Origin: Planctomycetaceae bacterium
Lineage (GTDB): Bacteria; Planctomycetota; UBA8742; UBA2392; JABWBM01
Length of the DNA: 43,956 bases
Reading direction: 5' to 3'
Assembly (NCBI GenBank): GCA_013360495.1
Contig: JABWBM010000029.1
Coordinates: 1-43,956 of the forward strand
Shown here: piece by piece, positions 1-43,956 of the stretch
Layout of the letters: every line of letters begins with the position of its first letter
Position numbering within the stretch: position 1 is the first letter of the stretch
Position numbers and translations under genes: made by a program
Notes under the pieces: generated by a model
Seen by the model: only the letters and a program-made list of their open reading frames with translations
Told to the model about the DNA's origin: nothing
Database searches by the model: none

Positions 1-222
1 CCGTTCATGCCAAAGGTGGTCGCTATTGATGATGATGTCGCCGCTATCGGGCCGATCGAGCGTCATCAACAGGCGCAGGAGCGTCGACTTCCCCGACCCA
101 CTACGTCCAATGATGGCGAGGCGCTGGCCAGCCGGAACGTCGAGATCGAGCCCGCGTAGCACCGGCGTGCCGCCGTATGACTTGTGCAAGCTGCGGATAC
201 GTATGACCGGGTCTGCGCTCAC
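1..222 (-). CDS. ehuA: Ectoine/hydroxyectoine ABC transporter ATP-binding protein (5' part; runs off the window)
   Basis: Manual translation from GTG at 222: [61 protein letters not shown]. Walker [10 protein letters not shown] and EhuA-like LRLLMTL; abuts the ehuD stop. Not in the ORF track. Confidence 0.9.
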
Positions 223-891
223 CTACGCCCCCCTTACGAGAAGCCGCTTCTCCGTCCAGCGGATCAACGCTGTAGCGGCGAGACTCAACACGAGAAACAC
301 CAACCCGAGCAATGTGTACACCTCGATCGTGCTGCCGGCGCGAGACGCGTAGTTGTTGGATTCCATCAAAAGCTCGCGGAGCGTGATCGCGAACAACAAG
401 GGTGTATCCTTCAACATCGCCACGAGATAGTTCCCGAGGGCGGGAACGATCGGCGGAATAGCCTGAGGAAGGATGACGGAAATCCACGTCCGCGCGCGAC
501 TCATGTTCAGCGCTTTCGCCGCGTCCCACTGGCCACACGAAACGCCTTCGATGCCCGACCGGTACACTTCTGACACATAACAGGCATAGTGAACGCCGAG
601 CATGACAATGCCGATGGTGAGCGTGCTCGCCCATGGTTGACCAGAGAGCAAGAAATACACGAAGAACAGTTGAATCAGCAGCGGCGTCCCACGCACGAAT
701 TCAACAATGAGTGAGATCGTCCTCGATAAAACCCTAAGCCTACTGCGGCGCAGAATGACCAGCGGCAAACCGAGCATCAGCGCGATCATCATGCCGCCAC
801 ACGTCGCGAGCAACGTTGTCACCACTCCTCTGCCGAGGACGGGCAGCGCGTCCCGGGCAACCATCCAGTCCCACGGCACTTCAAGCAACAT
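223..891 (-). CDS. ehuD: Ectoine/hydroxyectoine ABC transporter permease
   Basis: Polar amino acid permease motifs RGTPLLIQLF, SEVYRSGI, GQWDAAKALNM, ILPQAIPP. Start placed at ATG 891 overlapping the end of ehuC (ORF track extends to 927). Confidence 0.9.
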   Translation of the reverse strand: MLLEVPWDWMVARDALPVLGRGVVTTLLATCGGMMIALMLGLPLVILRRSRLRVLSRTISLIVEFVRGTPLLIQLFFVYFLLSGQPWASTLTIGIVMLGVHYACYVSEVYRSGIEGVSCGQWDAAKALNMSRARTWISVILPQAIPPIVPALGNYLVAMLKDTPLLFAITLRELLMESNNYASRAGSTIEVYTLLGLVFLVLSLAATALIRWTEKRLLVRGA

Positions 892-1546
892 GGGCGCCTC
901 CCGCTCTGATGCCGCGGCTGGCGGCAACCTCTATCCGGCGAACCACAAAGGCGGTCAACGCCGCGATGGCGAAATAGAACGCCAGCGAAATACCGAATAT
1001 TTCCGCGGTGCGCTGCGTGCTGTTCTGCAGCACACGGCCATGATGAGCCAGCTCCTCGACGCTGATGAACATGACAAGCGCGGTATTTTTGAGAAGTTCG
1101 ATCTGAAGATTCCCGTAAGGCGGCAGCATGCGGACAAGCGCCTGGGGAAGGATGACATACCTCATGCGGGACCAGCGCGACATATTGAGCGCGGTCGCTG
1201 CCTCCCATTGTCCTCGTGGAATGCTGGTGATGGCGCCGCGAACGATTTCAGCTCCATAGGAAGAGTAGTTGAGTCCCAACCCCAGCACGCCGACAGCGAA
1301 CGCTCCGAGTTCGATTCCAAAGTAAGGAAGAACGTAATAGAGCCAAAACAATAATATGAGAACTGGCAGCCCTCGAAATACGTGAACGTAGAGAGCAGCA
1401 AGCCCTCGCAGCAGAGCGTTCGGCGCGACTCGCCCGAGCCCTGCGAGGGTCGACAGGACGAGGACGGCCAGGCTGGATACGACGTACACTTTGAGGGTGA
1501 CCCAAAGTCCCTGTGTCAAATGTGGAAAGAGATCGAAGAATGGCAC
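881..1546 (-). CDS. ehuC: Ectoine/hydroxyectoine ABC transporter permease
   Basis: Motifs FRGLPVLILLFWLY, YGAEIVRGAI, GQWEAATALNM, ILPQA, IELLKNTALV; position between the binding protein and the second permease. Confidence 0.9.
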   Translation of the reverse strand: MPFFDLFPHLTQGLWVTLKVYVVSSLAVLVLSTLAGLGRVAPNALLRGLAALYVHVFRGLPVLILLFWLYYVLPYFGIELGAFAVGVLGLGLNYSSYGAEIVRGAITSIPRGQWEAATALNMSRWSRMRYVILPQALVRMLPPYGNLQIELLKNTALVMFISVEELAHHGRVLQNSTQRTAEIFGISLAFYFAIAALTAFVVRRIEVAASRGIRAGGAHVA

Positions 1547-1582
1547 GGTACTCCCATAGATTCATCGCGACGCTTTGAGCCG

Positions 1583-2530
1583 TCACTGGTTCCCCGTGAT
1601 GTCGCTGGCTTTCACGTTGCCCGGCAACTCGTCTTTCGTGAATCCGAAACGCGCAATCAACGCGATGTGCTCCGGCGTGCCGATAAACTTCGCCAGCTCG
1701 GCGTTGAAGGCGTCGAGAAATTCGTGGTCATCTTTGCGAAATCCGAACGCGCCATAGTTCTTCGCGCGCCCGTCAATCTTCGGCTGCCGGAACGGCTCCG
1801 CGCGCTCGAGTCCGTCGCCCGCCTTCTTCAAGAGGTCAAGAACGGTGAGCGCTGTTCCGGAAAATGCGTCGATATGCCCGGTCTTCACGCCTGTGAGCGC
1901 TGTGGCGTTATCCGGGAAAACCATCAATCGCGAATCCGGTACGCCCAAATCTTCCGCGAGCTTCAATTCGACCGTGCCGTTCACTACGCCGAGTTTCGCG
2001 TCGCCCTTGGCTACCACGTCCTCAAAACTGTGCAGATTCTTTGGATTGCCGCTTTTCACCAGAAAAGCCTCACCAACGCCGTATGTCGGGTTCGAAAATG
2101 AAATGGTTTTCGCCCGTTCAGGCGTGATGTACATGCCGGCGGCGATCAGGTCGTAGCGCCCGGCGCGAAGTCCCGGAATGAGCTGTCCAAAATCCACAAG
2201 CTTCGCTTCGATACTCGTCACACCGAGGCGTTTGAGAATGACGCGCGCAATTTCAGGCGCTTCGCCCGTTACCTCACCTGTTGCGGTATCGTAATACCCA
2301 AAGGGAGCCTCGTTGGCATAGGCAATGCGGATCGTCCCCGTACGCTTGACCCGCTGGAGCGTCGTCTCATCATTTCTTGAATCGCAAGACGCCACGCTCA
2401 GCACCGTCACGAACGCCATCAGAGGAAAGATTTTTCGCAAAAACAAAGCTCCGAAATGAGAGGTCATGCGGGACGTGGATCGAACTGACGCGAGGGTGGG
2501 GTTCATAGCTACGCCGGTCTTGTCTGACAC
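1583..2530 (-). CDS. ehuB: Ectoine/hydroxyectoine ABC transporter substrate-binding lipoprotein
   Basis: Lipobox-like VASC; motifs ANEAPFGY, TGEAPEIAR, LIPGL, AAGMYITPER, GAFGFRK. True start may be a downstream Met. Confidence 0.9.
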   Translation of the reverse strand: MSDKTGVAMNPTLASVRSTSRMTSHFGALFLRKIFPLMAFVTVLSVASCDSRNDETTLQRVKRTGTIRIAYANEAPFGYYDTATGEVTGEAPEIARVILKRLGVTSIEAKLVDFGQLIPGLRAGRYDLIAAGMYITPERAKTISFSNPTYGVGEAFLVKSGNPKNLHSFEDVVAKGDAKLGVVNGTVELKLAEDLGVPDSRLMVFPDNATALTGVKTGHIDAFSGTALTVLDLLKKAGDGLERAEPFRQPKIDGRAKNYGAFGFRKDDHEFLDAFNAELAKFIGTPEHIALIARFGFTKDELPGNVKASDITGNQ

Positions 2531-2539
2531 TTGAACGTA

Positions 2540-3436
2540 TCACAGCAAATCCACAGGAGTTCCGTCGCGTTCACCAAGGAATGCCGGACGCGGCGCGATC
2601 CCCGCAAAAGGATCGACGAGGGCGTTATCGACGCTGTTGTATACGAAAAATATATTGTCGCGCGGGTAGGGAGACAGATTCCCCGCCGAACCGTGCATCA
2701 GATTGCAATCGAAGAACACCACGGAACCAGCCGGCCCCTTGGGCGCCACGATCCCGCCGCGTTCTACCAACATTGTCAGCGCATCGTAGGATGGTGTGCC
2801 GTAACTTTGCTGGCGCAGCGACACCTTGTAATGATTCTCCGGTGTGTCGCCGACACATCGAATGTAGAGTTCATGGGACCGGGGAATAACCATCAAGGAC
2901 CCGTTGAACTCGTTGTTGTCGGAAAGCCAGATCGCCGCGCTGACCGCCCTCATGCGCGGCATACCGTCTTCCATGTGCCAGGTCTCGAAGTCCGAATGCC
3001 AGAAGAACTCGCGCCCTTCGAAGCCGCGCTTGTAGTTGATCCGCGATTGATGCACGGAGACGTCGCTTCCGAGGATTTGCCTCGCGACGCCGGCAAGGCG
3101 ATGATCCTTCACGAGACGCTTGAAGACAGGGCTCAAACGATGGACTCGAAACACTGAGCGCACGGTGTCGTTATTCGGCTCGATGACGACCTCTTCCCGG
3201 GCGCGATCGATGCCGCCATTGGCGAGACGGTCTGCCTCGTCGCGCCATGCTCGCACGTCATCATCCGAAAACAATTTGTCGACGAAGAGAAAACCGTCAC
3301 GTTCGAAACGCTGCAGGTGCTCCGCGGGCAGTAGCCCTCGCCCATCGCCCCACAGCACAGGATCGGCCCGATCTCCATATCCCCACGCCCCCGATACACG
3401 GGAGAAGTAGGGATCGGTCTGACTCATCGTTTTCAT
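2540..3436 (-). CDS. ectD: Ectoine hydroxylase
   Basis: EctD signature FFWHSDFETWHMEDGMP, plus HQSRINYK and FDCNLMHGS. Confidence 0.97.
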   Translation of the reverse strand: MKTMSQTDPYFSRVSGAWGYGDRADPVLWGDGRGLLPAEHLQRFERDGFLFVDKLFSDDDVRAWRDEADRLANGGIDRAREEVVIEPNNDTVRSVFRVHRLSPVFKRLVKDHRLAGVARQILGSDVSVHQSRINYKRGFEGREFFWHSDFETWHMEDGMPRMRAVSAAIWLSDNNEFNGSLMVIPRSHELYIRCVGDTPENHYKVSLRQQSYGTPSYDALTMLVERGGIVAPKGPAGSVVFFDCNLMHGSAGNLSPYPRDNIFFVYNSVDNALVDPFAGIAPRPAFLGERDGTPVDLL

Positions 3437-3562
3437 GAATCCGCGCCCTCAGCGGCTAGTGGCTCGCGCCACCTTTATTTTGGGATTTCGATTTGTCCAA
3501 GTCTTCAAACGCTCCCGTTGGTCGCGAAAAAATCTACCCCGAACGATAGCCGTCAATGACCA

Positions 3563-3958
3563 CTACCCCTGAACTTCGTTCACGAGCGGATAAGCGCCGG
3601 TTGCATCATGCACTTCCGCGCCAGACACAGGCGGGTTGAAGACGCACACCATGCGCATCTGTGTCTCCGCACGAAGAATATGACGGTCGTGTGCATCGAG
3701 CGCATAGACGGTACCAGGCACGATTGCATAGTTTTCGCCGGAATCCACATGGGTGATGCTTCCCCTGCCCTCAACGCAATACACCGCCTCGAGGTGATTG
3801 GCATATCGCATTTCGAGACAAGCGCCGGCATGCACCAGCGTATCGTGCAGCGAAAAACCCATGCCATGCTTGCGGAGAAGCAGACGCCGGCTCGTCCATC
3901 CGTCCTGTTTCACTTCGTGCTCGGTGCCGAGCACATCGTCAAGTGATCGCACGATCAT
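3563..3958 (-). CDS. ectC: L-ectoine synthase
   Basis: MIVRSLDDV...WTSRRLLL...MGFSLHDT...YANHLEAVYCVEG...YALDAHDRHIL...CVFNPP. ATG at 3958 overlaps the ectB stop (ATGA); the ORF-track extension to 4243 lies inside ectB. Confidence 0.97.
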   Translation of the reverse strand: MIVRSLDDVLGTEHEVKQDGWTSRRLLLRKHGMGFSLHDTLVHAGACLEMRYANHLEAVYCVEGRGSITHVDSGENYAIVPGTVYALDAHDRHILRAETQMRMVCVFNPPVSGAEVHDATGAYPLVNEVQG

Positions 3959-5244
3959 GCCATGACCTCCTGAGTCCTGGTCGTACGGGGAGAATCCTTC
4001 CTTGCCGAAAGAACCTGATCGATACATGTGTCGATGGTGTTGAGCCCACGCTGTAAATCCGATTCGTCGATCGTGAGCGGCGGCAGCAACTTCAGCACTT
4101 CCCCCTGAGATCCGGATGTTTCCACGAGCATCCCGCGCGAGAATGCCGCGGCGGAAATCGCCGGCGCGACGGAGCTGTCGCCGAACGCCAATCCCTGAAT
4201 CATACCCCTGCCGCGCCATTCGCCCCCATAGCGGCGCGCGCACTGCCTGAGACGATCCTCGATAATCGCGGCCTTGAGACTTACGGCGCGACTCAGAGAG
4301 TCATGGGACCAGAACAATTCGAGGGCTTTCGCCGCCGTTACGAAAGCGTGGTTGTTGCCACGGAATGTGCCGTTGTGCTCGCCAGGCTTCCAGATATCGA
4401 GTTCCGGCTTGAACAACGTCAGCGCCAACGGAAGCCCGAACGCCGAAAGCGACTTTGACAGGCAGATGATGTCTGGCTGGATGCCATACTCCTCGAAGCT
4501 AAAGAAGAGACCGGTACGCCCGCATCCCACCTGCACGTCATCAACGATCAACAGAGCCTTGTGCTTTCTTGCAAGCGATTCCAATTCGCGAAGCCACGAC
4601 CCGGACGCTACGTTGATGCCGCCTTCCGCCTGCACGGTCTCGACAATAAACGCCGCGGGAGCGTCGAGGCCGCTACTGCCATCGCTCAACATCGTTTCGA
4701 TCTGCGCGATGGTATCGACGCCTTCGCCGAAGTATCCGTCGAATGGCGCGCAGAACGTGTGGCCGAGCGGTACTCCCGCTCCATTGCGCTTCATCTCGTT
4801 GCCGGTGACGGCGAGAGAGCCGAGCGTCATGCCGTGAAAAGCGTTGGTGAACGAGATGACGAGGCTGCGCCCGGTGACCTTCCTCGCAAGCTTGAGTGCG
4901 GACTCGACGGAATTCGTTCCTGTCGGGCCGGGGAACATCACCTTGTAGTCCATTTTTCGCGGCTCAAGGATGATGCGCTCGAAGGCTTCGAGCAGACGGC
5001 ATTTCGCGTCGGTCGTCATGTCGAGGGAATGCGCGATACCGTTTCCGGAGATGTAGCTGACAAGCGCGTCTTTCAGCGCCGGATGGTTGTGTCCATAGTT
5101 GAGCGACCCCGCGCCGGAAAAGAAATCCAGGTACTCGGCGCCTTTTCCGTCCCAGAGCTTGCTCCCCAAAGCTTTTGAAAACGTCGCCGGAAAGGTGCGG
5201 CAGTAACTTCGAACTTCCGATTCTCTTCGCGCGATAACATTCAT
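3955..5244 (-). CDS. ectB: Diaminobutyrate--2-oxoglutarate transaminase
   Basis: Motifs ESEVRSYCR, DFFSGAGSLNYGHN, FPGPTGTNSVE, ETVQAEGG, DDVQVGCGRTG, LSKS (PLP lysine), PGEHNGTFRGN. Confidence 0.97.
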   Translation of the reverse strand: MNVIARRESEVRSYCRTFPATFSKALGSKLWDGKGAEYLDFFSGAGSLNYGHNHPALKDALVSYISGNGIAHSLDMTTDAKCRLLEAFERIILEPRKMDYKVMFPGPTGTNSVESALKLARKVTGRSLVISFTNAFHGMTLGSLAVTGNEMKRNGAGVPLGHTFCAPFDGYFGEGVDTIAQIETMLSDGSSGLDAPAAFIVETVQAEGGINVASGSWLRELESLARKHKALLIVDDVQVGCGRTGLFFSFEEYGIQPDIICLSKSLSAFGLPLALTLFKPELDIWKPGEHNGTFRGNNHAFVTAAKALELFWSHDSLSRAVSLKAAIIEDRLRQCARRYGGEWRGRGMIQGLAFGDSSVAPAISAAAFSRGMLVETSGSQGEVLKLLPPLTIDESDLQRGLNTIDTCIDQVLSARKDSPRTTRTQEVMA

Positions 5245-5810
5245 GACAGTCCTTTCGTCGCTTCAAGGATTCCAATTCGATAGAGCTCCTCGGCCTCATG
5301 CTTTTCGTCGCCGAAATCATCCTCCGTAAAACCCACGGAGACTTCGAGTGACGCTCCATACCGCTCCCCAAACGACCTGAACAAGCGCTGCGATGGGAGA
5401 TTGGAGGGAGTGACCGTGGCCTCGATGAACTTCAATCGCAGGTCACGCGCCCTTGAGGCGCACTCGCGCAGGAGACGCGTCGCGAGGCCCAGACCCCGCG
5501 CGCGTTCGGCTACAACCACCTGCCAGATGAAGAGCGTATCGCGGCGGCGCAGCGACGGCAGCGCCAGAACCGCGCCGGCAAGCTCGCTTTCGATTTCCGC
5601 TACGACGGACGTCGCGCCAAAGTGCTCACCGATCATGAGGTAGGCGTATACGGAATTTTGGTCGAGCACACCTGACTCCTTTACGAGTCTGTGCATTCCG
5701 GGTCCGTCCTTTGCGCGTGCCTCTCGAAATCTGACATCGGGTCGCGCGGCAGATTTCCCGCCCATGACGGGGTTTGCGACGACAACCGTACCGCTCGCTG
5801 GGTCAAGCAT
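5241..5810 (-). CDS. ectA: Diaminobutyrate acetyltransferase
   Basis: GNAT fold with LDQNSVYAYL, LFIWQVVV, ARGLGLA, EATVTPSN..S..LF, HEAEELYRIG; overlaps the ectB start. Confidence 0.95.
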   Translation of the reverse strand: MLDPASGTVVVANPVMGGKSAARPDVRFREARAKDGPGMHRLVKESGVLDQNSVYAYLMIGEHFGATSVVAEIESELAGAVLALPSLRRRDTLFIWQVVVAERARGLGLATRLLRECASRARDLRLKFIEATVTPSNLPSQRLFRSFGERYGASLEVSVGFTEDDFGDEKHEAEELYRIGILEATKGLS

Positions 5811-5871
5811 AAAACATCCGGGTTACGCCATTCGAATCGCGGCAAACACTCGCATCCTGATTCAAGAAAAA

Positions 5872-5893
5872 AATGATTCTATATAGAATCGTT
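5872..5893. promoter_or_regulatory. Palindromic candidate operator between divergent ectA and ectR
   Basis: Perfect 16-bp palindrome GATTCTATATAGAATC (5875-5890) in an AT-rich divergent promoter region. Confidence 0.55.
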
Positions 5894-5993
5894 CTAATTG
5901 AAAGTATTTGTTTGGCGTGATCGAAGAGCGGAACGTTTTGCGTTGTTTCAATGGTGATTCGTGATAGCGTTACCGTCCTTAACAGGCTCGACG

Positions 5994-6554
5994 ATGAAGA
6001 AGCGTGCCAAGCCGAAATCAAGTGCTCTCGACCGGGTTGCGCCAGCGAACCGGCGGAACGAGATTCCGGCGTCAAAGCCGGACCTCCTGATTTTGCAAGC
6101 GCTTCGCCGCATCATCCGGGCGGTCGACATGCATTCACGAAAACTCACCCACAGCTATGGAATCACAGGCCCGCAGTTGGTGTGCCTCAAGACGCTCATT
6201 GACGAGGGCCCGATGTCGCTTACGACGCTCGCGCGGCGGGTCCATGTCGGCGGCAGCACGATCACGGGAATCATTGACCGGCTCGTCGCCAAAGGGCTCG
6301 TGCTGCGCGTCCAGGACGCGGGAGACCGGCGAAGAAGCGTCGTCAGCGCGACAAAGAAAGCGTCCGGTTTTGTGTCCAAAGCTCCGTCTCCACTTCAGGA
6401 AACGTTCGCCACACGCCTCGCCAAGCTCCCCGAGCTGGAGCAGGCGGCCATCGCCATGTCGTTGCAGCGTATCGTCCACTTGATGGAAGCCGAGGATATC
6501 GACGCGGCCCCAATTCTTCACGGCTCCGAACGGCTTGCGGACGATCCCGCGTAG
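5994..6554 (+). CDS. ectR: MarR-family regulator of ectoine synthesis
   Basis: ILQALRRIIRAVDMHSRKL...GITGPQL...TITGIIDRL...DRR...APSPLQE...LQRIVHLMEAEDIDAAPIL is EctR/CosR-type; divergent from ectA. Confidence 0.85.
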   Translation: MKKRAKPKSSALDRVAPANRRNEIPASKPDLLILQALRRIIRAVDMHSRKLTHSYGITGPQLVCLKTLIDEGPMSLTTLARRVHVGGSTITGIIDRLVAKGLVLRVQDAGDRRRSVVSATKKASGFVSKAPSPLQETFATRLAKLPELEQAAIAMSLQRIVHLMEAEDIDAAPILHGSERLADDPA

Positions 6555-6786
6555 AGACAGACAATCGACTATGCTCGCCAGCGACCCCTGTTGGCGGTCT
6601 TTGTTCGCGACCGGAAACGACTGTCACGAATGGCGTCAGGGCTTCCACGGACACCGCCATTCCCAAGCGTGGGAAGCATCTTCAAAAAAGCATCAGGGCG
6701 CGTGATTGGACCCCTTCCCCCCACCGAGATGCGCGACTCCCGAACTCTCCATCACGATATCAGGACTGCTGCAAAGTCCTCTTTTC

Positions 6787-6847
6787 CGTCATTCCCGCGA
6801 CTCGCCTCGGCGAAGCGCTTTGGCGTAGCCGTGAGGCGGGAATCCAG
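6787..6847. repeat. REP-like palindromic repeat, family A (CGTCATTCCCGC...GCGGGAATCCAG)
   Basis: Same motif recurs at about 10363, 12376, 18768, 20987, 30464 and 35661. Confidence 0.7.
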
Positions 6848-6970
6848 AACTTACCCCGGACATTGCTTGGCTCTTGAGATTGTTAATGCTCGAAAATTCA
6901 GGGTTGCTAATTTTCATGACTTTGCAGCAGTCCTGATCACGATAGGGTGCGGTAACTGGTTGTCGGCGCT

Positions 6971-7037
6971 TCTTCTCCCTCTCCCTGCTAGGGAGAGGGC
7001 CGGGGTGAGGGTTTCATTGAAAAATCACCCTCACCTG
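6971..7037. repeat. REP-like palindrome (CCCTCTCCC...GGGAGAGGG-CCGGGGTGAGGG...CCCTCACC type)
   Basis: Inverted repeat ccctctccct-gct-agggagaggg followed by ggtgaggg...ccctcacc; single copy in the window. Confidence 0.55.
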
Positions 7038-7183
7038 CTCGCTGCGCTCGCTTCCCTCTTGCGGAGGGATTTCCAGCGTCATCGACAACCAGTTACCGCA
7101 CCCATGTCGCATGTCTCGTTGACCTTGCTACCGGAATGAACTAGAGTTCACGTCCCGACTTCGAGAGTAGAGATGCTCTTTGA

Positions 7184-7260
7184 CGGGCCGTAGCGCAGCC
7201 TGGTAGCGCACTTCCTTGGGGTGGAAGGGGTCGGGAGTTCAAATCTCCCCGGCCCGACCA
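7184..7260 (+). tRNA. tRNA-Pro (anticodon GGG)
   Basis: 77 nt; acceptor stem CGGGCCG/CGGCCCG, D-arm AGCCTGGTAGC, anticodon arm CTTCC-TT GGG GT-GGAAG, T-loop GTTCAAATC, encoded CCA. Confidence 0.96.
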
Positions 7261-7312
7261 GCATAAACCCGTGTGGCTCTTGAACTTGAGAGCCATGCGG
7301 GTTTTGCTTTTA
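7261..7312 (+). terminator. Long hairpin immediately downstream of tRNA-Pro
   Basis: gcataaacccgtgtggctct...agagccatgcgggttttgc followed by tttt. Confidence 0.6.
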
Positions 7313-7500
7313 TCCCGCAAAAATCGTCGCGTCACCCAAAACGTCACCCATTCTTTCACTTTTTCGCAACCAAAGAGTCCATATTCAGGCGCACTTGCGG
7401 GAGTATTTCGGCCCAATCTGGCACACCGCATTGTCCTATAACGCGCCCAAGTCCGATAGAATGCTGGCTCATGTGGCAAACGACAGAATGAGAAATAGAA

Positions 7501-7995
7501 ATGGGGAAGCACCTCGGCAGCTATATCGAACAGGAGCGCATCCGGCAGGGCCTGCGGCGGTCGGAGCTGGCCACCCATGCCGGGTGGCGAAGCACCAAGG
7601 GCTGCCGGAAAATTACGGCGCTTGAGCGCGGCGAGGAAGTTGACGAGGCGGCGCTGCGCCGCCTCGTCCCAGTACTGAACCTCAACCCTAGTGTCATCGA
7701 AATGCTCTTGGAGCGCGACCGGCAAGACTTACTCGCGGAAATCAAGCGGCAGGAAGTCGGGTTTCAACCCTACATGCTCATTCGGCTATTGGCTGCCGTA
7801 TTCATGCGCGTCGAGATTCCCGTTGACGTAGAGCGCGACGAATTCCATTTGCGCGAGTTCGCCCGCGCTCACGCGGAGCACATCAGGCGGCAGGTCTGCC
7901 TAGCCGTCGGCCCCGTGCGCTGTGTCTGGATCAGCCCCGACGACCCGAATGAATGGGTGGAGGATGCCACGCCGCCGCGTCCGTTGTTTCGATAG
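7501..7995 (+). CDS. XRE-type helix-turn-helix protein
   Basis: LGSYIEQERIRQGLRRSELATHAG...KITALERG resembles an HTH_3 N-terminus; C-terminal region unrecognised. Confidence 0.7.
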   Translation: MGKHLGSYIEQERIRQGLRRSELATHAGWRSTKGCRKITALERGEEVDEAALRRLVPVLNLNPSVIEMLLERDRQDLLAEIKRQEVGFQPYMLIRLLAAVFMRVEIPVDVERDEFHLREFARAHAEHIRRQVCLAVGPVRCVWISPDDPNEWVEDATPPRPLFR

Positions 7996-8056
7996 GCCGA
8001 GTCACCACGATCAACCGGTTGCCCGCTCTGGAAGCCTGACAGACAATGCGGGCAAC

Positions 8057-8875
8057 ATGCTTCGAGCGCGACTGAAAAGAAAAGCAGAGCAATTGGAACT
8101 TCCGGGTCATCTCGGTCCCGGTGAAATTGCGAAACTTGTCAATAGCTCAAGAACGGCTGTTTCGGCGGCCATTCATCGCCATGCTTTGGATTATTACATC
8201 GGCCAAAAACCGGAGAAAGACGGTCGTGTTCGCATCAACCTGAAAGACTTTTCTTTCGCGCTGCGAAGAGCCAACCCTACTTTCGATTCTCAGGTTTATG
8301 CACTACAGGAAGAATTGAACATCAAGGCAGATGCTCTGGAGACGACACGTCAACGGATTGTGAGAGCAGCAGAGCGTTGTGGCGCTGTCGAACCATTCAC
8401 TGTCACACAATGCGCTGACATTCTGAATATTTCAAGAAAGCTGCTCACCAAGACTCTCAAGGCCCATCAACCCCGATTGGTTACATTTGATCTTTGTCCG
8501 GTACTAACGCGAGGCCCAATGCCGATGGTCTGGAGCGACGAGCTTGCATTGTTCACCTGCCGGACGAATCAACCGCTACCGAAGTCCAAGGTGAGCGATT
8601 CGACAATCAGATGTCTCGATTGGATCAAGGGCACCCTTGTTTGTTGTGCGTCCCGGCACGGCATTCGAGAGCCATACACTATTTACGACGTTATGCGCAT
8701 CCTCAAAATCAGCAAGCAAAGAGTAACTCGCCCGCTCTCGAACGGCGAGGCACCCTTGATCGCATTCGACGTTGGCACCGGCAGTCGCAGGATATGGCGT
8801 ATCTGGAACGACGATCTCTCTTGGCACCTTATGCTCGGAAATCGTGACCGATGGAGGGATGTCGATGGACATTGA
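8057..8875 (+). CDS. Protein with three tandem excisionase/MerR-like HTH domains
   Basis: Repeats LGPGEIAKLVNSSRTAV, EPFTVTQCADILNISRKLL, EPYTIYDVMRILKISKQRV. Start placed at ATG 8057. Confidence 0.65.
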   Translation: MLRARLKRKAEQLELPGHLGPGEIAKLVNSSRTAVSAAIHRHALDYYIGQKPEKDGRVRINLKDFSFALRRANPTFDSQVYALQEELNIKADALETTRQRIVRAAERCGAVEPFTVTQCADILNISRKLLTKTLKAHQPRLVTFDLCPVLTRGPMPMVWSDELALFTCRTNQPLPKSKVSDSTIRCLDWIKGTLVCCASRHGIREPYTIYDVMRILKISKQRVTRPLSNGEAPLIAFDVGTGSRRIWRIWNDDLSWHLMLGNRDRWRDVDGH

Positions 8876-9638
8876 ACTGCGCGAAGGTGATGTCATCGAG
8901 GACGTGCTGCGGTCACGAATTGAGCGGCTGAAGCTGAAAGAGCCGTTCACGACCGCGCAGGTCGGATCAATCCTCAGTATCCGTCGAGAAAGAGTTAATA
9001 ATCTCCTATGGGGAAATCCTCCACGATTGCAAGCATCACGAGTCCCGACAGGGAGAAGCCAGTCTATCCGCTGCACAATTACGTTTCACGACTTGTTGAA
9101 GTACATGGAGGAAAACGATCCGCGTATTGCCATAAGAGAACGTCAGTATCGTGTCTCTGAAGCTATCGGTGAAGAACGTCTTGAAGCTGAGTATGCGCGA
9201 CTAATGAAACTTACCAATGACCTCGGCTTTCATGAACCACTCACCGTACAGGAAGTCGCCAAACTTTTCGGTAAATCTTTACCGCGTGTGTATGAGGCGG
9301 CGCGTTCCTATGGACCGACTCGTTTGCTCCCTTGGTTTGACCCTACACCCGCGATTTTTGGGAAGACGGTTTACAGATTCTGGTTACGGGGTGTCGCATT
9401 TTACGCTTGCATTGCCCATCTGGACGAACGCGAACGACACGAAGCCAGTCGAAGAAAGAAGTTTGATCTTGCATGGCATAAACAAGAGCTTTCAAAGAGA
9501 GCAGCCGAACTCAGCTTCAGGGAGCCATATACTGTGTCTGAGGCAGCTACCATTCTTCGCGTCAGTCATACCATGATGCACAGAGCGGTAAGCCTTGGCT
9601 TCGATTGCCATCTCCGCTCCCACTGCTTCGAAGCGTAG
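8865..9638 (+). CDS. Paralogous protein with three tandem excisionase/MerR-like HTH domains (last one possibly truncated)
   Basis: Repeats EPFTTAQVGSILSIRRERV, EPLTVQEVAKLFGKSLPRV, EPYTVSEAATILRVSHTMM; GGAGGG upstream of ATG 8865. Confidence 0.65.
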   Translation: MDIELREGDVIEDVLRSRIERLKLKEPFTTAQVGSILSIRRERVNNLLWGNPPRLQASRVPTGRSQSIRCTITFHDLLKYMEENDPRIAIRERQYRVSEAIGEERLEAEYARLMKLTNDLGFHEPLTVQEVAKLFGKSLPRVYEAARSYGPTRLLPWFDPTPAIFGKTVYRFWLRGVAFYACIAHLDERERHEASRRKKFDLAWHKQELSKRAAELSFREPYTVSEAATILRVSHTMMHRAVSLGFDCHLRSHCFEA

Positions 9639-9750
9639 TCGGCATCAATGCTGACGTTTCCGGCTCTCCGGGCGGCAAAGGCGCCACGGAACGCGCCCGC
9701 GGATTTTTGGGAATACATGGCACCTTCGAACGTTCTATAATTACAGAATC

Positions 9751-10251
9751 ATGCTCGGCTCCGTTGCCAGTCTCGTCGCCTCGCTCACGCTCATCGTGCT
9801 CCCGGTAAGCGCACCGTGCGTGTGCCACAGCTTCACGTTCTTCGGCGGCCTGCGGTGTAGCGCTGCGGGCGGCGGGAATTGCGAGGAACAAGCGAACGAA
9901 GTGGAACAGCAATGCTGCAGTCATTGCGGGAATGCCGCTCAATCGAATGCGGGCTCAGACCCGGTTCCCTTGAGTTCAGGCAACCCGTGTGAACATCAAG
10001 GACATGCCCCCAATCCTCATTGCCCCAATTCGAAGCACCCGGAAATTCACAGCCTCACGCTTCTCCAGCCCGCGCCAATGGCATTGATCGACGTAACACG
10101 AACAACCGGCAACGATACTGCACGATTCGTTTTGCTGGTCTTTTCCGCCTCATTCTCTTCTCCCGTGACAAACGCTTTGCGCCATGACAGCGCGCGCATC
10201 CTCGCCCCGCCACCATTGCGATTCATCGAGCCGGTCCGGCTGTTAATCTGA
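9751..10251 (+). CDS. Cys/His-rich exported small protein; putative metal-sensing leader ORF
   Basis: N-terminal hydrophobic segment, CVCH and CCSHC motifs, His-rich stretch CEHQGHAPNPHC, Pro-rich C-terminus RILAPPP...LLI. Confidence 0.65.
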   Translation: MLGSVASLVASLTLIVLPVSAPCVCHSFTFFGGLRCSAAGGGNCEEQANEVEQQCCSHCGNAAQSNAGSDPVPLSSGNPCEHQGHAPNPHCPNSKHPEIHSLTLLQPAPMALIDVTRTTGNDTARFVLLVFSASFSSPVTNALRHDSARILAPPPLRFIEPVRLLI

Positions 10252-10282
10252 GAGTCGGGTTTCTTTGGTCGCCGCTGCTGCA

Positions 10283-10358
10283 GTAGCGTCATGCCTATGG
10301 CATGACGTCTTTGAGCCTGCGGGGAAGAGAAGACGTCACGGCATAGCCGTGACGCTAC
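10283..10358. repeat. REPIN-like element, family B (GTAGCGTCA...TGACGCTAC)
   Basis: Two inverted GTAG-initiated REP units flanking a spacer; related copies at 11333, 12425, 13165 and 33411. Confidence 0.75.
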
Positions 10359-10362
10359 AAGA

Positions 10363-10389
10363 CTGGATTCCGGCTTACGCCGGAATGAC
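10363..10389. repeat. REP family A half-unit (CTGGATTCCGGC...GCCGGAATGAC)
   Basis: Reverse complement of the family A motif. Confidence 0.65.
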
Positions 10390-10416
10390 AAGTGGTATAT
10401 CAACAAGGATCAACCA

Positions 10417-11331
10417 ATGACTCATCGTCACTGAATCGTCCGGGGGGCGCTGCTCCTCATCGCCGTGGCGGGTCTCGCCGCGAATCTCTCCGCCCATGAA
10501 ACGCTCTTCGGGCGCGGGCCGCGCACCATGTGGAAGGGCGGCTTCGAACTGGAAATGGAGACCATGTTCGAGCAATCGAAGCGTTTCTACGAGGGCGACA
10601 ACACCGTCGCCAACCCTGACAACATGCGCATGTATGAAGCCACGTGGTCACCAGGGATAACCTACGGTGTGACGCGAGACTTCGCCGTCAAAGCGGAATT
10701 TCCCTTCATGTACGGCGTGATGACGGGCGAGTCCATGGGCCGCCACTCTCTCCTGAGCATCGGCAACTGGGAGGTGGGCGCCGCCTATCGCATCGATCCT
10801 TTGATCTTCGGTGGACCGCTGGTGTTCGAGGGAGGGAGCTGCCAGCTTCGTCTCTTTGGAAAGGCCGAACTGCCGACGGCTCCGGAACGGGAGAACGGCA
10901 TCAGCTTCGGCGAGGAGACCTTCACCTTCCTCGGTGGCGGCGCCATCGCCATTGGCACGGCGCGCCATTACTTCTGGGGCGAGGTGTCGGGCGACATCTC
11001 AACGGAAAAGGACGGCACGGGCATGGGTCCCGCGCTGCAGTCCCACGCCGCCTATGCCTGGCGCATCCAGGAGCTCAAGGACTACCGCGAGCTTGACATC
11101 ATCCTGCTCTTTGAACTGGACGTAGAGGCGCGCTCGAAGGGAACGATGAACGGCGATGACGACCCGGACAGCGGGCATTTCACCACGTACCTCGGGAGCG
11201 GTGTTCAGGTCAACTTCACCAACCTGATCTCGCTCAAGACCGGCTACAACGTTCCGCTCTACCGGCGCTACAACGGCGTGCAGTTGGCGGATGATGGCAC
11301 GTTCATGCTGATGTTCAGTTATTTGTTCTAG
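10417..11331 (+). CDS. Outer-membrane beta-barrel 'transporter' (MetA-pathway/PF13557-like), Met-rich, with an in-frame TGA at codon 6
   Basis: AAGGA RBS then ATG 10417: MTHRH-TGA-IVRGALLLIAVAGLAANLSA|HE... gives a signal peptide only if TGA 10432-10434 is read through. Body has GITYGVT, K.ELPT, DPDSG...YLGSGVQ, VPLYRRYNGVQL and a terminal Phe (YLF). ORF track starts at GTG 10465. Confidence 0.75.
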
Positions 11332-11332
11332 G

Positions 11333-11405
11333 CGTAGCGTCACGCGCCCTCGCGTGACGAACCAATCAAAAGATACAACGTCACGCGAGGGCGCGTGACG
11401 CTACG
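11333..11405. repeat. REPIN-like element, family B
   Basis: cgtagcgtcacgcgccctcgcgtgacg ... cgtcacgcgagggcgcgtgacgctacg is a perfect inverted pair. Confidence 0.8.
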
Positions 11406-11423
11406 AAGAAAGACGCGGTCACT

Positions 11424-11813
11424 ATGCAACGCTTTCAACATACGATTCTGATGGCCATGTTCATCGCCGGCTTCGCCGCGTGCATGAATATCTCCGTCGC
11501 GAACATCGATCCGCCCGCGGATCACAAACCCGTTACGAACGTGCCCACCGATCGAGACGCGATATACAAACTCAAAGTTAAGGGCGTGGACTGAGGCGAG
11601 TGAGCGACGGGCCTGATACAGGCTTTTGAATCCCTGGATGGGGTTCGCGAAGTTCGAACGGATATCACCGAGGCGATGGTCTATCTCCGCACGGAACCGG
11701 GAACGGTGCTTGTGTGGGAGGACGTCGCGACAGCCGCCGTGTCCTACGGTTATGGTCTCGCGGCGCTGGAGCTGGCCGACATCCCGTGGGAAAAGCTCTC
11801 GGGCGGCGAGTGA
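11424..11813 (+). CDS. Lipoprotein with heavy-metal-associated (HMA, CopZ/MerP-like) domain carrying a UxxU motif; candidate double-selenocysteine protein
   Basis: Manual translation: MQRFQHTILMAMFIAGFAAC (lipobox) MNISVANIDPPADHKPVTNVPTDRDAIYKLKVKGVD-TGA-GE-TGA-ATGLIQAFESLDGVREVRTDITEAMVYLRTEPGTVLVWEDVATAAVSYGYGLAALELADIPWEKLSGGE*. The TGAs at 11592 and 11601 (codons 57 and 60) occupy both Cys positions of the HMA G[M/V]xCxxC motif. Absent from the ORF track. Confidence 0.85.
11611..11652 (+). promoter_or_regulatory. Two tandem bacterial SECIS-like stem-loops
   Basis: GCCT-GATAC-AGGC (11611-11623; loop 20 nt after the first TGA) and GAATCCC-TGGAT-GGGGTTC (11628-11646, extendable to 11623-11652; loop 31 nt after the second TGA). 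Each has G at loop position 1 or 2. Confidence 0.6.
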
Positions 11814-11876
11814 CGGGGATGAGGACAAGCATCCGCCCTCTGGCATTGCGGGCCGGACGAGCTATCATTTCACCCC

Positions 11877-12233
11877 ATGACCGACCGGGTGCTCAACCTC
11901 GTGATCTTTGCCGGCGTACTCTGCGTCGTAGCAGGCGGAGCTGCTGCCGTCGGTTCGCTTTTCGGCCCGGCGCGCCGTGGCAAGACCAAAGAATCGCCCT
12001 ACGAGTGCGGTTCCCCAATCCTGAACGAAACGCGCAAGAAGTTCGACGTGCGTTTCTTCATGCTGGCGATGATCTTCATCCTCTTCGACATCGAAACCGT
12101 ACTCTTGATCCCCTACGCCGTTCAGTACGAACGCTTCGGCGTGGCCGGCCTCGTAATCGCCGGCATCTTCTTCCTCGGCCTCGTGGAATCGCTCATCTAT
12201 GCCTGGAAGAAGGGCGCGCTGGACTGGAAATAG
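11877..12233 (+). CDS. nuoA: NADH-quinone oxidoreductase subunit A (stand-alone)
   Basis: K.SPYECG, FDVRFFMLAMIFILFDIE, YAWKKGALDW. Confidence 0.92.
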   Translation: MTDRVLNLVIFAGVLCVVAGGAAAVGSLFGPARRGKTKESPYECGSPILNETRKKFDVRFFMLAMIFILFDIETVLLIPYAVQYERFGVAGLVIAGIFFLGLVESLIYAWKKGALDWK

Positions 12234-12375
12234 CGCCTGAAGCGCTTCTCAGGATTACCTTCGGATTTACGTTGCTCTCGCGCGTTTGGCAGGGGCGTCT
12301 TCACTTCATCAATCTGCTGCAAATCATCTCCGGAAACGCTCTCATACCGGTTCAATGAAAGAAATCGGTTCTTGC

Positions 12376-12423
12376 CGTCATTCCCGCAAAGGCGCAATGC
12401 GATACGATTAGCGGCAGGAATCT
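12376..12423. repeat. REP family A, degenerate
   Basis: cgtcattcccgc...gcaggaatct. Confidence 0.55.
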
Positions 12424-12424
12424 T

Positions 12425-12506
12425 GTAGCGTCACGCGCCCTCGCGTGACGGACTATGGAAAATGTAGCTTGTAGAGAAGACGCCATGCGAGGGCGCATGG
12501 CGCTAC
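12425..12506. repeat. REPIN-like element, family B
   Basis: gtagcgtcacgcgccctcgcgtgacg ... cgccatgcgagggcgcatggcgctac. Confidence 0.75.
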
Positions 12507-12583
12507 CTCCTTAATCGTATCGCATTGCCCGAAGCGCGTGGAAGCTCCAGCCCCGAAATCCTGCGGCCAGCGAGCGTCCATAG

Positions 12584-12961
12584 TCAACGGTGGCAGCTAT
12601 CCACTCGTTCATACACGATCGTGTAATAACCTTCATGGTGAATGGTTCTGTCGCGGTGTTCATACCGGCCCGGAACCCACTCGCGACGAATGCGCCGCAC
12701 TTCGACTCCGCATTCTCTGGTGATTGTGACGCGGTCTTCAAAGTGCCCCGGAATCCATACCTCTTCGCAAATCACTTCATCCCAGCACGGCACCCAAACC
12801 TTTTTCTCCACATAGCGCGTTTGATGACGGGATGAACTTCCGTGGTGATGGTGGGAACTCGATGTGAATCCCGCGCGCACGGAAACGCGCTGTCCGGCAA
12901 ATACCGGTGCCGCGCCGGCGCAAACGAAGAGGGCCACGATTGACAGGGTGCGCAGTTTCAT
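12584..12961 (-). CDS. Small secreted protein with VW[VI]PG-type repeats and His tract
   Basis: Signal peptide MKLRTLSIVALFVCAGAAPVFA; KKVWVP, EEVWIPGH, REWVPGRY; RBS GAAGGAG upstream. Confidence 0.75.
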   Translation of the reverse strand: MKLRTLSIVALFVCAGAAPVFAGQRVSVRAGFTSSSHHHHGSSSRHQTRYVEKKVWVPCWDEVICEEVWIPGHFEDRVTITRECGVEVRRIRREWVPGRYEHRDRTIHHEGYYTIVYERVDSCHR

Positions 12962-13164
12962 ACGGATTCTCCTTCTCTCTCCATGGTTGGTAAGCGTTCA
13001 CCGCATCGCTGCGGCGCTTACTACCATAACGCGGAACCCGGGCTTGCTCTCACGCATGACTGGATCTTCTCCGCCAGAGAACTGGCGGACGCGCCCGCGT
13101 CATTGCCGGTTCGTTGAGCCTAGATCGTTTCCAAGGTTGATTTGCAGAAGATTCACAGCGCGTA

Positions 13165-13245
13165 GCTCTTGTAGCGCCCTGCGCCCTCGCAGGGCGTCTT
13201 ATTACTGGTCGGTCCGCCCCGCGGGGCGCGGGGCGCTACAAGAGC
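13165..13245. repeat. REPIN-like element, family B variant
   Basis: gctcttgtagcgccctgcgccctcgcagggcg ... cgccccgcggggcgcggggcgctacaagagc. Confidence 0.7.
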
Positions 13246-13265
13246 AAATCAACCTTGGAAGCGGT

Positions 13266-14951
13266 CTAAGGGCTGGAGATACTTTGGGATGCGTCCTCTT
13301 GCGGGAGCTTGAGCGCGAAGGTCACGCCGCCGGGGCCGTCGTTCTCGATGAACAAATCGCCGCCGTGACGTTTGGCGACGCTGCGGCTGATCGCAAGGCC
13401 AAGGCCCATACCGCTTTCGCCTTTGGTGGTGAAAAATGGCTCGAAGATTTTCTCACGCGCCTCGGCGGGAATCCCCTCGCCCGTATCGTGTACGCGCGCC
13501 CATGCGTTCGCGCCGTCCGCGCACGTGGCGAGCATCAATACGCCGCCGCCGGGCATGGCCTCCGCGGCGTTCAAGACAAGGTTGATCAAGACTTCGCGGA
13601 TTTCCGACGCGCTTGCGACGATAAGCAGCGGTCGCGCGCAAAGCTCGAGACGCAGCTTGATCGCTCGTTCCTGCGGCCGTGCGTCCCATGTCGGGCGCGT
13701 CATCTCGATCGCGTCGCGGGCGAGATCGTTGAGGTCGACGGCCGCGCTCCCAACCCCGGCCCGCTCGCGCGCAAAGGTCTGGATGCGCCGCACGGTGGCG
13801 GCCGCCCCCTTGGCGGTGGTTTCGATCACTTTAAGCGCGTCGCGCACCTTTTCCTCGTTGCCCGCGTCGCGGTTGAGCACTTGCACGTAGCCGAGGATAG
13901 CGGTGAGCGCGTTGTTGATGTTGTGGGCGACGCCGGCGGCGAGCTGACCGACTGTGCGCATTTTTTCGGTTTCGCGGAGCGCCGCTTCCGCCGCGTGGCG
14001 GGCGGTGACGTCGCGGCTGTTGAGCACGAAGCCTTTGACGTTCGGATCGTCGAGATGATTGGCGCCGACCGATTCGAAATACACATAGGTGCCGTCTTTG
14101 CGGCGCACGCGATATTCGGCGTTGACGACGACGCCCGGTTTCTGAATCGCGCCGAAGAAGATGCCGAGCAGGCGCTGCACGTCCTCGGGATGCACGAGGT
14201 CAAAGGCAAGCCGCCCAACAATCTCGTTGTTGGCAAAGCCGAGGATCGCCGACACCGCCGGGCTGGCGAATCGGATGACGCCTTTGCCGTCGAGCACGCC
14301 GATCATGTCGGACGAATGCTGCACCAGCGCGCGGAATCGCGCTTCGCTCGATGCAAGCGCCTCATTCGTTTGCTTGCGCTTGATGACGTTGAAGAAAATT
14401 TCGCCCATCAGGCGCATCAACACGATCACATCCTCGGGCCATTCGTCACGGTCGTCGATGGACGCGAGGCCGACGACGGCATCCATCCGGCCCTGGTCGC
14501 GCACTGGAACAGCGACGAGTGAGCGCAGGCCGGCATGTTGCATCTCTTCCTGAGTTTGCAGCGCGTCGGGCGGGTACATCGACAGACGCGGGATATTGAC
14601 GAGGTTGTTGCGTTCGAGTTCCTCGAAAAACCAGGGGAAGCGGTCGAGCGACATATTCTGGTGGCGTTTCCGGTCGGTTACGTGACGCCCTGAAGCCCAG
14701 CCGTAGGTGCTCGAATACTTTTCGTGATCCTGGTTGATGGTCAGAAGGAATACGGCGTCGACTTCGGCGAATTCGCCGATGGCGCGCAATGCCTCGTTGA
14801 TGCCGTCATCGAGACGCGCGATATCTATGTTGATGAAGCGCGTCGCGATCGACGTGAGCAGGCGCTCGAACTCATAGCGCTTCTCGAGCGCTTCGGCGAA
14901 TCGTTTCGTTCCGGACGCGCCGGGCGGATTCTTTGCGCGATTGGGCGCCAT
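13266..14951 (-). CDS. Cytoplasmic GAF-PAS sensor histidine kinase
   Basis: GAF-like N-terminus; PAS (LVHPED, RRKDG, SRDVT); H-box [10 protein letters not shown]-box [30 protein letters not shown]. No receiver domain. Confidence 0.92.
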
Positions 14952-15076
14952 TGTGCCTTACATCATACATAACGAAGGCGGCGGGTGTCCGCCAGGATCC
15001 CGCCGCCCTGTGGTATGTGTGTACGTCCCGTACCGCGTTGTCTGGTTCGTGCACACACCGATTCGTAGCCCGTCCG

Positions 15077-16417
15077 TCACTTCCCCACGAAAAGCAGGTG
15101 ATGACGTCCGTCCCCGGCCTCGATCGACCCTGCCAGTTCGGCGGGAAAACCGGGACCGTAAAAATTCAGATAGTGGATCAGGCTCATCGCGTCGCTCTGC
15201 GTCATGTTGCCCGGCGCGAGGTAGGCGCGCGCGCGTGTCAACTGGCTGAACGCGACCTCGCGTTCGCGCCGCTCGGTCTCGCGCGCGGAGTGTTTCAACC
15301 GGTCGAACTGTCCGTCGAGCTGGTTGGCGAGCTTGTCGAGTACGGCGGTTCCGCGCTGTTCGTAGCCCGCGAGGTCGAGATGATGCTCGAGCGCGAACAC
15401 GCGATTGAGCAGCTTCTCGCGCGCGTTGCCGATGCACCCGCCCGCGTCCGCGGGGAAAAGTCCGGTGGCGAGCTTTGCGACCTGCACGTCATCGCCGAGC
15501 AGCGTTTCCGGGTCGATGCCGTATTTCGCGAGCCAGCGCTCCACCTTGCCCTCGACAATGGTGGCAATGTTCGCCGGGAAGGGGATCACCTCGCCGGCGA
15601 ATGCGTCGGCGATCTGCGTATCGATCGGCGCGGTCTCGCCATACTCGGGGCGCACCAGGCATATCACCGGGATTTGCTCGAACAGTCGCGCGAGACGCGC
15701 GCGATAGCGCGCGCGCGGAGTCGCGGGCGTCGCCACCCTCGGCCCTGACGAAACCATGTCCTGCAACGAGCACACCACGCGCTCCCGCACGACGAGCGCG
15801 GTCAGCAGCCGCATTTTCCAGAGCATGGGAAATTCTATCCATGTGTCTTCGAGCGTGGCCTTCACCCATGGCGTAAAGCCGGTCTCCGGCAGCGCCTGGA
15901 GAATGCTCGCGATGGCTTCGTCCCTTTCGTCCATCGCGAAGCGTGTCGAATGGGCGTTGCCGTCGCGATCAATCACGAAGCGCGGCGTCACGTCCAGTTC
16001 CGCGGGAATTCCGGGCCAGAGCACGATGCCGCAGGGGCCGATGCTGCGAGCGTGGAGAATGTCCATGAGCTTTATCGCTGCGATCACGCGCAGTGTCTCA
16101 GCCATGCTCGGAATCGCTGAATCTTCGCTCAGTGGCACCGCGATGCCATACACCTGGCCGGCTCGCATCCCGTCAAGCATACGAAATGTTCCGCGAGGGG
16201 CAGAGCAGAGGCGCGAGACCTCGCGCAACATGGTATGGACCGAAGAAGTCATGCGGCGCTGACGTCGTGCAAGACGCTTGGAGGCAAGTTGAAAGTCTTG
16301 CAAACGCGCGCGCGGAGCGCTTCCCTTGCGGGAAGAGTCTTTGGCGCGGTTGAGTTTCCGGACTCGAAACATCGGTTTCTCCGGCTTCCATTGTTGCGCT
16401 GGCAGGGATGCTGGCAA
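15077..16417 (-). CDS. Degenerate BshC-like protein (bacillithiol cysteine-adding enzyme fold)
   Basis: C-terminal half parallels BshC: ATIVEGKVERWLAKYGI, coiled coil, YLAPGNMTQSD...IHYLNFYGP...HHLLFV. Also LPETGFT. Start uncertain (TTG 16417 or ATG 16372). Confidence 0.55.
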   Translation of the reverse strand: MPASLPAQQWKPEKPMFRVRKLNRAKDSSRKGSAPRARLQDFQLASKRLARRQRRMTSSVHTMLREVSRLCSAPRGTFRMLDGMRAGQVYGIAVPLSEDSAIPSMAETLRVIAAIKLMDILHARSIGPCGIVLWPGIPAELDVTPRFVIDRDGNAHSTRFAMDERDEAIASILQALPETGFTPWVKATLEDTWIEFPMLWKMRLLTALVVRERVVCSLQDMVSSGPRVATPATPRARYRARLARLFEQIPVICLVRPEYGETAPIDTQIADAFAGEVIPFPANIATIVEGKVERWLAKYGIDPETLLGDDVQVAKLATGLFPADAGGCIGNAREKLLNRVFALEHHLDLAGYEQRGTAVLDKLANQLDGQFDRLKHSARETERREREVAFSQLTRARAYLAPGNMTQSDAMSLIHYLNFYGPGFPAELAGSIEAGDGRHHLLFVGK

Positions 16418-16800
16418 GAGCCAAACGCCAGGACATGGGCTTCCCCTTCCTTAAGTGTTGATTTTAAGGGAATTTGGGTCGGTAAAAAATTTCCACGTGT
16501 CATTTGTGCGATTTCTTGAAAGCGTGTGGAAATGTTTTGTGGAAATCGTCGTAACGTGTTTCTATCAAACTAGTTATAACTCATTCGTGACACATCCGTC
16601 CGGATCATAACCAAGACGATTCGTCGCCTATCCTGCGAATTTGTCTCAAGCCCGAACTGCCATCGCGCCGATGACCCCGGCGGGGCGTACCGGCCCTGTT
16701 CACCGCATGAGCCGCACGAAAATGTTTGCTGCTATCGGAACATGAACAACGCACGGCACGCCGAAACACCGAACAACGAAGACAATGGAGTAGAAACGAT

Positions 16801-17619
16801 ATGTCGAAGAACCTCAAACTCCTCGTATTCGCCGGCGCCGCAATCGTCATGTTGAGCTTTGGCGCTCTCATGATCTTTTCGGACGGTGACGAGGGAAATT
16901 CCCCGCCGCCATTGACAGCGGCTCAAACCCAACCCGCGCTTTTGGTATTGCCACCTTCACCCGTGGTGACACCATTGCCGGGCGAACTTCCCGTTCCAAC
17001 AACAGAAGGCACCGGCACCCCGAACTCTCCGGCGGGGAGAACAACGGCTCCGAAACCCGTGGAGCAACCCAAGCAGCCATCCGCTCCAGGGCAAGTCGTC
17101 AGCTATGAGATCCAGTCCGGAGACATGGTTTCCAAAATCGCATCCAAGTACGGCTGCAAACGCAAAGACATCTACGACCTGAACGAAGGTCTCAACGATC
17201 AGACGGCCACACGCTTGCAGGTCGGCCAGAAGATCAAGGTCCCCGACATGCGAGGCATCGGCGGCAACACCAAGGATGGTGGCAACACCGCCAATATTTC
17301 GAACAAGACATCAGACTCGACACCAACCGTCAGCACCCCGACTCCGCCGCAAGCGCCCGAACCTCCCGCGCTCACCGGCTCACGCACCCATAAGCTCAAG
17401 CTGGGAGATAACATTTTTGCACTAGCAACCTACTATTATGGCAGTCCCGTACACTTCAGACTTATCCGCAGCGCGAACCCTGATTGGGACTGCACGCCTG
17501 CCAATAGCGAAAGTGTTGGCCGCGAACTTGTGATCCCCGCCCTCAAAGGCGAAGGCAAATCGACCGTCAGCAACGAATCAACGTCGACCAGCCACAATCC
17601 AATCCCGTCGCGCGGTTAA
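16801..17619 (+). CDS. Membrane-anchored protein with two LysM domains
   Basis: TGGAG RBS; N-terminal TM helix; Pro-rich linker; YEIQSGDMVSKIASKYG...LQVGQKIKVP and HKLKLGDNIFALATYYYG...GRELVIP. Confidence 0.88.
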   Translation: MSKNLKLLVFAGAAIVMLSFGALMIFSDGDEGNSPPPLTAAQTQPALLVLPPSPVVTPLPGELPVPTTEGTGTPNSPAGRTTAPKPVEQPKQPSAPGQVVSYEIQSGDMVSKIASKYGCKRKDIYDLNEGLNDQTATRLQVGQKIKVPDMRGIGGNTKDGGNTANISNKTSDSTPTVSTPTPPQAPEPPALTGSRTHKLKLGDNIFALATYYYGSPVHFRLIRSANPDWDCTPANSESVGRELVIPALKGEGKSTVSNESTSTSHNPIPSRG

Positions 17620-17648
17620 GCGCCTCGGCGAACATAGACAACAAACTT

Positions 17649-17695
17649 CAAGCCCCGGTGTGTCGTCTATCGCGCCACCGGGGCTTGGTGTTTTT
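17649..17695 (+). terminator. Hairpin between convergent LysM and NFACT genes
   Basis: caagccccggtg...caccggggcttg followed by gtgttttt. Confidence 0.65.
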
Positions 17696-17738
17696 AGGCC
17701 GGTTTCATGCGAGGAATCGCCTTTGTACGATTCGCCGC

Positions 17739-18677
17739 TCATGGGCGCGCGAGCAACCTCGCAAGCCGGACTTCATCGCGCTTGATCGTCAGCGTCTTGA
17801 AATCGTTGAGGTACACCAGTCCGGGCTTGGCTCCCTTGGGTTTGCGAACATGCTTGCAGCGCGCGTAATGAACGTCGGCGCGCAAGCTGTCGCGCTTCGT
17901 GGAAAAATGCAGCGCGAGTTGGCCGCAATCGAGCATCGTCTCCAATGGCGGCGTCTGATCTTTTTTGTTCCGCAGGATGACATGGCTTCCCGGCGCGTCG
18001 GCGAGGTGAAAGAACCAGTCGAGCCCGTTGGCGATGCGCGTGGTGAGGTGATCGTTGGCGCGCGCGTCACGGCCCACGAGGATCTCCCACCCCTCGATGC
18101 TCGTGTACGTGCGCGGCCTGATCGCCCGGGGCAGCGAGGCGAAGGGGCCGGCATCCTCGCTCTGTCCCTTGGCGCCGGAGCCTTGCCGCGCGGGAGCGAG
18201 GATCGCCGCGATGTCGGGAAGCGCCACGAATGCTTCAAGCTCTGCATCAGGCACCGCAGCCATCCGTTGTTCGATGACCGCGAGCGCCGCGAGTTCGCGC
18301 TCGAGTGTCGCGATGCGCGAGGCCGCGAGCTGCACCCCGCGCTCGCCTTTGCGCGCCTGCAGGAAATAGCGCTCCATGTTTTCCTTGGGCGTGAGCTTGG
18401 GGTCGAGCGGCACGGTGGACGCGATGGTATTCCCCTGACTATCGTAGCCGGACAAGCTTGCTTCACTCGCGCCGCGCTTGAGTGTGGCGAGGTTGGTCTT
18501 GAGAAGTTCGCCGTGGGCGCGGCCGGCGACGAGCACCTCCGCGCGTGCGAGATCCTCGCTGGCCTTCTCCCGCGCGCGCTCGAGCTTCGCCCGCTGCCGC
18601 GCGATGGTGGCGGTTATCCGCGCCCGGAGCCCGGCTTCGGGGCTTGCGGCTTCGTTATTATCGGGATGATCTGCCAT
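17739..18677 (-). CDS. NFACT-R domain protein (RqcH/FbpA C-terminal half)
   Basis: GELL, LDPKLTPKENMERYF..ARK, ILVGRDARANDHLT, WFFHLADAPGSHVIL, VRKPKGAKPGLVYL. Confidence 0.88.
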   Translation of the reverse strand: MADHPDNNEAASPEAGLRARITATIARQRAKLERAREKASEDLARAEVLVAGRAHGELLKTNLATLKRGASEASLSGYDSQGNTIASTVPLDPKLTPKENMERYFLQARKGERGVQLAASRIATLERELAALAVIEQRMAAVPDAELEAFVALPDIAAILAPARQGSGAKGQSEDAGPFASLPRAIRPRTYTSIEGWEILVGRDARANDHLTTRIANGLDWFFHLADAPGSHVILRNKKDQTPPLETMLDCGQLALHFSTKRDSLRADVHYARCKHVRKPKGAKPGLVYLNDFKTLTIKRDEVRLARLLARP

Positions 18678-18767
18678 GACTATCGCGGCGGATCATACCA
18701 ATCTTCGTCCGCCGAACCGCCTTCGCTGTAGGGTCATACCAAACCCAAAATGGTTGTTGGATTTATC

Positions 18768-18833
18768 CGTCATGCCGGCGCAAGCCGGCATCCAGCGACT
18801 ATGAGAAATCGCTTGTCACGTCTGGATTCCGGC
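18768..18833. repeat. REP family A
   Basis: cgtcatgccggcgcaagccggcatccag ... ctggattccggc. Confidence 0.7.
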
Positions 18834-18886
18834 AGTATCAGGCGTGCTCGATGCGGCCGATGAAACGCTGATAGCGCTCGGTGAGT

Positions 18887-20245
18887 CTATTTCTTTTCTT
18901 CCGCCGCTTTGCTCTTCCACTCGATCATGATCACACGGTCGTTCTTCTTGTTGTCGCCGTCGTAGGTGGTGGTGGAGAGATAGAGTTTGCCGTCGGGGCC
19001 AAAGGCCATGTCCGCGATGCCTGCACCCGGCAAGCGGTCGGGGCTCGGCATCGAGAAGAACTGCTCGCGGCTCACCACCTTCGTGCGCGACTCATCGAGC
19101 GTGACGCGCCAGATGATCGAGCCGAGGTAAGCCGCCACAAAGAGTTCATGTTTGTATGCGGCGGGGAAGTTTACAGCCCCCGGTTCGAAGGCGATGCCTG
19201 TGACCGACGGGCAACGCGCCCACGCGTCGATCGGGTCAGCGTAGCTTCCGGGCGCGGGCTTGAAGTGTGGCTTCATCTTCGCGTTGTGGGGATCGTCCAT
19301 GCGTCCGCGGACCAGCGGCCAGCCGAGGTTTCCGCCCCGCGGGATGATGTTGAGTTCATCCCAGTCGTTTGGCCCGTTTTCGGTGCCGAAAAGCGCGCCC
19401 TTTACGGGGTCGAAGGCGATGCGGTAGGTGTTGCGTAGCCCGTAGGCGAAAATGGATTTCTGTTCGCGACCGGCGCCTTCCTCGACAAAAGGGTTGTCGG
19501 CGAGCGCCTCGCCCGTTTGGCTGACGCGGGCGATCACACCACGCAGATTCTTGTAGTTCTGCGCCTCCCATGACTTGCTGGCGGTGGCGACCGTCGCAAC
19601 ACCGTCTTTGCCATTTTCGCCGTTGGAGAAGTAGAGCATGCCGTCCGGGCCAAAGACTATGCCGCCGCCGTTGTGGTTCCAGCCGGCGCTGAGGATGTCG
19701 CCCGGGATGACCACCTCGCTGGTCCCGGCCTTAAGCGTTTCGCCTTCACGGGTGATGGGGAAGCGCACGATCTGGTTCTTGGTGGGCTGCTTCTCCGCAC
19801 CGATGGCTTTAAGTGTGTAGTAAATATAGAGCCATTCCTTGCCGCTCTCTTTGTCCTTCCAGCCGGTGAGGCCGCAGAGGCCGCGCTCGCAATATTTGTC
19901 GTCACTGGCGCAATCGGCGAGCGTGACGAGCGGCTCCGGCGCTGGTGTCCATTGGTCGTCTTTTCGTTTCGCCCAGAAGACCTTGCCAGTTTCCTTCTCG
20001 CCGTAGACCATCTCGCCGCCGGACAGGAAAGCAAGAGCGCTCAAGCGCCAGCGGCCATCGACAACGACTGTGGCTGTGAAGCCTTCGGGAAGGGTGGCTT
20101 TTTCGACGGGGCGGGGCGTCGCGAGCTCATTCTTGTTCTGCAAAAGAAGAAACGCGCCGAAACCCGACAGAAGCGCGATAACACAGACGAACGTCACAGT
20201 TCGGAGGGGTGGAAGGACGATGCGCATGACTGTGGCGCCTTTCAT
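18887..20245 (-). CDS. PQQ-dependent sugar dehydrogenase family (GSDH beta-propeller), exported
   Basis: ERGLCGL, HNGGGIVFGPDGMLY, DNPF, YGLRN, ENGP..DELN, GGNLGWP, GPDGKLY. ATG 20245 follows GGAGG. Confidence 0.88.
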   Translation of the reverse strand: MKGATVMRIVLPPLRTVTFVCVIALLSGFGAFLLLQNKNELATPRPVEKATLPEGFTATVVVDGRWRLSALAFLSGGEMVYGEKETGKVFWAKRKDDQWTPAPEPLVTLADCASDDKYCERGLCGLTGWKDKESGKEWLYIYYTLKAIGAEKQPTKNQIVRFPITREGETLKAGTSEVVIPGDILSAGWNHNGGGIVFGPDGMLYFSNGENGKDGVATVATASKSWEAQNYKNLRGVIARVSQTGEALADNPFVEEGAGREQKSIFAYGLRNTYRIAFDPVKGALFGTENGPNDWDELNIIPRGGNLGWPLVRGRMDDPHNAKMKPHFKPAPGSYADPIDAWARCPSVTGIAFEPGAVNFPAAYKHELFVAAYLGSIIWRVTLDESRTKVVSREQFFSMPSPDRLPGAGIADMAFGPDGKLYLSTTTYDGDNKKNDRVIMIEWKSKAAEEKK

Positions 20246-20250
20246 ATGCT

Positions 20251-20991
20251 CTATTCTTCCTCCGCCGGTTCCTCGGGCAGATCGGCGTCGATCTTGGGCC
20301 ATGAGGTGACGTCGTCGCCCCGGCCATACTGATTGATGCCGTCCTCACCGAGGCTCCAGATGCACCAGCTCCGGGCAGCCGAAATCTTTGTCTCGGGATC
20401 GACGATGTATTCGAGTAGTTTGTTGAGGTCGATCTGCTGGATCGCGCCCTCGGCGTTGGTGACGGCCATCGGCGTTGCGAGCATCAACGGGTCGTTCCGC
20501 GCCTCGTCGAGATTGACATAGATGAGAGGATGTCCCCAGCCGTCGCGGATTTCGAAAAGCTTCAACGCGCCTTCGACGTTGGCGAAGTTTTCCTGAATAG
20601 CGTCGTTATCGACGTTGGACTGGTATGTCTGGAGAAATTCGTTGTCAATCTTTCTACCACCTTCAATGGATTGGGAGCGCAGCGCCATGACCAGCGTTTC
20701 GATGCCGGTATTCGTGGAATTAGGGTCCATGATGACCGTGCCAGTGGCCATGTAACCCGACGTAAGCTTGTAGAGGTTCCCGGGCGGGAAAAACTTCATG
20801 TGGTCGTTGAAGCGTTTGAGTCCCGAATCGAGCGTTTTGATGGTCAGATCGGTCTCGGCCTCCTTCGATTTTCCAAAGACGTCGAATACCGCGATAGCCA
20901 GCACGCCTACGAGGATCGAGAGGATGCCGATCACCACCATCAGTTCGATCAGCGTGAAGGCGCGAGACGCCATGCGATTCCGGAATGTCAT
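20251..20991 (-). CDS. Prepilin / GspG-like pseudopilin
   Basis: Class III signal RA|FTLIELMVVIGIL (E at +5); DGWGHPLIY and IWSLGEDG...GDDVTSW. Start uncertain (20973, 20991 or 21150). Confidence 0.82.
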   Translation of the reverse strand: MTFRNRMASRAFTLIELMVVIGILSILVGVLAIAVFDVFGKSKEAETDLTIKTLDSGLKRFNDHMKFFPPGNLYKLTSGYMATGTVIMDPNSTNTGIETLVMALRSQSIEGGRKIDNEFLQTYQSNVDNDAIQENFANVEGALKLFEIRDGWGHPLIYVNLDEARNDPLMLATPMAVTNAEGAIQQIDLNKLLEYIVDPETKISAARSWCIWSLGEDGINQYGRGDDVTSWPKIDADLPEEPAEEE

Positions 20992-21031
20992 TCCCGCGCA
21001 GGCGGGACACGAAGTGCGCGGAGCAATCCAG
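20987..21031. repeat. REP family A in or just upstream of the pilin gene
   Basis: gtcattcccgcgcaggcggga ... aatccag. Confidence 0.65.
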
Positions 21032-21149
21032 TCCTCGCAACGGTTGTTGGTTAGCTCTGGATCCCCGTTGCATTCGGCGTAACGCTTCGCTTGCCTCATG
21101 TCGCGGGGATGACGTCGCGTAGCGACGGGTTCTATCGAACAAGCAGTCA

Positions 21150-24100
21150 TCAATCCTGGTCCTCCCGGCGGGCGAGATTGCTATCCAGCACCCACTCGCA
21201 TTCGTCGACTTTCAATTCACCCGTCGCCCCGGTCGCGCCATAGACATAGAAGCCGATGGCCATGACGCCCTCGCCATCCTCGGCGACGTAGTTGGCGTTG
21301 TCGAGGGGCTCGCGTTCCTCATTGCCCAAAGCATTGAGAAGATTGATGGAGATTCGATAGCCGTTGAGCTCGATTTCATAGCGGATCGTCGAGCCGTTGG
21401 GCTCGGGAACGAAACGGTCGATGGTCAGTTCGACGCGGTCGCCGGCTTTCAGCTTGTCGCCGCCGTATTGGCGTGGGTCGATGATGACCGGTTTGCCGTC
21501 GCGCATCAGCGAACGCTCGGTCTTCTCTGACTCCGCGCGCACTTCCCAGACGAGGTTATTTTCAGCGTCGAAGCCCACCATCAGCGACCAGTCGAATGCT
21601 CCGGTAAAGCCGCCCTCGGCATCCGCAAGCCGTGTGAGGTGGACGCCTCGCGTCGCCGACGAATCGCCGAGTGCTGGGATCACCACGCGCACGCTCGCCA
21701 CCGATGCGAATTTTTCGCGCAGGCCCAAGCGCGAAACGCGCATGTCTTCTTGCTGGTTCCGAACAGCCGCGACCAGCGCCCCACCCTCGACGCGTGTGGC
21801 ATCGACGAAGCCCTGATCGGCGCCCTGCGGGAAAAGCTGCCAGCGGTTGCCGAGGTTATGCGCCGTTCCGGTGCGCTCGAAGGTGTCGCGCTTCCTCACT
21901 TGACGCTCGTTGGCGGCTATCGCGCTCAGGGTTTCCATCGCCCAGCGGAAGCTCTCGGAATCCTTGAAAGCCTTCATCGCTTCGCCGTCGCCGAAGTAGC
22001 GCGGGTCCTGACCAACGGTCCTCACGCGCTCCAATGCGCGGCGCGCCTCTTCCAGCAGCGCCGCCTTCGATTCGCGTTTGCCGATTTCGTAGCTCGCGTA
22101 GGCATAAATGGTGAAAGCCTCCATCGGCGGGGCGGAGGCAGCGAGCCGCGCCGACTGCGCCGAGCCGGCCGGGCGTGGCGTCATGCCAAACTCTTCGGCG
22201 TCCTGCATCCCGCGTTGCGAAAGCTCGCGCGCACGGTGCAGGTAGCTCAGCACCAACGCGCCATCATTGGTCAGCCCGGCAAGCTGAACATAGAGGCCCG
22301 CAAGCCGCACGGTCACAGCGGGCTGGCTCGGGTTGACGTCGAGACTCGCCGAGTAGTGGGCCGACGCCTCGCGAATGCTGCGTGAAAGACCGAGCAATGC
22401 GCCCGTCAGAGCCGCGCGGCTTTCGTCATCGAGGGGCTGGTTTTGCAGGCTCTGGATTTCGGCGTTGTGAGCTGCGGCGCGTTCCATCATCAGGCCGCCA
22501 AGACCGTTCATGGCAGCCGCGAAACGCGGGGAGCCGCGCAACGCAGCGTTGTAGTGATTCTCAGCCATGTCGAGCACGCCCGCGCGCTGATAGAGCGAGC
22601 CAAGGGCGTAGTTGAGGCGCGGGTCCTTCGGGTTGGCGATGAGTCCCGCGCGGTACGAATCGAAAGCGTCGGGAAAGCGGCCGGCGATTTCATGGGCGCG
22701 GGCATCGGCGAGGAAAGGTTCGGCGCAGAGCGGGTCGAGCTGCTTGGCGTAGGCGAGCGCCGCGTGGACTTCCTTCAGGTCGCCCTGCGAGCCAGTCATT
22801 TCCGCGCGCGCATGACCCCAGAGACTCAGGACGCGGGAGCCAATGGGGGAATAGCCGATACTCCCCGTGAGCGCCGATGGCGCGCGAGCGGCAGCGAGCA
22901 ACGCCTTGAAATTGGTGTTCTTTTCGATGGTTTGCAACGCCTCCTGATACTTCGAGCTATAGAGCAACATCGACGCGAGAAGATAGTCGGCCTCATCCAT
23001 CGTCGTGGCGTCGCTCGAGAGCTGCGCGAAAGTATCGAAGGCCGATTTGAGTTGATCGCGATGGAGCAGGGCGCGCGCCTTGAAGAGCAAGGCGCGGTCG
23101 CGCGTGGCTTGGGGGTTGCCGTCGGGATAGGTGAGCACGGGAGCGCCGGACGATGAGTCGCCGTCAATGGCCTCGACAAAGCGGTTGGCAAGCTCCAGTT
23201 CCTGATCGACAAGGCCCAGCTCGCGATAGCATTCGATCTCGAGCAGCGTCGCCTCGGCGAATGTCGCGCCCGCGACCTGCAGGTGCGGGATCGCGTCTTC
23301 ATAGAGCCGCAGGCGCTTGACCATGATCCGTCCGGCGCGCAGGCGGAACTCGAAGACGTCCGGCTCGGGCACCTCGTTACGAATTGCGTCAAGGTAGACG
23401 GAAAGCTCGGCGTCGACATTCTCTCGCCCCTGATGCAATTCCGCGAGGCGCATATACACCTCGGCGTCGCGCGGAGCGCTATTGCGCGTGAACGCATATT
23501 GGTTCTGATAGAACACCGCATAGGCGGATTGCTCGACGTCAGAGAAAGCGTCGGGCTGGGCGTCGAGATTTTCAATCTGGTCGCGGAAGGCAGCGTCGAA
23601 CTCGATCACCCGCGCAAGGCGCTCGGCCAATGGCTTTGCGAGCACATACTGCTCCCAGATATCGACCCAAGTCTGCGGGTAGCGGAGAATTTTGAGCTGA
23701 TCGAAGGAGACGGTACGGGTTTTGAGGCGGTCTTGAGCCGAAGGTAAATCCATCTGCTGATAATGGAGCACGGGTTTCCCACTCGCTTGCTTTGGCTCGC
23801 GGTAGTATTGAAGCATCTTGTCGTAGGCCTGTACGTCATATCGTTTCACCAGCTTCGATGTCGGCCAGCGTTCCAATTGACGTTGCAGGAAGCGCGCGGC
23901 CTCCGAGTGTCCGGGTATTCCGGCAAGCTCAACTCCCGTCGGTCTGATCTCGATGGCCTTGTCCGAATCGGGCGACTTGATCACCATGTTCCGGCAGGGT
24001 TTCCATTGGCCGCCCGGACCGAGCAGACGCTCGACCTCTGTTACCGGCTCGAGCATGGTGAGCGCGAGGACTCCGGAATCCGGTGCGCCGGAATCCTGCG

Positions 24101-24170
24101 CCGTGGAACGTCCGCCCGGCTGCGCGAGCAACGCAATGACTGATACGACGATCAAAAGTCCCCGGCGCAT
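21150..24170 (-). CDS. Large exported TPR-repeat protein with beta-rich C-terminal domain
   Basis: Signal peptide; TPR motifs AKQLDPL..EPFL, GLIANPKDPRLNYALGSLY, AALRGSPRFAAAMNGLG; 1006 aa. Confidence 0.8.
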   Translation of the reverse strand: MRRGLLIVVSVIALLAQPGGRSTAQDSGAPDSGVLALTMLEPVTEVERLLGPGGQWKPCRNMVIKSPDSDKAIEIRPTGVELAGIPGHSEAARFLQRQLERWPTSKLVKRYDVQAYDKMLQYYREPKQASGKPVLHYQQMDLPSAQDRLKTRTVSFDQLKILRYPQTWVDIWEQYVLAKPLAERLARVIEFDAAFRDQIENLDAQPDAFSDVEQSAYAVFYQNQYAFTRNSAPRDAEVYMRLAELHQGRENVDAELSVYLDAIRNEVPEPDVFEFRLRAGRIMVKRLRLYEDAIPHLQVAGATFAEATLLEIECYRELGLVDQELELANRFVEAIDGDSSSGAPVLTYPDGNPQATRDRALLFKARALLHRDQLKSAFDTFAQLSSDATTMDEADYLLASMLLYSSKYQEALQTIEKNTNFKALLAAARAPSALTGSIGYSPIGSRVLSLWGHARAEMTGSQGDLKEVHAALAYAKQLDPLCAEPFLADARAHEIAGRFPDAFDSYRAGLIANPKDPRLNYALGSLYQRAGVLDMAENHYNAALRGSPRFAAAMNGLGGLMMERAAAHNAEIQSLQNQPLDDESRAALTGALLGLSRSIREASAHYSASLDVNPSQPAVTVRLAGLYVQLAGLTNDGALVLSYLHRARELSQRGMQDAEEFGMTPRPAGSAQSARLAASAPPMEAFTIYAYASYEIGKRESKAALLEEARRALERVRTVGQDPRYFGDGEAMKAFKDSESFRWAMETLSAIAANERQVRKRDTFERTGTAHNLGNRWQLFPQGADQGFVDATRVEGGALVAAVRNQQEDMRVSRLGLREKFASVASVRVVIPALGDSSATRGVHLTRLADAEGGFTGAFDWSLMVGFDAENNLVWEVRAESEKTERSLMRDGKPVIIDPRQYGGDKLKAGDRVELTIDRFVPEPNGSTIRYEIELNGYRISINLLNALGNEEREPLDNANYVAEDGEGVMAIGFYVYGATGATGELKVDECEWVLDSNLARREDQD

Positions 24171-24173
24171 GTT

Positions 24174-24701
24174 TTAGCGGCCCTCCCGGTCGCGGAAGTC
24201 GTAGGGGTTCTTGCCCTCGTCGCGCACCAGGTCCACCGGGCGCTTGTCGCGCGGGGCTGCACGGTTCTGCAACTCAAGCGAAGGCGCGTCGCCCACCGTC
24301 ACATCAAATCCGGGGACGTCGGGAATCGCCGGCGCGTCGAGGGAGAGCGGCGGCATGGGGAAAACGGCCTCGCCATCGCGGGCGAAGAGGTCACGCGCTG
24401 CAACAAGCTTAGCCAGGTCGGGGGCGGGGAGGCGCTCGTCGAGTTTCTGGCGTATAGCGTCGCTCTCCGCCGAGTCGTTGGCTTCCGGAACGGCCATCGC
24501 CTGCGAGAGAAACGTCGAGATGCCGCCCGCGTCGTACTTCCCGGCCATGTCCTTGATGGCGCGGTCGCGCACGACGTTGAAGTCGGGCGCGGTGTACTGC
24601 GTCGCGAGCGCGAAGTATATGGCGACCGCGATGGTAAGACCGAAATAGGTCTTTTCCCGTCCGGGGTAGAGGCGCTTGATATAGCTGACTCCCAGTCGCA
24701 T
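24174..24701 (-). CDS. Bitopic membrane protein, hypothetical (PilP-position gene)
   Basis: AAGGAAGG RBS; single N-terminal TM helix; co-oriented in the operon. Confidence 0.65.
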   Translation of the reverse strand: MRLGVSYIKRLYPGREKTYFGLTIAVAIYFALATQYTAPDFNVVRDRAIKDMAGKYDAGGISTFLSQAMAVPEANDSAESDAIRQKLDERLPAPDLAKLVAARDLFARDGEAVFPMPPLSLDAPAIPDVPGFDVTVGDAPSLELQNRAAPRDKRPVDLVRDEGKNPYDFRDREGR

Positions 24702-24713
24702 AGCATCCTTCCT

Positions 24714-25760
24714 TTATCTGCGCCGCGGCGGGCGGTCCTTCGGGTTGGTTTCCTTGTCGCCGGTGCCGAAGGGGTCGTCCTCCTCCGGCTTTTCGCCCGC
24801 GTCTTTGCCCTCGAGGCGCGCGAGCGCCTGCTTGAGCGAGCGTTCGGGCAGTTCCGCCTCGGGTACCACGGAATACGCGACAAGCGTGACGTCGAGCGGG
24901 ATCTGGCGCGTGTCGAAATCCTCGTTTTCTCCCTTGCTGAAAAGGTCTTCAATACCGATCTTGAAGTTCTCGACGGCGAGCCCGCGCCCGTGCATGCCGT
25001 CCTGTTCGTCCTGTTGCAGGTCGCCGAGGAATGCGAGCAGCGCAGCTTGGGTCCCCACCGCCTTGACGGTAAGACCGATGGTGCGAAGAGGCTGGGTGCC
25101 GCCGGTAGTTCCGGATGCGGTTTTCGCCCCGCGTTGGGCGCTCGGGATACGTTGTTCGAGAGTATTCAGCGCGCCATCGGCGAGGAAGGAAAGCTCGGTC
25201 ACGCGCGAAACTTTCCAGCGCTCAGCGGCCCCTGCCACGCGCCGCAGGATGTCGAGGCGCAGCAGCTTTTGCTTGAGCGTCGTTCCGCCCTGACCGCCCT
25301 CGAGCGTGAAGTCAAAGCCCACGGTCGCTGGCTGACTCTCGCGGCCGATAATCACCGGCTCCCAGTACCGTGTATAGCGCAGGCGGTTGCGCACGTCCTC
25401 GAGGCGGCGCATGTAAAACTCCGAGCGCATGTCCTTGTCGGCACCCTCGCCGAGCGTGTCGATGTTGTAGTCGGCCGCCACCTGAAACGCGAGCGCGTTG
25501 GACTGCGCGGTGACCAGCTCGCTCATGGCGTTACGCTTGGCGCGCAACTTGACGATGGCCGCGTTGGCCGGCATGCCATAGGTTTCGACATCGGCGAGCA
25601 CGTCGCCGATATGCTGATCGAGTGTGGAGCGGGCGCTCTGCTGGTCGCTCTTTGTCTGCGTCTTTACCGGATCGACTTTTTTATGCGCGTAGATCGCGAA
25701 GGCGATGCTGACCGTCAGCATCGCGATGAAGCGCCAGTGTTTGGTGAGGAGCCGCATCAT
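24714..25760 (-). CDS. PilO-like bitopic protein
   Basis: N-terminal TM helix, coiled coil, C-terminal ferredoxin-like pattern IGLTVKAVGTQAALLAFLGDL...LAVENFKI...LDVTLVAY; follows the PilM/N gene. Confidence 0.6.
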   Translation of the reverse strand: MMRLLTKHWRFIAMLTVSIAFAIYAHKKVDPVKTQTKSDQQSARSTLDQHIGDVLADVETYGMPANAAIVKLRAKRNAMSELVTAQSNALAFQVAADYNIDTLGEGADKDMRSEFYMRRLEDVRNRLRYTRYWEPVIIGRESQPATVGFDFTLEGGQGGTTLKQKLLRLDILRRVAGAAERWKVSRVTELSFLADGALNTLEQRIPSAQRGAKTASGTTGGTQPLRTIGLTVKAVGTQAALLAFLGDLQQDEQDGMHGRGLAVENFKIGIEDLFSKGENEDFDTRQIPLDVTLVAYSVVPEAELPERSLKQALARLEGKDAGEKPEEDDPFGTGDKETNPKDRPPRRR

Positions 25761-27490
25761 GATCCTGCCTCCTCCGGCTGGGGTTCCCGCGCTTCGCCGA
25801 AGAGCTCTCCCGCATCGCGCAGCTTGACGGTGATGGTGGCGGTTTTTCCGCTGCCGTCGCTCACGTCGGTGAGGACGGAGGGCGTCACGCTCTCCACCAG
25901 CTCGTGGGCCTTGAGCGTGTCACGGATCGAACCATAGAGTTTCATGATGTCGGGCGAAGCGTTTGACAAAAACAGTTTGATCGTTACCACCGGCTCCGGG
26001 TTTGCCGATGCGGCTGCACCGGGAACCAGCCCATAGAACGTGAGCATCGCGTCCTTCGGCCAGCTCGCCGCGAGATCGTTATACAGGCGCACGGCGTCAA
26101 GACCGGGGCGGCGCGCTTCGCACAGTTCGTAGAGGCGTTGTTCGGCGATCAACAACTCGCGGTTCACCTCGGCCATGGCCATGACGCGATCCTGCACCGA
26201 AGCGCCGGGCGGGAGCGGGCGCGGCGCGAGGGCGAGGTGATGGGCGGTGTAGCCGGCGGCGAGGTCGCTTGCCTGACGTTTGACCTCGGAGGCCGCCGTG
26301 CTCGCATGGCTCGAGAACACCAGCGCGGCTGCAAGAGCGGCGACAAGCACGAGCATGCCCGCGTAAAGCCAAACTGTGCGTTGGAAAAAAATCCTGCGCA
26401 GAATCAGCGACGGCGGCTCGAACACCAGCGTTCCGGCTGCGCCATCGGCAGCGATGCGCGCGAGCCCAAGCGGGATGGCGAGGGCATAGGCGTAGCGTTT
26501 GAGCGTCGCGGCTGCCGTCTCGTCGAGCTTCGACGTATCGAGGCCGGAAAGCGGATTGAGCGTATCGACGGTTTTCCGGAAACGGCTCATCAGGAATTCG
26601 CGCATGCCGCGGATGGATGCTCCCGGCCCGCAGATGGCGATGCGTCCGGCGTCCAGCCCTGGCGCCTGTAATTGCGCGCGTCCCATGGTGATCACGCTGT
26701 TGAGCTGGGCGTAGAGGCGCGCGGCCGCGTCCTGCGCCGCGAGCACGACGCGATCGCCGGATACATTCTCGTTGGCCACGCCAGGCTTGATGTTCACGCG
26801 CGAGAAGAGCCCTTCGCGCGCCTGATGGTGGTCGGTGCCGACATCGGTGGCGATGCGCTCGACGATCGCCTCCACGCCGGTGTTGAGCGTGCGCGCCAGT
26901 ATGAGATTTCCGCCCGACACGAGGATCACGTCGGTGCTGGTTTCGCCGATGTTGGCGACCATCATCGTGCCTTCGTAGGTCAGGTCACCCGACATCAGGT
27001 AGCACTGGTAGAGCGCCACGGGGTTCGGCACGAAGCCCACACAGGAGAGACCGGCGTGTTTGAGCGTTTCGGCATAGTGCTCGACAAGCGCCTCGCGCGC
27101 GACGCCAATCAGCGCCATGGGCGTGCCGTCCGGAGCCTCGATGCGTTGATGGGACGCGAGCATCTTCACGTCGCCGCTCGTCATGGTGTCAACTTCGAGG
27201 CGGACGATGGCGCGCACGGACGCCGGGTCGGACGAGCCGATGGCTGCCATGCGGAACATCACGTCGCGTCCGGGGATCGAAACGATCGCGCCTTTGCGGC
27301 GCAAAGACGACGGCGTGCCGGCGAGCGCCTTGGCGAGGTCGGTGGACGCACCGTGGGTGGCGGGGCTGTCGGGCGTATGGTCATAGCCGGGGAGGATGGC
27401 GGCGCGCCCGGCGTAGTATTCCATACCGGAACGTTCGATCTCGACCATGACGCCGAGGGACTTGGTGATGTCGATGCCGGCGCCGCTCAT
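25757..27490 (-). CDS. PilM-like actin-fold protein fused to TM helix and PilN-like domain
   Basis: GIDIT, SIPGRDV, AGL...PNPVAL, ANIGETSTDV, ICGPGASIRGM, LNPL, AIPLGLA, then TM helix and periplasmic domain. ATG 27490 overlaps the upstream stop (ATGA). Confidence 0.75.
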   Translation of the reverse strand: MSGAGIDITKSLGVMVEIERSGMEYYAGRAAILPGYDHTPDSPATHGASTDLAKALAGTPSSLRRKGAIVSIPGRDVMFRMAAIGSSDPASVRAIVRLEVDTMTSGDVKMLASHQRIEAPDGTPMALIGVAREALVEHYAETLKHAGLSCVGFVPNPVALYQCYLMSGDLTYEGTMMVANIGETSTDVILVSGGNLILARTLNTGVEAIVERIATDVGTDHHQAREGLFSRVNIKPGVANENVSGDRVVLAAQDAAARLYAQLNSVITMGRAQLQAPGLDAGRIAICGPGASIRGMREFLMSRFRKTVDTLNPLSGLDTSKLDETAAATLKRYAYALAIPLGLARIAADGAAGTLVFEPPSLILRRIFFQRTVWLYAGMLVLVAALAAALVFSSHASTAASEVKRQASDLAAGYTAHHLALAPRPLPPGASVQDRVMAMAEVNRELLIAEQRLYELCEARRPGLDAVRLYNDLAASWPKDAMLTFYGLVPGAAASANPEPVVTIKLFLSNASPDIMKLYGSIRDTLKAHELVESVTPSVLTDVSDGSGKTATITVKLRDAGELFGEAREPQPEEAGS

Positions 27491-30420
27491 GGTTTGTTGA
27501 ACTCCTTCGTCAATTCGCCGGCTGCCTTCGTGATCGCGTCCTCCTCGGCCTGCCATTGGTCGAAGGTCACGGGGAAGGACGCCGCATCGCGCAGGCTCTC
27601 GCGTGTCTGTCTCGGCAACTGGGAACTGATCGCGAACCCGGTCAGTTCCTCGCCACGCCGCTTCAGCTCGCCGGCGATCTGCATGAGGTTCGCGCTGCGC
27701 TTGTCGAGGTAATCGGCGAGTAAATTGCGCGCCACATCGAGCAGGCGCGCGCGTGCAACCGTGGCGCTATAGCTGTAGGGATAATCGCGCACGATGCTGC
27801 GAAGTTTGAGCTCAGCCTGCGCGAACTCCGCGCTGGCGAGATGATCGAGGGCTGAGGCGAGCTTGCTCTCGGATTCGAGCTGCTGGCGCGTGGCGAGCAG
27901 TTTCAGGCGCGCCTGTTCGCCCTTGGCGCCGATGGCCGCAAGCGTGTCGCGCGTCGCGCGCAGGCTCTCGAGCGATGCGATGATTTTCGCGAACGCGTCG
28001 CGCGCTTTTGCGTGCGAACGCGGGCTGTTGAGCGAGTCGCCGAGATTGTTCGCCGAGATCGTTCTGTCGCTGCTCGCGATCGCCTCATCAAGCGCCACAC
28101 GCCATTCGTTCACATTCGTCACCGAGCGCAAGAAAAGATCCTCGCTGCCCGCGAAGGTGCTGCCGTGGGTCACGAGGTCGTTGAGCTCGATCTGCTTCAC
28201 GCGGCAAGCATTGGCGGCGTTGGCGAACGCTTGCACCGCGATCACCGCGGGCTGCTCGTCGAACGGGTGGCTTGCGAGTAATTCGAGGGCCGCCAGCATC
28301 TGCTGCAAGGGCGCTGCCTGTGTTCCGGTGGCTGTCGCCAGCAGGTTCTTGTAAAGGTTGTCGTCATAGTCCGCGAGGTGGAAGGTGACGCCGATCTCCG
28401 GGCTGTGAGAGAGGAAGCTGAGCGTCCCCCCGCTGAGCATCACATGCGTGTCGGCGCTGAAGGCGTAGCGGTTCTGGGTGTCCGCGCAACGGACCATCTG
28501 CGCCACGTTGCTCGTGACTTCCCTGCCCCAATGCAATGGCCGGCCGTCCTGCAGCACGACGACGCCTGATGGAAGGAAGCGGTCGCTCGCCGCGCCCACG
28601 AGACGCAAGGCCGAGAGCGATGAGCCGAGCGGATCGCTTGCGGAGATGGCGATCTTGCCGTCACAAACGACGGTGATATCGCGCGCTTTCTCGGATTCCG
28701 GGTCGAAGACGTGGAAAGTGATGGACAGTTTGCCGTCGCGCGCCTCCGCGACCGGTGCGTCCACCAGCCATTCGTGGTGTGGGACCGTTATTCCCGCCAT
28801 CGACGGCGTCGTCAGCTCGATCGCCACCGACGACAGCATGGGCGAGGCTTTGCCGCCCCGCTGGTCGAGGAACGCGAGCGTGCCATCGTCGGAGAGTTTC
28901 ACCTGCAGCGGATTTCCAGAAGCAAGGGCGAAAGGCTTCGCCGCTTCGTTCTTCACCACCTTGGCTTGATCGAAGAGCACCACGCCCGCGCGTCCGGTGA
29001 CGCCAACGCCCATGCGACCGAGCCTCGCGCCCGTGGGCGGGACAAAGGTCGACGTGATCTGCGTCCAGTTGCTCAAACCGCTGGTGTAGCCGCGGCAGTC
29101 ACGGCGCATGGGCAAGATGTCCTCCTCGCTGACGAACCATTCCACGAAGAGAAATGCGCTCGCGCCATCGCGGGGAGTCTTGGCCCAGACACTCACGTCG
29201 AAGCCGCCGCTTTGGGGCACGAAAAACGGTTCGCGGCAGACCCAGAAGGTGCGCGAGCGTGATTGGGTGAAGCGCTCGACGCGCATCACCTGACGTCCGC
29301 CCTTGCCCGAGTCAGCGACGCCGACGACGCTGTCCTCTCGGGCTGTCACGAGCGATTGCCAGTGGTTGATGCGCCCTTCGCTGCCGGGCTTGCCATCGGT
29401 TTCAAAGCTCGGGTTTTTGGCAAGCAGGCCGCCGGGCAGGACGGGCAGGGTATTGTCGCTTCCGCCGACGCCACCAGGGCCGGCGGTCGTTTCTTTGCCC
29501 GCGAGCACGACGAAGGCGCCGATGGCGCCGAGCACGACGAGCGCGCCCGCGATTTCCATGATACGCACCAGCAGTTTCCCGCGTCCGGTGCCGGCAGTAT
29601 CCACCTCGATCTTGGCGATGCGTTCTTCTTCGTTCTCGGCTGGCGCTTTATCGTCATCCGTCTTTTCTGGGGCGGAGCCGGATTCCAGCTCGACATCTTT
29701 GACGTCATCAACCTGTTCGCCCACATCCGCGTCGTCATCTTCGAGCTTGATGCCGCTGTCAGAACCCGGAAGCGAGAAGCGAAAAATCTGGCTGCCAATA
29801 TGGATGCGTGCGCCATCTTCGAGCACCATCTGCTCGATGCGCTGGCCGTTGACCTTGGTGCCATTGGTGGATTGAAGGTCGACGAGCACGATATCGCCGT
29901 CTTCGTTGCGCTCGAAGCGCGCGTGGCGGCTGCTGGCCTGCTTGTCGTCTTCCAGGACGATGGTATTGCCGGGCTTGCGGCCGAAGGTGATAGGCAGGTT
30001 GTCGAGCGGGATGAGCACTGAGCGCAGCGTTCCCTTGAGCAATTTAAGGCTCGGCACCGTGGTTGGCGGAGCCTCGCTTTCGGTTTTGTTTTTGACTTTC
30101 GTGTTCAGCGTATCGGCAAAGGCGGGTTCCGAGCCGCCATCGCCTGTGGAAAAACGCAGCTTCAGGCCGCCTAGTGAGATTTCGTCGCCATCTTTGAGGG
30201 CAGAGCGCTTGATGGGTTTGTCGTTCACCTTCACGCCGTTACGGCTCTCGAGGTCTTCTATAATGTAAGCGTCGTTCTCCCTGAAGATGCGGCAATGCTT
30301 GCGCGAGAGGCGCTTGTCGTCGATTGCAAGGCTCGCGTGGTCGGCGCTGCGCCCGATGACGATTTCGTCGTCAAGCGGAACGGGCGGGTGGTCACCTGTG
30401 GGATATTCAAGCTGTGCCAT
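27487..30420 (-). CDS. Membrane protein with two FHA domains, acidic linker, TM helix and large extracytoplasmic region
   Basis: IGR...SRKHC...DLESRNG and FGR...SSRHA...DLQSTNGTKVNG; TM helix; NPSFE (CBM-like start); C-terminal TPR-like IVRDYPYS. Confidence 0.85.
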   Translation of the reverse strand: MAQLEYPTGDHPPVPLDDEIVIGRSADHASLAIDDKRLSRKHCRIFRENDAYIIEDLESRNGVKVNDKPIKRSALKDGDEISLGGLKLRFSTGDGGSEPAFADTLNTKVKNKTESEAPPTTVPSLKLLKGTLRSVLIPLDNLPITFGRKPGNTIVLEDDKQASSRHARFERNEDGDIVLVDLQSTNGTKVNGQRIEQMVLEDGARIHIGSQIFRFSLPGSDSGIKLEDDDADVGEQVDDVKDVELESGSAPEKTDDDKAPAENEEERIAKIEVDTAGTGRGKLLVRIMEIAGALVVLGAIGAFVVLAGKETTAGPGGVGGSDNTLPVLPGGLLAKNPSFETDGKPGSEGRINHWQSLVTAREDSVVGVADSGKGGRQVMRVERFTQSRSRTFWVCREPFFVPQSGGFDVSVWAKTPRDGASAFLFVEWFVSEEDILPMRRDCRGYTSGLSNWTQITSTFVPPTGARLGRMGVGVTGRAGVVLFDQAKVVKNEAAKPFALASGNPLQVKLSDDGTLAFLDQRGGKASPMLSSVAIELTTPSMAGITVPHHEWLVDAPVAEARDGKLSITFHVFDPESEKARDITVVCDGKIAISASDPLGSSLSALRLVGAASDRFLPSGVVVLQDGRPLHWGREVTSNVAQMVRCADTQNRYAFSADTHVMLSGGTLSFLSHSPEIGVTFHLADYDDNLYKNLLATATGTQAAPLQQMLAALELLASHPFDEQPAVIAVQAFANAANACRVKQIELNDLVTHGSTFAGSEDLFLRSVTNVNEWRVALDEAIASSDRTISANNLGDSLNSPRSHAKARDAFAKIIASLESLRATRDTLAAIGAKGEQARLKLLATRQQLESESKLASALDHLASAEFAQAELKLRSIVRDYPYSYSATVARARLLDVARNLLADYLDKRSANLMQIAGELKRRGEELTGFAISSQLPRQTRESLRDAASFPVTFDQWQAEEDAITKAAGELTKEFNKP

Positions 30421-30463
30421 AGGTGAATGGAGTCGAACATCGGGGCACTACGAACCGTCTCAA

Positions 30464-30522
30464 CGTCATTCCCGCGGCTTGCCCCGCCGTAGCTTGAGCG
30501 AAGGCGAGAGGCGGGAACCCAT
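30464..30522. repeat. REP family A
   Basis: cgtcattcccgcg ... gcgggaacccat. Confidence 0.65.
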
Positions 30523-30658
30523 CTTATCTTTGCAACCTCCAAAATGAGCGTGATAGGGTTCGTTCCTAATAGCTCGTTGCCGTTTTCCAACCCTTTGGGG
30601 TCTTTTATGGTACGCGCCGCCGCTAGCTTGGGCAACGGTTTTGCGTGTGGATGCGGAT

Positions 30659-31111
30659 ATGGCGGCCGGAAACTACAAGATCAATTTCGAAGAATGTACA
30701 TGCTGAGGTGAACCCCCACATGCGGACTCCGTGAGAGTCCAGATTATCGAAGACGGCGTGATTGACCTTGGCAGACGTTATCTTCAGCAGCTCGATATCA
30801 TTGTTGGCCGAATTTTCGCAGGTAGCGAGACGCTTAGATATCCAGATATTCGATTCGTTAACGGAGAAACGAGAGAGCCAATCATATATTGGAACCATCT
30901 TGTCGGGCCTGATGGAGATTTTGAAATCCGACTTTTTGATCTCGAGGATGTTGTGCAATCGACGCAATTATTCGGATTGTTTGTCAAGCCGGGTGTCAAT
31001 TCAGGACTTGACGCCGAAAGCGCGGAAATAGCCATTGAAAAATACTTCGACATTACAGACAGCGCTGTCAATCGTCATGAGATCGAGTTGGACATTGGCC
31101 CAATCAAGTAA
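30659..31111 (+). CDS. Hypothetical protein; candidate selenoprotein with N-terminal CxCU motif
   Basis: ATG 30659: MAAGNYKINFEECTC-TGA(30704)-GEPPHADSVRVQIIEDGV..., in frame with ORF-track 30731-31111. Hairpin GGACTC-CGTGA-GAGTCC at 30724-30740. Confidence 0.5.
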
Positions 31112-31167
31112 TTGGTGATTGCTGTATCCGCTGTTACCGGCTTCTGCGGCGCGGGATGGGGTTGTCC

Positions 31168-32400
31168 CTACAGTTCAACAAAAGGCAGCGCGGTCACGCT
31201 TTCGCTCAATGGGAGCGTGATGTCTCCCGAGTGAATGACATACCCGTGCGCTGCTACCCCGCCGAAGTCTTTTTGGAATGCATGGATCCCTTTCGCCATC
31301 GCCGGTATGGGTGTCGCTGAAAGTTTGACTTCAACCGGAACGAGTTGGTTCTCTGTCTCGATGACAACGTCTACCTCCATGCCCGTCGACGTTCGCCAGA
31401 AATACATTCGTGGAACAATGCCGCGGTGAACCAGCGCCTTGCGAATTTCCATTACAACGGCCGTTTCCATGATCGCCCCACCCAGCGGTCCGGCTGCCGC
31501 ATGTTCGGCCGACTGCAAGCCTGTAAGGTAGCACAGCGTTCCCACATCGGTGAAGTAGACCTTCGGAGCCTTGACCAGGCGCTTGCCGAGGTTGGCGTGA
31601 TAGGGGCGGAGGATAATCACCTGAAACGACGCTTCGAGCACCGAGAGCCATGCCTTCACGGTGTTGAGGGCGATGCCGAGGTCGCGCGCCAGGTCAGCCA
31701 GGTTCAGGAGTTGGGTACTCCGCGCCGCAAGCGCCCGGAGGAAGTTTTGGAATTGCGTAAGATCGCCTACCTGCCGCAGCGATCGCACATCGCGCTCCAA
31801 GTAGGTTTGCACATAGCTCGCATGCCAGAGGCGGCCATCGCGCTTGGGATGCGCTACAAGTTCGGGGAAATTGCCACGCAGCAAACTTTCCCATAGACGA
31901 CGGTATGAAAGGGGACGTTCCGGGGGTGTTTGTGCTGTGCGCTTCCTCTCCCACGGGAGGGAGCGGTTTGGCGCCGATGCGGTCTCGCGCTGTGAGAGCG
32001 GCAAAAGTTCCAGCACTGCTGCTCGCCCGGCGAGCGACTCGCTGACTCCCTCCACCAGAGCGAGATTTTGCGAACCGGTGAGTAAATATTGTCCGGGTGT
32101 TGCGCGGGAGGCGTCGATGCGCTCCTTGATGTATGCAAGCAGTTCCGGCGCATATTGGATTTCATCAAAAATGACCGGGGCTGGGTTGAAATCGAGGAAC
32201 GCGCGAGGATTTTCAACTGCGGCGATCCGAACGTCCGGCGGTTCGATTGAAACGTAGCGATGACTCTTCCCAAAGACGTGCTTGAGAAGCGTGGTCTTCC
32301 CGCTTTGACGCGGCCCCGTCAGGACGAGCGCTGGGAATTCCCTTGCCACGCGCCGTGTCACGGGCGCGATGGTTCGTTCGACATAGCTCTGCGTCGCCAT
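31168..32400 (-). CDS. AAA_14 ATPase with DUF4143 domain
   Basis: GPRQSGKTTL, DEIQYAP, TGSQ, SESLAGR, YLERDVR, KRLVKAPKVYF.D.G, YFWRT...EVD...PVEVK. Confidence 0.92.
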   Translation of the reverse strand: MATQSYVERTIAPVTRRVAREFPALVLTGPRQSGKTTLLKHVFGKSHRYVSIEPPDVRIAAVENPRAFLDFNPAPVIFDEIQYAPELLAYIKERIDASRATPGQYLLTGSQNLALVEGVSESLAGRAAVLELLPLSQRETASAPNRSLPWERKRTAQTPPERPLSYRRLWESLLRGNFPELVAHPKRDGRLWHASYVQTYLERDVRSLRQVGDLTQFQNFLRALAARSTQLLNLADLARDLGIALNTVKAWLSVLEASFQVIILRPYHANLGKRLVKAPKVYFTDVGTLCYLTGLQSAEHAAAGPLGGAIMETAVVMEIRKALVHRGIVPRMYFWRTSTGMEVDVVIETENQLVPVEVKLSATPIPAMAKGIHAFQKDFGGVAAHGYVIHSGDITLPLSESVTALPFVEL

Positions 32401-32406
32401 AGAACG

Positions 32407-32439
32407 TTGCAATTATGCATTTAAAATGCATTTTTGCAA
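32407..32439. promoter_or_regulatory. AT-rich inverted repeat directly upstream of the DUF4143 ATPase
   Basis: TTGCAATTATGCATTT-A-AAATGCATTTTTGCAA; 14/16 arm match. Confidence 0.5.
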
Positions 32440-32475
32440 GACTTTGAAGATGGAAAAAGGAGCGAGTACAGGGCT

Positions 32476-33267
32476 TTAACGACTTCTGCGACGCGGGACT
32501 GGCTTGAGGCGCTTCTCGCTGCCGCCGAGAGAGGCAAGGCGTTTTGCTGCCATGCGCTGAACGCCATTGATCTTTTGCGCGGGTTTCTTCGCCGATGCGC
32601 GCGGCTTTGCTGAAGTTTTGGATTTTCCGGGGACGCTGGGGCTACCCGCTGACGCCGGCGGCTCAATGATACCCGCTGTTGCGAAGGTCTTGAGCATGAA
32701 GTCGAGCTGATACTCGGCGTCGGCCTGGGCGTCGTGGGCCTTCTTGTTCTTCTTCACGCCGAAGAACTCGCGCATGTCGGTCATGCTCGAATCGATATGC
32801 TCCTTGGCGCGCATACCGCCCCACCACGACTTGAAATCCATGCCCGAATAGTGACAGGGCCAGTCCACGCGGAACTGATCATAAAGCAATTGCACCCGCG
32901 CCCAGTCGAAGGTGATGCCGTGGCCCACGAGGATCACCTTATCCACGCCGGGCCTGGCTTTCAGTCCGACGATCCAGTTATGGAAACGCTCGACCCACTT
33001 GGCCGGCGGCTCGCCGAACTCGCAGATCGTCTCCCACGCGATGCCCGCGACCTTCAACGCGTCGGGGTCGGGCGCGCCGTTGAACTGAGGCGCGATCAGG
33101 TTGCGGGGCAGATCGGGGCGTGGCTGCCACACGGGAAACGCCTCGCGATACTCGAGGTTCTTGCCCCAGACTGCGACGGCGCCGAACTGGGTCATGTCGT
33201 GATGCCCGAGCCGATGGCCCGAAGCCTCGACGTCCATCATTACGTAGCAGTCTTTACGCGCGCGCAT
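32476..33267 (-). CDS. DEDDh 3'-5' exonuclease with basic C-terminal tail
   Basis: MDVEASG (Exo I), GHGITFDW (Exo II), HDAQADA (Exo III). Confidence 0.85.
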   Translation of the reverse strand: MRARKDCYVMMDVEASGHRLGHHDMTQFGAVAVWGKNLEYREAFPVWQPRPDLPRNLIAPQFNGAPDPDALKVAGIAWETICEFGEPPAKWVERFHNWIVGLKARPGVDKVILVGHGITFDWARVQLLYDQFRVDWPCHYSGMDFKSWWGGMRAKEHIDSSMTDMREFFGVKKNKKAHDAQADAEYQLDFMLKTFATAGIIEPPASAGSPSVPGKSKTSAKPRASAKKPAQKINGVQRMAAKRLASLGGSEKRLKPVPRRRSR

Positions 33268-33383
33268 AATTCAATCCAGAGTTGTTAACGGTAGAAAAAG
33301 GACGACGGCTTTTTTACCACGGAGAAGACGGGGCAACAGGGGGAAAGGCGAGGAATTTGCACAAGGCCAATCCGCGTCTCTAC

Positions 33384-33510
33384 GTCACGTGCAAAGTCCT
33401 CGTTTCTTGCGTAGCGTCACGCCGCCGCCTGCCCCCGCGAAGGCGGGGGGCGTGACGGACCTACCATTGATAGTGCAAGACTACAAGAAAAAGCGACTTT
33501 GCACGTAACG
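33384..33510. repeat. Family B REP unit nested in a larger inverted repeat
   Basis: gtagcgtcacgcc...gcgtgac (33411-33456), flanked by cgtcacgtgcaaagtc / gactttgcacgtaacg. Confidence 0.55.
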
Positions 33511-33596
33511 TGCCCGCGCCTCCCGTAGCCTTGACCGCGTTCACGGGATGACTAGGCTACCCGGCGCAAGCTTTCCCCCTTTAAGAAAGACCAACC

Positions 33597-34025
33597 ATGA
33601 AACCCATATATATCGCGCTCTTGGCGTGCATCCTCGCCGCCTGTGGAACCAACGGGGTGAATACCAACACCGCGTCGAACGCCCCCGCCCAGCAGCCGCC
33701 CGCAAACCCCCTCGCCACGTCGAGCGCCGACGCCGCCAAGTACCATGGCCAGATCGTTACGCTGCGCGGCGCGTTCGACCGGGGGGCCGAGCCCGGCGTT
33801 CGTGGCCGCTACGCTTCCATTGCCGGCGTATTCTTGGGCGATGGCGTTCCTGTGGAAAACCACGATGAATGGGTGGAGAAGGCCAACGGCAAGACGGTCG
33901 AGGCCGTCGGACGCATCATCAAGTCGACGCCAAGCGAATACGACCCGGACAGGCCCGAATTCACGCGCCAATGGATCGTGGCGCCTCACCTGATCGACAT
34001 CACCGCCATCAAAATCGTGGAATGA
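33597..34025 (+). CDS. Hypothetical lipoprotein (OB-fold-like)
   Basis: MKPIYIALLACILAAC lipobox; YHGQIVTLRG and GKTVEAVGRI patterns. Confidence 0.7.
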   Translation: MKPIYIALLACILAACGTNGVNTNTASNAPAQQPPANPLATSSADAAKYHGQIVTLRGAFDRGAEPGVRGRYASIAGVFLGDGVPVENHDEWVEKANGKTVEAVGRIIKSTPSEYDPDRPEFTRQWIVAPHLIDITAIKIVE

Positions 34026-34198
34026 GTCCAACCCAACCGTTTCGAGCCGGAGAAGGCGTTGATCCTCCGCCGCATTCTGGTGGGAATTCAGGCCTTTTTC
34101 CATTCAGCCCCCACCCCGTCCCGCCGATCAGACGATGGATACGGGCGCGCGCCCGTAGACAACCTTTGGCGGAACTTTGAGGGACAGGAGAATATTCG

Positions 34199-34957
34199 AT
34201 GAACCGGATTGGATTGTTAGCACTTGCCTCGGTCGCGGCCACGCTCGGAATCGGTTGCGTGAGCACGACCGCCCATGACCACCTTGTCGAACGTGTCAAC
34301 AACGAACAAGATCTTAACACCGCGATGAGAGAAGAATTGCTGCGCGTACAGAATCAGCTCGCCGATGCCGATAGGCAAATTCTCGAATATCAGGAAGCTC
34401 TCAAGGCTGCTCAAGCCAAGCCTGCCGACACCTCGCTCGACGTCAGCGCACTCGACGCCCTGATGGCAGAGATCCGCAAGGAATTGGGTGGCACGACGGG
34501 TGGCTGGGACCTCGCCTCCAACGGCGCCGTCGGCACGCGCCTCGACGACAACAACGAATTGCTCTTCAAGTCGGGAAGCTGGACGCTCAACGACACCGCA
34601 AAGAAGAGCCTCGACAAGATCGCCGGCGACATCAAGAAGTTCCTCGAAGGCCGCCCCGATTTCGTCGTGCGCATCGACGGCCACACCGACTCCGACCCGA
34701 TCAAGAGCCTCAAGAAAGAGGGCATTGAGAGCAACCTCGAGCTTTCCTTCAACCGCGCCAACGCCGTGCTCAAGCACCTTGTTGCTGCCGGCGTTCCGGA
34801 AGCGCGCTGCTCGGTGATGACCTTTGGCGAACACCGCCCGGTGGCCAAGGAAAAGAAGAACAACCGCCGCGTGGAGATCTGGGTCTCGACGCCTGAAGGC
34901 TTTAGCTATAGCAAGAGCATGGCTGAAGGTGGCTCAAGCACCGTCAGCAGCAAGTAG
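34199..34957 (+). CDS. OmpA/MotB-family peptidoglycan-binding lipoprotein
   Basis: ACAGGAG RBS; lipobox GIGC; coiled coil; LLFKSGS, IDGHTDSDPI, NLELSFNRA..V, FGEHRP, NRRVEI. Confidence 0.9.
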   Translation: MNRIGLLALASVAATLGIGCVSTTAHDHLVERVNNEQDLNTAMREELLRVQNQLADADRQILEYQEALKAAQAKPADTSLDVSALDALMAEIRKELGGTTGGWDLASNGAVGTRLDDNNELLFKSGSWTLNDTAKKSLDKIAGDIKKFLEGRPDFVVRIDGHTDSDPIKSLKKEGIESNLELSFNRANAVLKHLVAAGVPEARCSVMTFGEHRPVAKEKKNNRRVEIWVSTPEGFSYSKSMAEGGSSTVSSK

Positions 34958-34982
34958 TATTTCCCCTCTCCGCCAGAGTGAA

Positions 34983-35016
34983 GAAGGCCGCCTATCCGGG
35001 CGGCCTTCGGCGTTTT
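34983..35016. terminator. Hairpin between convergent genes
   Basis: gaaggccgcc-tatccg-ggcggccttc followed by ggcgtttt. Confidence 0.7.
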
Positions 35017-35020
35017 AGGA

Positions 35021-35497
35021 CTACTTCGCGTAGCTTGAAAGCAGTAATTCAAGATTGATGGCCAGCAGCTTCTGCCAGCCTTTGAGCATGGCAGCCAACT
35101 TCACGGGGTCATCCTTCACCGTCGAGGCCAACACTTCAGAGATCCAGCTTCCGATCACGCCGACCGTGGCGATGAACGCTGACGCAGGAGGCCGCGGGTT
35201 GACGCGGTCGGGCATGCCCGCCACGAAGGTGCAATATTCATCGCTGAAGTTCCCTGCCGACGACTTCATCACGAAGTCCGAGAGCTGCACGCCGAAGCTC
35301 GCCGATGCGTCAGGATCGTCGCCGAAGAGATGCTCTTCGCCTGCACCCTTGAGCAGATTGTTCTGCACCGCAGCCATCAATGAGCCGATATTACCGACGA
35401 GAATCATCATGCTCGCCTGCACGGCCGCAACGTCCGCGTCGGTATAACCAAGCACGGCCTTCATAGCTGCTGCGCGTTGTGATGGTGTCTGTGCCAT
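35021..35497 (-). CDS. Protoglobin/globin-sensor-like protein
   Basis: KAVLGYTDADVAAV...SAGNFSDEY...AMLKGWQKLLAINLELLLSSY matches the termini of protoglobin-type domains. Start placed at ATG 35497. Confidence 0.65.
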   Translation of the reverse strand: MAQTPSQRAAAMKAVLGYTDADVAAVQASMMILVGNIGSLMAAVQNNLLKGAGEEHLFGDDPDASASFGVQLSDFVMKSSAGNFSDEYCTFVAGMPDRVNPRPPASAFIATVGVIGSWISEVLASTVKDDPVKLAAMLKGWQKLLAINLELLLSSYAK

Positions 35498-35660
35498 GGG
35501 ACTGCGGATACTATGTCTGTCCGCCCCCTCGCGCCACGCTTGATCGTCGGTGCATGCGACGTGCCTCGGAGACCCGAACGACACGGAGCGCAAAACTCCC
35601 AGCGAGCGGCGCGTGCTTCGCGACCGAGAGTAATCATAAAATGCAGATTGGACTGCCAAT

Positions 35661-35723
35661 CGTCATGCCCGCGTAGGCGGGCATCCAGTCTTCTCTTTGG
35701 CTCTGATTCCCGCGGGAATGACG
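35661..35723. repeat. REP family A, paired
   Basis: cgtcatgcccgcgtaggcgggcatccag ... gattcccgcgggaatgacg. Confidence 0.7.
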
Positions 35724-36037
35724 GGCCCGAAATCCCGGTCGATCGCCCGAGCGAATTCGATGCGGCAAGCAGGCGTGAAATATTTTCCTTCGACCAACCT
35801 GTCGCGGCGTCATGTTATCATGTTCGATTTGCTATCACGGTGACAAGTTTTCGGATCGTTTTTGCTCCAAAAATCAATTTGTTCGATCGAGCATAATTTC
35901 CTTAAAAGTTTTTTCTGTGCATATCTTGATCTTCATCACAACGAAGCCATTATCCCGCCCTGTTGGGTAAACCTTGGCTATGGGGTGGGTGGTACTCCCC
36001 GAATTATTTTTGACGACTTCGCTGCAGGAGCGTTCCC

Positions 36038-39000
36038 ATGCGTTCACGTATCGCGCTGTGCCTCGTTACGTTTGTATCTATTTCACTCAATGTGCTGATC
36101 GCGCAGACGGTTGATAGCGTCCGTGATATCGACGGCGCGACGCCCGCCGGTCTTGGCGGCACATGGAATGTCGAAGGCGACGCGCGCGCGTCGTGCGTGG
36201 TGGGGGATGTGCTCTACCTCGGCGGCTGTTTCACCAAGGTGAACGGCATCGCGTGCAAGAACCTCGCGACGATCAACTTGAAGACCAAGGTCGTTTCAAG
36301 CTGGTGCTCGCATGTGGACGGTGAGGTGTATGCGCTGGCATCCGACGGCGAGAAGATTTTCGTCGGCGGAAAATTCGCGTGTTCCTTTAACACAGGCGGT
36401 GGCGACGCTGCCACCGTCGTCAAGCGCAACAATTTGATCGCTCTTAATAAGGATGGCACAGCCGACCTGCGCTGCCCGGGCGTGGGCGGCGAGGTGAAGG
36501 CGCTCACATGCGCGGGCGGCATTCTCTATGTCGGTGGAAGCTTTCGCCGCGTGGGGAACCAGCCGCGGCAAAATATCGCGTCGATGAAGTGCTCGGGCGA
36601 TGCGAGCGAGGTGATGAAGGTGACGGAGTGGGCGCCCGCCGTTGACGGCGCGGTGCATGCCATCGCCGTGGACGATGAGAGCGGCGACATCTTCATCGGC
36701 GGCGCGTTCGACGCGGTGAATGGTCAGGCGTGCGGGAAGATGGCGGGCTTTACGGCGAGCGGCGCGTGCAAAACCTGGGATCCACAGTTCGACGGCAATG
36801 TGCATGCGATCTGCTTTGGCGGCGATGGCGAGAAGCGCGCGCTCTACACCGGCGGCGAGTTCACCCATGCGCGCGGAAAAGAACGCAATCGCCTTGCGGC
36901 ATTCGTCCCGGGCGAGGAGCGGAGCGGCTGGGCATTGTCGGAATGGAATGTCGGCGCCGATGGCCCGGTGTACGCGCTCGATACATATGAAGACGGCGTC
37001 GCTATCGGCGGCGATTTCGACGAACTCGGCGGCGAGCCTGTGGAAAACGCCGGCATGGCGCAAGGCGCCTCTTATGGTTCCTCGGCTGCGACGTCGTCGC
37101 CCTTCGCGCCGACAACACTGCCGCCACCGGTTGTTCCTCCGACGGTTTCGTCGCTGGTCATCATCCCCGGCGGCACGATTATCATTGCCGGCGGGCCGAC
37201 CGTAATCGCAGTGAGGGTCATCGTATACCCCTTCGGGAAAATCCTGCGGGTTCGACTGAATTCTCCGACGGGGCCGATTCTCGTCTTTAACGCAACGCAG
37301 GATTTCGGCACGCTCAACATTGGACAGACGTCGGCGCCGAGACGTTACTACCTCGTCAACGAGTCCATCTCGAACCAGAACATCAATGTTTCGAATCTTA
37401 TCAAGAACGGTACGAACCCCGGCGATTTCATTTTGAATACAGGAACGTTCGGCACAGGCGGCGTCATTCCCTGGCAGCAGAACAGGTGGTTCGAAATCTC
37501 CTTCGCACCGACGGTCTCCGGTTTCCGAGAGGCCAATGTTCAGTTCACCCACGACGCATTCACGCCGTCATCGCCGTTCAAAATTCATCCGGTGGGGACG
37601 GGGGCTGGAACTTCGGGAAACATAGTCGTTCATGAAACCTCTCCCACAGGAACGATCGTCGTCAATGACTCTCCGCCGGCCAACGGGCGCATCATCGACA
37701 ACATTCCCGTCGGGACGTCGAGCGCCCCACTGCGCCTGTATATTGTGAATAGTGGCGCCACAACGCTTGGCGCATGGGGCTTGCAACTGTCGGGCTCAAC
37801 CCAATTTTCACTGAACTCGGGCACCTTTGGTGGAGACATTCCCCCCGGCCAGAACAAGTGGGTAGAAGTGACGTTCAGTCCGATCAATACCATAACGCAG
37901 ACGGCAACTGTACAGTTCTTCCACAGCGCGGGGAACACATCGTCGCCGTTCAAGATCAATCTTTCAGGGACGGGCATCATACCGAACCCGGGATTAGTGG
38001 TAACGAGCGATGAAACCAATCCGCCAACCGTCATTCCCTACAACGCACCCGCGACGGGCGGACGGGATTTCGGCCAGTGGGCGATCAACATGGGCTCGAC
38101 GCCCTCGGTCACTTTCACCATAACGAATGACGGCACTGGAACGACGACGGTGGGCGTGCCTGCAATCAATGGGGGCAGTGCGGAGTTTCTTATCTCAGCG
38201 CAATCGTTCCCGGCGACGCTTGCGCCAGGCCAAAGCGCATCGTTTACGATCAGATTTCATCCTTGCGACCCGACGCCGGTGCTGACCAAGTCGGTGGAGT
38301 TCACGCACAACGCCACGAATATCGCTCCTTCGCCTTTCAAATTCGCGGTGAGTGGTCAGGGTGTATCGCCAACGGGCGGGGCCGGCGGCCTTCCATCGAG
38401 CTTCTTTTCGACATTTTCAACCACGTCGGCAGGTGGGGAGCTTGGCACACACGTGATTAAAAGGGTCGGCGATATCATTTACGTCGGAGGGAATTTTGGG
38501 GGAACGAATAATCTGTTCGCCCTTGACGTTTGCGCAGGCGGACTTCCGGGTTGGACATCACCGTCGATTGACGGCCCTGTATACGATCTTGTGGTCTTTA
38601 ATGGCCGCGTCTATTTCTGCGGGAGTTTCTTATGGATCAACGGCGAACTCTCTCCGAATCTCGCGTGCGTCGACGCAAACACCGGCGCTTTCGTTCCATG
38701 GATAGATACGGGCACATTGCTGATTTTAGGCGGCGGTGCCGGCGGGACGACGATCTCCTCGTTAACAGCTTCCGGATCGTATATTTATGCTGGTGGACAA
38801 TTTCGTTGGACAATTCCTAACTCCGGAATTTTCTGGGATGGTTTGCTTAAGGTGGATGCTAATACTGGTATTCCGGATTTGAATTTTCCATCAATGCCCT
38901 CGCCATCGTTAGGAAATTGGGTTAACGCCATGACGTTAAGCCCATCCGCGACAGAGTTATTCATCACCGGACGTTTCAATATTGTTGGTACCACACCAAG

Positions 39001-42000
39001 ACAAAACCTCGCAAAAATCACGCTCTCCACCAATGCCGTCAGTACGACCTTTCCGGAAATCATGACCGGCGGCGAAGGCTTTGCGGTTTCCTATCTCAAT
39101 GGAAAAATCTACGTCGGTGGAACATTTACGGATGTCACCGGCCCTGTTGACCCGAGCGGACTCATAAAAATCGACCCCGCCACTGACACCGTCGAAAACT
39201 GGAACGCGAATCTCGGTGGAATGCAGACGGTCAAAGCGATTAGACGACAAAGCGGGATGATCTTTATTGGCGGCGATTTCGATTCCGTGGGCGGGCTGTC
39301 CCGACTCAATCTCGCAGCGGTGGACGAAATCGACGCATCGCCGGAATACTGGAATCCGGAAGCCACCGGCGGCGCGGTCAACGCGCTTGAATTCGGGAAT
39401 GCAGCGCTTTTTGGCGGTGGACACTTCACCGACATCAATCAGAATGGTCCCGGTGGTCTTGCAAGATTTCCGTTTCTTTACCCCATAGACCAGCACGTCT
39501 ACGAAGATACCGCGACAGATCCAGAGATAGTCAATGGAGCGATGCCAGCGAACGGCCGCGTCTTTGGGACTTGGAGTCTTGACGATGGCCCGACCCCAGC
39601 ACTCGCTATCGTGGTGAAGAATGAAGGGCTAGGAAAACTCGGGTTAAGTATGCCAATCATCGAATCGGGGGACGCGGCAGATTTCGTTCTCGATACGACC
39701 AGTTTCCCGCAGTTTCTTAATCCGAAATCTTCGGCGTCGTTCACGTTAGCGTTCGATCCACAGTCCGCTGGCTCCAAGCTTATCACCGTTCGTTTTGATT
39801 TCGGTGATTATAACAATCTTTCACCATTTACCTTCCAAGCGAGCGGCACCGGAGCGCTGCCGACGATTCAGGTGACCGACGCCAGTATGAATGTAGTCGT
39901 CAACGGGAGCGCCCCTGTCGGCGATCGCGATTTCGGCGATGTCAATGTCGGTTCGCCTTTCTCTCAGACCATGATCACGATTAAAAATACCGGAACCGTT
40001 CCGTTGCAGCTTGGCGATCCCCAGTTGGATGGCGGAGACACAGACGATTTCGGTATTAATCTATTCGGATTCCAGACGCCGCTTGATCCATCGGATATAG
40101 CGGTATTTTTCATGAATTTTGATCCTCAAACGGTAGGCGCGAAGCTCGTCCAAGTTACATTCACGCACAATGCTTCCAACACGACGACGCCTTTCCGCGT
40201 GCTCTTCGGCGGCAACGGTATCGGTCCCGCGGTTCCCACACTCAACACCATTGGCAACAAAACAACTTCGGAAAATACGCTGTTACAGTTCACTGCATCA
40301 GCCAACGATCCCGATTCGGGCGAGATTCTCCGCTACACAGCAGATGACGGCGCGGGCGGGCCGCTACCCGCAGGCGCCAGCATCAATGCTTACACCGGCA
40401 AATTCACCTGGACGCCCGATTTCAGCCAGGCGCAGGGCAGCCCATACACCGTGCGCGTAACCGTCACTGACTTTGGTGGCCTCTCGGATAGCGAATCGTT
40501 CACCATTTCCGTCAACAATGTGAATCAAGCACCGGTGATCAGTTCAAGCGGCAATCGTACCGTCATTGTCAATCAATTGCTGCAGTTTGACGTGACGGCG
40601 AGCGACGCCGATCCAGGCAACGCTCTCACGTTCTTTTTTAGCAACTTGCCCTCAGGCGCAAGCTTCACGCAAACCGGACCAACGTCAGCGCAGTTTTCGT
40701 GGACTCCCATCGCCGGGCAGGTTGGTGTTTACAGCTATGTCGGTTTGAGCGTTACCGATGACGATCTGTCATCGCCGCTCGATGACACCGACATCATCGC
40801 CATCACCGTCACGACGACGCCGAGCACCGTGATCGCCGCGTCAGGCTCCGGCCAGACGGCCGCAGTGGGCGAGGACTTCACCTCCCCCCTGCGCGCGCAG
40901 GTGGTGAACGTTAACTGCGATCCCGTCGCGGGCGAAACCGTGACCTTCACCGTCACCGGCGGCGCTGCCAATTTTGCGGGGGCATCGTTCACTGCAGCCA
41001 TCACCGACCTCGGCGGCTATGCGACCGCTCCAAGCCTCACCGCGGGTCCTGCGGCAGGGGCGGTCACCGTGACCGCTTCCGTCTTCGGCGGCTCCAGCGA
41101 CGACTTCAATCTCGTGAGCGGTTCGGCCACGGGCGTCGCCGCGCGCGCGACGATCACCAGCGGCCCCGTCACCGTGGGCAGTCCGGTGAGCATCGCGTTG
41201 CAGGCCGTCGACGAGGGCGGCAACGACGTCACCGACTTTATTGCTACCGTTGACGTCGTCATCTCCGGCGCGGGGAACTTCACAGACGAGGTCACGTTCA
41301 TCGCCGCCGATAACGGCTTCAAGGCGCTGACCGGCTACGTCACCTTCCTCGTCAGCGGCAATCAGGAGATCGTGGTCACGCCTCAGTTCATCGGCGGCAT
41401 CGTGACTCAAACCGTCGTCCCCGTGTCAGTTTCCGGCGCGAGCACCATCCGCATTATCGAGGGCGGTGGCGAGGACGTGGCGCGTAATTCCGTGGCCGCC
41501 ACGTTGCCGCGCTATCAGGTGATCGATGCCTATGGCAACGCGGTTGCGGGCGCATCGGTGACGGCGCAGGTGATCGCGGGCGACGCGCAGTTCGCTGAGC
41601 GCGACACAGGCGGTCTCAATTTCCTTGGCACGTCCTACACCACGGCGGCAGATAACGACGGCATCCCGGAAGCGTTCTACATCTACGCCGAGGATGGCTA
41701 TGAGCCGATCGTCGTCGAGCTTTCCTGCCCGGGAACGTCGCCCGTCGAGATGGAGTTCACGCCGGTGGACGCGTTCCCCTCGCCTTACGGCCTGCGCGAT
41801 GGCGCGACGTCGACCATCAGCAGCACGTCCTTCGCGTGGTACAACGGCGCTGCATATGACTCGATCGAAGTCCTCGACCCCGACAGCGGTAACGTGATCG
41901 ATACGCTTGGCGGCTCGGCGGAGAGCTACGTCGCGGGTGGGCTCGAACCCAACGAGCCGGTCGCCATCTTCGTGCGAGGCGTGGTGGGCGGGGTTCCGTC

Positions 42001-43956
42001 TATAGCATCCGGCGTCAATACGGCCTTCGCGCTCTGCCCGACGCCCAGCGCCGCCAATGTCGAGATCGTGCGCGTGTATGCCGACAAGGTGGAAATCCGC
42101 ATCAGCAACTTCCCCAATGCGTTCACTGGTTTTGGAACCGTGGGCGTCGAGCGCGCCTATGAGTCCGACTTTTCCGACGCCTTTGACTTCGGCTATTTCA
42201 ATTCGACGCACATTGTCGACGACCTCGTGGATCCCGCGAAGGAAGCCTATTACCGGGTGCGATTCAAGAACGGCGACGACATCGTCACCGCGACGTATAC
42301 GGCGGGTTCCGTTTCGCCCGATCCGCAACCGGCGGGGATCGTCACACCCACGGGCGAGGACATGCTGCTCTCGCCGGGCCAGCAGCTCGGCCCCATCGAC
42401 GTGCAGGTGGTGGACGAAATCGGCGAGCCGTTCCCAACGGTGACGCCGCTCACCGTGACCTTCGCGGTGGTCGAAGGCTATGGCTCCGTCATCACCGCGT
42501 CGGGTGGTCCCACGGTGGTTACGCAGACTGATATGAGTGGCCTTGCGCGCCTGCCCTTCATCACGGGCATCGCCGATGGCGAATTCGTGATCGACGCATA
42601 CACCATACTCTTTGGCAAGATCGTCAACCTGCGTTTCCACGGCCATGTAGTGAGCGGCCCAGTGAGCGTCGAGGTGATCAGCCCGGGCCCCTTCGCCATG
42701 GACGTCGGCCAAACCTTGAGCGGCATCGAACTGCAAACCTATGACAGCCAGAACACACCCCTCGGCCCGGCCCTGATCGATCTACGCCTCACGCTGCCCG
42801 GCTCGGCCTTCGACACCAACCACCCCGACGTCATCGACGACACCACGGCGCAGGTGACCGCCGACAGTTCAGGCTACGCGCAAGTTCCCGATATCATTGG
42901 GCAGACCCCAAGCGCCGGCATGCTGGTGGCGACGCTGATGCACCCGACAGAGCCGGGGCTGCCGCTCGACACGCTGCCCATTAACTACAGCGTACTATCG
43001 ACGAACATGGCTTCACCCGCCGTGACCAAGCTCGATGGCGACGGCCGCAAGGTGCCGTTTCAGGAGATCGAGGACGAATCCGGCGAGTGCGAGGGCGAGC
43101 ACGCGGGTGCTACGCGCCCCATCGAGGTGCAAGTGACCAACAGCCTCGGCCAGCCCATCGCAGGCGCGACCGTCCATTTCTACGGCTGCGACGCCGATGA
43201 GGCGCAGCCCGAGCGCAACCCCATCGTTCGCCAGCTTCCCTTCGACGCGGGCGAGGAACCCGACGAGCGCGGCAACGACCAGTCCTATCTGCTTGGCGGC
43301 TTCAAAGTCAACGGCGCAGCGTACCCGGTTGCGTATGCCAAGGCTGTCGCGCTCCCCGACGGCAAGGTCGCCGTGATCGGCGGGACGGGCAACGCGAGCA
43401 ACCCAACCGCCGACCTCAAGGGCACCGTGATCATCGACGCCATGGACTGCTTCCTGAGTGCCTATGAACTGCACGATTGCGCGAGTCTCGCCCTCGTGCC
43501 GCGCTATGGCCATCAGGCGCTCTTGCTCGACGACGAGCGCATCCTGATCATCGGCGGCATCGACTCAGCTGGCGGGCCCGCGCCGACGCTGATCTGGGAT
43601 TTCGTCGATAACATCATCACTCCCGTGCCGTCACTCAACGCCGACTGGTCCTTCGGCTCGGCGTTGGTGTATGACAGCGGCGACAAGGCGCTGCTCGTCG
43701 GCGGGCGCACGGCAGCCGGGGCGAACCTGCCATTCGCGGTTTCGATCGACATTTCCAGCGGAACATTCGGCAACGTGGTGTCGCTCACCTCGCCGAATAT
43801 CCGCCGCGAATCGTCGATTGTGTACGACGAATTCAACGACATGGCCTACGTAATCGGCTCGACCGTGGGTTCGACGGATCTGCACAACGTCGCGCGCATC
43901 AACCTCGCGGGCGGTACAACCATTTCCATCACGAACCTGCCCGGTTGGATCCCGCA
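36038..43956 (+). CDS. Giant secreted multi-domain surface protein (>2639 aa, 3' end outside the window)
   Basis: CAGGAG RBS, ATG 36038, signal peptide MRSRIALCLVTFVSISLNVLIA. No stop in the segments I translated and no closed ORF in this frame in the track. Two beta-propeller blocks (LY[LV]GG.F repeats), several DFG..N.G Ig-like (choice-of-anchor D/ASH-like) domains, He_PIG/cadherin-like (TGKFTWTP), Big-like, and Kelch-like repeats (RYGHQA...ILIIGG). Confidence 0.88.
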   Translation, partial: MRSRIALCLVTFVSISLNVLIAQTVDSVRDIDGATPAGLGGTWNVEGDARASCVVGDVLYLGGCFTKVNGIACKNLATINLKTKVVSSWCSHVDGEVYALASDGEKIFVGGKFACSFNTGGGDAATVVKRNNLIALNKDGTADLRCPGVGGEVKALTCAGGILYVGGSFRRVGNQPRQNIASMKCSGDASEVMKVTEWAPAVDGAVHAIAVDDESGDIFIGGAFDAVNGQACGKMAGFTASGACKTWDPQFDGNVHAICFGGDGEKRALYTGGEFTHARGKERNRLAAFVPGEERSGWALSEWNVGADGPVYALDTYEDGVAIGGDFDELGGEPVENAGMAQGASYGSSAATSSPFAPTTLPPPVVPPTVSSLVIIPGGTIIIAGGPTVIAVRVIVYPFGKILRVRLNSPTGPILVFNATQDFGTLNIGQTSAPRRYYLVNESISNQNINVSNLIKNGTNPGDFILNTGTFGTGGVIPWQQNRWFEISFAPTVSGFREANVQFTHDAFTPSSPFKIHPVGTGAGTSGNIVVHETSPTGTIVVNDSPPANGRIIDNIPVGTSSAPLRLYIVNSGATTLGAWGLQLSGSTQFSLNSGTFGGDIPPGQNKWVEVTFSPINTITQTATVQFFHSAGNTSSPFKINLSGTGIIPNPGLVVTSDETNPPTVIPYNAPATGGRDFGQWAINMGSTPSVTFTITNDGTGTTTVGVPAINGGSAEFLISAQSFPATLAPGQSASFTIRFHPCDPTPVLTKSVEFTHNATNIAPSPFKFAVSGQGVSPTGGAGGLPSSFFSTFSTTSAGGELGTHVIKRVGDIIYVGGNFGGTNNLFALDVCAGGLPGWTSPSIDGPVYDLVVFNGRVYFCGSFLWINGELSPNLACVDANTGAFVPWIDTGTLLILGGGAGGTTISSLTASGSYIYAGGQFRWTIPNSGIFWDGLLKVDANTGIPDLNFPSMPSPSLGNWVNAMTLSPSATELFITGRFNIVGTTPRQNLAKITLSTNAVSTTFPEIMTGGEGFAVSYLNGKIYVGGTFTDVTGPVDPSGLIKIDPATDTVENWNANLGGMQTVKAIRRQSGMIFIGGDFDSVGGLSRLNLAAVDEIDASPEYWNPEATGGAVNALEFGNAALFGGGHFTDINQNGPGGLARFPFLYPIDQHVYEDTATDPEIVNGAMPANGRVFGTWSLDDGPTPALAIVVKNEGLGKLGLSMPIIESGDAADFVLDTTSFPQFLNPKSSASFTLAFDPQSAGSKLITVRFDFGDYNNLSPFTFQASGTGALPTIQVTDASMNVVVNGSAPVGDRDFGDVNVGSPFSQTMITIKNTGTVPLQLGDPQLDGGDTDDFGINLFGFQTPLDPSDIAVFFMNFDPQTVGAKLVQVTFTHNASNTTTPFRVLFGGNGIGPAVPTLNTIGNKTTSENTLLQFTASANDPDSGEILRYTADDGAGGPLPAGASINAYTGKFTWTPDFSQAQGSPYTVRVTVTDFGGLSDSESFTISVNNVNQAPVISSSGNRTVIVNQLLQFDVTASDADPGNALTFFFSNLPSGASFTQTGPTSAQFSWTPIAGQVGVYSYVGLSVTDDDLSSPLDDTDIIAITVTTTPSTVIAASGSGQTAAVGEDFTSPLRAQVVNVNCDPVAGETVTFTVTGGAANFAGASFTAAITDLGGYATAPSLTAGPAAGAVTVTASVFGGSSDDFNLVSGSATGVAARATITSGPVTVGSPVSIALQAVDEGGNDVTDFIATVDVVISGAGNFTDEVTFIAADNGFKALTGYVTFLVSGNQEIVVTPQFIGGIVTQTVVPVSVSGASTIRIIEGGGEDVARNSVAATLPRYQVIDAYGNAVAGASVTAQVIAGDAQFAERDTGGLNFLGTSYTTAADNDGIPEAFYIYAEDGYEPIVVELSCPGTSPVEMEFTPVDAFPSPYGLRDGATSTISSTSFAWYNGAAYDSIEVLDPDSGNVIDTLGGSAESYVAGGLEPNEPVAIFVRGVVGGVPSIASGVNTAFALCPTPSAANVEIVRVYADKVEIRISNFPNAFTGFGTVGVERAYESDFSDAFDFGYFNSTHIVDDLVDPAKEAYYRVRFKNGDDIVTATYTAGSVSPDPQPAGIVTPTGEDMLLSPGQQLGPIDVQVVDEIGEPFPTVTPLTVTFAVVEGYGSVITASGGPTVVTQTDMSGLARLPFITGIADGEFVIDAYTILFGKIVNLRFHGHVVSGPVSVEVISPGPFAMDVGQTLSGIELQTYDSQNTPLGPALIDLRLTLPGSAFDTNHPDVIDDTTAQVTADSSGYAQVPDIIGQTPSAGMLVATLMHPTEPGLPLDTLPINYSVLSTNMASPAVTKLDGDGRKVPFQEIEDESGECEGEHAGATRPIEVQVTNSLGQPIAGATVHFYGCDADEAQPERNPIVRQLPFDAGEEPDERGNDQSYLLGGFKVNGAAYPVAYAKAVALPDGKVAVIGGTGNASNPTADLKGTVIIDAMDCFLSAYELHDCASLALVPRYGHQALLLDDERILIIGGIDSAGGPAPTLIWDFVDNIITPVPSLNADWSFGSALVYDSGDKALLVGGRTAAGANLPFAVSIDISSGTFGNVVSLTSPNIRRESSIVYDEFNDMAYVIGSTVGSTDLHNVARINLAGGTTISITNLPGWIP

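What the first reader, a model, noticed from the sequence alone, without database searches (positions are those of the whole stretch)
9751..11813. Three-gene envelope metal module: Cys/His leader ORF, Met-rich outer-membrane barrel, UxxU HMA lipoprotein
Seen: three co-oriented exported products separated mainly by REP elements. All carry soft-metal ligands (CVCH/CCSHC/His; a Met-rich barrel with His at the mature N-terminus; an HMA motif), and there are three in-frame TGAs across two genes. Inference: a selenium-dependent outer-membrane import, sensing or detoxification system for Cu/Ag/Hg, in which the barrel passes metal to a lipid-anchored selenolate chaperone. I know of no described system with this combination. 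No P-type ATPase, MerT or MerA gene is adjacent.
Basis: inference. Interest (0 to 1): 0.88.

Follow-up and report, generated by a model that had tools for sequence, protein, structure and literature searches.

The report
Selenium-dependent outer-membrane metal module
A Planctomycetota bacterium pairs an outer-membrane channel with a lipid-anchored metal-binding protein that uses two selenocysteines in place of cysteines, and the channel gene carries a conserved UGA inside its disposable export signal, which may tie channel production to selenium supply.

Summary
The three in-frame TGAs are real and conserved, and they are present in RNA-library contigs.

The conserved unit has two genes, not three:
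- **Channel:** an outer-membrane beta-barrel of the COG4313/PF13557 fold (10417-11331).
- **Metal-binding lipoprotein:** an HMA (CopZ/MerP-fold) protein whose CxxC motif is UxxU (11424-11813).

This pair occurs in all 21 species found, all within one Planctomycetota order. In the sister family a MerR-family metal sensor precedes it, and a second HMA lipoprotein (CxxC, UxxC or UxxU) follows it.

Selenocysteine decoding of the HMA gene is well supported. Both TGAs are conserved, paralogues carry Cys at the same positions, covarying hairpins follow the TGAs, and SelA, SelB and tRNA-Sec are present.

ORF1 is a real gene. In three relatives its homologues sit beside an efflux outer-membrane gene instead, so it is not part of the module.

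UxxU HMA selenoproteins are already curated (NF041115), but this protein is not a member of that family (20.5 bits against a cut-off of 95).

The new element is a UGA inside the channel's cleaved signal peptide. It is present in 18 of 21 species, at codon 5, 6, 7, 12 or 13 depending on lineage. It was found only in barrels that sit next to a UxxU HMA gene. It must be read through for the protein to be exported. It is most likely selenocysteine acting as a selenium checkpoint, but this is untested.

The parts
9751..10251 (+). ORF1: a 166-aa Cys/His-rich protein with a hydrophobic N-terminus. It is a real gene family but not a conserved part of the module.
   Evidence: It has no Pfam or NCBIfam hit. 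GC at codon positions is 0.60/0.52/0.65, against GC3 of 0.71-0.81 in the neighbouring genes. One homologue has 36% identity over the full length, with conserved motifs LPVSAPCxCH, CCxxC and PPPLRFIEPVRLLI. Weak homologues in G004, G011 and G017 lie next to an OEP gene, not next to the barrel. An RNA-library contig covers 9751-10133.
10283..10358 (.). REP-like palindromic element 1, between ORF1 and the barrel.
   Evidence: It is one of 31 paired elements of the form GTAGCGTCA...TGACGCTAC in the genome. Assemblies break at it.
10417..11331 (+). Outer-membrane beta-barrel gene of the COG4313/PF13557 fold. The signal peptide is MTHRH-U-IVRGALLLIAVAGLAANLSA, and the mature protein starts at His (codon 10495-10497).
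   Evidence: Translation is. The AlphaFold model has pLDDT 87.4. The best Foldseek matches are 4rl8 (TM 0.75/0.78) and FapF (0.68-0.75). A profile search found 326 relatives at E<=1e-3, the distant ones scoring as PF13557. Orthologues lie next to a UxxU HMA gene in all 21 species.
10432..10434 (+). In-frame TGA at codon 6, inside the cleaved signal peptide.
   Evidence: The TGA is present in 18 of 21 species, at codon 6, 7 or 13, and at codon 5 in L086 and codon 12 in L089. None of 12 distant barrels lacking a UxxU HMA neighbour has one. An RNA-library contig carries the TGA unchanged.
10464..10482 (+). Candidate SECIS hairpin CGUGGCG-GGUCU-CGCCGCG, starting 29 nt after the signal-peptide UGA.
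   Evidence: The hairpin appears in the fold and the hairpin scan. The nearest relative L086 has GCAGCA-AGUUG-UGCUGC in the same codon register, with two compensatory pairs. The energy z-score for the window is 0.34, which is not significant.
11334..11404 (.). REP-like palindromic element 2, inserted between the barrel and the HMA gene.
   Evidence: It is identified. The barrel-to-HMA gap is 92 nt here, against -1 to 19 nt in 17 relatives.
11424..11813 (+). HMA lipoprotein selenoprotein of 129 aa, ending in a TGA stop. The lipobox is FAAC (Cys20, 11481-11483), followed by a linker and then a beta-alpha-beta-beta-alpha-beta HMA domain.
   Evidence: Translation is. Pfam HMA scores 20.3 bits, below the 24.8 cut-off, while relatives score 28.3 and 29.1. 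The model has pLDDT 82.3, and Foldseek matches CopZ 6ff2 (TMt 0.82) and MerP 1osd (0.81). A PDB profile search matches CopZ at E 7.3e-6.
11592..11603 (+). The U-G-E-U motif: TGA codons 57 and 60 stand at the two Cys positions of the HMA metal-binding loop.
   Evidence: Both TGAs are present in 21 of 21 species. The HMA2 paralogues carry CxxC, UxxC or UxxU at the same columns. In the model they lie at the start of helix 1.
11609..11647 (+). Two hairpins downstream of the UGAs, the SECIS candidates: 11609-11625 (7 bp) and 11627-11647 (loop UGGAU).
   Evidence: In alignment A1 of 18 sequences, 96% of cells pair, against 33-61% in slid registers. Compensatory changes occur at columns 22/30 (GC 13, AU 4, CG 1) and 24/28. 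The covariation score is 0.157 against 0.084 in shuffles (0 of 500 reach it). The fold z-score is -1.67.

Best explanation
The conserved unit is a two-gene envelope operon found in one order of Planctomycetota. Gene 1 encodes an outer-membrane beta-barrel channel of the COG4313/PF13557 fold. Gene 2 encodes a lipoprotein with a flexible linker and an HMA (CopZ/MerP-type) domain whose two metal-ligating cysteines are selenocysteines (UxxU).

Shown:
- The pair is conserved, the folds are as stated, the TGAs are conserved, and RNA-library contigs cover the genes.
- The two HMA UGAs are read as selenocysteine, as far as sequence evidence can show. This rests on Cys/Sec exchange in paralogues, covarying downstream hairpins, and the presence of SelA, SelB and tRNA-Sec.

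Inferred:
- The module handles a soft, probably divalent, metal ion in the envelope, such as Hg, Cd, Zn, Pb or possibly Cu/Ag. In the sister family it is driven by a MerR-family three-Cys metal sensor from a MerR-type promoter, and a second HMA lipoprotein follows it.
- The selenolate pair captures the ion in the periplasm or at the surface. The barrel is the route across the outer membrane, either for the ion or for the linker-tethered HMA domain.

The UGA in the barrel's cleaved signal peptide must be decoded, because without read-through the remaining peptide cannot act as a signal peptide. I think it is most likely read as selenocysteine (about 65-70%). On that reading it acts as a selenium checkpoint. 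Without Sec-tRNA, translation stops after 4 to 12 codons. No channel is made, and the tightly coupled downstream selenoprotein gene is probably not expressed either.

ORF1 is only a neighbour in this genome.
For: Module:
- The HMA homologue carries 2 TGAs in 18 of 23 sister-family genomes, and in every primary hit.
- The barrel lies directly upstream in all of them, with a gap of -1 to 19 nt in 17 relatives.
- A genome-contig scan found 20 loci. Nineteen are titled Planctomycetota or Planctomycetaceae MAGs and one 'uncultured bacterium'.
- Four further distinct metagenome loci show the same pairing.

Folds.

Selenocysteine in the HMA protein:
- HMA2 orthologues carry CxxC in 8 loci, UxxC in 3 (L040, L045, L047) and UxxU in 1 (L052). 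L052 has a further CxxC copy, and L053 has one CxxC and one UxxU copy.
- The hairpins covary.
- SelB scores 345 bits and SelA 558 bits, both over their cut-offs.
- A tRNA-Sec with anticodon TCA is present, cut by a contig end at C163.
- All 23 sister-family genomes have SelD (itself with 1 TGA) and tRNA-Sec.
- A second Sec-HMA gene lies in the same genome.

Metal link: the upstream regulator in relatives scores ZntR 127.7, MerR 120.6, CadR/PbrR 109.8 and CueR 101.3 bits. A promoter of the form TTGAAC - dyad CCTGTA..TACAGG - TAnnnT lies between it and the barrel.

Signal-peptide UGA:
- It is present in 18 of 21 species, plus L086 and L089, at five different codon positions.
- None of 12 distant barrels without a UxxU partner has one.
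- In the L062/L065/L089 group only 9 residues follow the UGA before the cleavage site, so read-through is required.
- A hairpin with G in the first two loop positions starts 8-16 nt after the UGA in 13 of 17 genes, against 9.6% of 4800 control positions.
- The window and L086 share a hairpin register with 2 compensatory pairs.
- The SelD SECIS loops of relatives (CGUGC, CGGGC, GGU) resemble the barrel loops (CGUGCU, CGUGA, GGUCU).

Expression: RNA-library contigs from two studies cover the barrel and HMA gene, including all TGAs. None covers 9300-9715, which a DNA run does cover.
Against: - SelD was not found in this assembly (best 32 bits). The assembly is 92% complete.
- The window has no MerR regulator, no MerR-type promoter and no HMA2. 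The metal link therefore comes from relatives only.
- The regulator is below every NCBIfam cut-off, so the metal is not identified.
- The main-group signal-peptide hairpin shows no covariation above shuffles (116-160 of 500 reach the observed values).
- Folding energies after the signal-peptide UGA are not better than shuffles for most genes: z is about 0 and 0.34 for the window.
- No homologue has Cys at the signal-peptide UGA position. One has Gly and the others unrelated residues, so the classic Sec/Cys criterion is not met there.
- Three of 21 species, plus L087 and L090, do without the UGA.
- In HMA2 genes, hairpins did not separate TGA-bearing copies from Cys copies.
- No RNA contig bridges the barrel and the HMA gene; the REP element breaks all assemblies there.
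- The genomes are related, so the counts are not independent.
Confidence: 0.6

Rival explanations
1. The signal-peptide UGA is not selenocysteine. It is a leaky stop read at low frequency by a near-cognate tRNA (Trp, Cys, Arg or Gly). It acts as a fixed attenuator that keeps the channel scarce relative to the lipoprotein.
For: - Any residue is tolerated at that place, since the position and context vary.
- One species has GGA there.
- In 11 of 14 main-group genes the UGA is followed by C. I recall UGA-C as the leakiest context in E. coli; this is recalled, not tested.
- The hairpin shows no significant covariation or energy signal in the main group.
Against: - The UGA is found only in barrels partnered with a UxxU gene: 0 of 12 distant barrels have one.
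- Hairpins with SECIS-like loops occur at SECIS-like distances in three divergent sequence contexts.
- There are compensatory changes between the window and L086.
- A leaky stop would also strongly lower a translationally coupled downstream gene, which argues against a role in setting stoichiometry.
Confidence: 0.17
2. The three-gene system proposed by the first reader is correct. ORF1, the barrel and the HMA lipoprotein work together, with ORF1 as a Cys/His metal-binding leader or sensor.
For: - The genes are co-oriented.
- RNA-library contigs X17 (10200-10497) and X18 (10186-10620) run from the 3' end of ORF1 across REP1 into the barrel, so read-through transcription is possible.
- ORF1 is Cys-rich and conserved.
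- Its relatives precede an outer-membrane efflux gene, which suggests a metal-related role.
Against: - ORF1 has no homologue in any barrel locus held, whose upstream flanks run from about 0.25 to 7 kb.
- In G004 the ORF1-like gene is on contig C6 and the barrel on C77.
- G011 and G017 have ORF1-like genes but gave no hit with the HMA query.
- A REP element and 165 nt separate ORF1 from the barrel.
- A contig across two genes does not show a single transcript.
Confidence: 0.08
3. The barrel is not a metal channel. It is a dedicated translocon, of the FapF type, that threads the disordered linker of the HMA lipoproteins and displays their selenolate domains on the cell surface.
For: - FapF, a polypeptide transporter, is among the best structural matches (TM 0.68-0.75).
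- HMA1 and HMA2 in relatives carry 30-60 residue Pro/Glu-rich linkers after the lipid-anchor Cys.
- The barrel and lipoprotein genes are tightly coupled.
Against: - The COG4313 channel 4rl8 matches equally well or better.
- The window's own HMA linker is short, at about 25 residues.
- There is no evidence of contact; the complex prediction gave no answer and is not counted either way.
Confidence: 0.2
4. The TGAs mark decayed genes or sequencing errors, so the locus is a pseudogene remnant.
For: The window copy has lost the MerR regulator and HMA2, and REP elements are inserted on both sides of the barrel.
Against: - The TGAs are conserved at the same codons across genes that share only 28-46% identity with the window's.
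- No other stops or frameshifts are present.
- GC3 is 0.81 for the barrel and 0.71 for the HMA gene.
- The sequence is identical in independent DNA and RNA-library contigs.
Confidence: 0.01

Closest known systems
NF041115 'UxxU_metal_bind' metal-binding (seleno)protein. [quoted passage not shown]
   Same: It is an HMA-type domain with both metal-binding cysteines replaced by selenocysteine.
   Different: The window protein scores 20.5 bits against a cut-off of 95. It is a lipoprotein with a linker and a C-terminal GYG..W tail, and it sits in an operon with an outer-membrane barrel. For the family I saw only table rows in PMC13188914, PMC9312934 and PMC2398784.
MerP of mer operons (TIGR02052), with MerR control
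   Same: It is a periplasmic HMA protein that binds a soft metal through two thiolates, and it is expressed from a MerR-type promoter. The fold match to 1osd and 1afi has TMt 0.81 and 0.76.
   Different: HMA1 has no TIGR02052 hit at E<=0.01. MerT was not found and no MerA scores over its cut-off in the genome. The protein is lipid-anchored, uses Sec instead of Cys, and is partnered with an outer-membrane barrel.
COG4313 / PF13557 (Phenol_MetA_deg) outer-membrane channels (Pput2725, PDB 4rl8) and FapF
   Same: The barrel fold matches (TM 0.75-0.78 and 0.68-0.75). Distant sequence relatives score as PF13557 and share the mature N-terminus HEPxFGxGPxT.
   Different: The window barrel itself has no Pfam hit over a cut-off. 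The known members are linked to uptake of hydrophobic compounds or to amyloid secretion (abstract starts only), not to metals. None is reported with a UGA in its signal peptide.
Periplasmic metal chaperones and sponges of copper/silver systems (CusF, PcoE/SilE, CopZ-like proteins)
   Same: They are small envelope proteins that hold soft metal ions and cooperate with outer-membrane components.
   Different: The folds or ligands differ (Met/His rather than selenolate), and no barrel of this family is involved. This comparison is from memory and was not tested here.
SECIS-dependent regulation in E. coli (SECIS-like element in the selAB leader; selenium-dependent decoding of fdhF). Recalled, not read here.
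   Same: The Sec-decoding machinery is used to couple expression to selenium status.
   Different: In the case proposed here, the Sec codon would lie in a cleaved signal peptide, so selenium would never reach the mature protein. I found no such case in print (searches; 'signal peptide' occurs 0 times in the 2026 review PMC13188914).

Membership tests
HMA domain (PF00403) | Sequence match over Pfam's gathering score | tested here: inconclusive
   The window protein scores 20.3 bits against a cut-off of 24.8. Orthologues read with C for U score 28.3 and 29.1 (over the cut-off) and 23.8 (under it). A profile search of PDB matches CopZ at E 7.3e-6.
HMA domain (PF00403) | Beta-alpha-beta-beta-alpha-beta fold, with the two metal ligands in the loop and first turn of helix 1 (GMxCxxC) | tested here: met
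   The model has strands and helices E46-53, H58-69, E74-80, E85-90, H98-106 and E111-118, with U57 and U60 at the loop and start of helix 1. TMt is 0.78-0.82 to CopZ and MerP.
Bacterial selenoprotein (HMA gene) | A conserved in-frame UGA that aligns with Cys in homologues | tested here: met
   Both TGAs are present in 21 of 21 species. HMA2 copies carry CxxC, UxxC or UxxU at the same columns.
Bacterial selenoprotein (HMA gene) | A SECIS stem-loop just downstream of the UGA | tested here: met
   Two conserved hairpins are present. Overall 96% of cells pair, there are compensatory changes, and the covariation score exceeds all 500 shuffles and all slid registers. Which of the two hairpins binds SelB is not settled.
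Bacterial selenoprotein (organism) | SelA, SelB, SelD and tRNA-Sec present in the genome | tested here: inconclusive
   SelB and SelA score over their cut-offs. tRNA-Sec is present but cut by a contig end. SelD was not found in the 92%-complete assembly. All four were not checked in relatives, but SelD and tRNA-Sec are present in 23 of 23 sister-family genomes.
Bacterial selenoprotein (barrel signal-peptide UGA) | Cys at the homologous position in relatives | tested here: not met
   Relatives without the UGA carry Gly or unrelated residues there. The UGA's position differs between lineages.
Bacterial selenoprotein (barrel signal-peptide UGA) | A SECIS stem-loop downstream of the UGA | tested here: inconclusive
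   A hairpin is present in 13 of 17 genes against a 9.6% background. The window and L086 show compensatory pairs. However, there is no covariation above shuffles in the main group, and energy z-scores are near 0.
NF041115 UxxU metal-binding selenoprotein | Score over the curated cut-off of 95 bits | tested here: not met
   The score is 20.5 bits.
MerP (TIGR02052) / mer operon | A MerP equivalog score, together with MerT and MerA partners | tested here: not met
   HMA1 has no TIGR02052 hit at E<=0.01. No MerT was found, and the best MerA score is 341.7 bits against a cut-off of 454.45.
COG4313 / PF13557 outer-membrane channel | Sequence match to PF13557 | tested here: not met
   The window barrel has no PF13557 hit, only OMP_b-brl at 16.5 bits against a cut-off of 28.7. 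Of 10 profile-search relatives scanned, 6 score over the PF13557 cut-off and 1 scores 21.9 against 22. The link is therefore through intermediates.
COG4313 / PF13557 outer-membrane channel | Barrel fold like 4rl8 | tested here: met
   TM is 0.75/0.78 with rmsd 3.2 over 285 columns, and the model has pLDDT 87.4.
MerR-family metal sensor (regulator in relatives only) | An equivalog score for a particular metal (MerR, ZntR, CadR/PbrR or CueR) | tested here: not met
   The scores are 120.6 against a cut-off of 150.85, 127.7 against 143, 109.8 against 151.45, and 101.3 against 147.4. Pfam MerR_1 and MerR-DNA-bind both score over their cut-offs.

The most novel reading that the evidence does not exclude
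The UGA in the channel's signal peptide is a selenocysteine codon used purely as a switch. Selenium is inserted into a leader that is then cut off and discarded. The codon's only job would be to let the cell build the outer-membrane channel, and by coupling or polarity the downstream double-selenocysteine chaperone, only when charged Sec-tRNA is available. This would be the first case of Sec decoding acting as a selenium-sensing translational checkpoint rather than supplying a catalytic or ligand residue.
Probability: 0.45. Interest if true: 0.85.

Novelty: new variant of a known kind. Interest (0 to 1): 0.72.

Why it matters
**Metal handling.** Selenolate-based metal handling in the bacterial envelope is almost unstudied. 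A lipid-anchored UxxU HMA protein wired to an outer-membrane channel and a MerR-type sensor gives a defined, testable system. It can show why cells spend selenium on metal binding, for example for affinity for Hg, Cd or Cu, or for resistance to oxidation in the periplasm.

**Gene annotation.** Gene callers break both genes. The barrel is stored from an internal Met and the HMA gene is cut at residue 56, so the family is invisible in databases.

**Regulation.** A UGA conserved in a cleaved signal peptide, found only where the partner gene needs selenocysteine, suggests a new regulatory use of the recoding machinery. A simple reporter experiment can test it.

Tried and rejected
- **Complex prediction.** I ran the barrel with the Cys-type HMA2, both from locus L039 and each with an alignment. 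The score was 0.09 against a mark of 0.32, so there was no answer. It is not used for or against binding. The window's own HMA1 was not sent, because that tool takes code-11 proteins only.
- **Rfam.** A scan of 9500-12300 at E<=5 gave only a chance miRNA-model hit on REP2 and a weak sRNA hit.
- **Promoter and terminator scan.** It found no promoter upstream of ORF1 or the barrel. The terminator-like hits are on the minus strand, within the REP elements.
- **Anchoring the fold on the barrel TGA.** fold_alignment mis-aligned the sequences because signal-peptide lengths differ. I replaced it with per-sequence folds and a fixed-register alignment.
- **TGA-bearing against Cys-type HMA2 genes.** A downstream hairpin was found in 3 of 5 TGA-bearing and 4 of 10 Cys-type copies, so the comparison was not informative.
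- **Other genes with a TGA in the signal peptide.** A scan of this genome for a start codon, then 3-20 codons, then a stop, then a signal-like continuation found only the barrel (TGA 1, TAG control 1). There is no sign of wider use here.
- **Genome-wide TGA reassignment.** Rejected: 312 of 937 long ORFs end in TGA.
- **Start at GTG 10465.** Rejected: it leaves a 10-residue leader.
- **Downstream restart after the UGA.** Rejected for the L062, L065 and L089 type, where only 9 residues remain before the cleavage site.
- **RNA cover.** No contig bridges REP2, and no RNA contig lies on 9300-9715 or 12108-12400. The gaps themselves prove nothing.
- **Supplementary files** of papers were closed. Sequence lists for the GOS 'MerP' and NF041115 families may be in them and could not be compared.

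Full report
**What is in the window**

Three co-oriented ORFs lie between a low-GC stretch that follows tRNA-Pro (7184-7260) and nuoA (11877-12233; Pfam Oxidored_q4 at 104.9 bits).

ORF1 (9751-10251) encodes 166 residues. It has a hydrophobic N-terminus and the motifs CVCH, CCSHC and HCPNSKH.

The barrel gene starts at ATG 10417, behind AAGGA. It reads MTHRH-TGA-IVRGALLLIAVAGLAANLSA, followed by HETLFG and onwards to a C-terminal Phe.

The third gene (11424-11813) reads as a lipoprotein precursor with lipobox FAAC. A short linker follows, then KLKVKGVD-TGA-GE-TGA-ATGLIQAFESLDGV.

Two palindromic elements of one family, GTAGCGTCA...TGACGCTAC, lie at 10283-10358 and 11334-11404. The genome holds 31 such paired elements.

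**The conserved unit is barrel plus HMA**

I searched the HMA protein, read with C for U, in 40 related genomes. It hit 18 of 23 genomes of the sister family in the same order, at 32-41% identity. Every primary hit had exactly two in-frame TGAs. The barrel lies directly upstream in every one of those loci.

With 7-kb flanks on 17 loci, the layout in the sister family is as follows:
- a MerR-family regulator;
- the barrel;
- the HMA1 lipoprotein, with motif G-[IVL]-[DNT]-G-[MI]-D-U-G-[QG]-U-[AT]-T-G;
- the HMA2 lipoprotein;
- then unrelated genes.

The barrel stop and the HMA1 start are -1 to 19 nt apart in the 17 relatives. In the window they are 92 nt apart, because REP2 is inserted there.

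A scan of one genome per species (185,579 species) found 20 loci. Nineteen are titled Planctomycetota or Planctomycetaceae MAGs and one 'uncultured bacterium'. The scan added two species, L062 and L065. A metagenome scan added four more distinct loci with the same pairing: L086, L087, L089 and L090. It also found 12 distant barrels with an HEPIFG N-terminus.

**The HMA protein is a double selenoprotein**

- **Position of the TGAs.** They stand at the two Cys positions of the HMA loop. In the AlphaFold model (pLDDT 82.3) they lie at the loop and the start of helix 1 of a beta-alpha-beta-beta-alpha-beta fold. The model matches CopZ (6ff2, TMt 0.82) and MerP (1osd, 0.81).
- **Cys/Sec exchange.** HMA2 carries CxxC in 8 loci, UxxC in 3 (L040, L045, L047) and UxxU in 1 (L052). 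L052 has a further CxxC copy, and L053 has one CxxC and one UxxU copy.
- **Downstream hairpins.** In an 18-sequence DNA alignment, two hairpins follow the TGAs. The first has 7 bp and starts 14 nt after the first UGA. It has compensatory changes (GC 13, AU 4, CG 1 at one pair) that include a synonymous GAC-to-GAT change. Across both hairpins 96% of cells pair, against 33-61% in slid registers. Covariation exceeds all 500 shuffles.
- **Decoding machinery.** SelB and SelA score over their cut-offs. A tRNA-Sec with anticodon TCA lies at the end of contig C163, cut by the contig end. SelD was not found in this 92%-complete assembly. All 23 sister-family genomes have SelD, itself with one TGA, and tRNA-Sec.
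- **TGA usage.** TGA is otherwise an ordinary stop: 312 of 937 long ORFs end with it.
- **A second Sec-HMA gene.** An exported HMA gene with the motif GMT-U-PAG-U lies on contig C151.

**Relation to known families**

NCBIfam holds NF041115, 'UxxU_metal_bind, metal-binding (seleno)protein'. Two reviews list it as a predicted family from ocean metagenomes; I saw only table rows. The 2008 GOS paper lists a 'MerP' selenoprotein, also seen only as a table row. The kind of protein is therefore known. The window protein scores 20.5 bits against that model's cut-off of 95, and it has no MerP equivalog hit. It belongs to a different subfamily: lipid-anchored, with a linker, and paired with a barrel.

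**The barrel**

The model has pLDDT 87.4. It matches the COG4313 channel 4rl8 (TM 0.75/0.78) and FapF (0.68-0.75).

A profile search of 1.84 billion representatives gave 326 hits at E<=1e-3 and only 9 at 1e-30. Of 10 relatives scanned, 6 score over the PF13557 cut-off. These distant relatives share the mature N-terminus HEPxFGxGPxT. The conserved mature His1 is therefore a feature of the superfamily, not a special feature of this module.

Met content is not conserved. I recall that 4rl8 has 12 strands. For the COG4313 and FapF papers I saw only the search listing and the starts of the abstracts.

**The UGA in the signal peptide**

Among the 21 GTDB species, 18 carry an in-frame TGA within the signal peptide:
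- codon 7 in the main group, M-[RKQN]-x-x-x-x-U-LLLL..A|HNTLFG, in 15 species;
- codon 13 in L062 and L065, MTLKHLALLALV-U-VLGAGAVSA|HE;
- codon 6 in the window.

The nearest relative, L086, whose barrel is 58% identical, has it at codon 5 (MGFR-U-TLKAMLLIVAASCAAGLEA|HE). L089 has it at codon 12.

It is absent in L040 (GGA at that position), L052, L053, L087 and L090. None of the 12 distant barrels has one, and none of them has a UxxU HMA gene downstream; L106 has a CxxC HMA.

The basic residues of the n-region lie before the UGA. In the L062 type only 9 residues follow it before the cleavage site. Export therefore requires read-through, and a downstream restart cannot explain the pattern.

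Evidence for a SECIS after this UGA is suggestive:
- A hairpin of at least 5 bp, with G in the first two loop positions, starts 8-16 nt after the UGA in 13 of 17 genes. The same holds for 9.6% of 4800 in-frame control positions in the same genes.
- The loops (CGUGCU, CGUGA, GGUCU, AGUUG) resemble those of the SelD SECIS in relatives (CGUGC, CGGGC, GGU).
- The window and L086 keep a 6-bp hairpin in the same codon register with two compensatory pairs.

Evidence against a SECIS:
- The main-group hairpin shows no covariation above shuffles.
- Folding energies are mostly no better than shuffles.
- No relative has Cys at that position.

I put selenocysteine at about 65-70%, near-cognate read-through at about 17%, and other explanations for the rest.

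I found no report of Sec, or of a conserved UGA, in a bacterial signal peptide. This rests on the searches, and on the 2026 review, which has no occurrence of 'signal peptide'.

**Metal link and regulation**

The upstream regulator in relatives has the MerR_1 and MerR-DNA-bind domains. It scores just under the cut-offs for ZntR, MerR, CadR/PbrR and CueR.

It carries Cys at the start of the dimerisation helix and a C-x7-C loop. From memory, this pattern goes with divalent soft metals.

In the main group, a promoter of the form TTGAAC - CCTGTA..TACAGG dyad - TAnnnT lies between the regulator and the barrel.

The window has none of this. It has no MerR orthologue (best hit 34% identity over the HTH only), no such promoter, and no HMA2. 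It has ORF1 and REP1 instead.

**ORF1**

ORF1 is a real family. One homologue has 36% identity over the full length, with conserved Cys motifs and a conserved C-terminus. Weak homologues occur in G004, G011 and G017.

Those homologues sit directly upstream of an OEP-family lipoprotein (PF02321, 86.4 bits), not next to the barrel. In G004 the two genes are on different contigs. ORF1 is therefore a neighbour in this genome only, although it may itself be metal-related.

**Expression**

Contigs from RNA libraries of two studies (X15; X17 and X18) cover the following with no differing letter:
- ORF1 at 9751-10133;
- the barrel, including its TGA;
- the HMA gene, including both TGAs.

None of these contigs lies on 9300-9715, which DNA run X11 does cover. 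X17 and X18 contigs run from the 3' end of ORF1 across REP1 into the barrel. No contig bridges REP2. Contigs cannot show transcript ends or a single transcript.

**Mechanism proposed**

Two steps are shown: a conserved operon of a channel plus a UxxU lipoprotein, and Sec decoding of the HMA gene.

Three steps are inferred:
- The selenolate pair binds a soft metal ion in the envelope.
- The barrel provides the outer-membrane route, either for the ion or for the tethered domain.
- The signal-peptide UGA makes synthesis of the channel, and through tight coupling that of the lipoprotein, depend on Sec-tRNA supply. An unpartnered channel, or a truncated lipoprotein ending at residue 56, would then not be made when selenium is short.

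Noticed in passing
G000 contig C151, about 651-1067 (+): The same genome holds a second exported HMA selenoprotein gene with the motif GMT-U-PAG-U. The two Sec residues are three residues apart instead of two. No barrel lies beside it. Pfam HMA scores 31.6 bits with 2 TGAs.
   Followed up: partly
window 7184-9700: tRNA-Pro (7184-7260) is followed by a stretch of lower GC (0.50-0.54 over about 8000-9800, against 0.597 for the window). This stretch holds two overlapping ORFs with HTH_17 (excisionase-type) domains, at 7922-8875 and 8772-9638. It may be the remnant of an integrated element that displaced the MerR gene found at this place in relatives.
   Followed up: partly
L083 (G011:C40), L085 (G017:C19), L084 (G004:C6): ORF1-like Cys-rich genes sit directly upstream of an outer-membrane efflux lipoprotein (PF02321). 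In G011 and G017 they lie about 7.5 kb from the tRNA-Sec gene on the same contig.
   Followed up: partly
window 9736-9753: A TATAAT hexamer at 9736-9741 lies 9 nt before the ORF1 ATG (9751). The X15 RNA-library contig begins exactly at 9751. This hints at a leaderless or near-leaderless ORF1 transcript, but contigs cannot show a start.
   Followed up: no
window 10367-10386: A perfect 8-bp hairpin, ATTCCGGC-TTAC-GCCGGAAT, lies between REP1 and the barrel's ribosome-binding site. Its function is unknown.
   Followed up: no
G000 contig C163:15243-15310 (-): The tRNA-Sec gene is cut by the contig end, and SelD is missing from the assembly. SelD may lie just beyond that end.
   Followed up: partly
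window 12584-12961 (-): A small exported ORF carries a His-rich run (SSSHHHHGSSSRH) just downstream of nuoA. It was not examined.
   Followed up: no
window 36038-43954 (+): An open frame of more than 2639 residues runs off the end of the window. It was not examined.
   Followed up: no
L106 (metagenome contig), +121 nt after the barrel: A distant HEPIFG-type barrel is followed by a Cys-type HMA gene (VKGLSCPFCAYGLEKKL). The barrel-HMA pairing may therefore extend beyond the selenoprotein lineage. It was seen in 1 of 12 distant loci.
   Followed up: no
L052, L053, L062, L065 downstream of HMA1: Further HMA proteins have Cys/Gly-rich N-terminal stretches, for example CGCKRACG...GGCGGGGCGGCGGG and QCCPEGECPGGVCPPGCCEDEKC. 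These loci therefore hold up to three HMA genes in a row.
   Followed up: no

Follow-up and report, generated by a model that had tools for sequence, protein, structure and literature searches.

Two neighbouring genes on the forward strand of the window (by which we mean the whole stretch of DNA analysed, 43,956 nucleotides) are described here. The upstream gene encodes a predicted outer-membrane barrel protein and has a TGA codon inside its signal peptide, while the downstream gene encodes a lipoprotein-like protein with a UxxU motif. Both genes are preceded by REP-like repeats. The features are:

10283 to 10358, no strand: inverted pair of REP-like palindromes 5' of the barrel gene (from the sequence; in other runs the contigs break and depth spikes here)
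10405 to 10409, + strand: Shine-Dalgarno-like AAGGA, 7 nt 5' of the ATG
10417 to 10419, + strand: proposed start codon of the barrel precursor (from reading the frame)
10417 to 10494, + strand: 26 codons for the signal peptide, which is predicted to be cut behind Ala26, between NLSA and HE (by inspection)
10432 to 10434, + strand: in-frame TGA, codon 6 of the precursor and proposed selenocysteine recoding site (from reading the frame and from ortholog conservation)
10495 to 11331, + strand: mature barrel of 278 residues, predicted to be a 12-stranded outer-membrane protein, with its TAG stop (AlphaFold2)
11334 to 11404, no strand: inverted pair of REP-like palindromes between the barrel and UxxU genes (from the sequence and the run contigs)
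11424 to 11813, + strand: gene for a lipoprotein-like signal and an HMA domain with U57-G-E-U60 (TGA at 11592-11594 and 11601-11603; stop TGA at 11811-11813)

The barrel gene and its neighbour

A single frame leads from the ATG at 10417-10419 through M-T-H-R-H to the TGA at 10432-10434, and from there through IVRGALLLIAVAGLAANLSA to the mature start HE... and the TAG at 11329-11331. The AAGGA, the ATG, the MTHRH-TGA and the barrel frame are all present as given in a preliminary description of this DNA. By inspection and alignment with relatives, the signal peptide consists of an n-region (MTHRH-U-IVR), an h-region (GALLLIAVAGLAA) and an AxA-type end (NLSA, followed by H). The first table-11 start in the barrel open reading frame is GTG 10465. 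It has no Shine-Dalgarno-like word 5' of it, as judged by eye, and a start there would give a presequence of 10 residues only. Since the downstream starts leave at most 10 presequence residues or none, a signal peptide can be obtained only by read-through, and on this point the earlier proposal holds.

The letters of the TGA itself had been named as something to check. The site at 10432-10434 is covered by contigs from two DNA runs (X10 and X15) and two RNA-library runs (X13 and X17), each of a different study, and no other letter is listed there. In the RNA libraries, contigs extend over the 5' region and over both genes. However, DNA carry-over is possible in these libraries and none of their contigs bridges the repeat separating the two genes, so we make no claim that the window's own copy is transcribed or part of an operon. 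No Rfam family is found at the TGA site. Weak Rfam matches of the microRNA type fall on the REP-like palindromes.

The AlphaFold2 model of the mature barrel has a mean pLDDT of 87 and a pTM of 0.82, and the nearest solved folds in Foldseek are the COG4313 channel 4rl8 (TM 0.77, E 6e-11) and then FapF. The C-terminus, ...SYLF, ends in an aromatic residue. In Pfam the only match is a weak one to PF13505 (OMP_b-brl; 16.3 bits against a cut-off of 28.7), and no NCBIfam family matches the barrel. The first mature residue, His1, is invariant in 21 of 21 orthologs. In all ten distant relatives examined (P0011-P0026) a His also follows a full-length, uninterrupted presequence, directly preceded by an AxA-like end in eight of them (P0017 and P0023 differ); these relatives have ordinary signal peptides. 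The predicted structure and the presequences indicate that the barrel family needs a cleaved signal peptide.

The preliminary description had regarded the UxxU protein as a partner of the barrel, and the pairing is indeed conserved: a gene with G-x-D-U-G-x-U lies 3' of the barrel gene at 21 of 21 genome loci and at all six metagenome loci reaching that far. In the relatives, a MerR-family regulator is also encoded upstream, and downstream there are one or two HMA lipoproteins. The review PMC13188914 lists the NCBIfam family NF041115, 'UxxU metal-binding (seleno)protein', among predicted selenoprotein families. The neighbour shares the HMA fold and the UxxU motif with this family, but it scores only 20.5 bits against a cut-off of 95, and its lipoprotein signal and long linker are additional. 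It is related to NF041115 without being a member.

Conservation of the TGA among orthologs

When the 5' ends of the orthologs are compared, as had been suggested, the TGA is found to be conserved. It occurs in frame within the signal peptide in 18 of 21 species-level orthologs, all of them Planctomycetota MAGs of one order, and in five of seven metagenome contigs with a visible 5' end. The orthologs are 34-46% identical to the window barrel and come from separate species-level genomes. L032 and L099 (distant matches) and L059 (no 5' end) are left out of the ortholog counts, while L060 is included in the TGA count but, being too short, is absent from the tree.

In 18 of 18 genomes the internal stop is a TGA, whereas at their ends the 21 genes have TAG (11), TAA (3) or TGA (7). 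An ordinary stop could drift among the three codons, so the constant TGA counts for recoding. A TGG-to-TGA nonsense mutation or a sequencing error, which had earlier been seen as an equally live explanation, is refuted: the codon is present in most of the orthologs, it is always TGA, and the contigs of the four studies list no other letter.

An ATG or GTG lies 5, 6, 11 or 12 codons 5' of the TGA in all 23 TGA-bearing sequences, and in 18 of these a Shine-Dalgarno-like word is found 4-16 nt before this upstream start. From the start to the TGA the codons specify an ordinary n-region and vary in their third positions, and by inspection the layout of n-region, h-region and cleavage site is common to all 23. 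The base 3' of the TGA is C in 16 sequences, G in 5, A in 2 and U in none. The residues flanking the TGA are not conserved, and the codon itself is found at two positions in the family, codon 6-7 or codon 12-13, depending on the clade. In L024 and L025 a Cys adjoins the TGA.

In the clade that we call 'HN' the TGA has been kept, with one loss, over a tree length of about 3.3 amino-acid changes per site (the summed branch lengths of the clade tree). According to the tree, the codon has been lost at least two times within TGA-bearing clades, with the gene and the remaining locus retained. The five rows without TGA (L012, L014, L029, L053 and L056; three genome orthologs and two metagenome sequences) have V, S, G, I or a gap at its position. 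None of the five has Cys or Trp there, and the lack of a Cys homolog departs from the usual selenoprotein pattern. Further, all five keep the UxxU neighbour, so any gate formed by the TGA would be dispensable.

Some other readings of the codon were considered and rejected. A lipobox (L-L-G-U in L018 and L026) is out as it would have just six residues ahead of it, a +1 frameshift of the prfB type is out as the frame is unchanged, and a reassigned code is out as TGA terminates 7 of the 21 barrel genes as well as the UxxU gene.

Hairpins 3' of the UGA and the selenocysteine machinery

Folding of the RNA gives the following hairpins, with distances counted from the U of the UGA:

10442 to 10458, + strand: hairpin 1, a 7-bp stem (two G-U pairs) with loop GCU 17 nt after the U; a SECIS candidate by position (folding)
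10460 to 10471, + strand: weak alternative hairpin, a 4-bp stem with loop CGUG at +32, overlapping hairpin 2 (found with the 4-bp setting)
10464 to 10482, + strand: hairpin 2, a 7-bp stem with loop GGUCU 39 nt after the U; the SECIS candidate of the preliminary description (folding)
11610 to 11624, + strand: hairpin 3' of the UxxU codons, a 6-bp stem with loop AUA, at +24 from the first UGA and +15 from the second

Both hairpins of the preliminary description fold as it described them, and neither is more stable than expected by chance. Of the local hairpins, hairpin 2 is the most stable (-11.2 kcal/mol), and the preliminary description likens its GGUCU loop to that of E. coli fdhF (AGGUCU). 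For the 66 nt 3' of the window UGA the folding energy is -22.7 kcal/mol, while shuffles average -25.0 (z +0.77) and 157 of 200 of them fold at least as well, and the synonymous-recoding test of the window's hairpin region gives p = 0.76. The GGUCU loop is also farther from the UGA, at +39, than the loops of the orthologs (+20 to +24) and of the selenoprotein genes inspected in this lineage (+15 to +34). With loops at +17, +32 (4 bp) and +39, the window's own copy falls outside the +20 to +24 rule. For the CGUG at +32, three peroxiredoxin-like genes of the same genome have an identical loop word at an identical distance behind their UGA.

The rule itself comes from the 19 TGA-bearing orthologs. 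In both of their clades a GU-bearing loop begins at +20 to +24, and in 15 of the 19 this GC hairpin has a stem of at least five pairs below the loop. The hairpin tracks the UGA, although the distance from UGA to mature start is 45-51 nt in one clade and 30 nt in the other, and in L028 the stem is preserved with different letters and different amino acids. Hairpins closed by a CGUG loop are found 3' of the UGA in five of eight peroxiredoxin-like genes of the window's genome, and in 12 of 20 barrel sequences against a background of 0.15-0.28 per kb, the motif having been defined only after the barrel hairpins had been seen. Genome-wide they follow 20 of 4186 open-frame TGA and 6 of 2884 TAG/TAA codons, a modest excess.

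The stability of the ortholog hairpins is not clearly above chance. For 17 of the 23 TGA-bearing sequences folding was compared with 200 shuffles; z ranges from -2.57 to +0.99, and in one of the 17 five or fewer shuffles are as stable. Over 20 barrel sequences the synonymous-recoding p-values range from 0.04 to 0.85. However, the UxxU hairpins used as controls are also weak in this test (p = 0.013-0.58 in 11 of 27 genes), which indicates that it has low power and that stability is uninformative rather than counter-evidence. The window's UxxU hairpin is among the weak ones (-7.1 kcal/mol, p = 0.58); in relatives a 7-bp GC stem is found at its position. RNAalifold finds no consensus structure in a codon-anchored alignment of 15 orthologs, because the hairpins are in slightly different registers, and they were hence located in each sequence separately. 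Conservation of the loop codons is barely above that of other conserved columns. It should also be kept in mind that the sequences are kin, so the hairpin may represent only two or three independent cases.

SelA and SelB are present in the window's own genome, while tRNA-Sec and SelD were not found above cut-off in its assembly, which is 92% complete. Five of the 20 barrel-bearing relatives were checked for these two, and all five have a tRNA-Sec (69-73 bits) and a TGA-containing SelD. Further, eight of the ten AhpC/TSA (peroxiredoxin-like) matches in the own genome contain one TGA each. A heuristic scan of this genome for a start, a short n-region, a TGA and an h-region gives 19 candidates with the barrel ranked first. 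In our reading of the list it is the only convincing one, so early TGA codons of this kind are not a genome-wide habit.

A proposed selenium gate, its alternatives and known systems

Taken together, the conserved TGA, the requirement for read-through, a machinery for selenocysteine and a selenoprotein neighbour that is conserved as well suggest that the UGA is most likely read as selenocysteine, and that it has been maintained across one order of Planctomycetota as a selenium-dependent switch of synthesis. The probability that selenocysteine is inserted into the cleaved signal peptide and acts there as a selenium gate is, in our estimate, roughly 0.5. Translation would begin at ATG 10417, and the UGA at codon 6 would have to be read through for a working signal peptide. 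SelB with Sec-tRNA(Sec) would decode the UGA, guided by the hairpin in the signal-peptide coding region. When Sec-tRNA(Sec) is present the ribosome would pass and the barrel would be synthesised; when selenium is scarce release factor 2 would stop translation after five residues. In this way the gate would couple the barrel to the supply of the selenium-dependent UxxU metal-binding lipoprotein, and where both genes share one operon termination may also reduce downstream expression by polarity. That a selenocysteine codon in a discarded signal peptide would be a selenium sensor, conditioning both an outer-membrane channel and, through polarity, the UxxU selenoproteins of the operon, is a tentative extension which we place slightly below an even chance.

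Selenocysteine would play no chemical part in the mature barrel, since it would be removed with the signal peptide and the orthologs without TGA have hydrophobic or small residues. A regulatory role, as proposed in the preliminary description, is therefore the most economical reading.

Read-through of the UGA could also occur at a low frequency by near-cognate tRNAs (Trp, Cys, Arg) in a weak termination context, giving a fixed, low and selenium-independent output of barrel, with a hairpin that is incidental or merely slows the ribosome. UGA followed by C is the weakest context for release factor 2 in E. coli, and the predominance of C and absence of U after the codon agree with such a leaky stop. 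So do hairpins that in most sequences are no more stable than chance and the absence of a Cys homolog, and near-cognate read-through would account for the constant UGA equally well. However, a weak ribosome-binding site would be a cheaper route to the same output, and the feature is limited to a gene that is always paired with a UxxU selenoprotein, in selenoprotein-rich genomes. The distance between hairpin and UGA is constant even though the UGA shifts within the signal peptide, and Trp never replaces it. For these reasons we find a leaky stop unlikely. It is improbable, too, that the selenocysteine is inserted for a chemical task before or after cleavage, for instance sensing or binding of soft metals (Cu, Ag, Hg) on the cytoplasmic side while the protein is exported, a transient Se-S link to a partner, or a role of the selenium-bearing signal-peptide fragment itself. 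The locus is related to metals in the relatives, with its MerR-family regulator and HMA lipoproteins, and the Cys next to the TGA in L024 and L025 would suit such a task, but the position of the TGA differs between clades, the surrounding residues are unconserved, Cys never takes its place and the codon has been lost inside TGA-bearing clades that retain the remaining locus.

A TGA that arose by chance at a SECIS-like GC hairpin might also be tolerated without any function, if partial selenocysteine insertion suffices. GC-rich codons for Ala, Leu, Pro and Gly easily give such hairpins (on average -5 to -11 kcal/mol in synonymous recodings), and at least two losses of the TGA did not entail loss of the gene. 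Seven single-base changes to sense codons are available, though, so a costly neutral stop should vanish quickly, whereas the TGA persists over the long 'HN' tree with a single loss while terminal stops and neighbouring third positions varied freely across the same tree. With the codon also at two distinct positions in the family, we regard a passenger as quite improbable. An artefact, a recent nonsense mutation or a later start (GTG 10465 or ATG 10529) with a fortuitous upstream frame is scarcely credible. Gene callers did pick a downstream start, as the identical library protein P0005 begins MWKGG. Against this, the contigs of four studies and the 18 TGA-bearing orthologs speak for a real and conserved codon, and a later start would leave at most 10 presequence residues or none in a family where all relatives have a presequence, with no Shine-Dalgarno-like word before GTG 10465.

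One direct consequence is a corrected annotation: P0005 was called from an internal Met and consequently lacks its signal peptide, and the related library proteins P0007, P0008 and P0009 begin truncated in the same way. If the selenium gate is real, selenocysteine would here serve regulation and not chemistry, in a translational gate long kept in one order of Planctomycetota. The recoding machinery would then be usable as a nutrient-sensing switch that couples partner proteins to selenium supply in a simple manner. Selenocysteine is known as an active-site residue, and selenoprotein finders rely on Cys/Sec pairs in homologs, so a conserved UGA in a discarded part of a protein would escape them. 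In searches of open-access full text we found no description of selenocysteine or UGA within a signal peptide. The system is directly testable with a reporter of about 40 codons.

In fold, the barrel resembles the COG4313 channel (PDB 4rl8) and the FapF amyloid-secretion barrel (PDB 5o65, 5o67), with 12 strands and about 270-290 residues (Foldseek E 6e-11 to 1e-08, TM 0.70-0.77). However, it is only 11-15% identical to them in sequence, has no Pfam or NCBIfam match above cut-off, and differs by its invariant N-terminal His and its fixed UxxU lipoprotein partner.

The likeness to genes decoded by SelB and a SECIS element (formate dehydrogenase H; in this lineage UxxU HMA, peroxiredoxin-like proteins and SelD) lies in an in-frame UGA that is constant as TGA, in a candidate hairpin within the coding region, whose apical loop bears G/U and lies about 15-35 nt further on, and in the occurrence of SelA, SelB, SelD and tRNA-Sec in the lineage. 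In contrast to these genes, the barrel has its UGA in a presequence that is cut off instead of in an active site, and the place of the codon differs from clade to clade. Orthologs lacking the TGA never have Cys there, and the mature barrel would hold no selenium.

Two regulatory systems are also comparable. In the autoregulation of prfB, the gene for release factor 2, an early in-frame UGA is passed by a +1 frameshift. The barrel gene shares the conserved early UGA as a possible sensor of the translation apparatus, but its frame is unchanged and the sensed quantity would be the supply of Sec-tRNA instead of release factor 2. In trp-type leader-peptide attenuation the first codons of an operon report the supply of one aminoacyl-tRNA and thereby set downstream expression, and an early codon of the barrel gene would likewise report the supply of one charged tRNA. 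No alternative terminator/antiterminator folds were seen at the barrel gene. Unlike in attenuation, the sensing codon would be located in the presequence of the structural gene itself, and the outcome would be termination or continuation of the same polypeptide.

The barrel gene and its surroundings

The barrel precursor has exactly the layout claimed in the preliminary description: a Shine-Dalgarno-like word, an ATG, four sense codons, a TGA and then an open frame to TAG. The features of the region are as follows; positions are those of the window unless a relative is named.

10283-10358 and 11334-11404: REP-like palindromes, inverted pairs flanking the barrel gene
10405-10409: Shine-Dalgarno-like AAGGA, from sequence reading
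10417: start ATG of the barrel precursor, then T-H-R-H
10432-10434: in-frame TGA, codon 6 of the precursor
11329-11331: barrel stop TAG, same frame as ATG 10417
11424-11813: UxxU neighbour gene, lipoprotein-type signal and HMA domain with U-G-E-U
11877: nuoA, 3' of the UxxU neighbour
12425 and 33411: REP-like palindrome, single copies
1968-2381 and 3825-4175 of L046, an ortholog locus: MerR-family regulator and second HMA lipoprotein

At 10432-10434, contigs of four runs from four studies (two DNA, two RNA-library) hold no differing letter and all agree with TGA, which rules out an assembly error as its source. In translation, the window reads after the TGA IVRGALLLIAVAGLAANLSA and then HETLFG..., with the cleavage mark before the His. 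The mature part is a predicted 12-stranded barrel (pLDDT 87) with an aromatic C-terminal residue; among solved folds it comes closest to the COG4313 channel and FapF (TM 0.70-0.77), and no Pfam or NCBIfam family scores above cut-off.

That only read-through gives a usable signal peptide had been claimed earlier, and the relatives agree with it. The first table-11 start of the barrel ORF, GTG 10465, leaves a presequence of only 10 residues, whereas relatives have full-length ones. All 21 genome orthologs begin the mature chain with His, and in 10 distant relatives from a library of 1.8 billion proteins a His likewise follows a full-length, uninterrupted presequence, as read by gene callers, with an AxA-like end in eight. 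Downstream starts would yield no usable signal, and read-through is required.

The mature N-terminus, His-(E/N)-x-x-F-G-x-x-P-x-T (10495-10540), is kept even in the distant library proteins P0011-P0026, which have ordinary signal peptides. Speculatively, its free His may be a metal ligand. The library copy of the window's barrel, P0005, begins at MWKGG, cut at the N-terminus by gene callers; the called N-termini of P0005, P0007, P0008 and P0009 lie at an internal Met or within the h-region. Public gene calls of the family thus lack the true N-terminus, presumably on account of the same TGA.

The UxxU neighbour is a weak relative of NF041115 only. A G-x-D-U-G-x-U lipoprotein follows the barrel in all 21 loci, and several relatives (e.g. 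L046, L012, L013, L029 and L031) have a further HMA lipoprotein downstream with UxxU, UxxC or CxxC. In relatives a MerR-family regulator whose tail holds C-x7-C lies directly upstream of the barrel on the same strand; it is absent directly upstream of the window's own barrel. On its two strands together the own genome has 199-221 copies of the REP-like core words, and contigs of other runs pile up or break at these palindromes; Rfam gives them weak microRNA-type matches only. Further upstream lie a tRNA-Pro (GGG) at 7184-7260 and overlapping ORFs at 7922-8875 and 8772-9638, with repeated helix-turn-helix segments (HTH_17, Sigma70_r4-like), which could be a single gene split between frames.

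Conservation of the TGA

Of 23 genomes of a sister family within the order, 20 have a barrel ortholog; the 16 other phylum genomes searched have none. A wider sample of 401 phylum genomes shows the close family in 19, namely the own genome, 17 genomes of family f2 and a single distant match. When the upstream frame was read for each ortholog, 18 of 21, own included, carried an in-frame TGA within the signal peptide. The same holds for five of the seven metagenome contigs that include the 5' end. Four of these five (L054, L057, L058, L060) have presequences equal to those of the loci L013, L020, L019 and L022, and in the barrel tree L057 and L058 also match L020 and L019 exactly.

Of the 16 HN-clade sequences (mature start HNTLFG), 15 have the TGA as codon 7; some HE-clade members (HETMFG) have it as codon 12 or 13. 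No other stop codon stands at the internal site, whereas the same 21 genes terminate with TAG (11), TAA (3) or TGA (7). All 23 TGA-bearing sequences have an ATG or GTG 5-12 codons 5' of the TGA, preceded by a Shine-Dalgarno-like word in 18, and the base 3' of the TGA is never U. Between start and TGA the encoded n-region is basic and most codon variation falls at third positions, which is the behaviour of translated sequence.

In a maximum-likelihood tree of 27 rows, TGA-less rows branch from within TGA-bearing groups (L029; L014 and L053 beside L055), indicating at least two losses. In the HN clade the TGA is kept over about 3.3 amino-acid changes per site, summing branch lengths by hand. Together with the constant TGA and the upstream starts, these observations rule out that the gene is a pseudogene, that the TGA is a random nonsense mutation, or that it is an ordinary stop ahead of a later start. 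Nonsense mutation or sequencing error, initially held an equally live explanation, therefore falls away. Judged by sequence comparison, conservation across an order is confirmed, making the TGA a much stronger case than from the window alone.

Selenocysteine use and hairpins

Selenocysteine is clearly in use in the lineage. The own genome encodes SelA and SelB, and eight of its 10 AhpC/TSA-family matches have a single in-frame TGA where the active-site residue is expected, in UxxC-type motifs, so the organism is rich in selenoproteins. All five relatives tested (G003, G005, G007, G010, G018) have tRNA-Sec, at 69-73 bits, and SelD with an in-frame TGA (G-U-G-C-K; loci L101-L105). In the own assembly (92% complete, 256 contigs) neither scores above cut-off; both are probably unassembled.

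In general the ortholog hairpins look like those after the UGA of accepted selenoprotein types in the lineage. Their stems have at least five consecutive pairs in 15 of 19, four in three and three in one, and the loop, CGUG(N) or GU(N)(N), starts at +20 to +24 from the U of the UGA. From UGA to mature start there are 45-51 nt in one clade and 30 nt in the other, with the loop distance unchanged; the hairpin thus tracks the UGA and not the protein position. Locus L028 keeps a 9-bp stem with other letters and other amino acids (z -2.57). In UxxU genes the UGA codons are followed by a 7-bp stem whose loop lies at +24 from the first UGA and +15 from the second, and SelD has small, perfect-stem hairpins in three of five relatives, with the loop (GGU or GUC) at +30. 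Loops of peroxiredoxin-like genes lie at +22 to +33, five of eight beginning with CGUG. This word was initially picked out from the barrel hairpins, and the genome-wide link of CGUG hairpins to open-frame TGA is modest.

For most of the 17 TGA-bearing sequences folded, stability does not exceed chance. Synonymous recoding gave p 0.04 to 0.85 for barrel hairpins and 0.013 to 0.58 for UxxU hairpins, which are themselves barely detected, and codon conservation within the loop is raised only slightly. The window has three candidates, none prominent:

10442-10458: loop at +17
4-bp stem with CGUG loop: loop at +32
10464-10482: GGUCU loop at +39

The last had been proposed as a possible SECIS; stability in this region is not above chance (z +0.77), and the proposal is not supported in that form.

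Role of the codon and comparison with known systems

Recoding of the UGA is well supported, its reading as selenocysteine is likely, and selenium gating of the barrel is plausible. The earlier interpretation is partly supported, in recoding and the need for read-through but not in the hairpin it favoured.

TGA-less rows have V, S, G, I or a gap at the site, never Cys. The residue is also removed with the signal peptide, and its position differs by clade. A chemical role for selenocysteine, whether in the precursor or in the released signal peptide, is therefore unlikely, and these observations favour a function of the codon as such. Most simply, the codon would act as a gate on the supply of Sec-tRNA(Sec), to which we give a probability of about 0.5. 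The gate would stand in the gene that opens a unit in which every other product needs two selenocysteines, and barrel synthesis would be conditional on that supply. Near-cognate read-through that sets a fixed low barrel level is less likely than the gate; a tolerated passenger without function is slightly less probable than the chemical role. An artefact or a later start is very improbable, given the agreeing contigs, the TGA in most orthologs and the unusable later starts. A heuristic scan of the own genome for the same arrangement gave no second convincing case, so this device belongs to the barrel gene alone.

Searches of open-access full text found no description of selenocysteine or UGA inside a signal peptide. 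By mechanism the barrel would be a case of ordinary SelB/SECIS recoding; what is unusual is that the codon lies in a cleaved presequence, that Cys homologs are lacking and that a regulatory use is implied. Leader peptides can sense a charged tRNA, and prfB has an early UGA; the proposed gate resembles both in its working, but is a member of neither.

What the first reader, a model, noticed from the sequence alone, without database searches (positions are those of the whole stretch)
11424..11813. Hidden HMA-domain lipoprotein with both metal-binding cysteines encoded as TGA (UxxU): candidate di-selenocysteine metallochaperone
Seen: a frame missed by the ORF track reads lipobox signal (FAAC20), Pro-rich linker, YKLKVKGVD*GE*ATGLIQAFESLDGVREVRTDITEAMVYL...VATAAVSYGY. 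Known: HMA domains (CopZ/MerP/Atx1) have the pattern xLxVxG[M]xCxxCxxxVxxALxxLxGVxxVxV...GY, and bacterial selenoproteins replace catalytic or liganding Cys with UGA-encoded Sec. Here both Cys positions, and only those, are TGA, and the fold continues intact afterwards. Two independent nonsense mutations at exactly those codons are unlikely. Inference: a periplasmic or surface lipoprotein that binds soft metals (Cu+, Ag+, Hg2+) with two selenolates, or forms a diselenide. UxxU motifs are rare compared with CxxU/UxxC.
Basis: partly seen in the sequence, partly recalled or inferred. Interest (0 to 1): 0.95.

Follow-up and report, generated by a model that had tools for sequence, protein, structure and literature searches.

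The report
Two-selenocysteine metal-binding lipoprotein gene
This is a real but unannotated gene for a membrane-tethered metal-binding protein in which both metal-holding cysteines are replaced by selenocysteine, a rare arrangement of a kind already known but here in a new family confined to one group of wastewater Planctomycetota.

Summary
Window 11424-11813 (+) reads as a 129-residue lipoprotein precursor with in-frame TGA at codons 57 and 60, the two Cys positions of an HMA (CopZ/MerP-type) fold.

It is not an error or a pseudogene. In the window's order, 21 of 25 genomes carry an orthologue, and every one has both TGAs. Contigs from other studies show the same letters. The 42 codons after the second TGA are under purifying selection.

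Two RNA hairpins follow the TGAs. They are kept by compensatory and synonymous changes, as SECIS elements should be. The genome has selA, selB and a tRNA-Sec cut by a contig end; selD was not found.

The novelty claim is not. UxxU metal-binding selenoproteins are already curated (NCBIfam NF041115) and listed in reviews. This is a separate, unannotated family, seen only in Planctomycetota MAGs, and it always sits beside a 12-stranded outer-membrane channel gene.

That channel gene carries a conserved in-frame TGA inside its own signal peptide in 18 of 21 loci. This is unexplained and is the most novel lead.

The parts
11424..11813 (+). Gene for the di-Sec (UxxU) HMA-fold lipoprotein: 129 codons plus a terminal TGA.
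   Evidence: Translation. 20-sequence orthologue alignment A1. Profile match of 108.6 bits with 2 TGA.
11424..11483 (+). Signal peptide ending in the lipobox-like FAAC. Cys20 (11481-11483) is the presumed lipidated residue.
   Evidence: Cys20 is invariant in 20 of 20 orthologues and most read LAGC. No lipoprotein predictor was run.
11559..11777 (+). HMA-like beta-alpha-beta-beta-alpha-beta domain (residues 46-118).
   Evidence: AlphaFold2 model: mean pLDDT 82.1, pTM 0.71, with elements E46-53, H58-69, E74-80, E85-90, H98-106, E111-118. Foldseek matches to CopZ, CopA N-domain, Atx1 and MerP with TMt 0.74-0.82. PDB profile hits at E about 1e-5.
11592..11594 (+). TGA codon 57: the first Sec, at the first Cys position of the GMxCxxC motif.
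   Evidence: The alignment to CopA domains places it on the first Cys.
11601..11603 (+). TGA codon 60: the second Sec, at the second Cys position.
11609..11625 (+). Hairpin 1: 7 pairs and a 3-nt loop, starting 14 nt after TGA1. Candidate SECIS for codon 57.
   Evidence: 99.3% of cells paired across 20 sequences, with compensatory changes at 2 of the 7 pairs. 7 of 7 pairs form in 19 of 20 sequences, against 5-11% of synonymous recodings of those 19.
11628..11646 (+). Hairpin 2: 7 pairs and a 5-nt loop in the window. Candidate SECIS for codon 60.
   Evidence: 85.8% of cells paired, with compensatory changes at 2 pairs; three relatives use a register shifted by one base. The window's own fold shows both hairpins.
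10417..11331 (+). Partner gene: a 12-stranded outer-membrane beta-barrel channel. If it starts at ATG 10417 it has an in-frame TGA at 10432-10434 inside the signal peptide. Table 11 calls it only from GTG 10465.
   Evidence: 39% identity to the relatives' upstream gene. Present upstream of the UxxU gene in the relatives. AF2 model with pLDDT 83.8. Foldseek matches to FapF and the COG4313 channel with TM 0.70-0.76. TGA in the signal peptide.
11332..11405 (.). Two inverted copies of a genome-wide palindromic repeat, lying between the channel gene and the UxxU gene.
   Evidence: A 22-nt core occurs 50 times exactly in the assembly. Metagenome contigs break here. The only Rfam matches are chance hits to hairpin families.

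Best explanation
Window 11424-11813 encodes a genuine selenoprotein. It is a lipoprotein exported to the cell envelope and tethered by Cys20 and a flexible linker. Its HMA (CopZ/MerP-like) domain holds its ligand with two selenocysteines (U57-G-E-U60) instead of the usual CxxC.

Shown:
- the gene and its fold;
- conservation of both TGAs;
- the downstream RNA hairpins;
- the Sec-insertion genes selA, selB and tRNA-Sec.

Inferred:
- Each UGA is recoded by SelB with its own SECIS hairpin, hairpin 1 for codon 57 and hairpin 2 for codon 60.
- The two selenolates bind a soft, thiophilic metal ion in the periplasm.
- The protein works with the 12-stranded outer-membrane channel encoded just upstream. 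In the sister family the module also includes a second (C/U)xxC HMA lipoprotein and a heavy-metal-type MerR regulator.

The metal and the direction of transport are not known.
For: Conservation. 20 of 20 aligned orthologues plus one partial copy have TGA at both positions, and the lipobox Cys and 15 other columns are invariant. 21 of 25 genomes of the order have the gene, and every match carries 2 TGA.

Not an error. DNA contigs from two other studies (X10, X11) and RNA-library contigs (X16, X17) cover both TGAs with 0 differences.

Translated past the TGAs. In the 42 codons after U60, pN < pS in 180 of 190 pairs and the median dN/dS is 0.43. The frame stays open to a stop in all 20.

Fold.
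- AF2 gives beta-alpha-beta-beta-alpha-beta at pLDDT 82.
- The top Foldseek matches are CopZ, CopA-N, Atx1 and MerP.
- An HMM of the family hits HMA domains in the PDB with UxxU aligned on CxxC.
- Pfam HMA matches 17 of 20 members at E <= 0.01.

SECIS.
- Two hairpins are 99.3% and 85.8% paired, with compensatory changes.
- The 45 nt after TGA2 fold better than synonymous recodings: median P 0.005, and 19 of 20 at P <= 0.05.

Machinery.
- selA scores 558 bits and selB 345 bits, both over cut-off.
- The 3' 68 nt of a tRNA-Sec with anticodon UCA lie at the end of contig C163.
- 5 of 5 near-complete relatives have tRNA-Sec (69-73 bits) and selD.
- TGA is otherwise an ordinary stop in this genome.

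Sec/Cys interchange. The neighbouring paralogue is CxxC in some relatives and UxxC in others.

Co-occurrence. The 4 genomes of the order without the gene also lack the channel gene. The one from the window's own family also lacks selA.
Against: - selD was not found in the window's assembly. The assembly is 91.8% complete in 256 contigs, so this is weak evidence.
- tRNA-Sec is only a fragment.
- The window protein is the most divergent member. It scores 20.3 bits on Pfam HMA (cut-off 24.8) and 108.6 bits on the family profile, against 152-204 for the other full-length members.
- Its own hairpin statistics are the weakest of the set: P 0.06-0.08, and z -1.66 against shuffles.
- No Rfam family matches the hairpins.
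- No full-length Cys orthologue of this family exists, so the classical Sec/Cys orthologue pair is missing within the family.
- The window lacks the MerR regulator and the second HMA gene that suggest metal handling in the relatives.
- No protein, selenium or metal-binding data exist. A diselenide redox role is equally compatible with the sequence.
Confidence: 0.85

Rival explanations
1. Same selenoprotein, different chemistry. The UxxU pair is a redox-active diselenide/diselenol centre, or a carrier of selenium or another chalcogen, and not a metal chaperone.
For: Most predicted bacterial selenoproteins are redox proteins, according to the abstract of the review PMC9312934 (listing) and its section 3 passage. 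The window's copy has no metal-sensing regulator nearby. From general chemistry (recalled): two selenols three residues apart in an oxidising periplasm would readily form a diselenide.
Against: The fold is HMA, not thioredoxin-like. In all relatives with enough flank the module sits directly behind a ZntR/MerR/CadR-like regulator scoring 110-128 bits. It also sits next to a canonical HMA lipoprotein scoring 46-49 bits on Pfam HMA.
Confidence: 0.15
2. Pseudogene or assembly error: two nonsense codons in a decaying HMA gene, with translation ending at codon 56.
For: Public gene calls contain only N-terminal and C-terminal fragments of this family. selD was not found in this assembly.
Against: Both TGAs are conserved in 21 genomes. 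There are 0 differences in independent contigs. The sequence after the TGAs is under purifying selection with an open frame. Structured RNA is maintained by synonymous choices.
Confidence: 0.01
3. TGA is read here by something other than the Sec pathway, such as near-cognate read-through or a lineage-wide reassignment of TGA.
For: No tool here can identify the inserted residue. A full-length tRNA-Sec and selD are missing from this assembly.
Against: TGA ends 511 of 1213 long open frames in this genome, and it ends this gene too. The TGAs fall exactly on the two Cys ligand positions. selA, selB and the tRNA-Sec fragment are present, and the relatives carry the whole machinery.
Confidence: 0.03

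Closest known systems
NCBIfam NF041115, UxxU_metal_bind 'metal-binding (seleno)protein'. In the reviews PMC9312934 and PMC13188914 it appears as 'putative mercuric reductase / metal-binding protein', UxxU, 2 Sec.
   Same: An HMA-type domain with both ligand Cys replaced by Sec. The window protein aligns to model positions 7-37 across the motif.
   Different: The window protein scores 20.5 bits against a cut-off of 95, and two family-A relatives score 21.7 bits or do not match. This family adds a lipoprotein signal, a Pro/Glu-rich tether and a conserved C-terminal extension with an invariant Trp. It is always paired with an outer-membrane channel gene.
MerP (periplasmic Hg(II)-binding protein) and CopZ/Atx1 copper chaperones (Pfam HMA, PF00403).
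   Same: The same fold, with the ligand pair in the beta1-alpha1 loop. Like MerP, it is exported to the envelope.
   Different: Those proteins use CxxC and are soluble. This one uses UxxU and is lipid-anchored. The window member falls below the Pfam cut-off (20.3 against 24.8 bits).
[quoted passage not shown]
   Same: Sec is used as a likely metal ligand in envelope or transport proteins (passages; weak hits to the paralogues).
   Different: The architectures and motifs differ (a fusion to MerT; a CU motif). None of them matched the window protein at E <= 1.
The COG4313 outer-membrane channel (PDB 4rl8) and the FapF amyloid-subunit transporter (PDB 5o65). These are the closest known to the partner gene.
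   Same: A 12-stranded beta-barrel fold, with TM-scores of 0.70-0.76. There is a weak Pfam Phenol_MetA_deg hit in a relative.
   Different: Sequence identity is 12-15%. No family cut-off is reached. The substrate is unknown. An in-frame TGA lies in the signal peptide.

Membership tests
Pfam HMA (PF00403) | Score at or above the gathering cut-off of 24.8 bits. | tested here: not met
   The window protein scores 20.3 bits, E 7e-4. 17 of 20 family members match at E <= 0.01, the best at 2e-07.
Pfam HMA (PF00403) | Beta-alpha-beta-beta-alpha-beta fold, with the two ligand residues in the loop before helix 1. | tested here: met
   AF2 model. Foldseek TMt of 0.74-0.82 to CopZ, MerP and Atx1. The HMM alignment puts U57 and U60 on the CxxC of CopA domains.
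NCBIfam NF041115 UxxU_metal_bind (equivalog) | Score at or above the cut-off of 95 bits. | tested here: not met
   20.5 bits for the window protein. Of three family-A relatives scanned, one scores 21.7 bits and two do not match at E <= 0.001. Four UxxU paralogues score 26.7-43.8 bits.
NCBIfam NF041115 UxxU_metal_bind (equivalog) | UxxU motif in an HMA-like domain. | tested here: met
Bacterial selenoprotein (general criteria) | An in-frame TGA conserved among homologues, with conserved coding sequence on both sides. | tested here: met
Bacterial selenoprotein (general criteria) | A SECIS stem-loop shortly downstream of the UGA. | tested here: met
   Two conserved hairpins with compensatory and synonymous-site support. 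Their function as SelB binding sites was not tested, and no Rfam model matches them.
Bacterial selenoprotein (general criteria) | selA, selB, selC and selD present in the genome. | tested here: inconclusive
   selA and selB score over their cut-offs. selC is a fragment with anticodon UCA at a contig end. selD was not found in this 91.8%-complete assembly. All were found in 5 of 5 relatives tested for selC and selD.
Bacterial selenoprotein (general criteria) | Homologues with Cys in place of Sec. | tested here: met
   The HMA superfamily has Cys at both positions. The adjacent paralogue alternates between C and U at the first position. Within this family itself, no Cys orthologue was found.
Bacterial lipoprotein | A signal peptide ending in a lipobox with an invariant Cys. 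| tested here: met
   Cys20 is invariant in 20 of 20, preceded by a hydrophobic stretch and mostly L-A-G. One member hits Pfam LPAM_1. No dedicated predictor was run, and lipidation is inferred.

The most novel reading that the evidence does not exclude
The unit is a selenium-gated two-gene envelope module.

The outer-membrane channel gene upstream carries a UGA inside its cleavable signal peptide in 18 of 21 loci. The UGA sits at three different positions in different lineages. Because the residue it encodes is cleaved off, it cannot matter in the mature protein.

The UGA would then act as a translational checkpoint. The channel is made only when the cell can insert Sec, which is also when the di-Sec lipoprotein partner can be completed.

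Within the lipoprotein gene, two tandem SECIS hairpins would each serve one of two UGAs that lie only 9 nt apart.
Probability: 0.25. Interest if true: 0.85.

Novelty: new variant of a known kind. Interest (0 to 1): 0.62.

Why it matters
- It adds a well-supported, unannotated di-selenocysteine protein family to the short list of UxxU proteins.
- It shows that current gene calls split every member into two 'hypothetical' fragments.
- It gives a natural system of two UGA codons 9 nt apart with two hairpins, in which to ask how SelB serves closely spaced Sec codons.
- A lipid-anchored two-selenolate site should bind Hg, Cu, Ag or Cd more tightly than thiolates. That is relevant to metal handling in activated-sludge communities, where near-identical sequence is found.
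- If the signal-peptide UGA of the partner channel is decoded, it would be a new regulatory use of the Sec codon.

Tried and rejected
- **Minus-strand ORF.** The 168-aa ORF at 11340-11846 has no Pfam hit. It lies opposite a conserved, selected + frame, so I treat it as a shadow ORF.
- **tRNA-Sec searches in the window's genome.** Rfam tRNA-Sec and ARAGORN found no full tRNA-Sec. The Rfam hits were ordinary tRNAs. The fragment turned up only by blastn with the relatives' tRNA-Sec.
- **Rfam on 11300-11900.** Only chance matches to miRNA-type hairpins on the palindromic repeat.
- **Promoter and terminator scan.** Nothing informative.
- **Wider flanks of three relatives.** Housekeeping genes only (thiolase, PPIase, a PLP enzyme). 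The conserved unit is therefore the regulator, the channel and the two HMA genes.
- **RNAalifold on the region after the channel's signal-peptide TGA.** No consensus structure. Single folds had weak z-scores. The synonymous-recoding test gave a median P of 0.18. A SECIS there is not established.
- **Literature.**
  - 'selenoprotein' + 'UxxU' found 6 papers.
  - 'selenocysteine' + 'heavy metal-associated' + 'bacterial selenoproteins' found 0.
  - 'selenoprotein' + 'Planctomycetota' + 'selenocysteine' found 4 papers, none on selenoprotein families judging by title and abstract; their text was not read.
  - 'Olavius algarvensis' + 'selenocysteine' + 'mercuric reductase' found only the two reviews.
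  - 'selenocysteine' + 'in the signal peptide' + 'SECIS' found 0.
  - I read only passages of PMC9312934, PMC13188914 and PMC2398784. Their supplements are closed and may list further HMA selenoproteins. The original description of the UxxU 'putative mercuric reductase' was not read.
- **Complex prediction.** Not sent. Its stated rule takes proteins by code 11 only, and the lipoprotein needs TGA read through. Binding between the channel and the lipoprotein therefore rests on gene co-occurrence alone.
- **RNA-library contigs.** Two runs cover the gene. The tool warns that such contigs do not show transcription, so I make no expression claim.

Full report
**1. Observation**

The + strand frame from ATG 11424 reads a hydrophobic N-terminus ending FAAC(20), then a short linker, then YKLKVKGVD-TGA-GGC-GAG-TGA-ATGLIQAFESLDGV..., through to a terminal TGA at 11811-11813. 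The in-frame TGAs are at 11592-11594 and 11601-11603. Under table 11 the frame appears only as a 56-aa and a 45-aa ORF.

**2. Is it real?**

A six-frame search of 60 relatives found 18 strong matches, all in the sister family of the same order, and every one had '2 TGA' inside. I extracted the genes and aligned 20 of them (alignment A1).
- Both TGAs occupy the same two columns in 20 of 20.
- The motif reads G-[MIV]-D-U-G-x-U-[AT]-T-G.
- Sixteen columns are invariant, among them the lipobox Cys20, G54, D56, G58, T62, G63 and W122.
- A 21st copy, cut by a contig end, also has both TGAs (L035).

With the family profile, 21 of 25 genomes of the order match, all with 2 TGA. In a sample of 201 genomes of the phylum, 10 match at E <= 1e-6, and all 10 belong to this order.

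A DNA pattern built from the invariant columns around the TGAs found 20 places among 185,579 species genomes. Nineteen are titled Planctomycetota or Planctomycetaceae MAGs and one 'uncultured bacterium'.

Contigs from two other studies cover 11413-12300 and 11446-12300 with no differences. Contigs of two RNA libraries cover both TGAs, also with no differences. These contigs do not prove transcription.

The 42 codons after the second TGA show pN < pS in 180 of 190 pairs, with a median dN/dS of 0.43. All 20 frames run on to a stop 60-75 codons later.

Assembly error and pseudogene are therefore excluded.

**3. What the protein is**

- Pfam HMA matches the window protein weakly (20.3 bits, cut-off 24.8). 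It matches 17 of 20 members at E <= 0.01.
- A profile of the family hits HMA domains of CopA, CopZ and ZntA in the PDB at E about 1e-5, with UxxU aligned on the GMTCxxC motif.
- AlphaFold2 with the 20-row alignment gives beta-alpha-beta-beta-alpha-beta for residues 46-118 (pLDDT 82, pTM 0.71).
- The best Foldseek matches are a Bacillus copper-binding protein, the CopA N-domain, CopZ, Atx1 and MerP, with target TM-scores of 0.74-0.82.

The N-terminus with its invariant Cys, mostly preceded by L-A-G, and the Pro/Glu-rich stretch that follows, read as a lipoprotein signal and a tether. Lipidation is inferred.

**4. Is TGA read as Sec?**

TGA ends 511 of 1213 long open frames in this genome (TAG 417, TAA 285). 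It also ends this gene. So TGA is not reassigned genome-wide.

The Sec machinery in the window's assembly:
- selA scores 558 bits and selB 345 bits, both over their cut-offs.
- ARAGORN and Rfam found no full tRNA-Sec.
- blastn with the relatives' tRNA-Sec found its 3' 68 nt, including a UCA anticodon loop, at the very end of contig C163.
- selD was not found. The assembly is 91.8% complete in 256 contigs.

Five of five near-complete relatives have a tRNA-Sec (69-73 bits, against a gathering score of 47) and a selD that itself contains one TGA.

**5. RNA structure downstream of the TGAs**

Two hairpins lie directly downstream. Hairpin 1 is at window 11609-11625 and hairpin 2 at 11628-11646.
- Across the 20 sequences, hairpin 1 is paired in 99.3% of cells. 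Compensatory changes occur at two pairs: G-C in 15, A-U in 4 and C-G in 1; and C-G in 18 with G-C in 1.
- Hairpin 2 is paired in 85.8% of cells, with compensatory changes at two pairs.
- Sliding the partner columns drops pairing to 30-57%.
- Three relatives form hairpin 2 in a register shifted by one base.

Because the region is coding, I controlled for protein constraint by recoding each sequence synonymously.
- Full pairing of hairpin 1 is seen in 19 of 20 sequences, but arises in only 5-11% of recodings of those 19.
- The 45 nt after TGA2 fold better than the recodings, with a median P of 0.005. Nineteen of 20 are at P <= 0.05, and the window is at 0.078.
- The sequences are related, so these are not independent trials. 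But synonymous divergence between most clades is near saturation.

From recall of published bacterial SECIS search rules (not checked in a call), the apical loop is expected roughly 16-37 nt after the UGA. Hairpin 1 fits this window for TGA1 only, and hairpin 2 for TGA2 only. That suggests one hairpin per codon. This is an inference.

**6. Context**

*The upstream channel gene.* The gene upstream (window 10465-11331 by table 11) is 39% identical to the gene upstream of the orthologues. It is present upstream in the relatives' loci. Its model is a 12-stranded barrel (pLDDT 83.8), most like FapF and the COG4313 channel (TM 0.70-0.76).

*Co-occurrence.* The four genomes of the order that lack the UxxU gene also lack this channel gene. 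One of them, the only other member of the window's family, also lacks selA. The other three have selA but are 82-84% complete.

*The sister family's larger module.* In the sister family the module is longer.
- A MerR-family regulator lies directly upstream. It scores just under the ZntR, MerR, CadR and CueR cut-offs, at 101-128 bits.
- A second HMA lipoprotein lies downstream. It is CxxC in some genomes and UxxC in others.

*The window's genome.* It has neither of these. nuoA follows the UxxU gene instead.

These neighbours favour handling of a thiophilic metal, but the metal is not identified. A diselenide redox role cannot be excluded.

**7. Comparison with what is known**

NCBIfam holds NF041115 'UxxU_metal_bind, metal-binding (seleno)protein'. 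The window protein scores 20.5 bits against its cut-off of 95. Of three family-A relatives scanned, one scores 21.7 bits and two do not match; four UxxU paralogues score 26.7-43.8 bits.

Passages of two reviews list this family with UxxU and two Sec (PMC9312934; PMC13188914). A GOS survey lists a MerP selenoprotein (PMC2398784). So an HMA domain with two Sec ligands is a known kind.

What is new here:
- a separate family, confined as far as searched to one order of Planctomycetota;
- a lipoprotein architecture;
- an obligate channel partner;
- a tandem-hairpin arrangement.

Public protein sets hold the family only as N-terminal pieces ending at the first TGA and C-terminal pieces starting at an internal Met. 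One is named 'hypothetical protein'. No full-length Cys form scores above about 55 bits among the listed single-domain hits in 1.84 billion representatives.

**8. Seen in passing: a TGA in the channel's signal peptide**

The channel gene has an in-frame TGA inside what reads as its signal peptide.
- In the window, ATG 10417 is followed by four codons, then TGA at 10432-10434, then IVRGALLLIAVAGLAANLSA, then the conserved mature N-terminus.
- Eighteen of 21 loci show such a TGA, at three different distances from the cleavage site: 22 residues before it in the window, about 16 in fifteen loci, and 10 in two.
- Three loci have none. One of them has TCA at the corresponding place.
- In the two loci with the TGA at -10, only nine residues remain after it. 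A downstream start therefore cannot give a signal peptide. The read-through peptide, in contrast, has the same length as the uninterrupted signal peptide of a genus-mate.

A hairpin 11-13 nt downstream is visible in many of the loci, but statistical support is weak. I could not decide between Sec insertion, other read-through, and a short leader ORF.

**9. Verdict**

Its novelty is moderate: a new, divergent family of a known kind. The signal-peptide TGA is an open lead that would be worth more.

Noticed in passing
window 10417-10485 (TGA at 10432-10434), and the same place in loci L018-L020, L022-L032, L035, L041 and L042: The outer-membrane channel gene upstream has a conserved in-frame TGA inside its signal-peptide coding region in 18 of 21 loci. 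The TGA sits at three different positions. Three loci have a sense codon instead, TCA in L021. Read-through restores a canonical signal peptide. It could be Sec insertion, other read-through or a leader ORF; this is not resolved.
   Followed up: partly
window 11332-11405 and 12427-12448; 50 exact copies across the assembly: A 22-nt self-complementary repeat (REP-like) is scattered through the genome. Two inverted copies lie between the channel gene and the UxxU gene. Metagenome contigs break there.
   Followed up: partly
L026:1100-1470(-), L021:1880-2290(+), L024 and L028; compare L029:1791-2198(+) and L020:1872-2258(+): The second HMA lipoprotein, downstream of the UxxU gene in the sister family, has UxxC in four genomes and CxxC in the others. 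This is a Sec/Cys interchange at the first ligand position.
   Followed up: partly
L033:971-1408(-), L034:428-823(-), L041:279-704(-), L042:2499-2921(+), L036:1492-1845(+): Further UxxU HMA proteins of other subfamilies occur in the same phylum (Pfam HMA 32-39 bits for the two scanned). L036, from a distant family, also sits directly after a homologue of the channel gene (27% identity).
   Followed up: partly
window 9751-10251 (+): A 166-aa ORF with a hydrophobic N-terminus and many Cys and His residues lies upstream of the channel gene. It has no Pfam or NCBIfam match, and it is unclear whether it is a gene.
   Followed up: no
window 11811-11880: The terminal TGA is followed 9 nt later by a second in-frame TGA (11820-11822). 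The same frame then runs into the nuoA start at 11877. The arrangement is not seen in the relatives, 13 of 20 of which end in TAG.
   Followed up: no
relatives G005, G007, G010, G018 and G021 (for example L067, L068): selD of the relatives contains one in-frame TGA, so it is itself a likely selenoprotein. selD was not found in the window's own assembly.
   Followed up: partly
G000 contig C163, 15241-15310: The assembly's tRNA-Sec gene is cut by the contig end. Only the 3' 68 nt, with anticodon UCA, are present, so tRNA finders miss it.
   Followed up: yes

Follow-up and report, generated by a model that had tools for sequence, protein, structure and literature searches.

A conserved two-hairpin, SECIS-like element follows twin in-frame UGA codons in a predicted HMA-like selenoprotein gene of uncultured Planctomycetota

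The window (the whole 43,956-nt stretch of DNA analyzed here, contig JABWBM010000029.1 of a Planctomycetaceae bacterium) encodes on its forward strand a predicted HMA-like lipoprotein selenoprotein of 129 residues (11424..11813), from an ATG start at 11424 to a true TGA stop at 11811-11813. Read with table 11, the open reading frame is interrupted by two TGAs, and standard annotation cuts the protein off at codon 57. Translated with TGA as selenocysteine (U), the protein contains ...KVKGVD-U-GE-U-ATGLIQAFESLDGV..., in which the predicted Sec codons of the U-G-E-U motif, UGA1 (11592..11594, forward strand) and UGA2 (11601..11603, forward strand), align with the first and second Cys of the HMA motif GMxCxxC. 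A signal peptide encoded on the same strand (11424..11483) ends in a lipobox-like FAAC; its Cys20 (codon 11481-11483) is invariant, closes the signal peptide in all aligned orthologs, and would be the lipobox lipoprotein site. The neighboring genes are, upstream, one with a weak match to outer-membrane beta-barrel proteins and, downstream, nuoA.

Assignment to the HMA domain comes from profile matches in the family, from the fold and from the placement of the ligand residues in the loop between strand 1 and helix 1. The window protein itself scores 20.3 bits against the Pfam HMA profile (PF00403), under the gathering score of 24.8, and 14 of 15 family members match that profile at E<=0.01. The AlphaFold model (15 family members; pLDDT 82, pTM 0.71) has the order beta-alpha-beta-beta-alpha-beta, with U57 and U60 lying between strand 46-53 and helix 58-69. 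Foldseek matches include CopZ, MerP, Atx1 and ATPase metal-binding domains, with target-normalized TM scores of 0.75-0.82 for CopZ, MerP and Atx1. Therefore, we predict that the UGAs replace the two metal-binding cysteines of the HMA domain. A metal-binding (seleno)protein family with two Sec, NF041115 (UxxU_metal_bind), is listed in PMC13188914, and it resembles the window protein in being a small HMA-like protein in which both metal-binding Cys are Sec. The window protein differs from it: it is a lipoprotein, its linker is rich in Pro and Glu, and its motif is G-[MIV]-D-U-G-x-U-[AT]-T-G; it reaches 20.6 bits against the NF041115 curated cut-off of 95, and 13/15 family members match weakly (best E 5e-5). 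This two-Sec metal-binding lipoprotein of the Planctomycetota is previously uncatalogued.

The genomes indicate that the order to which the organism belongs has the Sec trait. The genome of the window (3.4 Mb in 256 contigs, 91.8% complete) encodes selA (558 bits) and selB (345 bits, on contig C252), both above cut-off. Not found in this 91.8%-complete assembly were tRNA-Sec and a selD above cut-off, an absence that we ascribe to the incomplete assembly because both are present in 5/5 near-complete relatives of the same order, the tRNA-Sec with anticodon UCA (69-73 bits) and the selD carrying one TGA. TGA is the commonest stop of long open reading frames in the window's genome (908/2093) and so is not globally reassigned. 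A six-frame codon-score scan of the same genome returned further selenoprotein candidates (peroxiredoxins, TlpA-like and AhpD-like proteins) and three further genes with two close TGAs. The two missing Sec genes count in favor of a reading in which the UGAs are not Sec codons at all, the gene being broken or Cys being inserted by a tRNA-ReC-like tRNA. Against this stand the Sec genes that are present in this genome and its relatives, and a frame that is open over both TGAs in every ortholog; we return to this reading below, where it is joined to the possibility that the hairpins are incidental.

A protein search of 41 related genomes recovered orthologs in 17 sister-family genomes plus one partial, all with two in-frame TGAs. 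When 401 genomes of the phylum were searched with a profile, there were 18 strong matches, each with two TGAs, and two genomes were added, for a total of 19 related genomes and one partial; that search found no ortholog outside the order of the window and none with Cys. Cys forms were also sought with a DNA pattern allowing TGA, TGC or TGT (TGH) at both positions. Among 185,579 species genomes the pattern identified 34 loci, of which 21 are real orthologs, and in metagenome contigs it identified 32 loci, of which 11 are; all are TGA/TGA, with the limit that the degenerate pattern needs the flanking motif, so that divergent Cys forms could be missed. The other pattern loci in both data sets are chance matches in non-coding sequence or unrelated frames. 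Across the genome, profile and pattern searches, the family turned up in a single order of uncultured Planctomycetota and nowhere else. No Cys-form ortholog was detected among the profile- and pattern-searched genomes and metagenomes, and a comparison with Cys forms was therefore possible on paralogs only. Once identical 75-nt stretches had been collapsed, and two loci with spurious TGA/TGA (L096 and L104) and rows cut by contig ends had been dropped, 26 distinct orthologous rows remained, all of them with TGA at both positions (26/26). Their alignment is gapless over the stretch that runs from 9 nt upstream of UGA1 to 63 nt downstream.

Two hairpins follow the twin UGAs on the forward strand of the window. 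The first, HP1 (11609..11625), is GGGCCUG-AUA-CAGGCUU, with arms at 11609-11615 and 11619-11625, a triloop AUA at 11616-11618, and 7 bp that include two G.U pairs (MFE -8.2 kcal/mol). Its stem begins 14 nt past UGA1 and 5 nt past UGA2. The second, HP2 (11628..11646), is GAAUCCC-UGGAU-GGGGUUC, with arms at 11628-11634 and 11640-11646, a loop UGGAU at 11635-11639 and 7 bp (MFE -10.7 kcal/mol); in the window its loop begins 31 nt past UGA2 and 40 nt past UGA1. A first-pass annotation of this DNA had proposed two tandem hairpins after the TGAs, and these are real, with both stems kept through compensatory changes across the 26 orthologous rows. HP2 is as that annotation drew it, and its distances of 20 nt from the first TGA to loop 1 and 31 nt from the second TGA to loop 2 are right under its own loop definitions. 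The first hairpin, drawn there as GCCT-GATAC-AGGC, exists but is larger than described: what had been drawn is the upper part of the 7-bp HP1, with the closing G-C pair left open. It had also been called short and possibly due to chance, which is wrong, as HP1 is the more stable and the better conserved of the two.

The fold of the window alone is not significant. An 85-nt stretch of it has an MFE of -27.4 (z -1.06), and 29 of 200 shuffles fold as well, so the evidence for the hairpins is comparative. An Rfam scan of 10500-12500 at E<=10 gave no match to a SECIS family; two weak microRNA matches, one of which falls on an upstream palindrome, are spurious.

Covariation among the 26 TGA-x-x-TGA rows is present for both hairpins. 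In HP1, alignment columns 27-33 pair with 37-43 in 98.4% of cells; pair 31-39 changes in a compensatory way (21 rows have GC, 3 have AU and 2 have CG), and pair 33-37 goes from CG to GC in the window. For HP2, in which columns 48-53 pair with 57-62, 88.5% of cells are paired; the hairpin shows compensatory changes at columns 47-63, 49-61 and 53-57 (both-sided at 49-61 and 53-57), and in three rows it is kept through a one-base register shift. The covariation score was reached by 0/500 column shuffles, and slid partners pair at no more than 59%. The first-pass annotation had further suggested that an extended form of hairpin 2 shares C11623 with hairpin 1, so that the two fold sequentially as the ribosome advances. 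The alignment does not bear this out: pairs 42-69, 43-68 and 46-64 of the extended fold are kept in only 2, 5 and 2 of 26 rows. A helix that RNAalifold placed around the UGAs (columns 8-10 with 17-19) was set aside as uninformative, its pairs being invariant or fixed by coding.

The pairing of HP1 is also preserved at the cost of amino acid changes, from Val..Asp (GUC..GAC) to Ile..Asp (AUC..GAU), to Leu..Gln (CUG..CAG, the form in the window) and to Leu..Glu (CUC..GAG). Among its codons, ACG is fixed in 26/26 rows, GGC in 26/26 and GCC in 25/26. Third-position entropy is 0 at codons +5 (ACG, 26/26), +6 (GGC), +13 and +14, and low at +10 and +16, the last being GGG in 23/26 rows though GGG makes up 15% of the Gly codons of the genome. 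Other conserved four-fold sites have third-position entropies of 1.2-1.8. The synonymous constraint is thus limited to the two hairpins and the codons beside UGA1.

The HP1 arms consist of Gly/Ala and Val/Asp codons that are mutual reverse complements, a point in favor of the hairpins being a by-product of the conserved protein sequence and GC-rich codon usage. Synonymous resampling speaks against this. With amino acids fixed and codons redrawn from genome usage in 1000 resamples (one genome's codon usage serving for all rows, and the rows being related), a fully paired HP1 was observed in 23/26 rows against a null mean of 2.2 (maximum 8), and HP2 with at least 5/6 pairs in 23/26 rows against a null mean of 3.4 (maximum 11). 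None of the 1000 resamples approached the observed pairing, and the compensatory amino acid changes in HP1 point the same way. Taken with the arguments on the Sec genes above, the covariation and resampling appear to have largely refuted the reading of incidental hairpins or non-Sec UGAs, which we consider highly improbable. The comparative data instead support RNA-level selection on both hairpins in every TGA-TGA ortholog.

The type example of the bacterial SECIS is that of Escherichia coli fdhF. The constraints for bacterial SECIS given in PMC13188914 are a loop of 3-9 nt on a stem of 4-16 bp, a distance of 16-37 nt from the UGA, an MFE of -7.5 kcal/mol or lower, and a G in one or both of the first two positions of the loop, usually as G[G/U]N. 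In size, both hairpins conform in 26/26 rows (HP1 with loops of 3-5 nt and stems of 6-7 bp, HP2 with loops of 3-5 nt and stems of 4-7 bp). In distance they divide between the codons. The HP1 loop lies 20-21 nt past UGA1, in range, and 11-12 nt past UGA2, out of range, and its placement with respect to the UGAs does not vary by a nucleotide in any of the 26 rows. The HP2 loop lies 31-32 nt past UGA2, in range, and 40-41 nt past UGA1, out of range. Neither hairpin alone, then, satisfies the model for both UGAs. The MFE threshold is reached by HP1 in 26/26 orthologs and by HP2 in 14/26 (range -5.1 to -10.7); in the window both hairpins pass.

The loops differ. HP2 has the loop G in 26/26 rows (GUC, GGA, GGC, GGU, GUA, UGGAU and GGUC); this invariant G, at column 54 (11636 in the window), is the third position of a codon for R, Q or L. 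HP1 has a loop G in 11/26 rows, and the window, with AUA, is without one. Eleven rows have the HP1 loop AUG, two AUU, one AUA and nine GUN, and three have pentaloops; Met and Ile dominate at the loop codon though Val (GUN) is tolerated. For comparison, the single-UGA genes of the order (rows L189, L190, L192 and L194 were left out because the motif was not located) have hairpin loops that begin with G 19-30 nt past the UGA; in selD, for example, GGACCUG-GGA/GUC/GGU-CAGGUCC lies 27 nt past it. Geometry therefore assigns HP1 to UGA1 and HP2 to UGA2, and, judged by its loop, HP2 alone is canonical. HP1 has no loop G in 15/26 rows, the window included, so that a role as helper accounts for it as well as binding of SelB would.

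The two positions can be compared across HMA-type genes from this set of genomes, using two windows set relative to the second Cys/Sec codon and mean MFEs in kcal/mol; the groups are small, related and partly paralogous. The target family (n=24 of the 26 rows, selected by motif regex) averages -12.3 upstream and -8.3 downstream. Classical HMA paralogs with two UGAs (Sec-Sec, n=20) average -7.1 and -8.8, UxxC forms (Sec-Cys, n=8) -7.9 and -3.6, and CxxC forms (Cys-Cys, n=21) -5.2 and -3.65. By these means the downstream hairpin stands above baseline only if the second codon is UGA, and the upstream hairpin is strongest where the first codon is UGA. The upstream baseline of the Cys-Cys genes is not zero, with 14/21 at -4 or below. 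Two UxxC genes (L068 and L069) have a single hairpin, GGGGGUC-CGUGA-GACCCUC, whose stem starts 14 nt past the UGA, as does that of HP1. A UxxxC gene (L268) keeps both hairpins and adjoins a two-UGA tandem paralog (L259/L268). In the Sec-Sec paralogs the downstream loop carries G in 18/18 genes, 31-32 nt past UGA2, and the upstream loop carries it in 13/19, the other 6/19 having loops such as AAAAA and AAGAA. In the UxxC forms, which have the upstream hairpin alone, the loop has a G in 5/6.

A similar arrangement is found in the Trx7/PDZ family, which is unrelated to HMA. The family was collected by a genome-wide pattern scan, which yielded 58 distinct rows belonging to Planctomycetota, Poribacteria and other phyla. 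The main hairpin is present in all rows with its loop 25 nt past the second-position UGA (mean MFE -10.5 in UxxU and -9.7 in CxxU). An extra hairpin, with a loop starting 16 nt past UGA1, reaches -3 kcal/mol or lower in 18/21 UxxU rows versus 8/37 CxxU rows (Mann-Whitney p 3.7e-6, uncorrected for relatedness). In a FastTree phylogeny of 54/58 rows (4 rows shorter than 200 aa dropped, trait column masked) there are at least 8 switches of the U/C state. Over 6 independent pairs, the extra hairpin goes with the UGA in 4.8 on average, goes against it in 0.1 and shows no difference in 1.1; the sign test on these pairs is underpowered (median p 0.06). The pairing of an upstream hairpin with UGA1 and a downstream hairpin with UGA2 in these relatives therefore supports one hairpin per UGA as an association, and the sequence comparisons suggest that it holds in two unrelated protein families and three gene families in all.

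This tracking of the first UGA is hard to reconcile with a conserved mRNA structure outside Sec decoding, in which HP1 or both hairpins would affect mRNA stability or translation speed for secretion or folding, or serve as a site for a regulator, with both UGAs directed by HP2 alone or by another feature. That reading could account for HP1 loops that are not SECIS-like in most orthologs, and for the partial structure in the upstream window of the Cys-Cys paralogs. It is at odds with an upstream hairpin that follows the first UGA in two unrelated gene families, with the nucleotide-exact spacing of HP1 to the UGAs, and with a synonymous constraint confined to the hairpins and the codons beside UGA1. 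We consider it unlikely.

A strict rule of one hairpin per UGA is apparently contradicted within the window's own genome. UxxU genes on three contigs (C256, C39 and C132) have one hairpin with a GGUC loop, 19-22 nt past UGA2 and 28-31 nt past UGA1, and no convincing second hairpin was found in them. One SECIS can thus apparently serve both codons if it is close enough, and it is in genes whose main loop would lie 34-44 nt from UGA1 that extra hairpins are seen. Both observations are in keeping with a possible alternative in which HP2 alone would bind SelB and serve both UGAs, with HP1 as a collapsible spacer or pause element. A folded HP1 would take out 17 nt, bringing HP2 effectively to about 24 nt from UGA1 (40-41 nt linear); with HP1 melted at UGA2, HP2 would be at 31-32 nt. 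In a variant, unwinding of HP1 may slow three translocations and allow SelB to reload on HP2. This alternative, which we rate as plausible but somewhat doubtful, accommodates an HP1 stem that is extremely constrained while its loop has no G requirement, against the invariant loop G of HP2. The same loop contrast recurs in the Sec-Sec HMA paralogs, and the loop G of most UxxC forms suggests that the presence of HP2 relaxes the constraint on the loop. One SECIS serving both UGAs has also been proposed for UXXU hydrogenases (PMC13582414). Three points count against a helper role for HP1: we found no precedent for a SECIS acting over an intervening stable hairpin, a hairpin at the HP1 position suffices alone in the UxxC relatives, and HP1 lies exactly at the canonical SECIS position for UGA1.

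The explanation that we tentatively put slightly ahead of a single SECIS with a helper is that both hairpins form the Sec-insertion signal, each tied to one UGA. In its favor, HP1 occupies the canonical spot for UGA1, a hairpin at that spot appears sufficient by itself in the UxxC relatives, and HP2 is out of range of UGA1. Against it, HP1 fails the defining loop rule, with HP2 keeping its loop G throughout (26/26). The staggered double SECIS of the first-pass annotation thus gains from the RNA-level selection, the fit of HP2 to the bacterial SECIS model for UGA2, the spacing of HP1 for UGA1 and the association with UGAs, and loses from the loop G missing in 15/26 HP1 sequences.

Built on the observed RNA structures, their conservation, covariation and geometry, and their association with the UGAs, the double-SECIS mechanism might operate as follows. 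HP2, as a canonical bacterial SECIS, would bind SelB and serve UGA2. With UGA1 in the A site, HP1 would be at the mRNA entrance, in the same place as the sole SECIS-like hairpin of the UxxC HMA relatives, and would most likely act as a second, loop-atypical SelB docking hairpin for UGA1. Only 5 nt separate UGA2 from the base of HP1, and given the ribosome footprint we infer that HP1 is at least partly unwound with UGA2 in the A site. A ribosome moving the 9 nt to UGA2 would then unwind HP1 and hand the signal over to a SelB complex already waiting on HP2. More broadly, and rather speculatively, tandem SECIS in bacteria may be modular, with a hairpin per UGA, each preloaded with SelB and used in order as the first unwinds. 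This arrangement would hold for the HMA-like lipoproteins, classical HMA proteins and Trx7/PDZ proteins of several phyla, with an upstream loop that may degenerate.

The two-hairpin element after the twin Sec codons is, on the comparative evidence, real and conserved, and it is a variant on the bacterial SECIS theme. As in the bacterial SECIS described in PMC13188914, the hairpins lie in the coding sequence just 3' of the UGA, and the apical loop of HP2 is small, starts its pattern with G and then G or U, tops a stem of 4-7 bp and lies 31-32 nt from UGA2. Unlike it, two adjacent hairpins (with a linker of 4-5 nt) follow UGAs that are 9 nt apart, and HP1 has canonical spacing to UGA1 without a conserved loop G. 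UxxU selenoproteins as such are known, including NF041115 and Trx7/PDZ, as described in PMC13188914. The closest comparison is with the UXXU hydrogenases reported in 2026 (PMC13582414), in which the UGAs are likewise two codons apart at a metal-binding CxxC site. The authors describe there a possibly single SECIS, common to CXXU and UXXU forms and proposed for both UGAs, to which additional factors may contribute, and note an enrichment of tRNA-ReC. In contrast to that description, an extra conserved hairpin lies here between the UGAs and the SECIS.

We found no description of a bacterial tandem SECIS in the literature; among the matches listed were eukaryotic or archaeal papers only. The mRNA of vertebrate SELENOP has two SECIS elements in its 3'UTR with a division of labor, which act at a distance through SBP2 and eEFSec. 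It resembles the present case in having more than one SECIS for a message with several UGAs, but its elements are eukaryotic and in the 3'UTR, making this an analogy and not a homology.

How two UGAs three codons apart are decoded as Sec is an open point acknowledged in PMC13582414. Selenoprotein gene finders that expect one SECIS per UGA at 16-37 nt would miss or mis-score UGA1 of these genes. The family offers a clean natural test case, with two fixed UGAs and two covarying hairpins at invariant positions, one with a SelB-type canonical loop and one without, and with relatives that have one UGA and only the matching hairpin.

The assembly from which the window derives (3.4 Mb) encodes four further genes with two close in-frame TGAs, located on contigs C256 (loci L143/L145), C39 (L163), C132 (L144/L170) and C151 (L018). 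Two of these encode thioredoxin-like proteins with the motif UGPU (U denotes Sec), one a Trx7/PDZ protein, from a family unrelated to HMA, with the motif UERU, and one a classical HMA protein with the motif GMT-U-PAG-U. Both thioredoxin-like genes and the Trx7/PDZ gene carry a single hairpin with a GGUC loop, 19-22 nt past the second UGA. The same assembly also contains candidate single-UGA selenoprotein genes that are interrupted by standard ORF calling (contigs C214, C133, C1, C32, C166, C34, C94, C139 and C152). Judged from their motifs, these candidates comprise putative peroxiredoxins, TlpA/redoxin-like UxxC proteins, an AhpD-like CxxU protein and a MetE-like protein.

Genes for selA and selB were identified in this assembly, which is 91.8% complete; neither selD nor tRNA-Sec was found in it. 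Both are present in all five of the five near-complete relatives, in which selD is itself a selenoprotein.

In the Trx7/PDZ family (loci L178-L253, from Planctomycetota, Poribacteria and others), UxxU forms have an extra small hairpin with a GCA or GCAA loop, the first loop base of which lies 16 nt after the first UGA, whereas most CxxU forms lack it. The tree of this family requires at least eight changes between the U and C states.

Synonymous sites are nearly fixed in the three codons that precede the first UGA of the window's selenoprotein gene (11583-11591, codons -3 to -1), with GGC in 25 of the 26 distinct orthologous sequences and GAC likewise in 25 of 26. A possible reason for this near-fixation is that sequence context influences either decoding of the UGA or termination at it.

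A long near-perfect palindrome (11332-11402) separates the stop codon of the upstream gene from the start of the selenoprotein gene. Its 16-base core occurs 57 times in the assembly, counting both strands (three of these occurrences are in the window's contig), which suggests a dispersed palindromic element of the REP-like kind. A weak Rfam match of the palindrome to mir-1893 is spurious.

The selenoprotein gene of the window is solitary, flanked by a beta-barrel-like gene and nuoA. In genomes of the sister family, related members of the same order (loci L020-L046 and L254-L278), the ortholog is clustered, at times in tandem, with more HMA genes of the Cys-Cys, Sec-Cys and Sec-Sec types. The HMA genes of these clusters are a natural series of Cys/Sec replacements.
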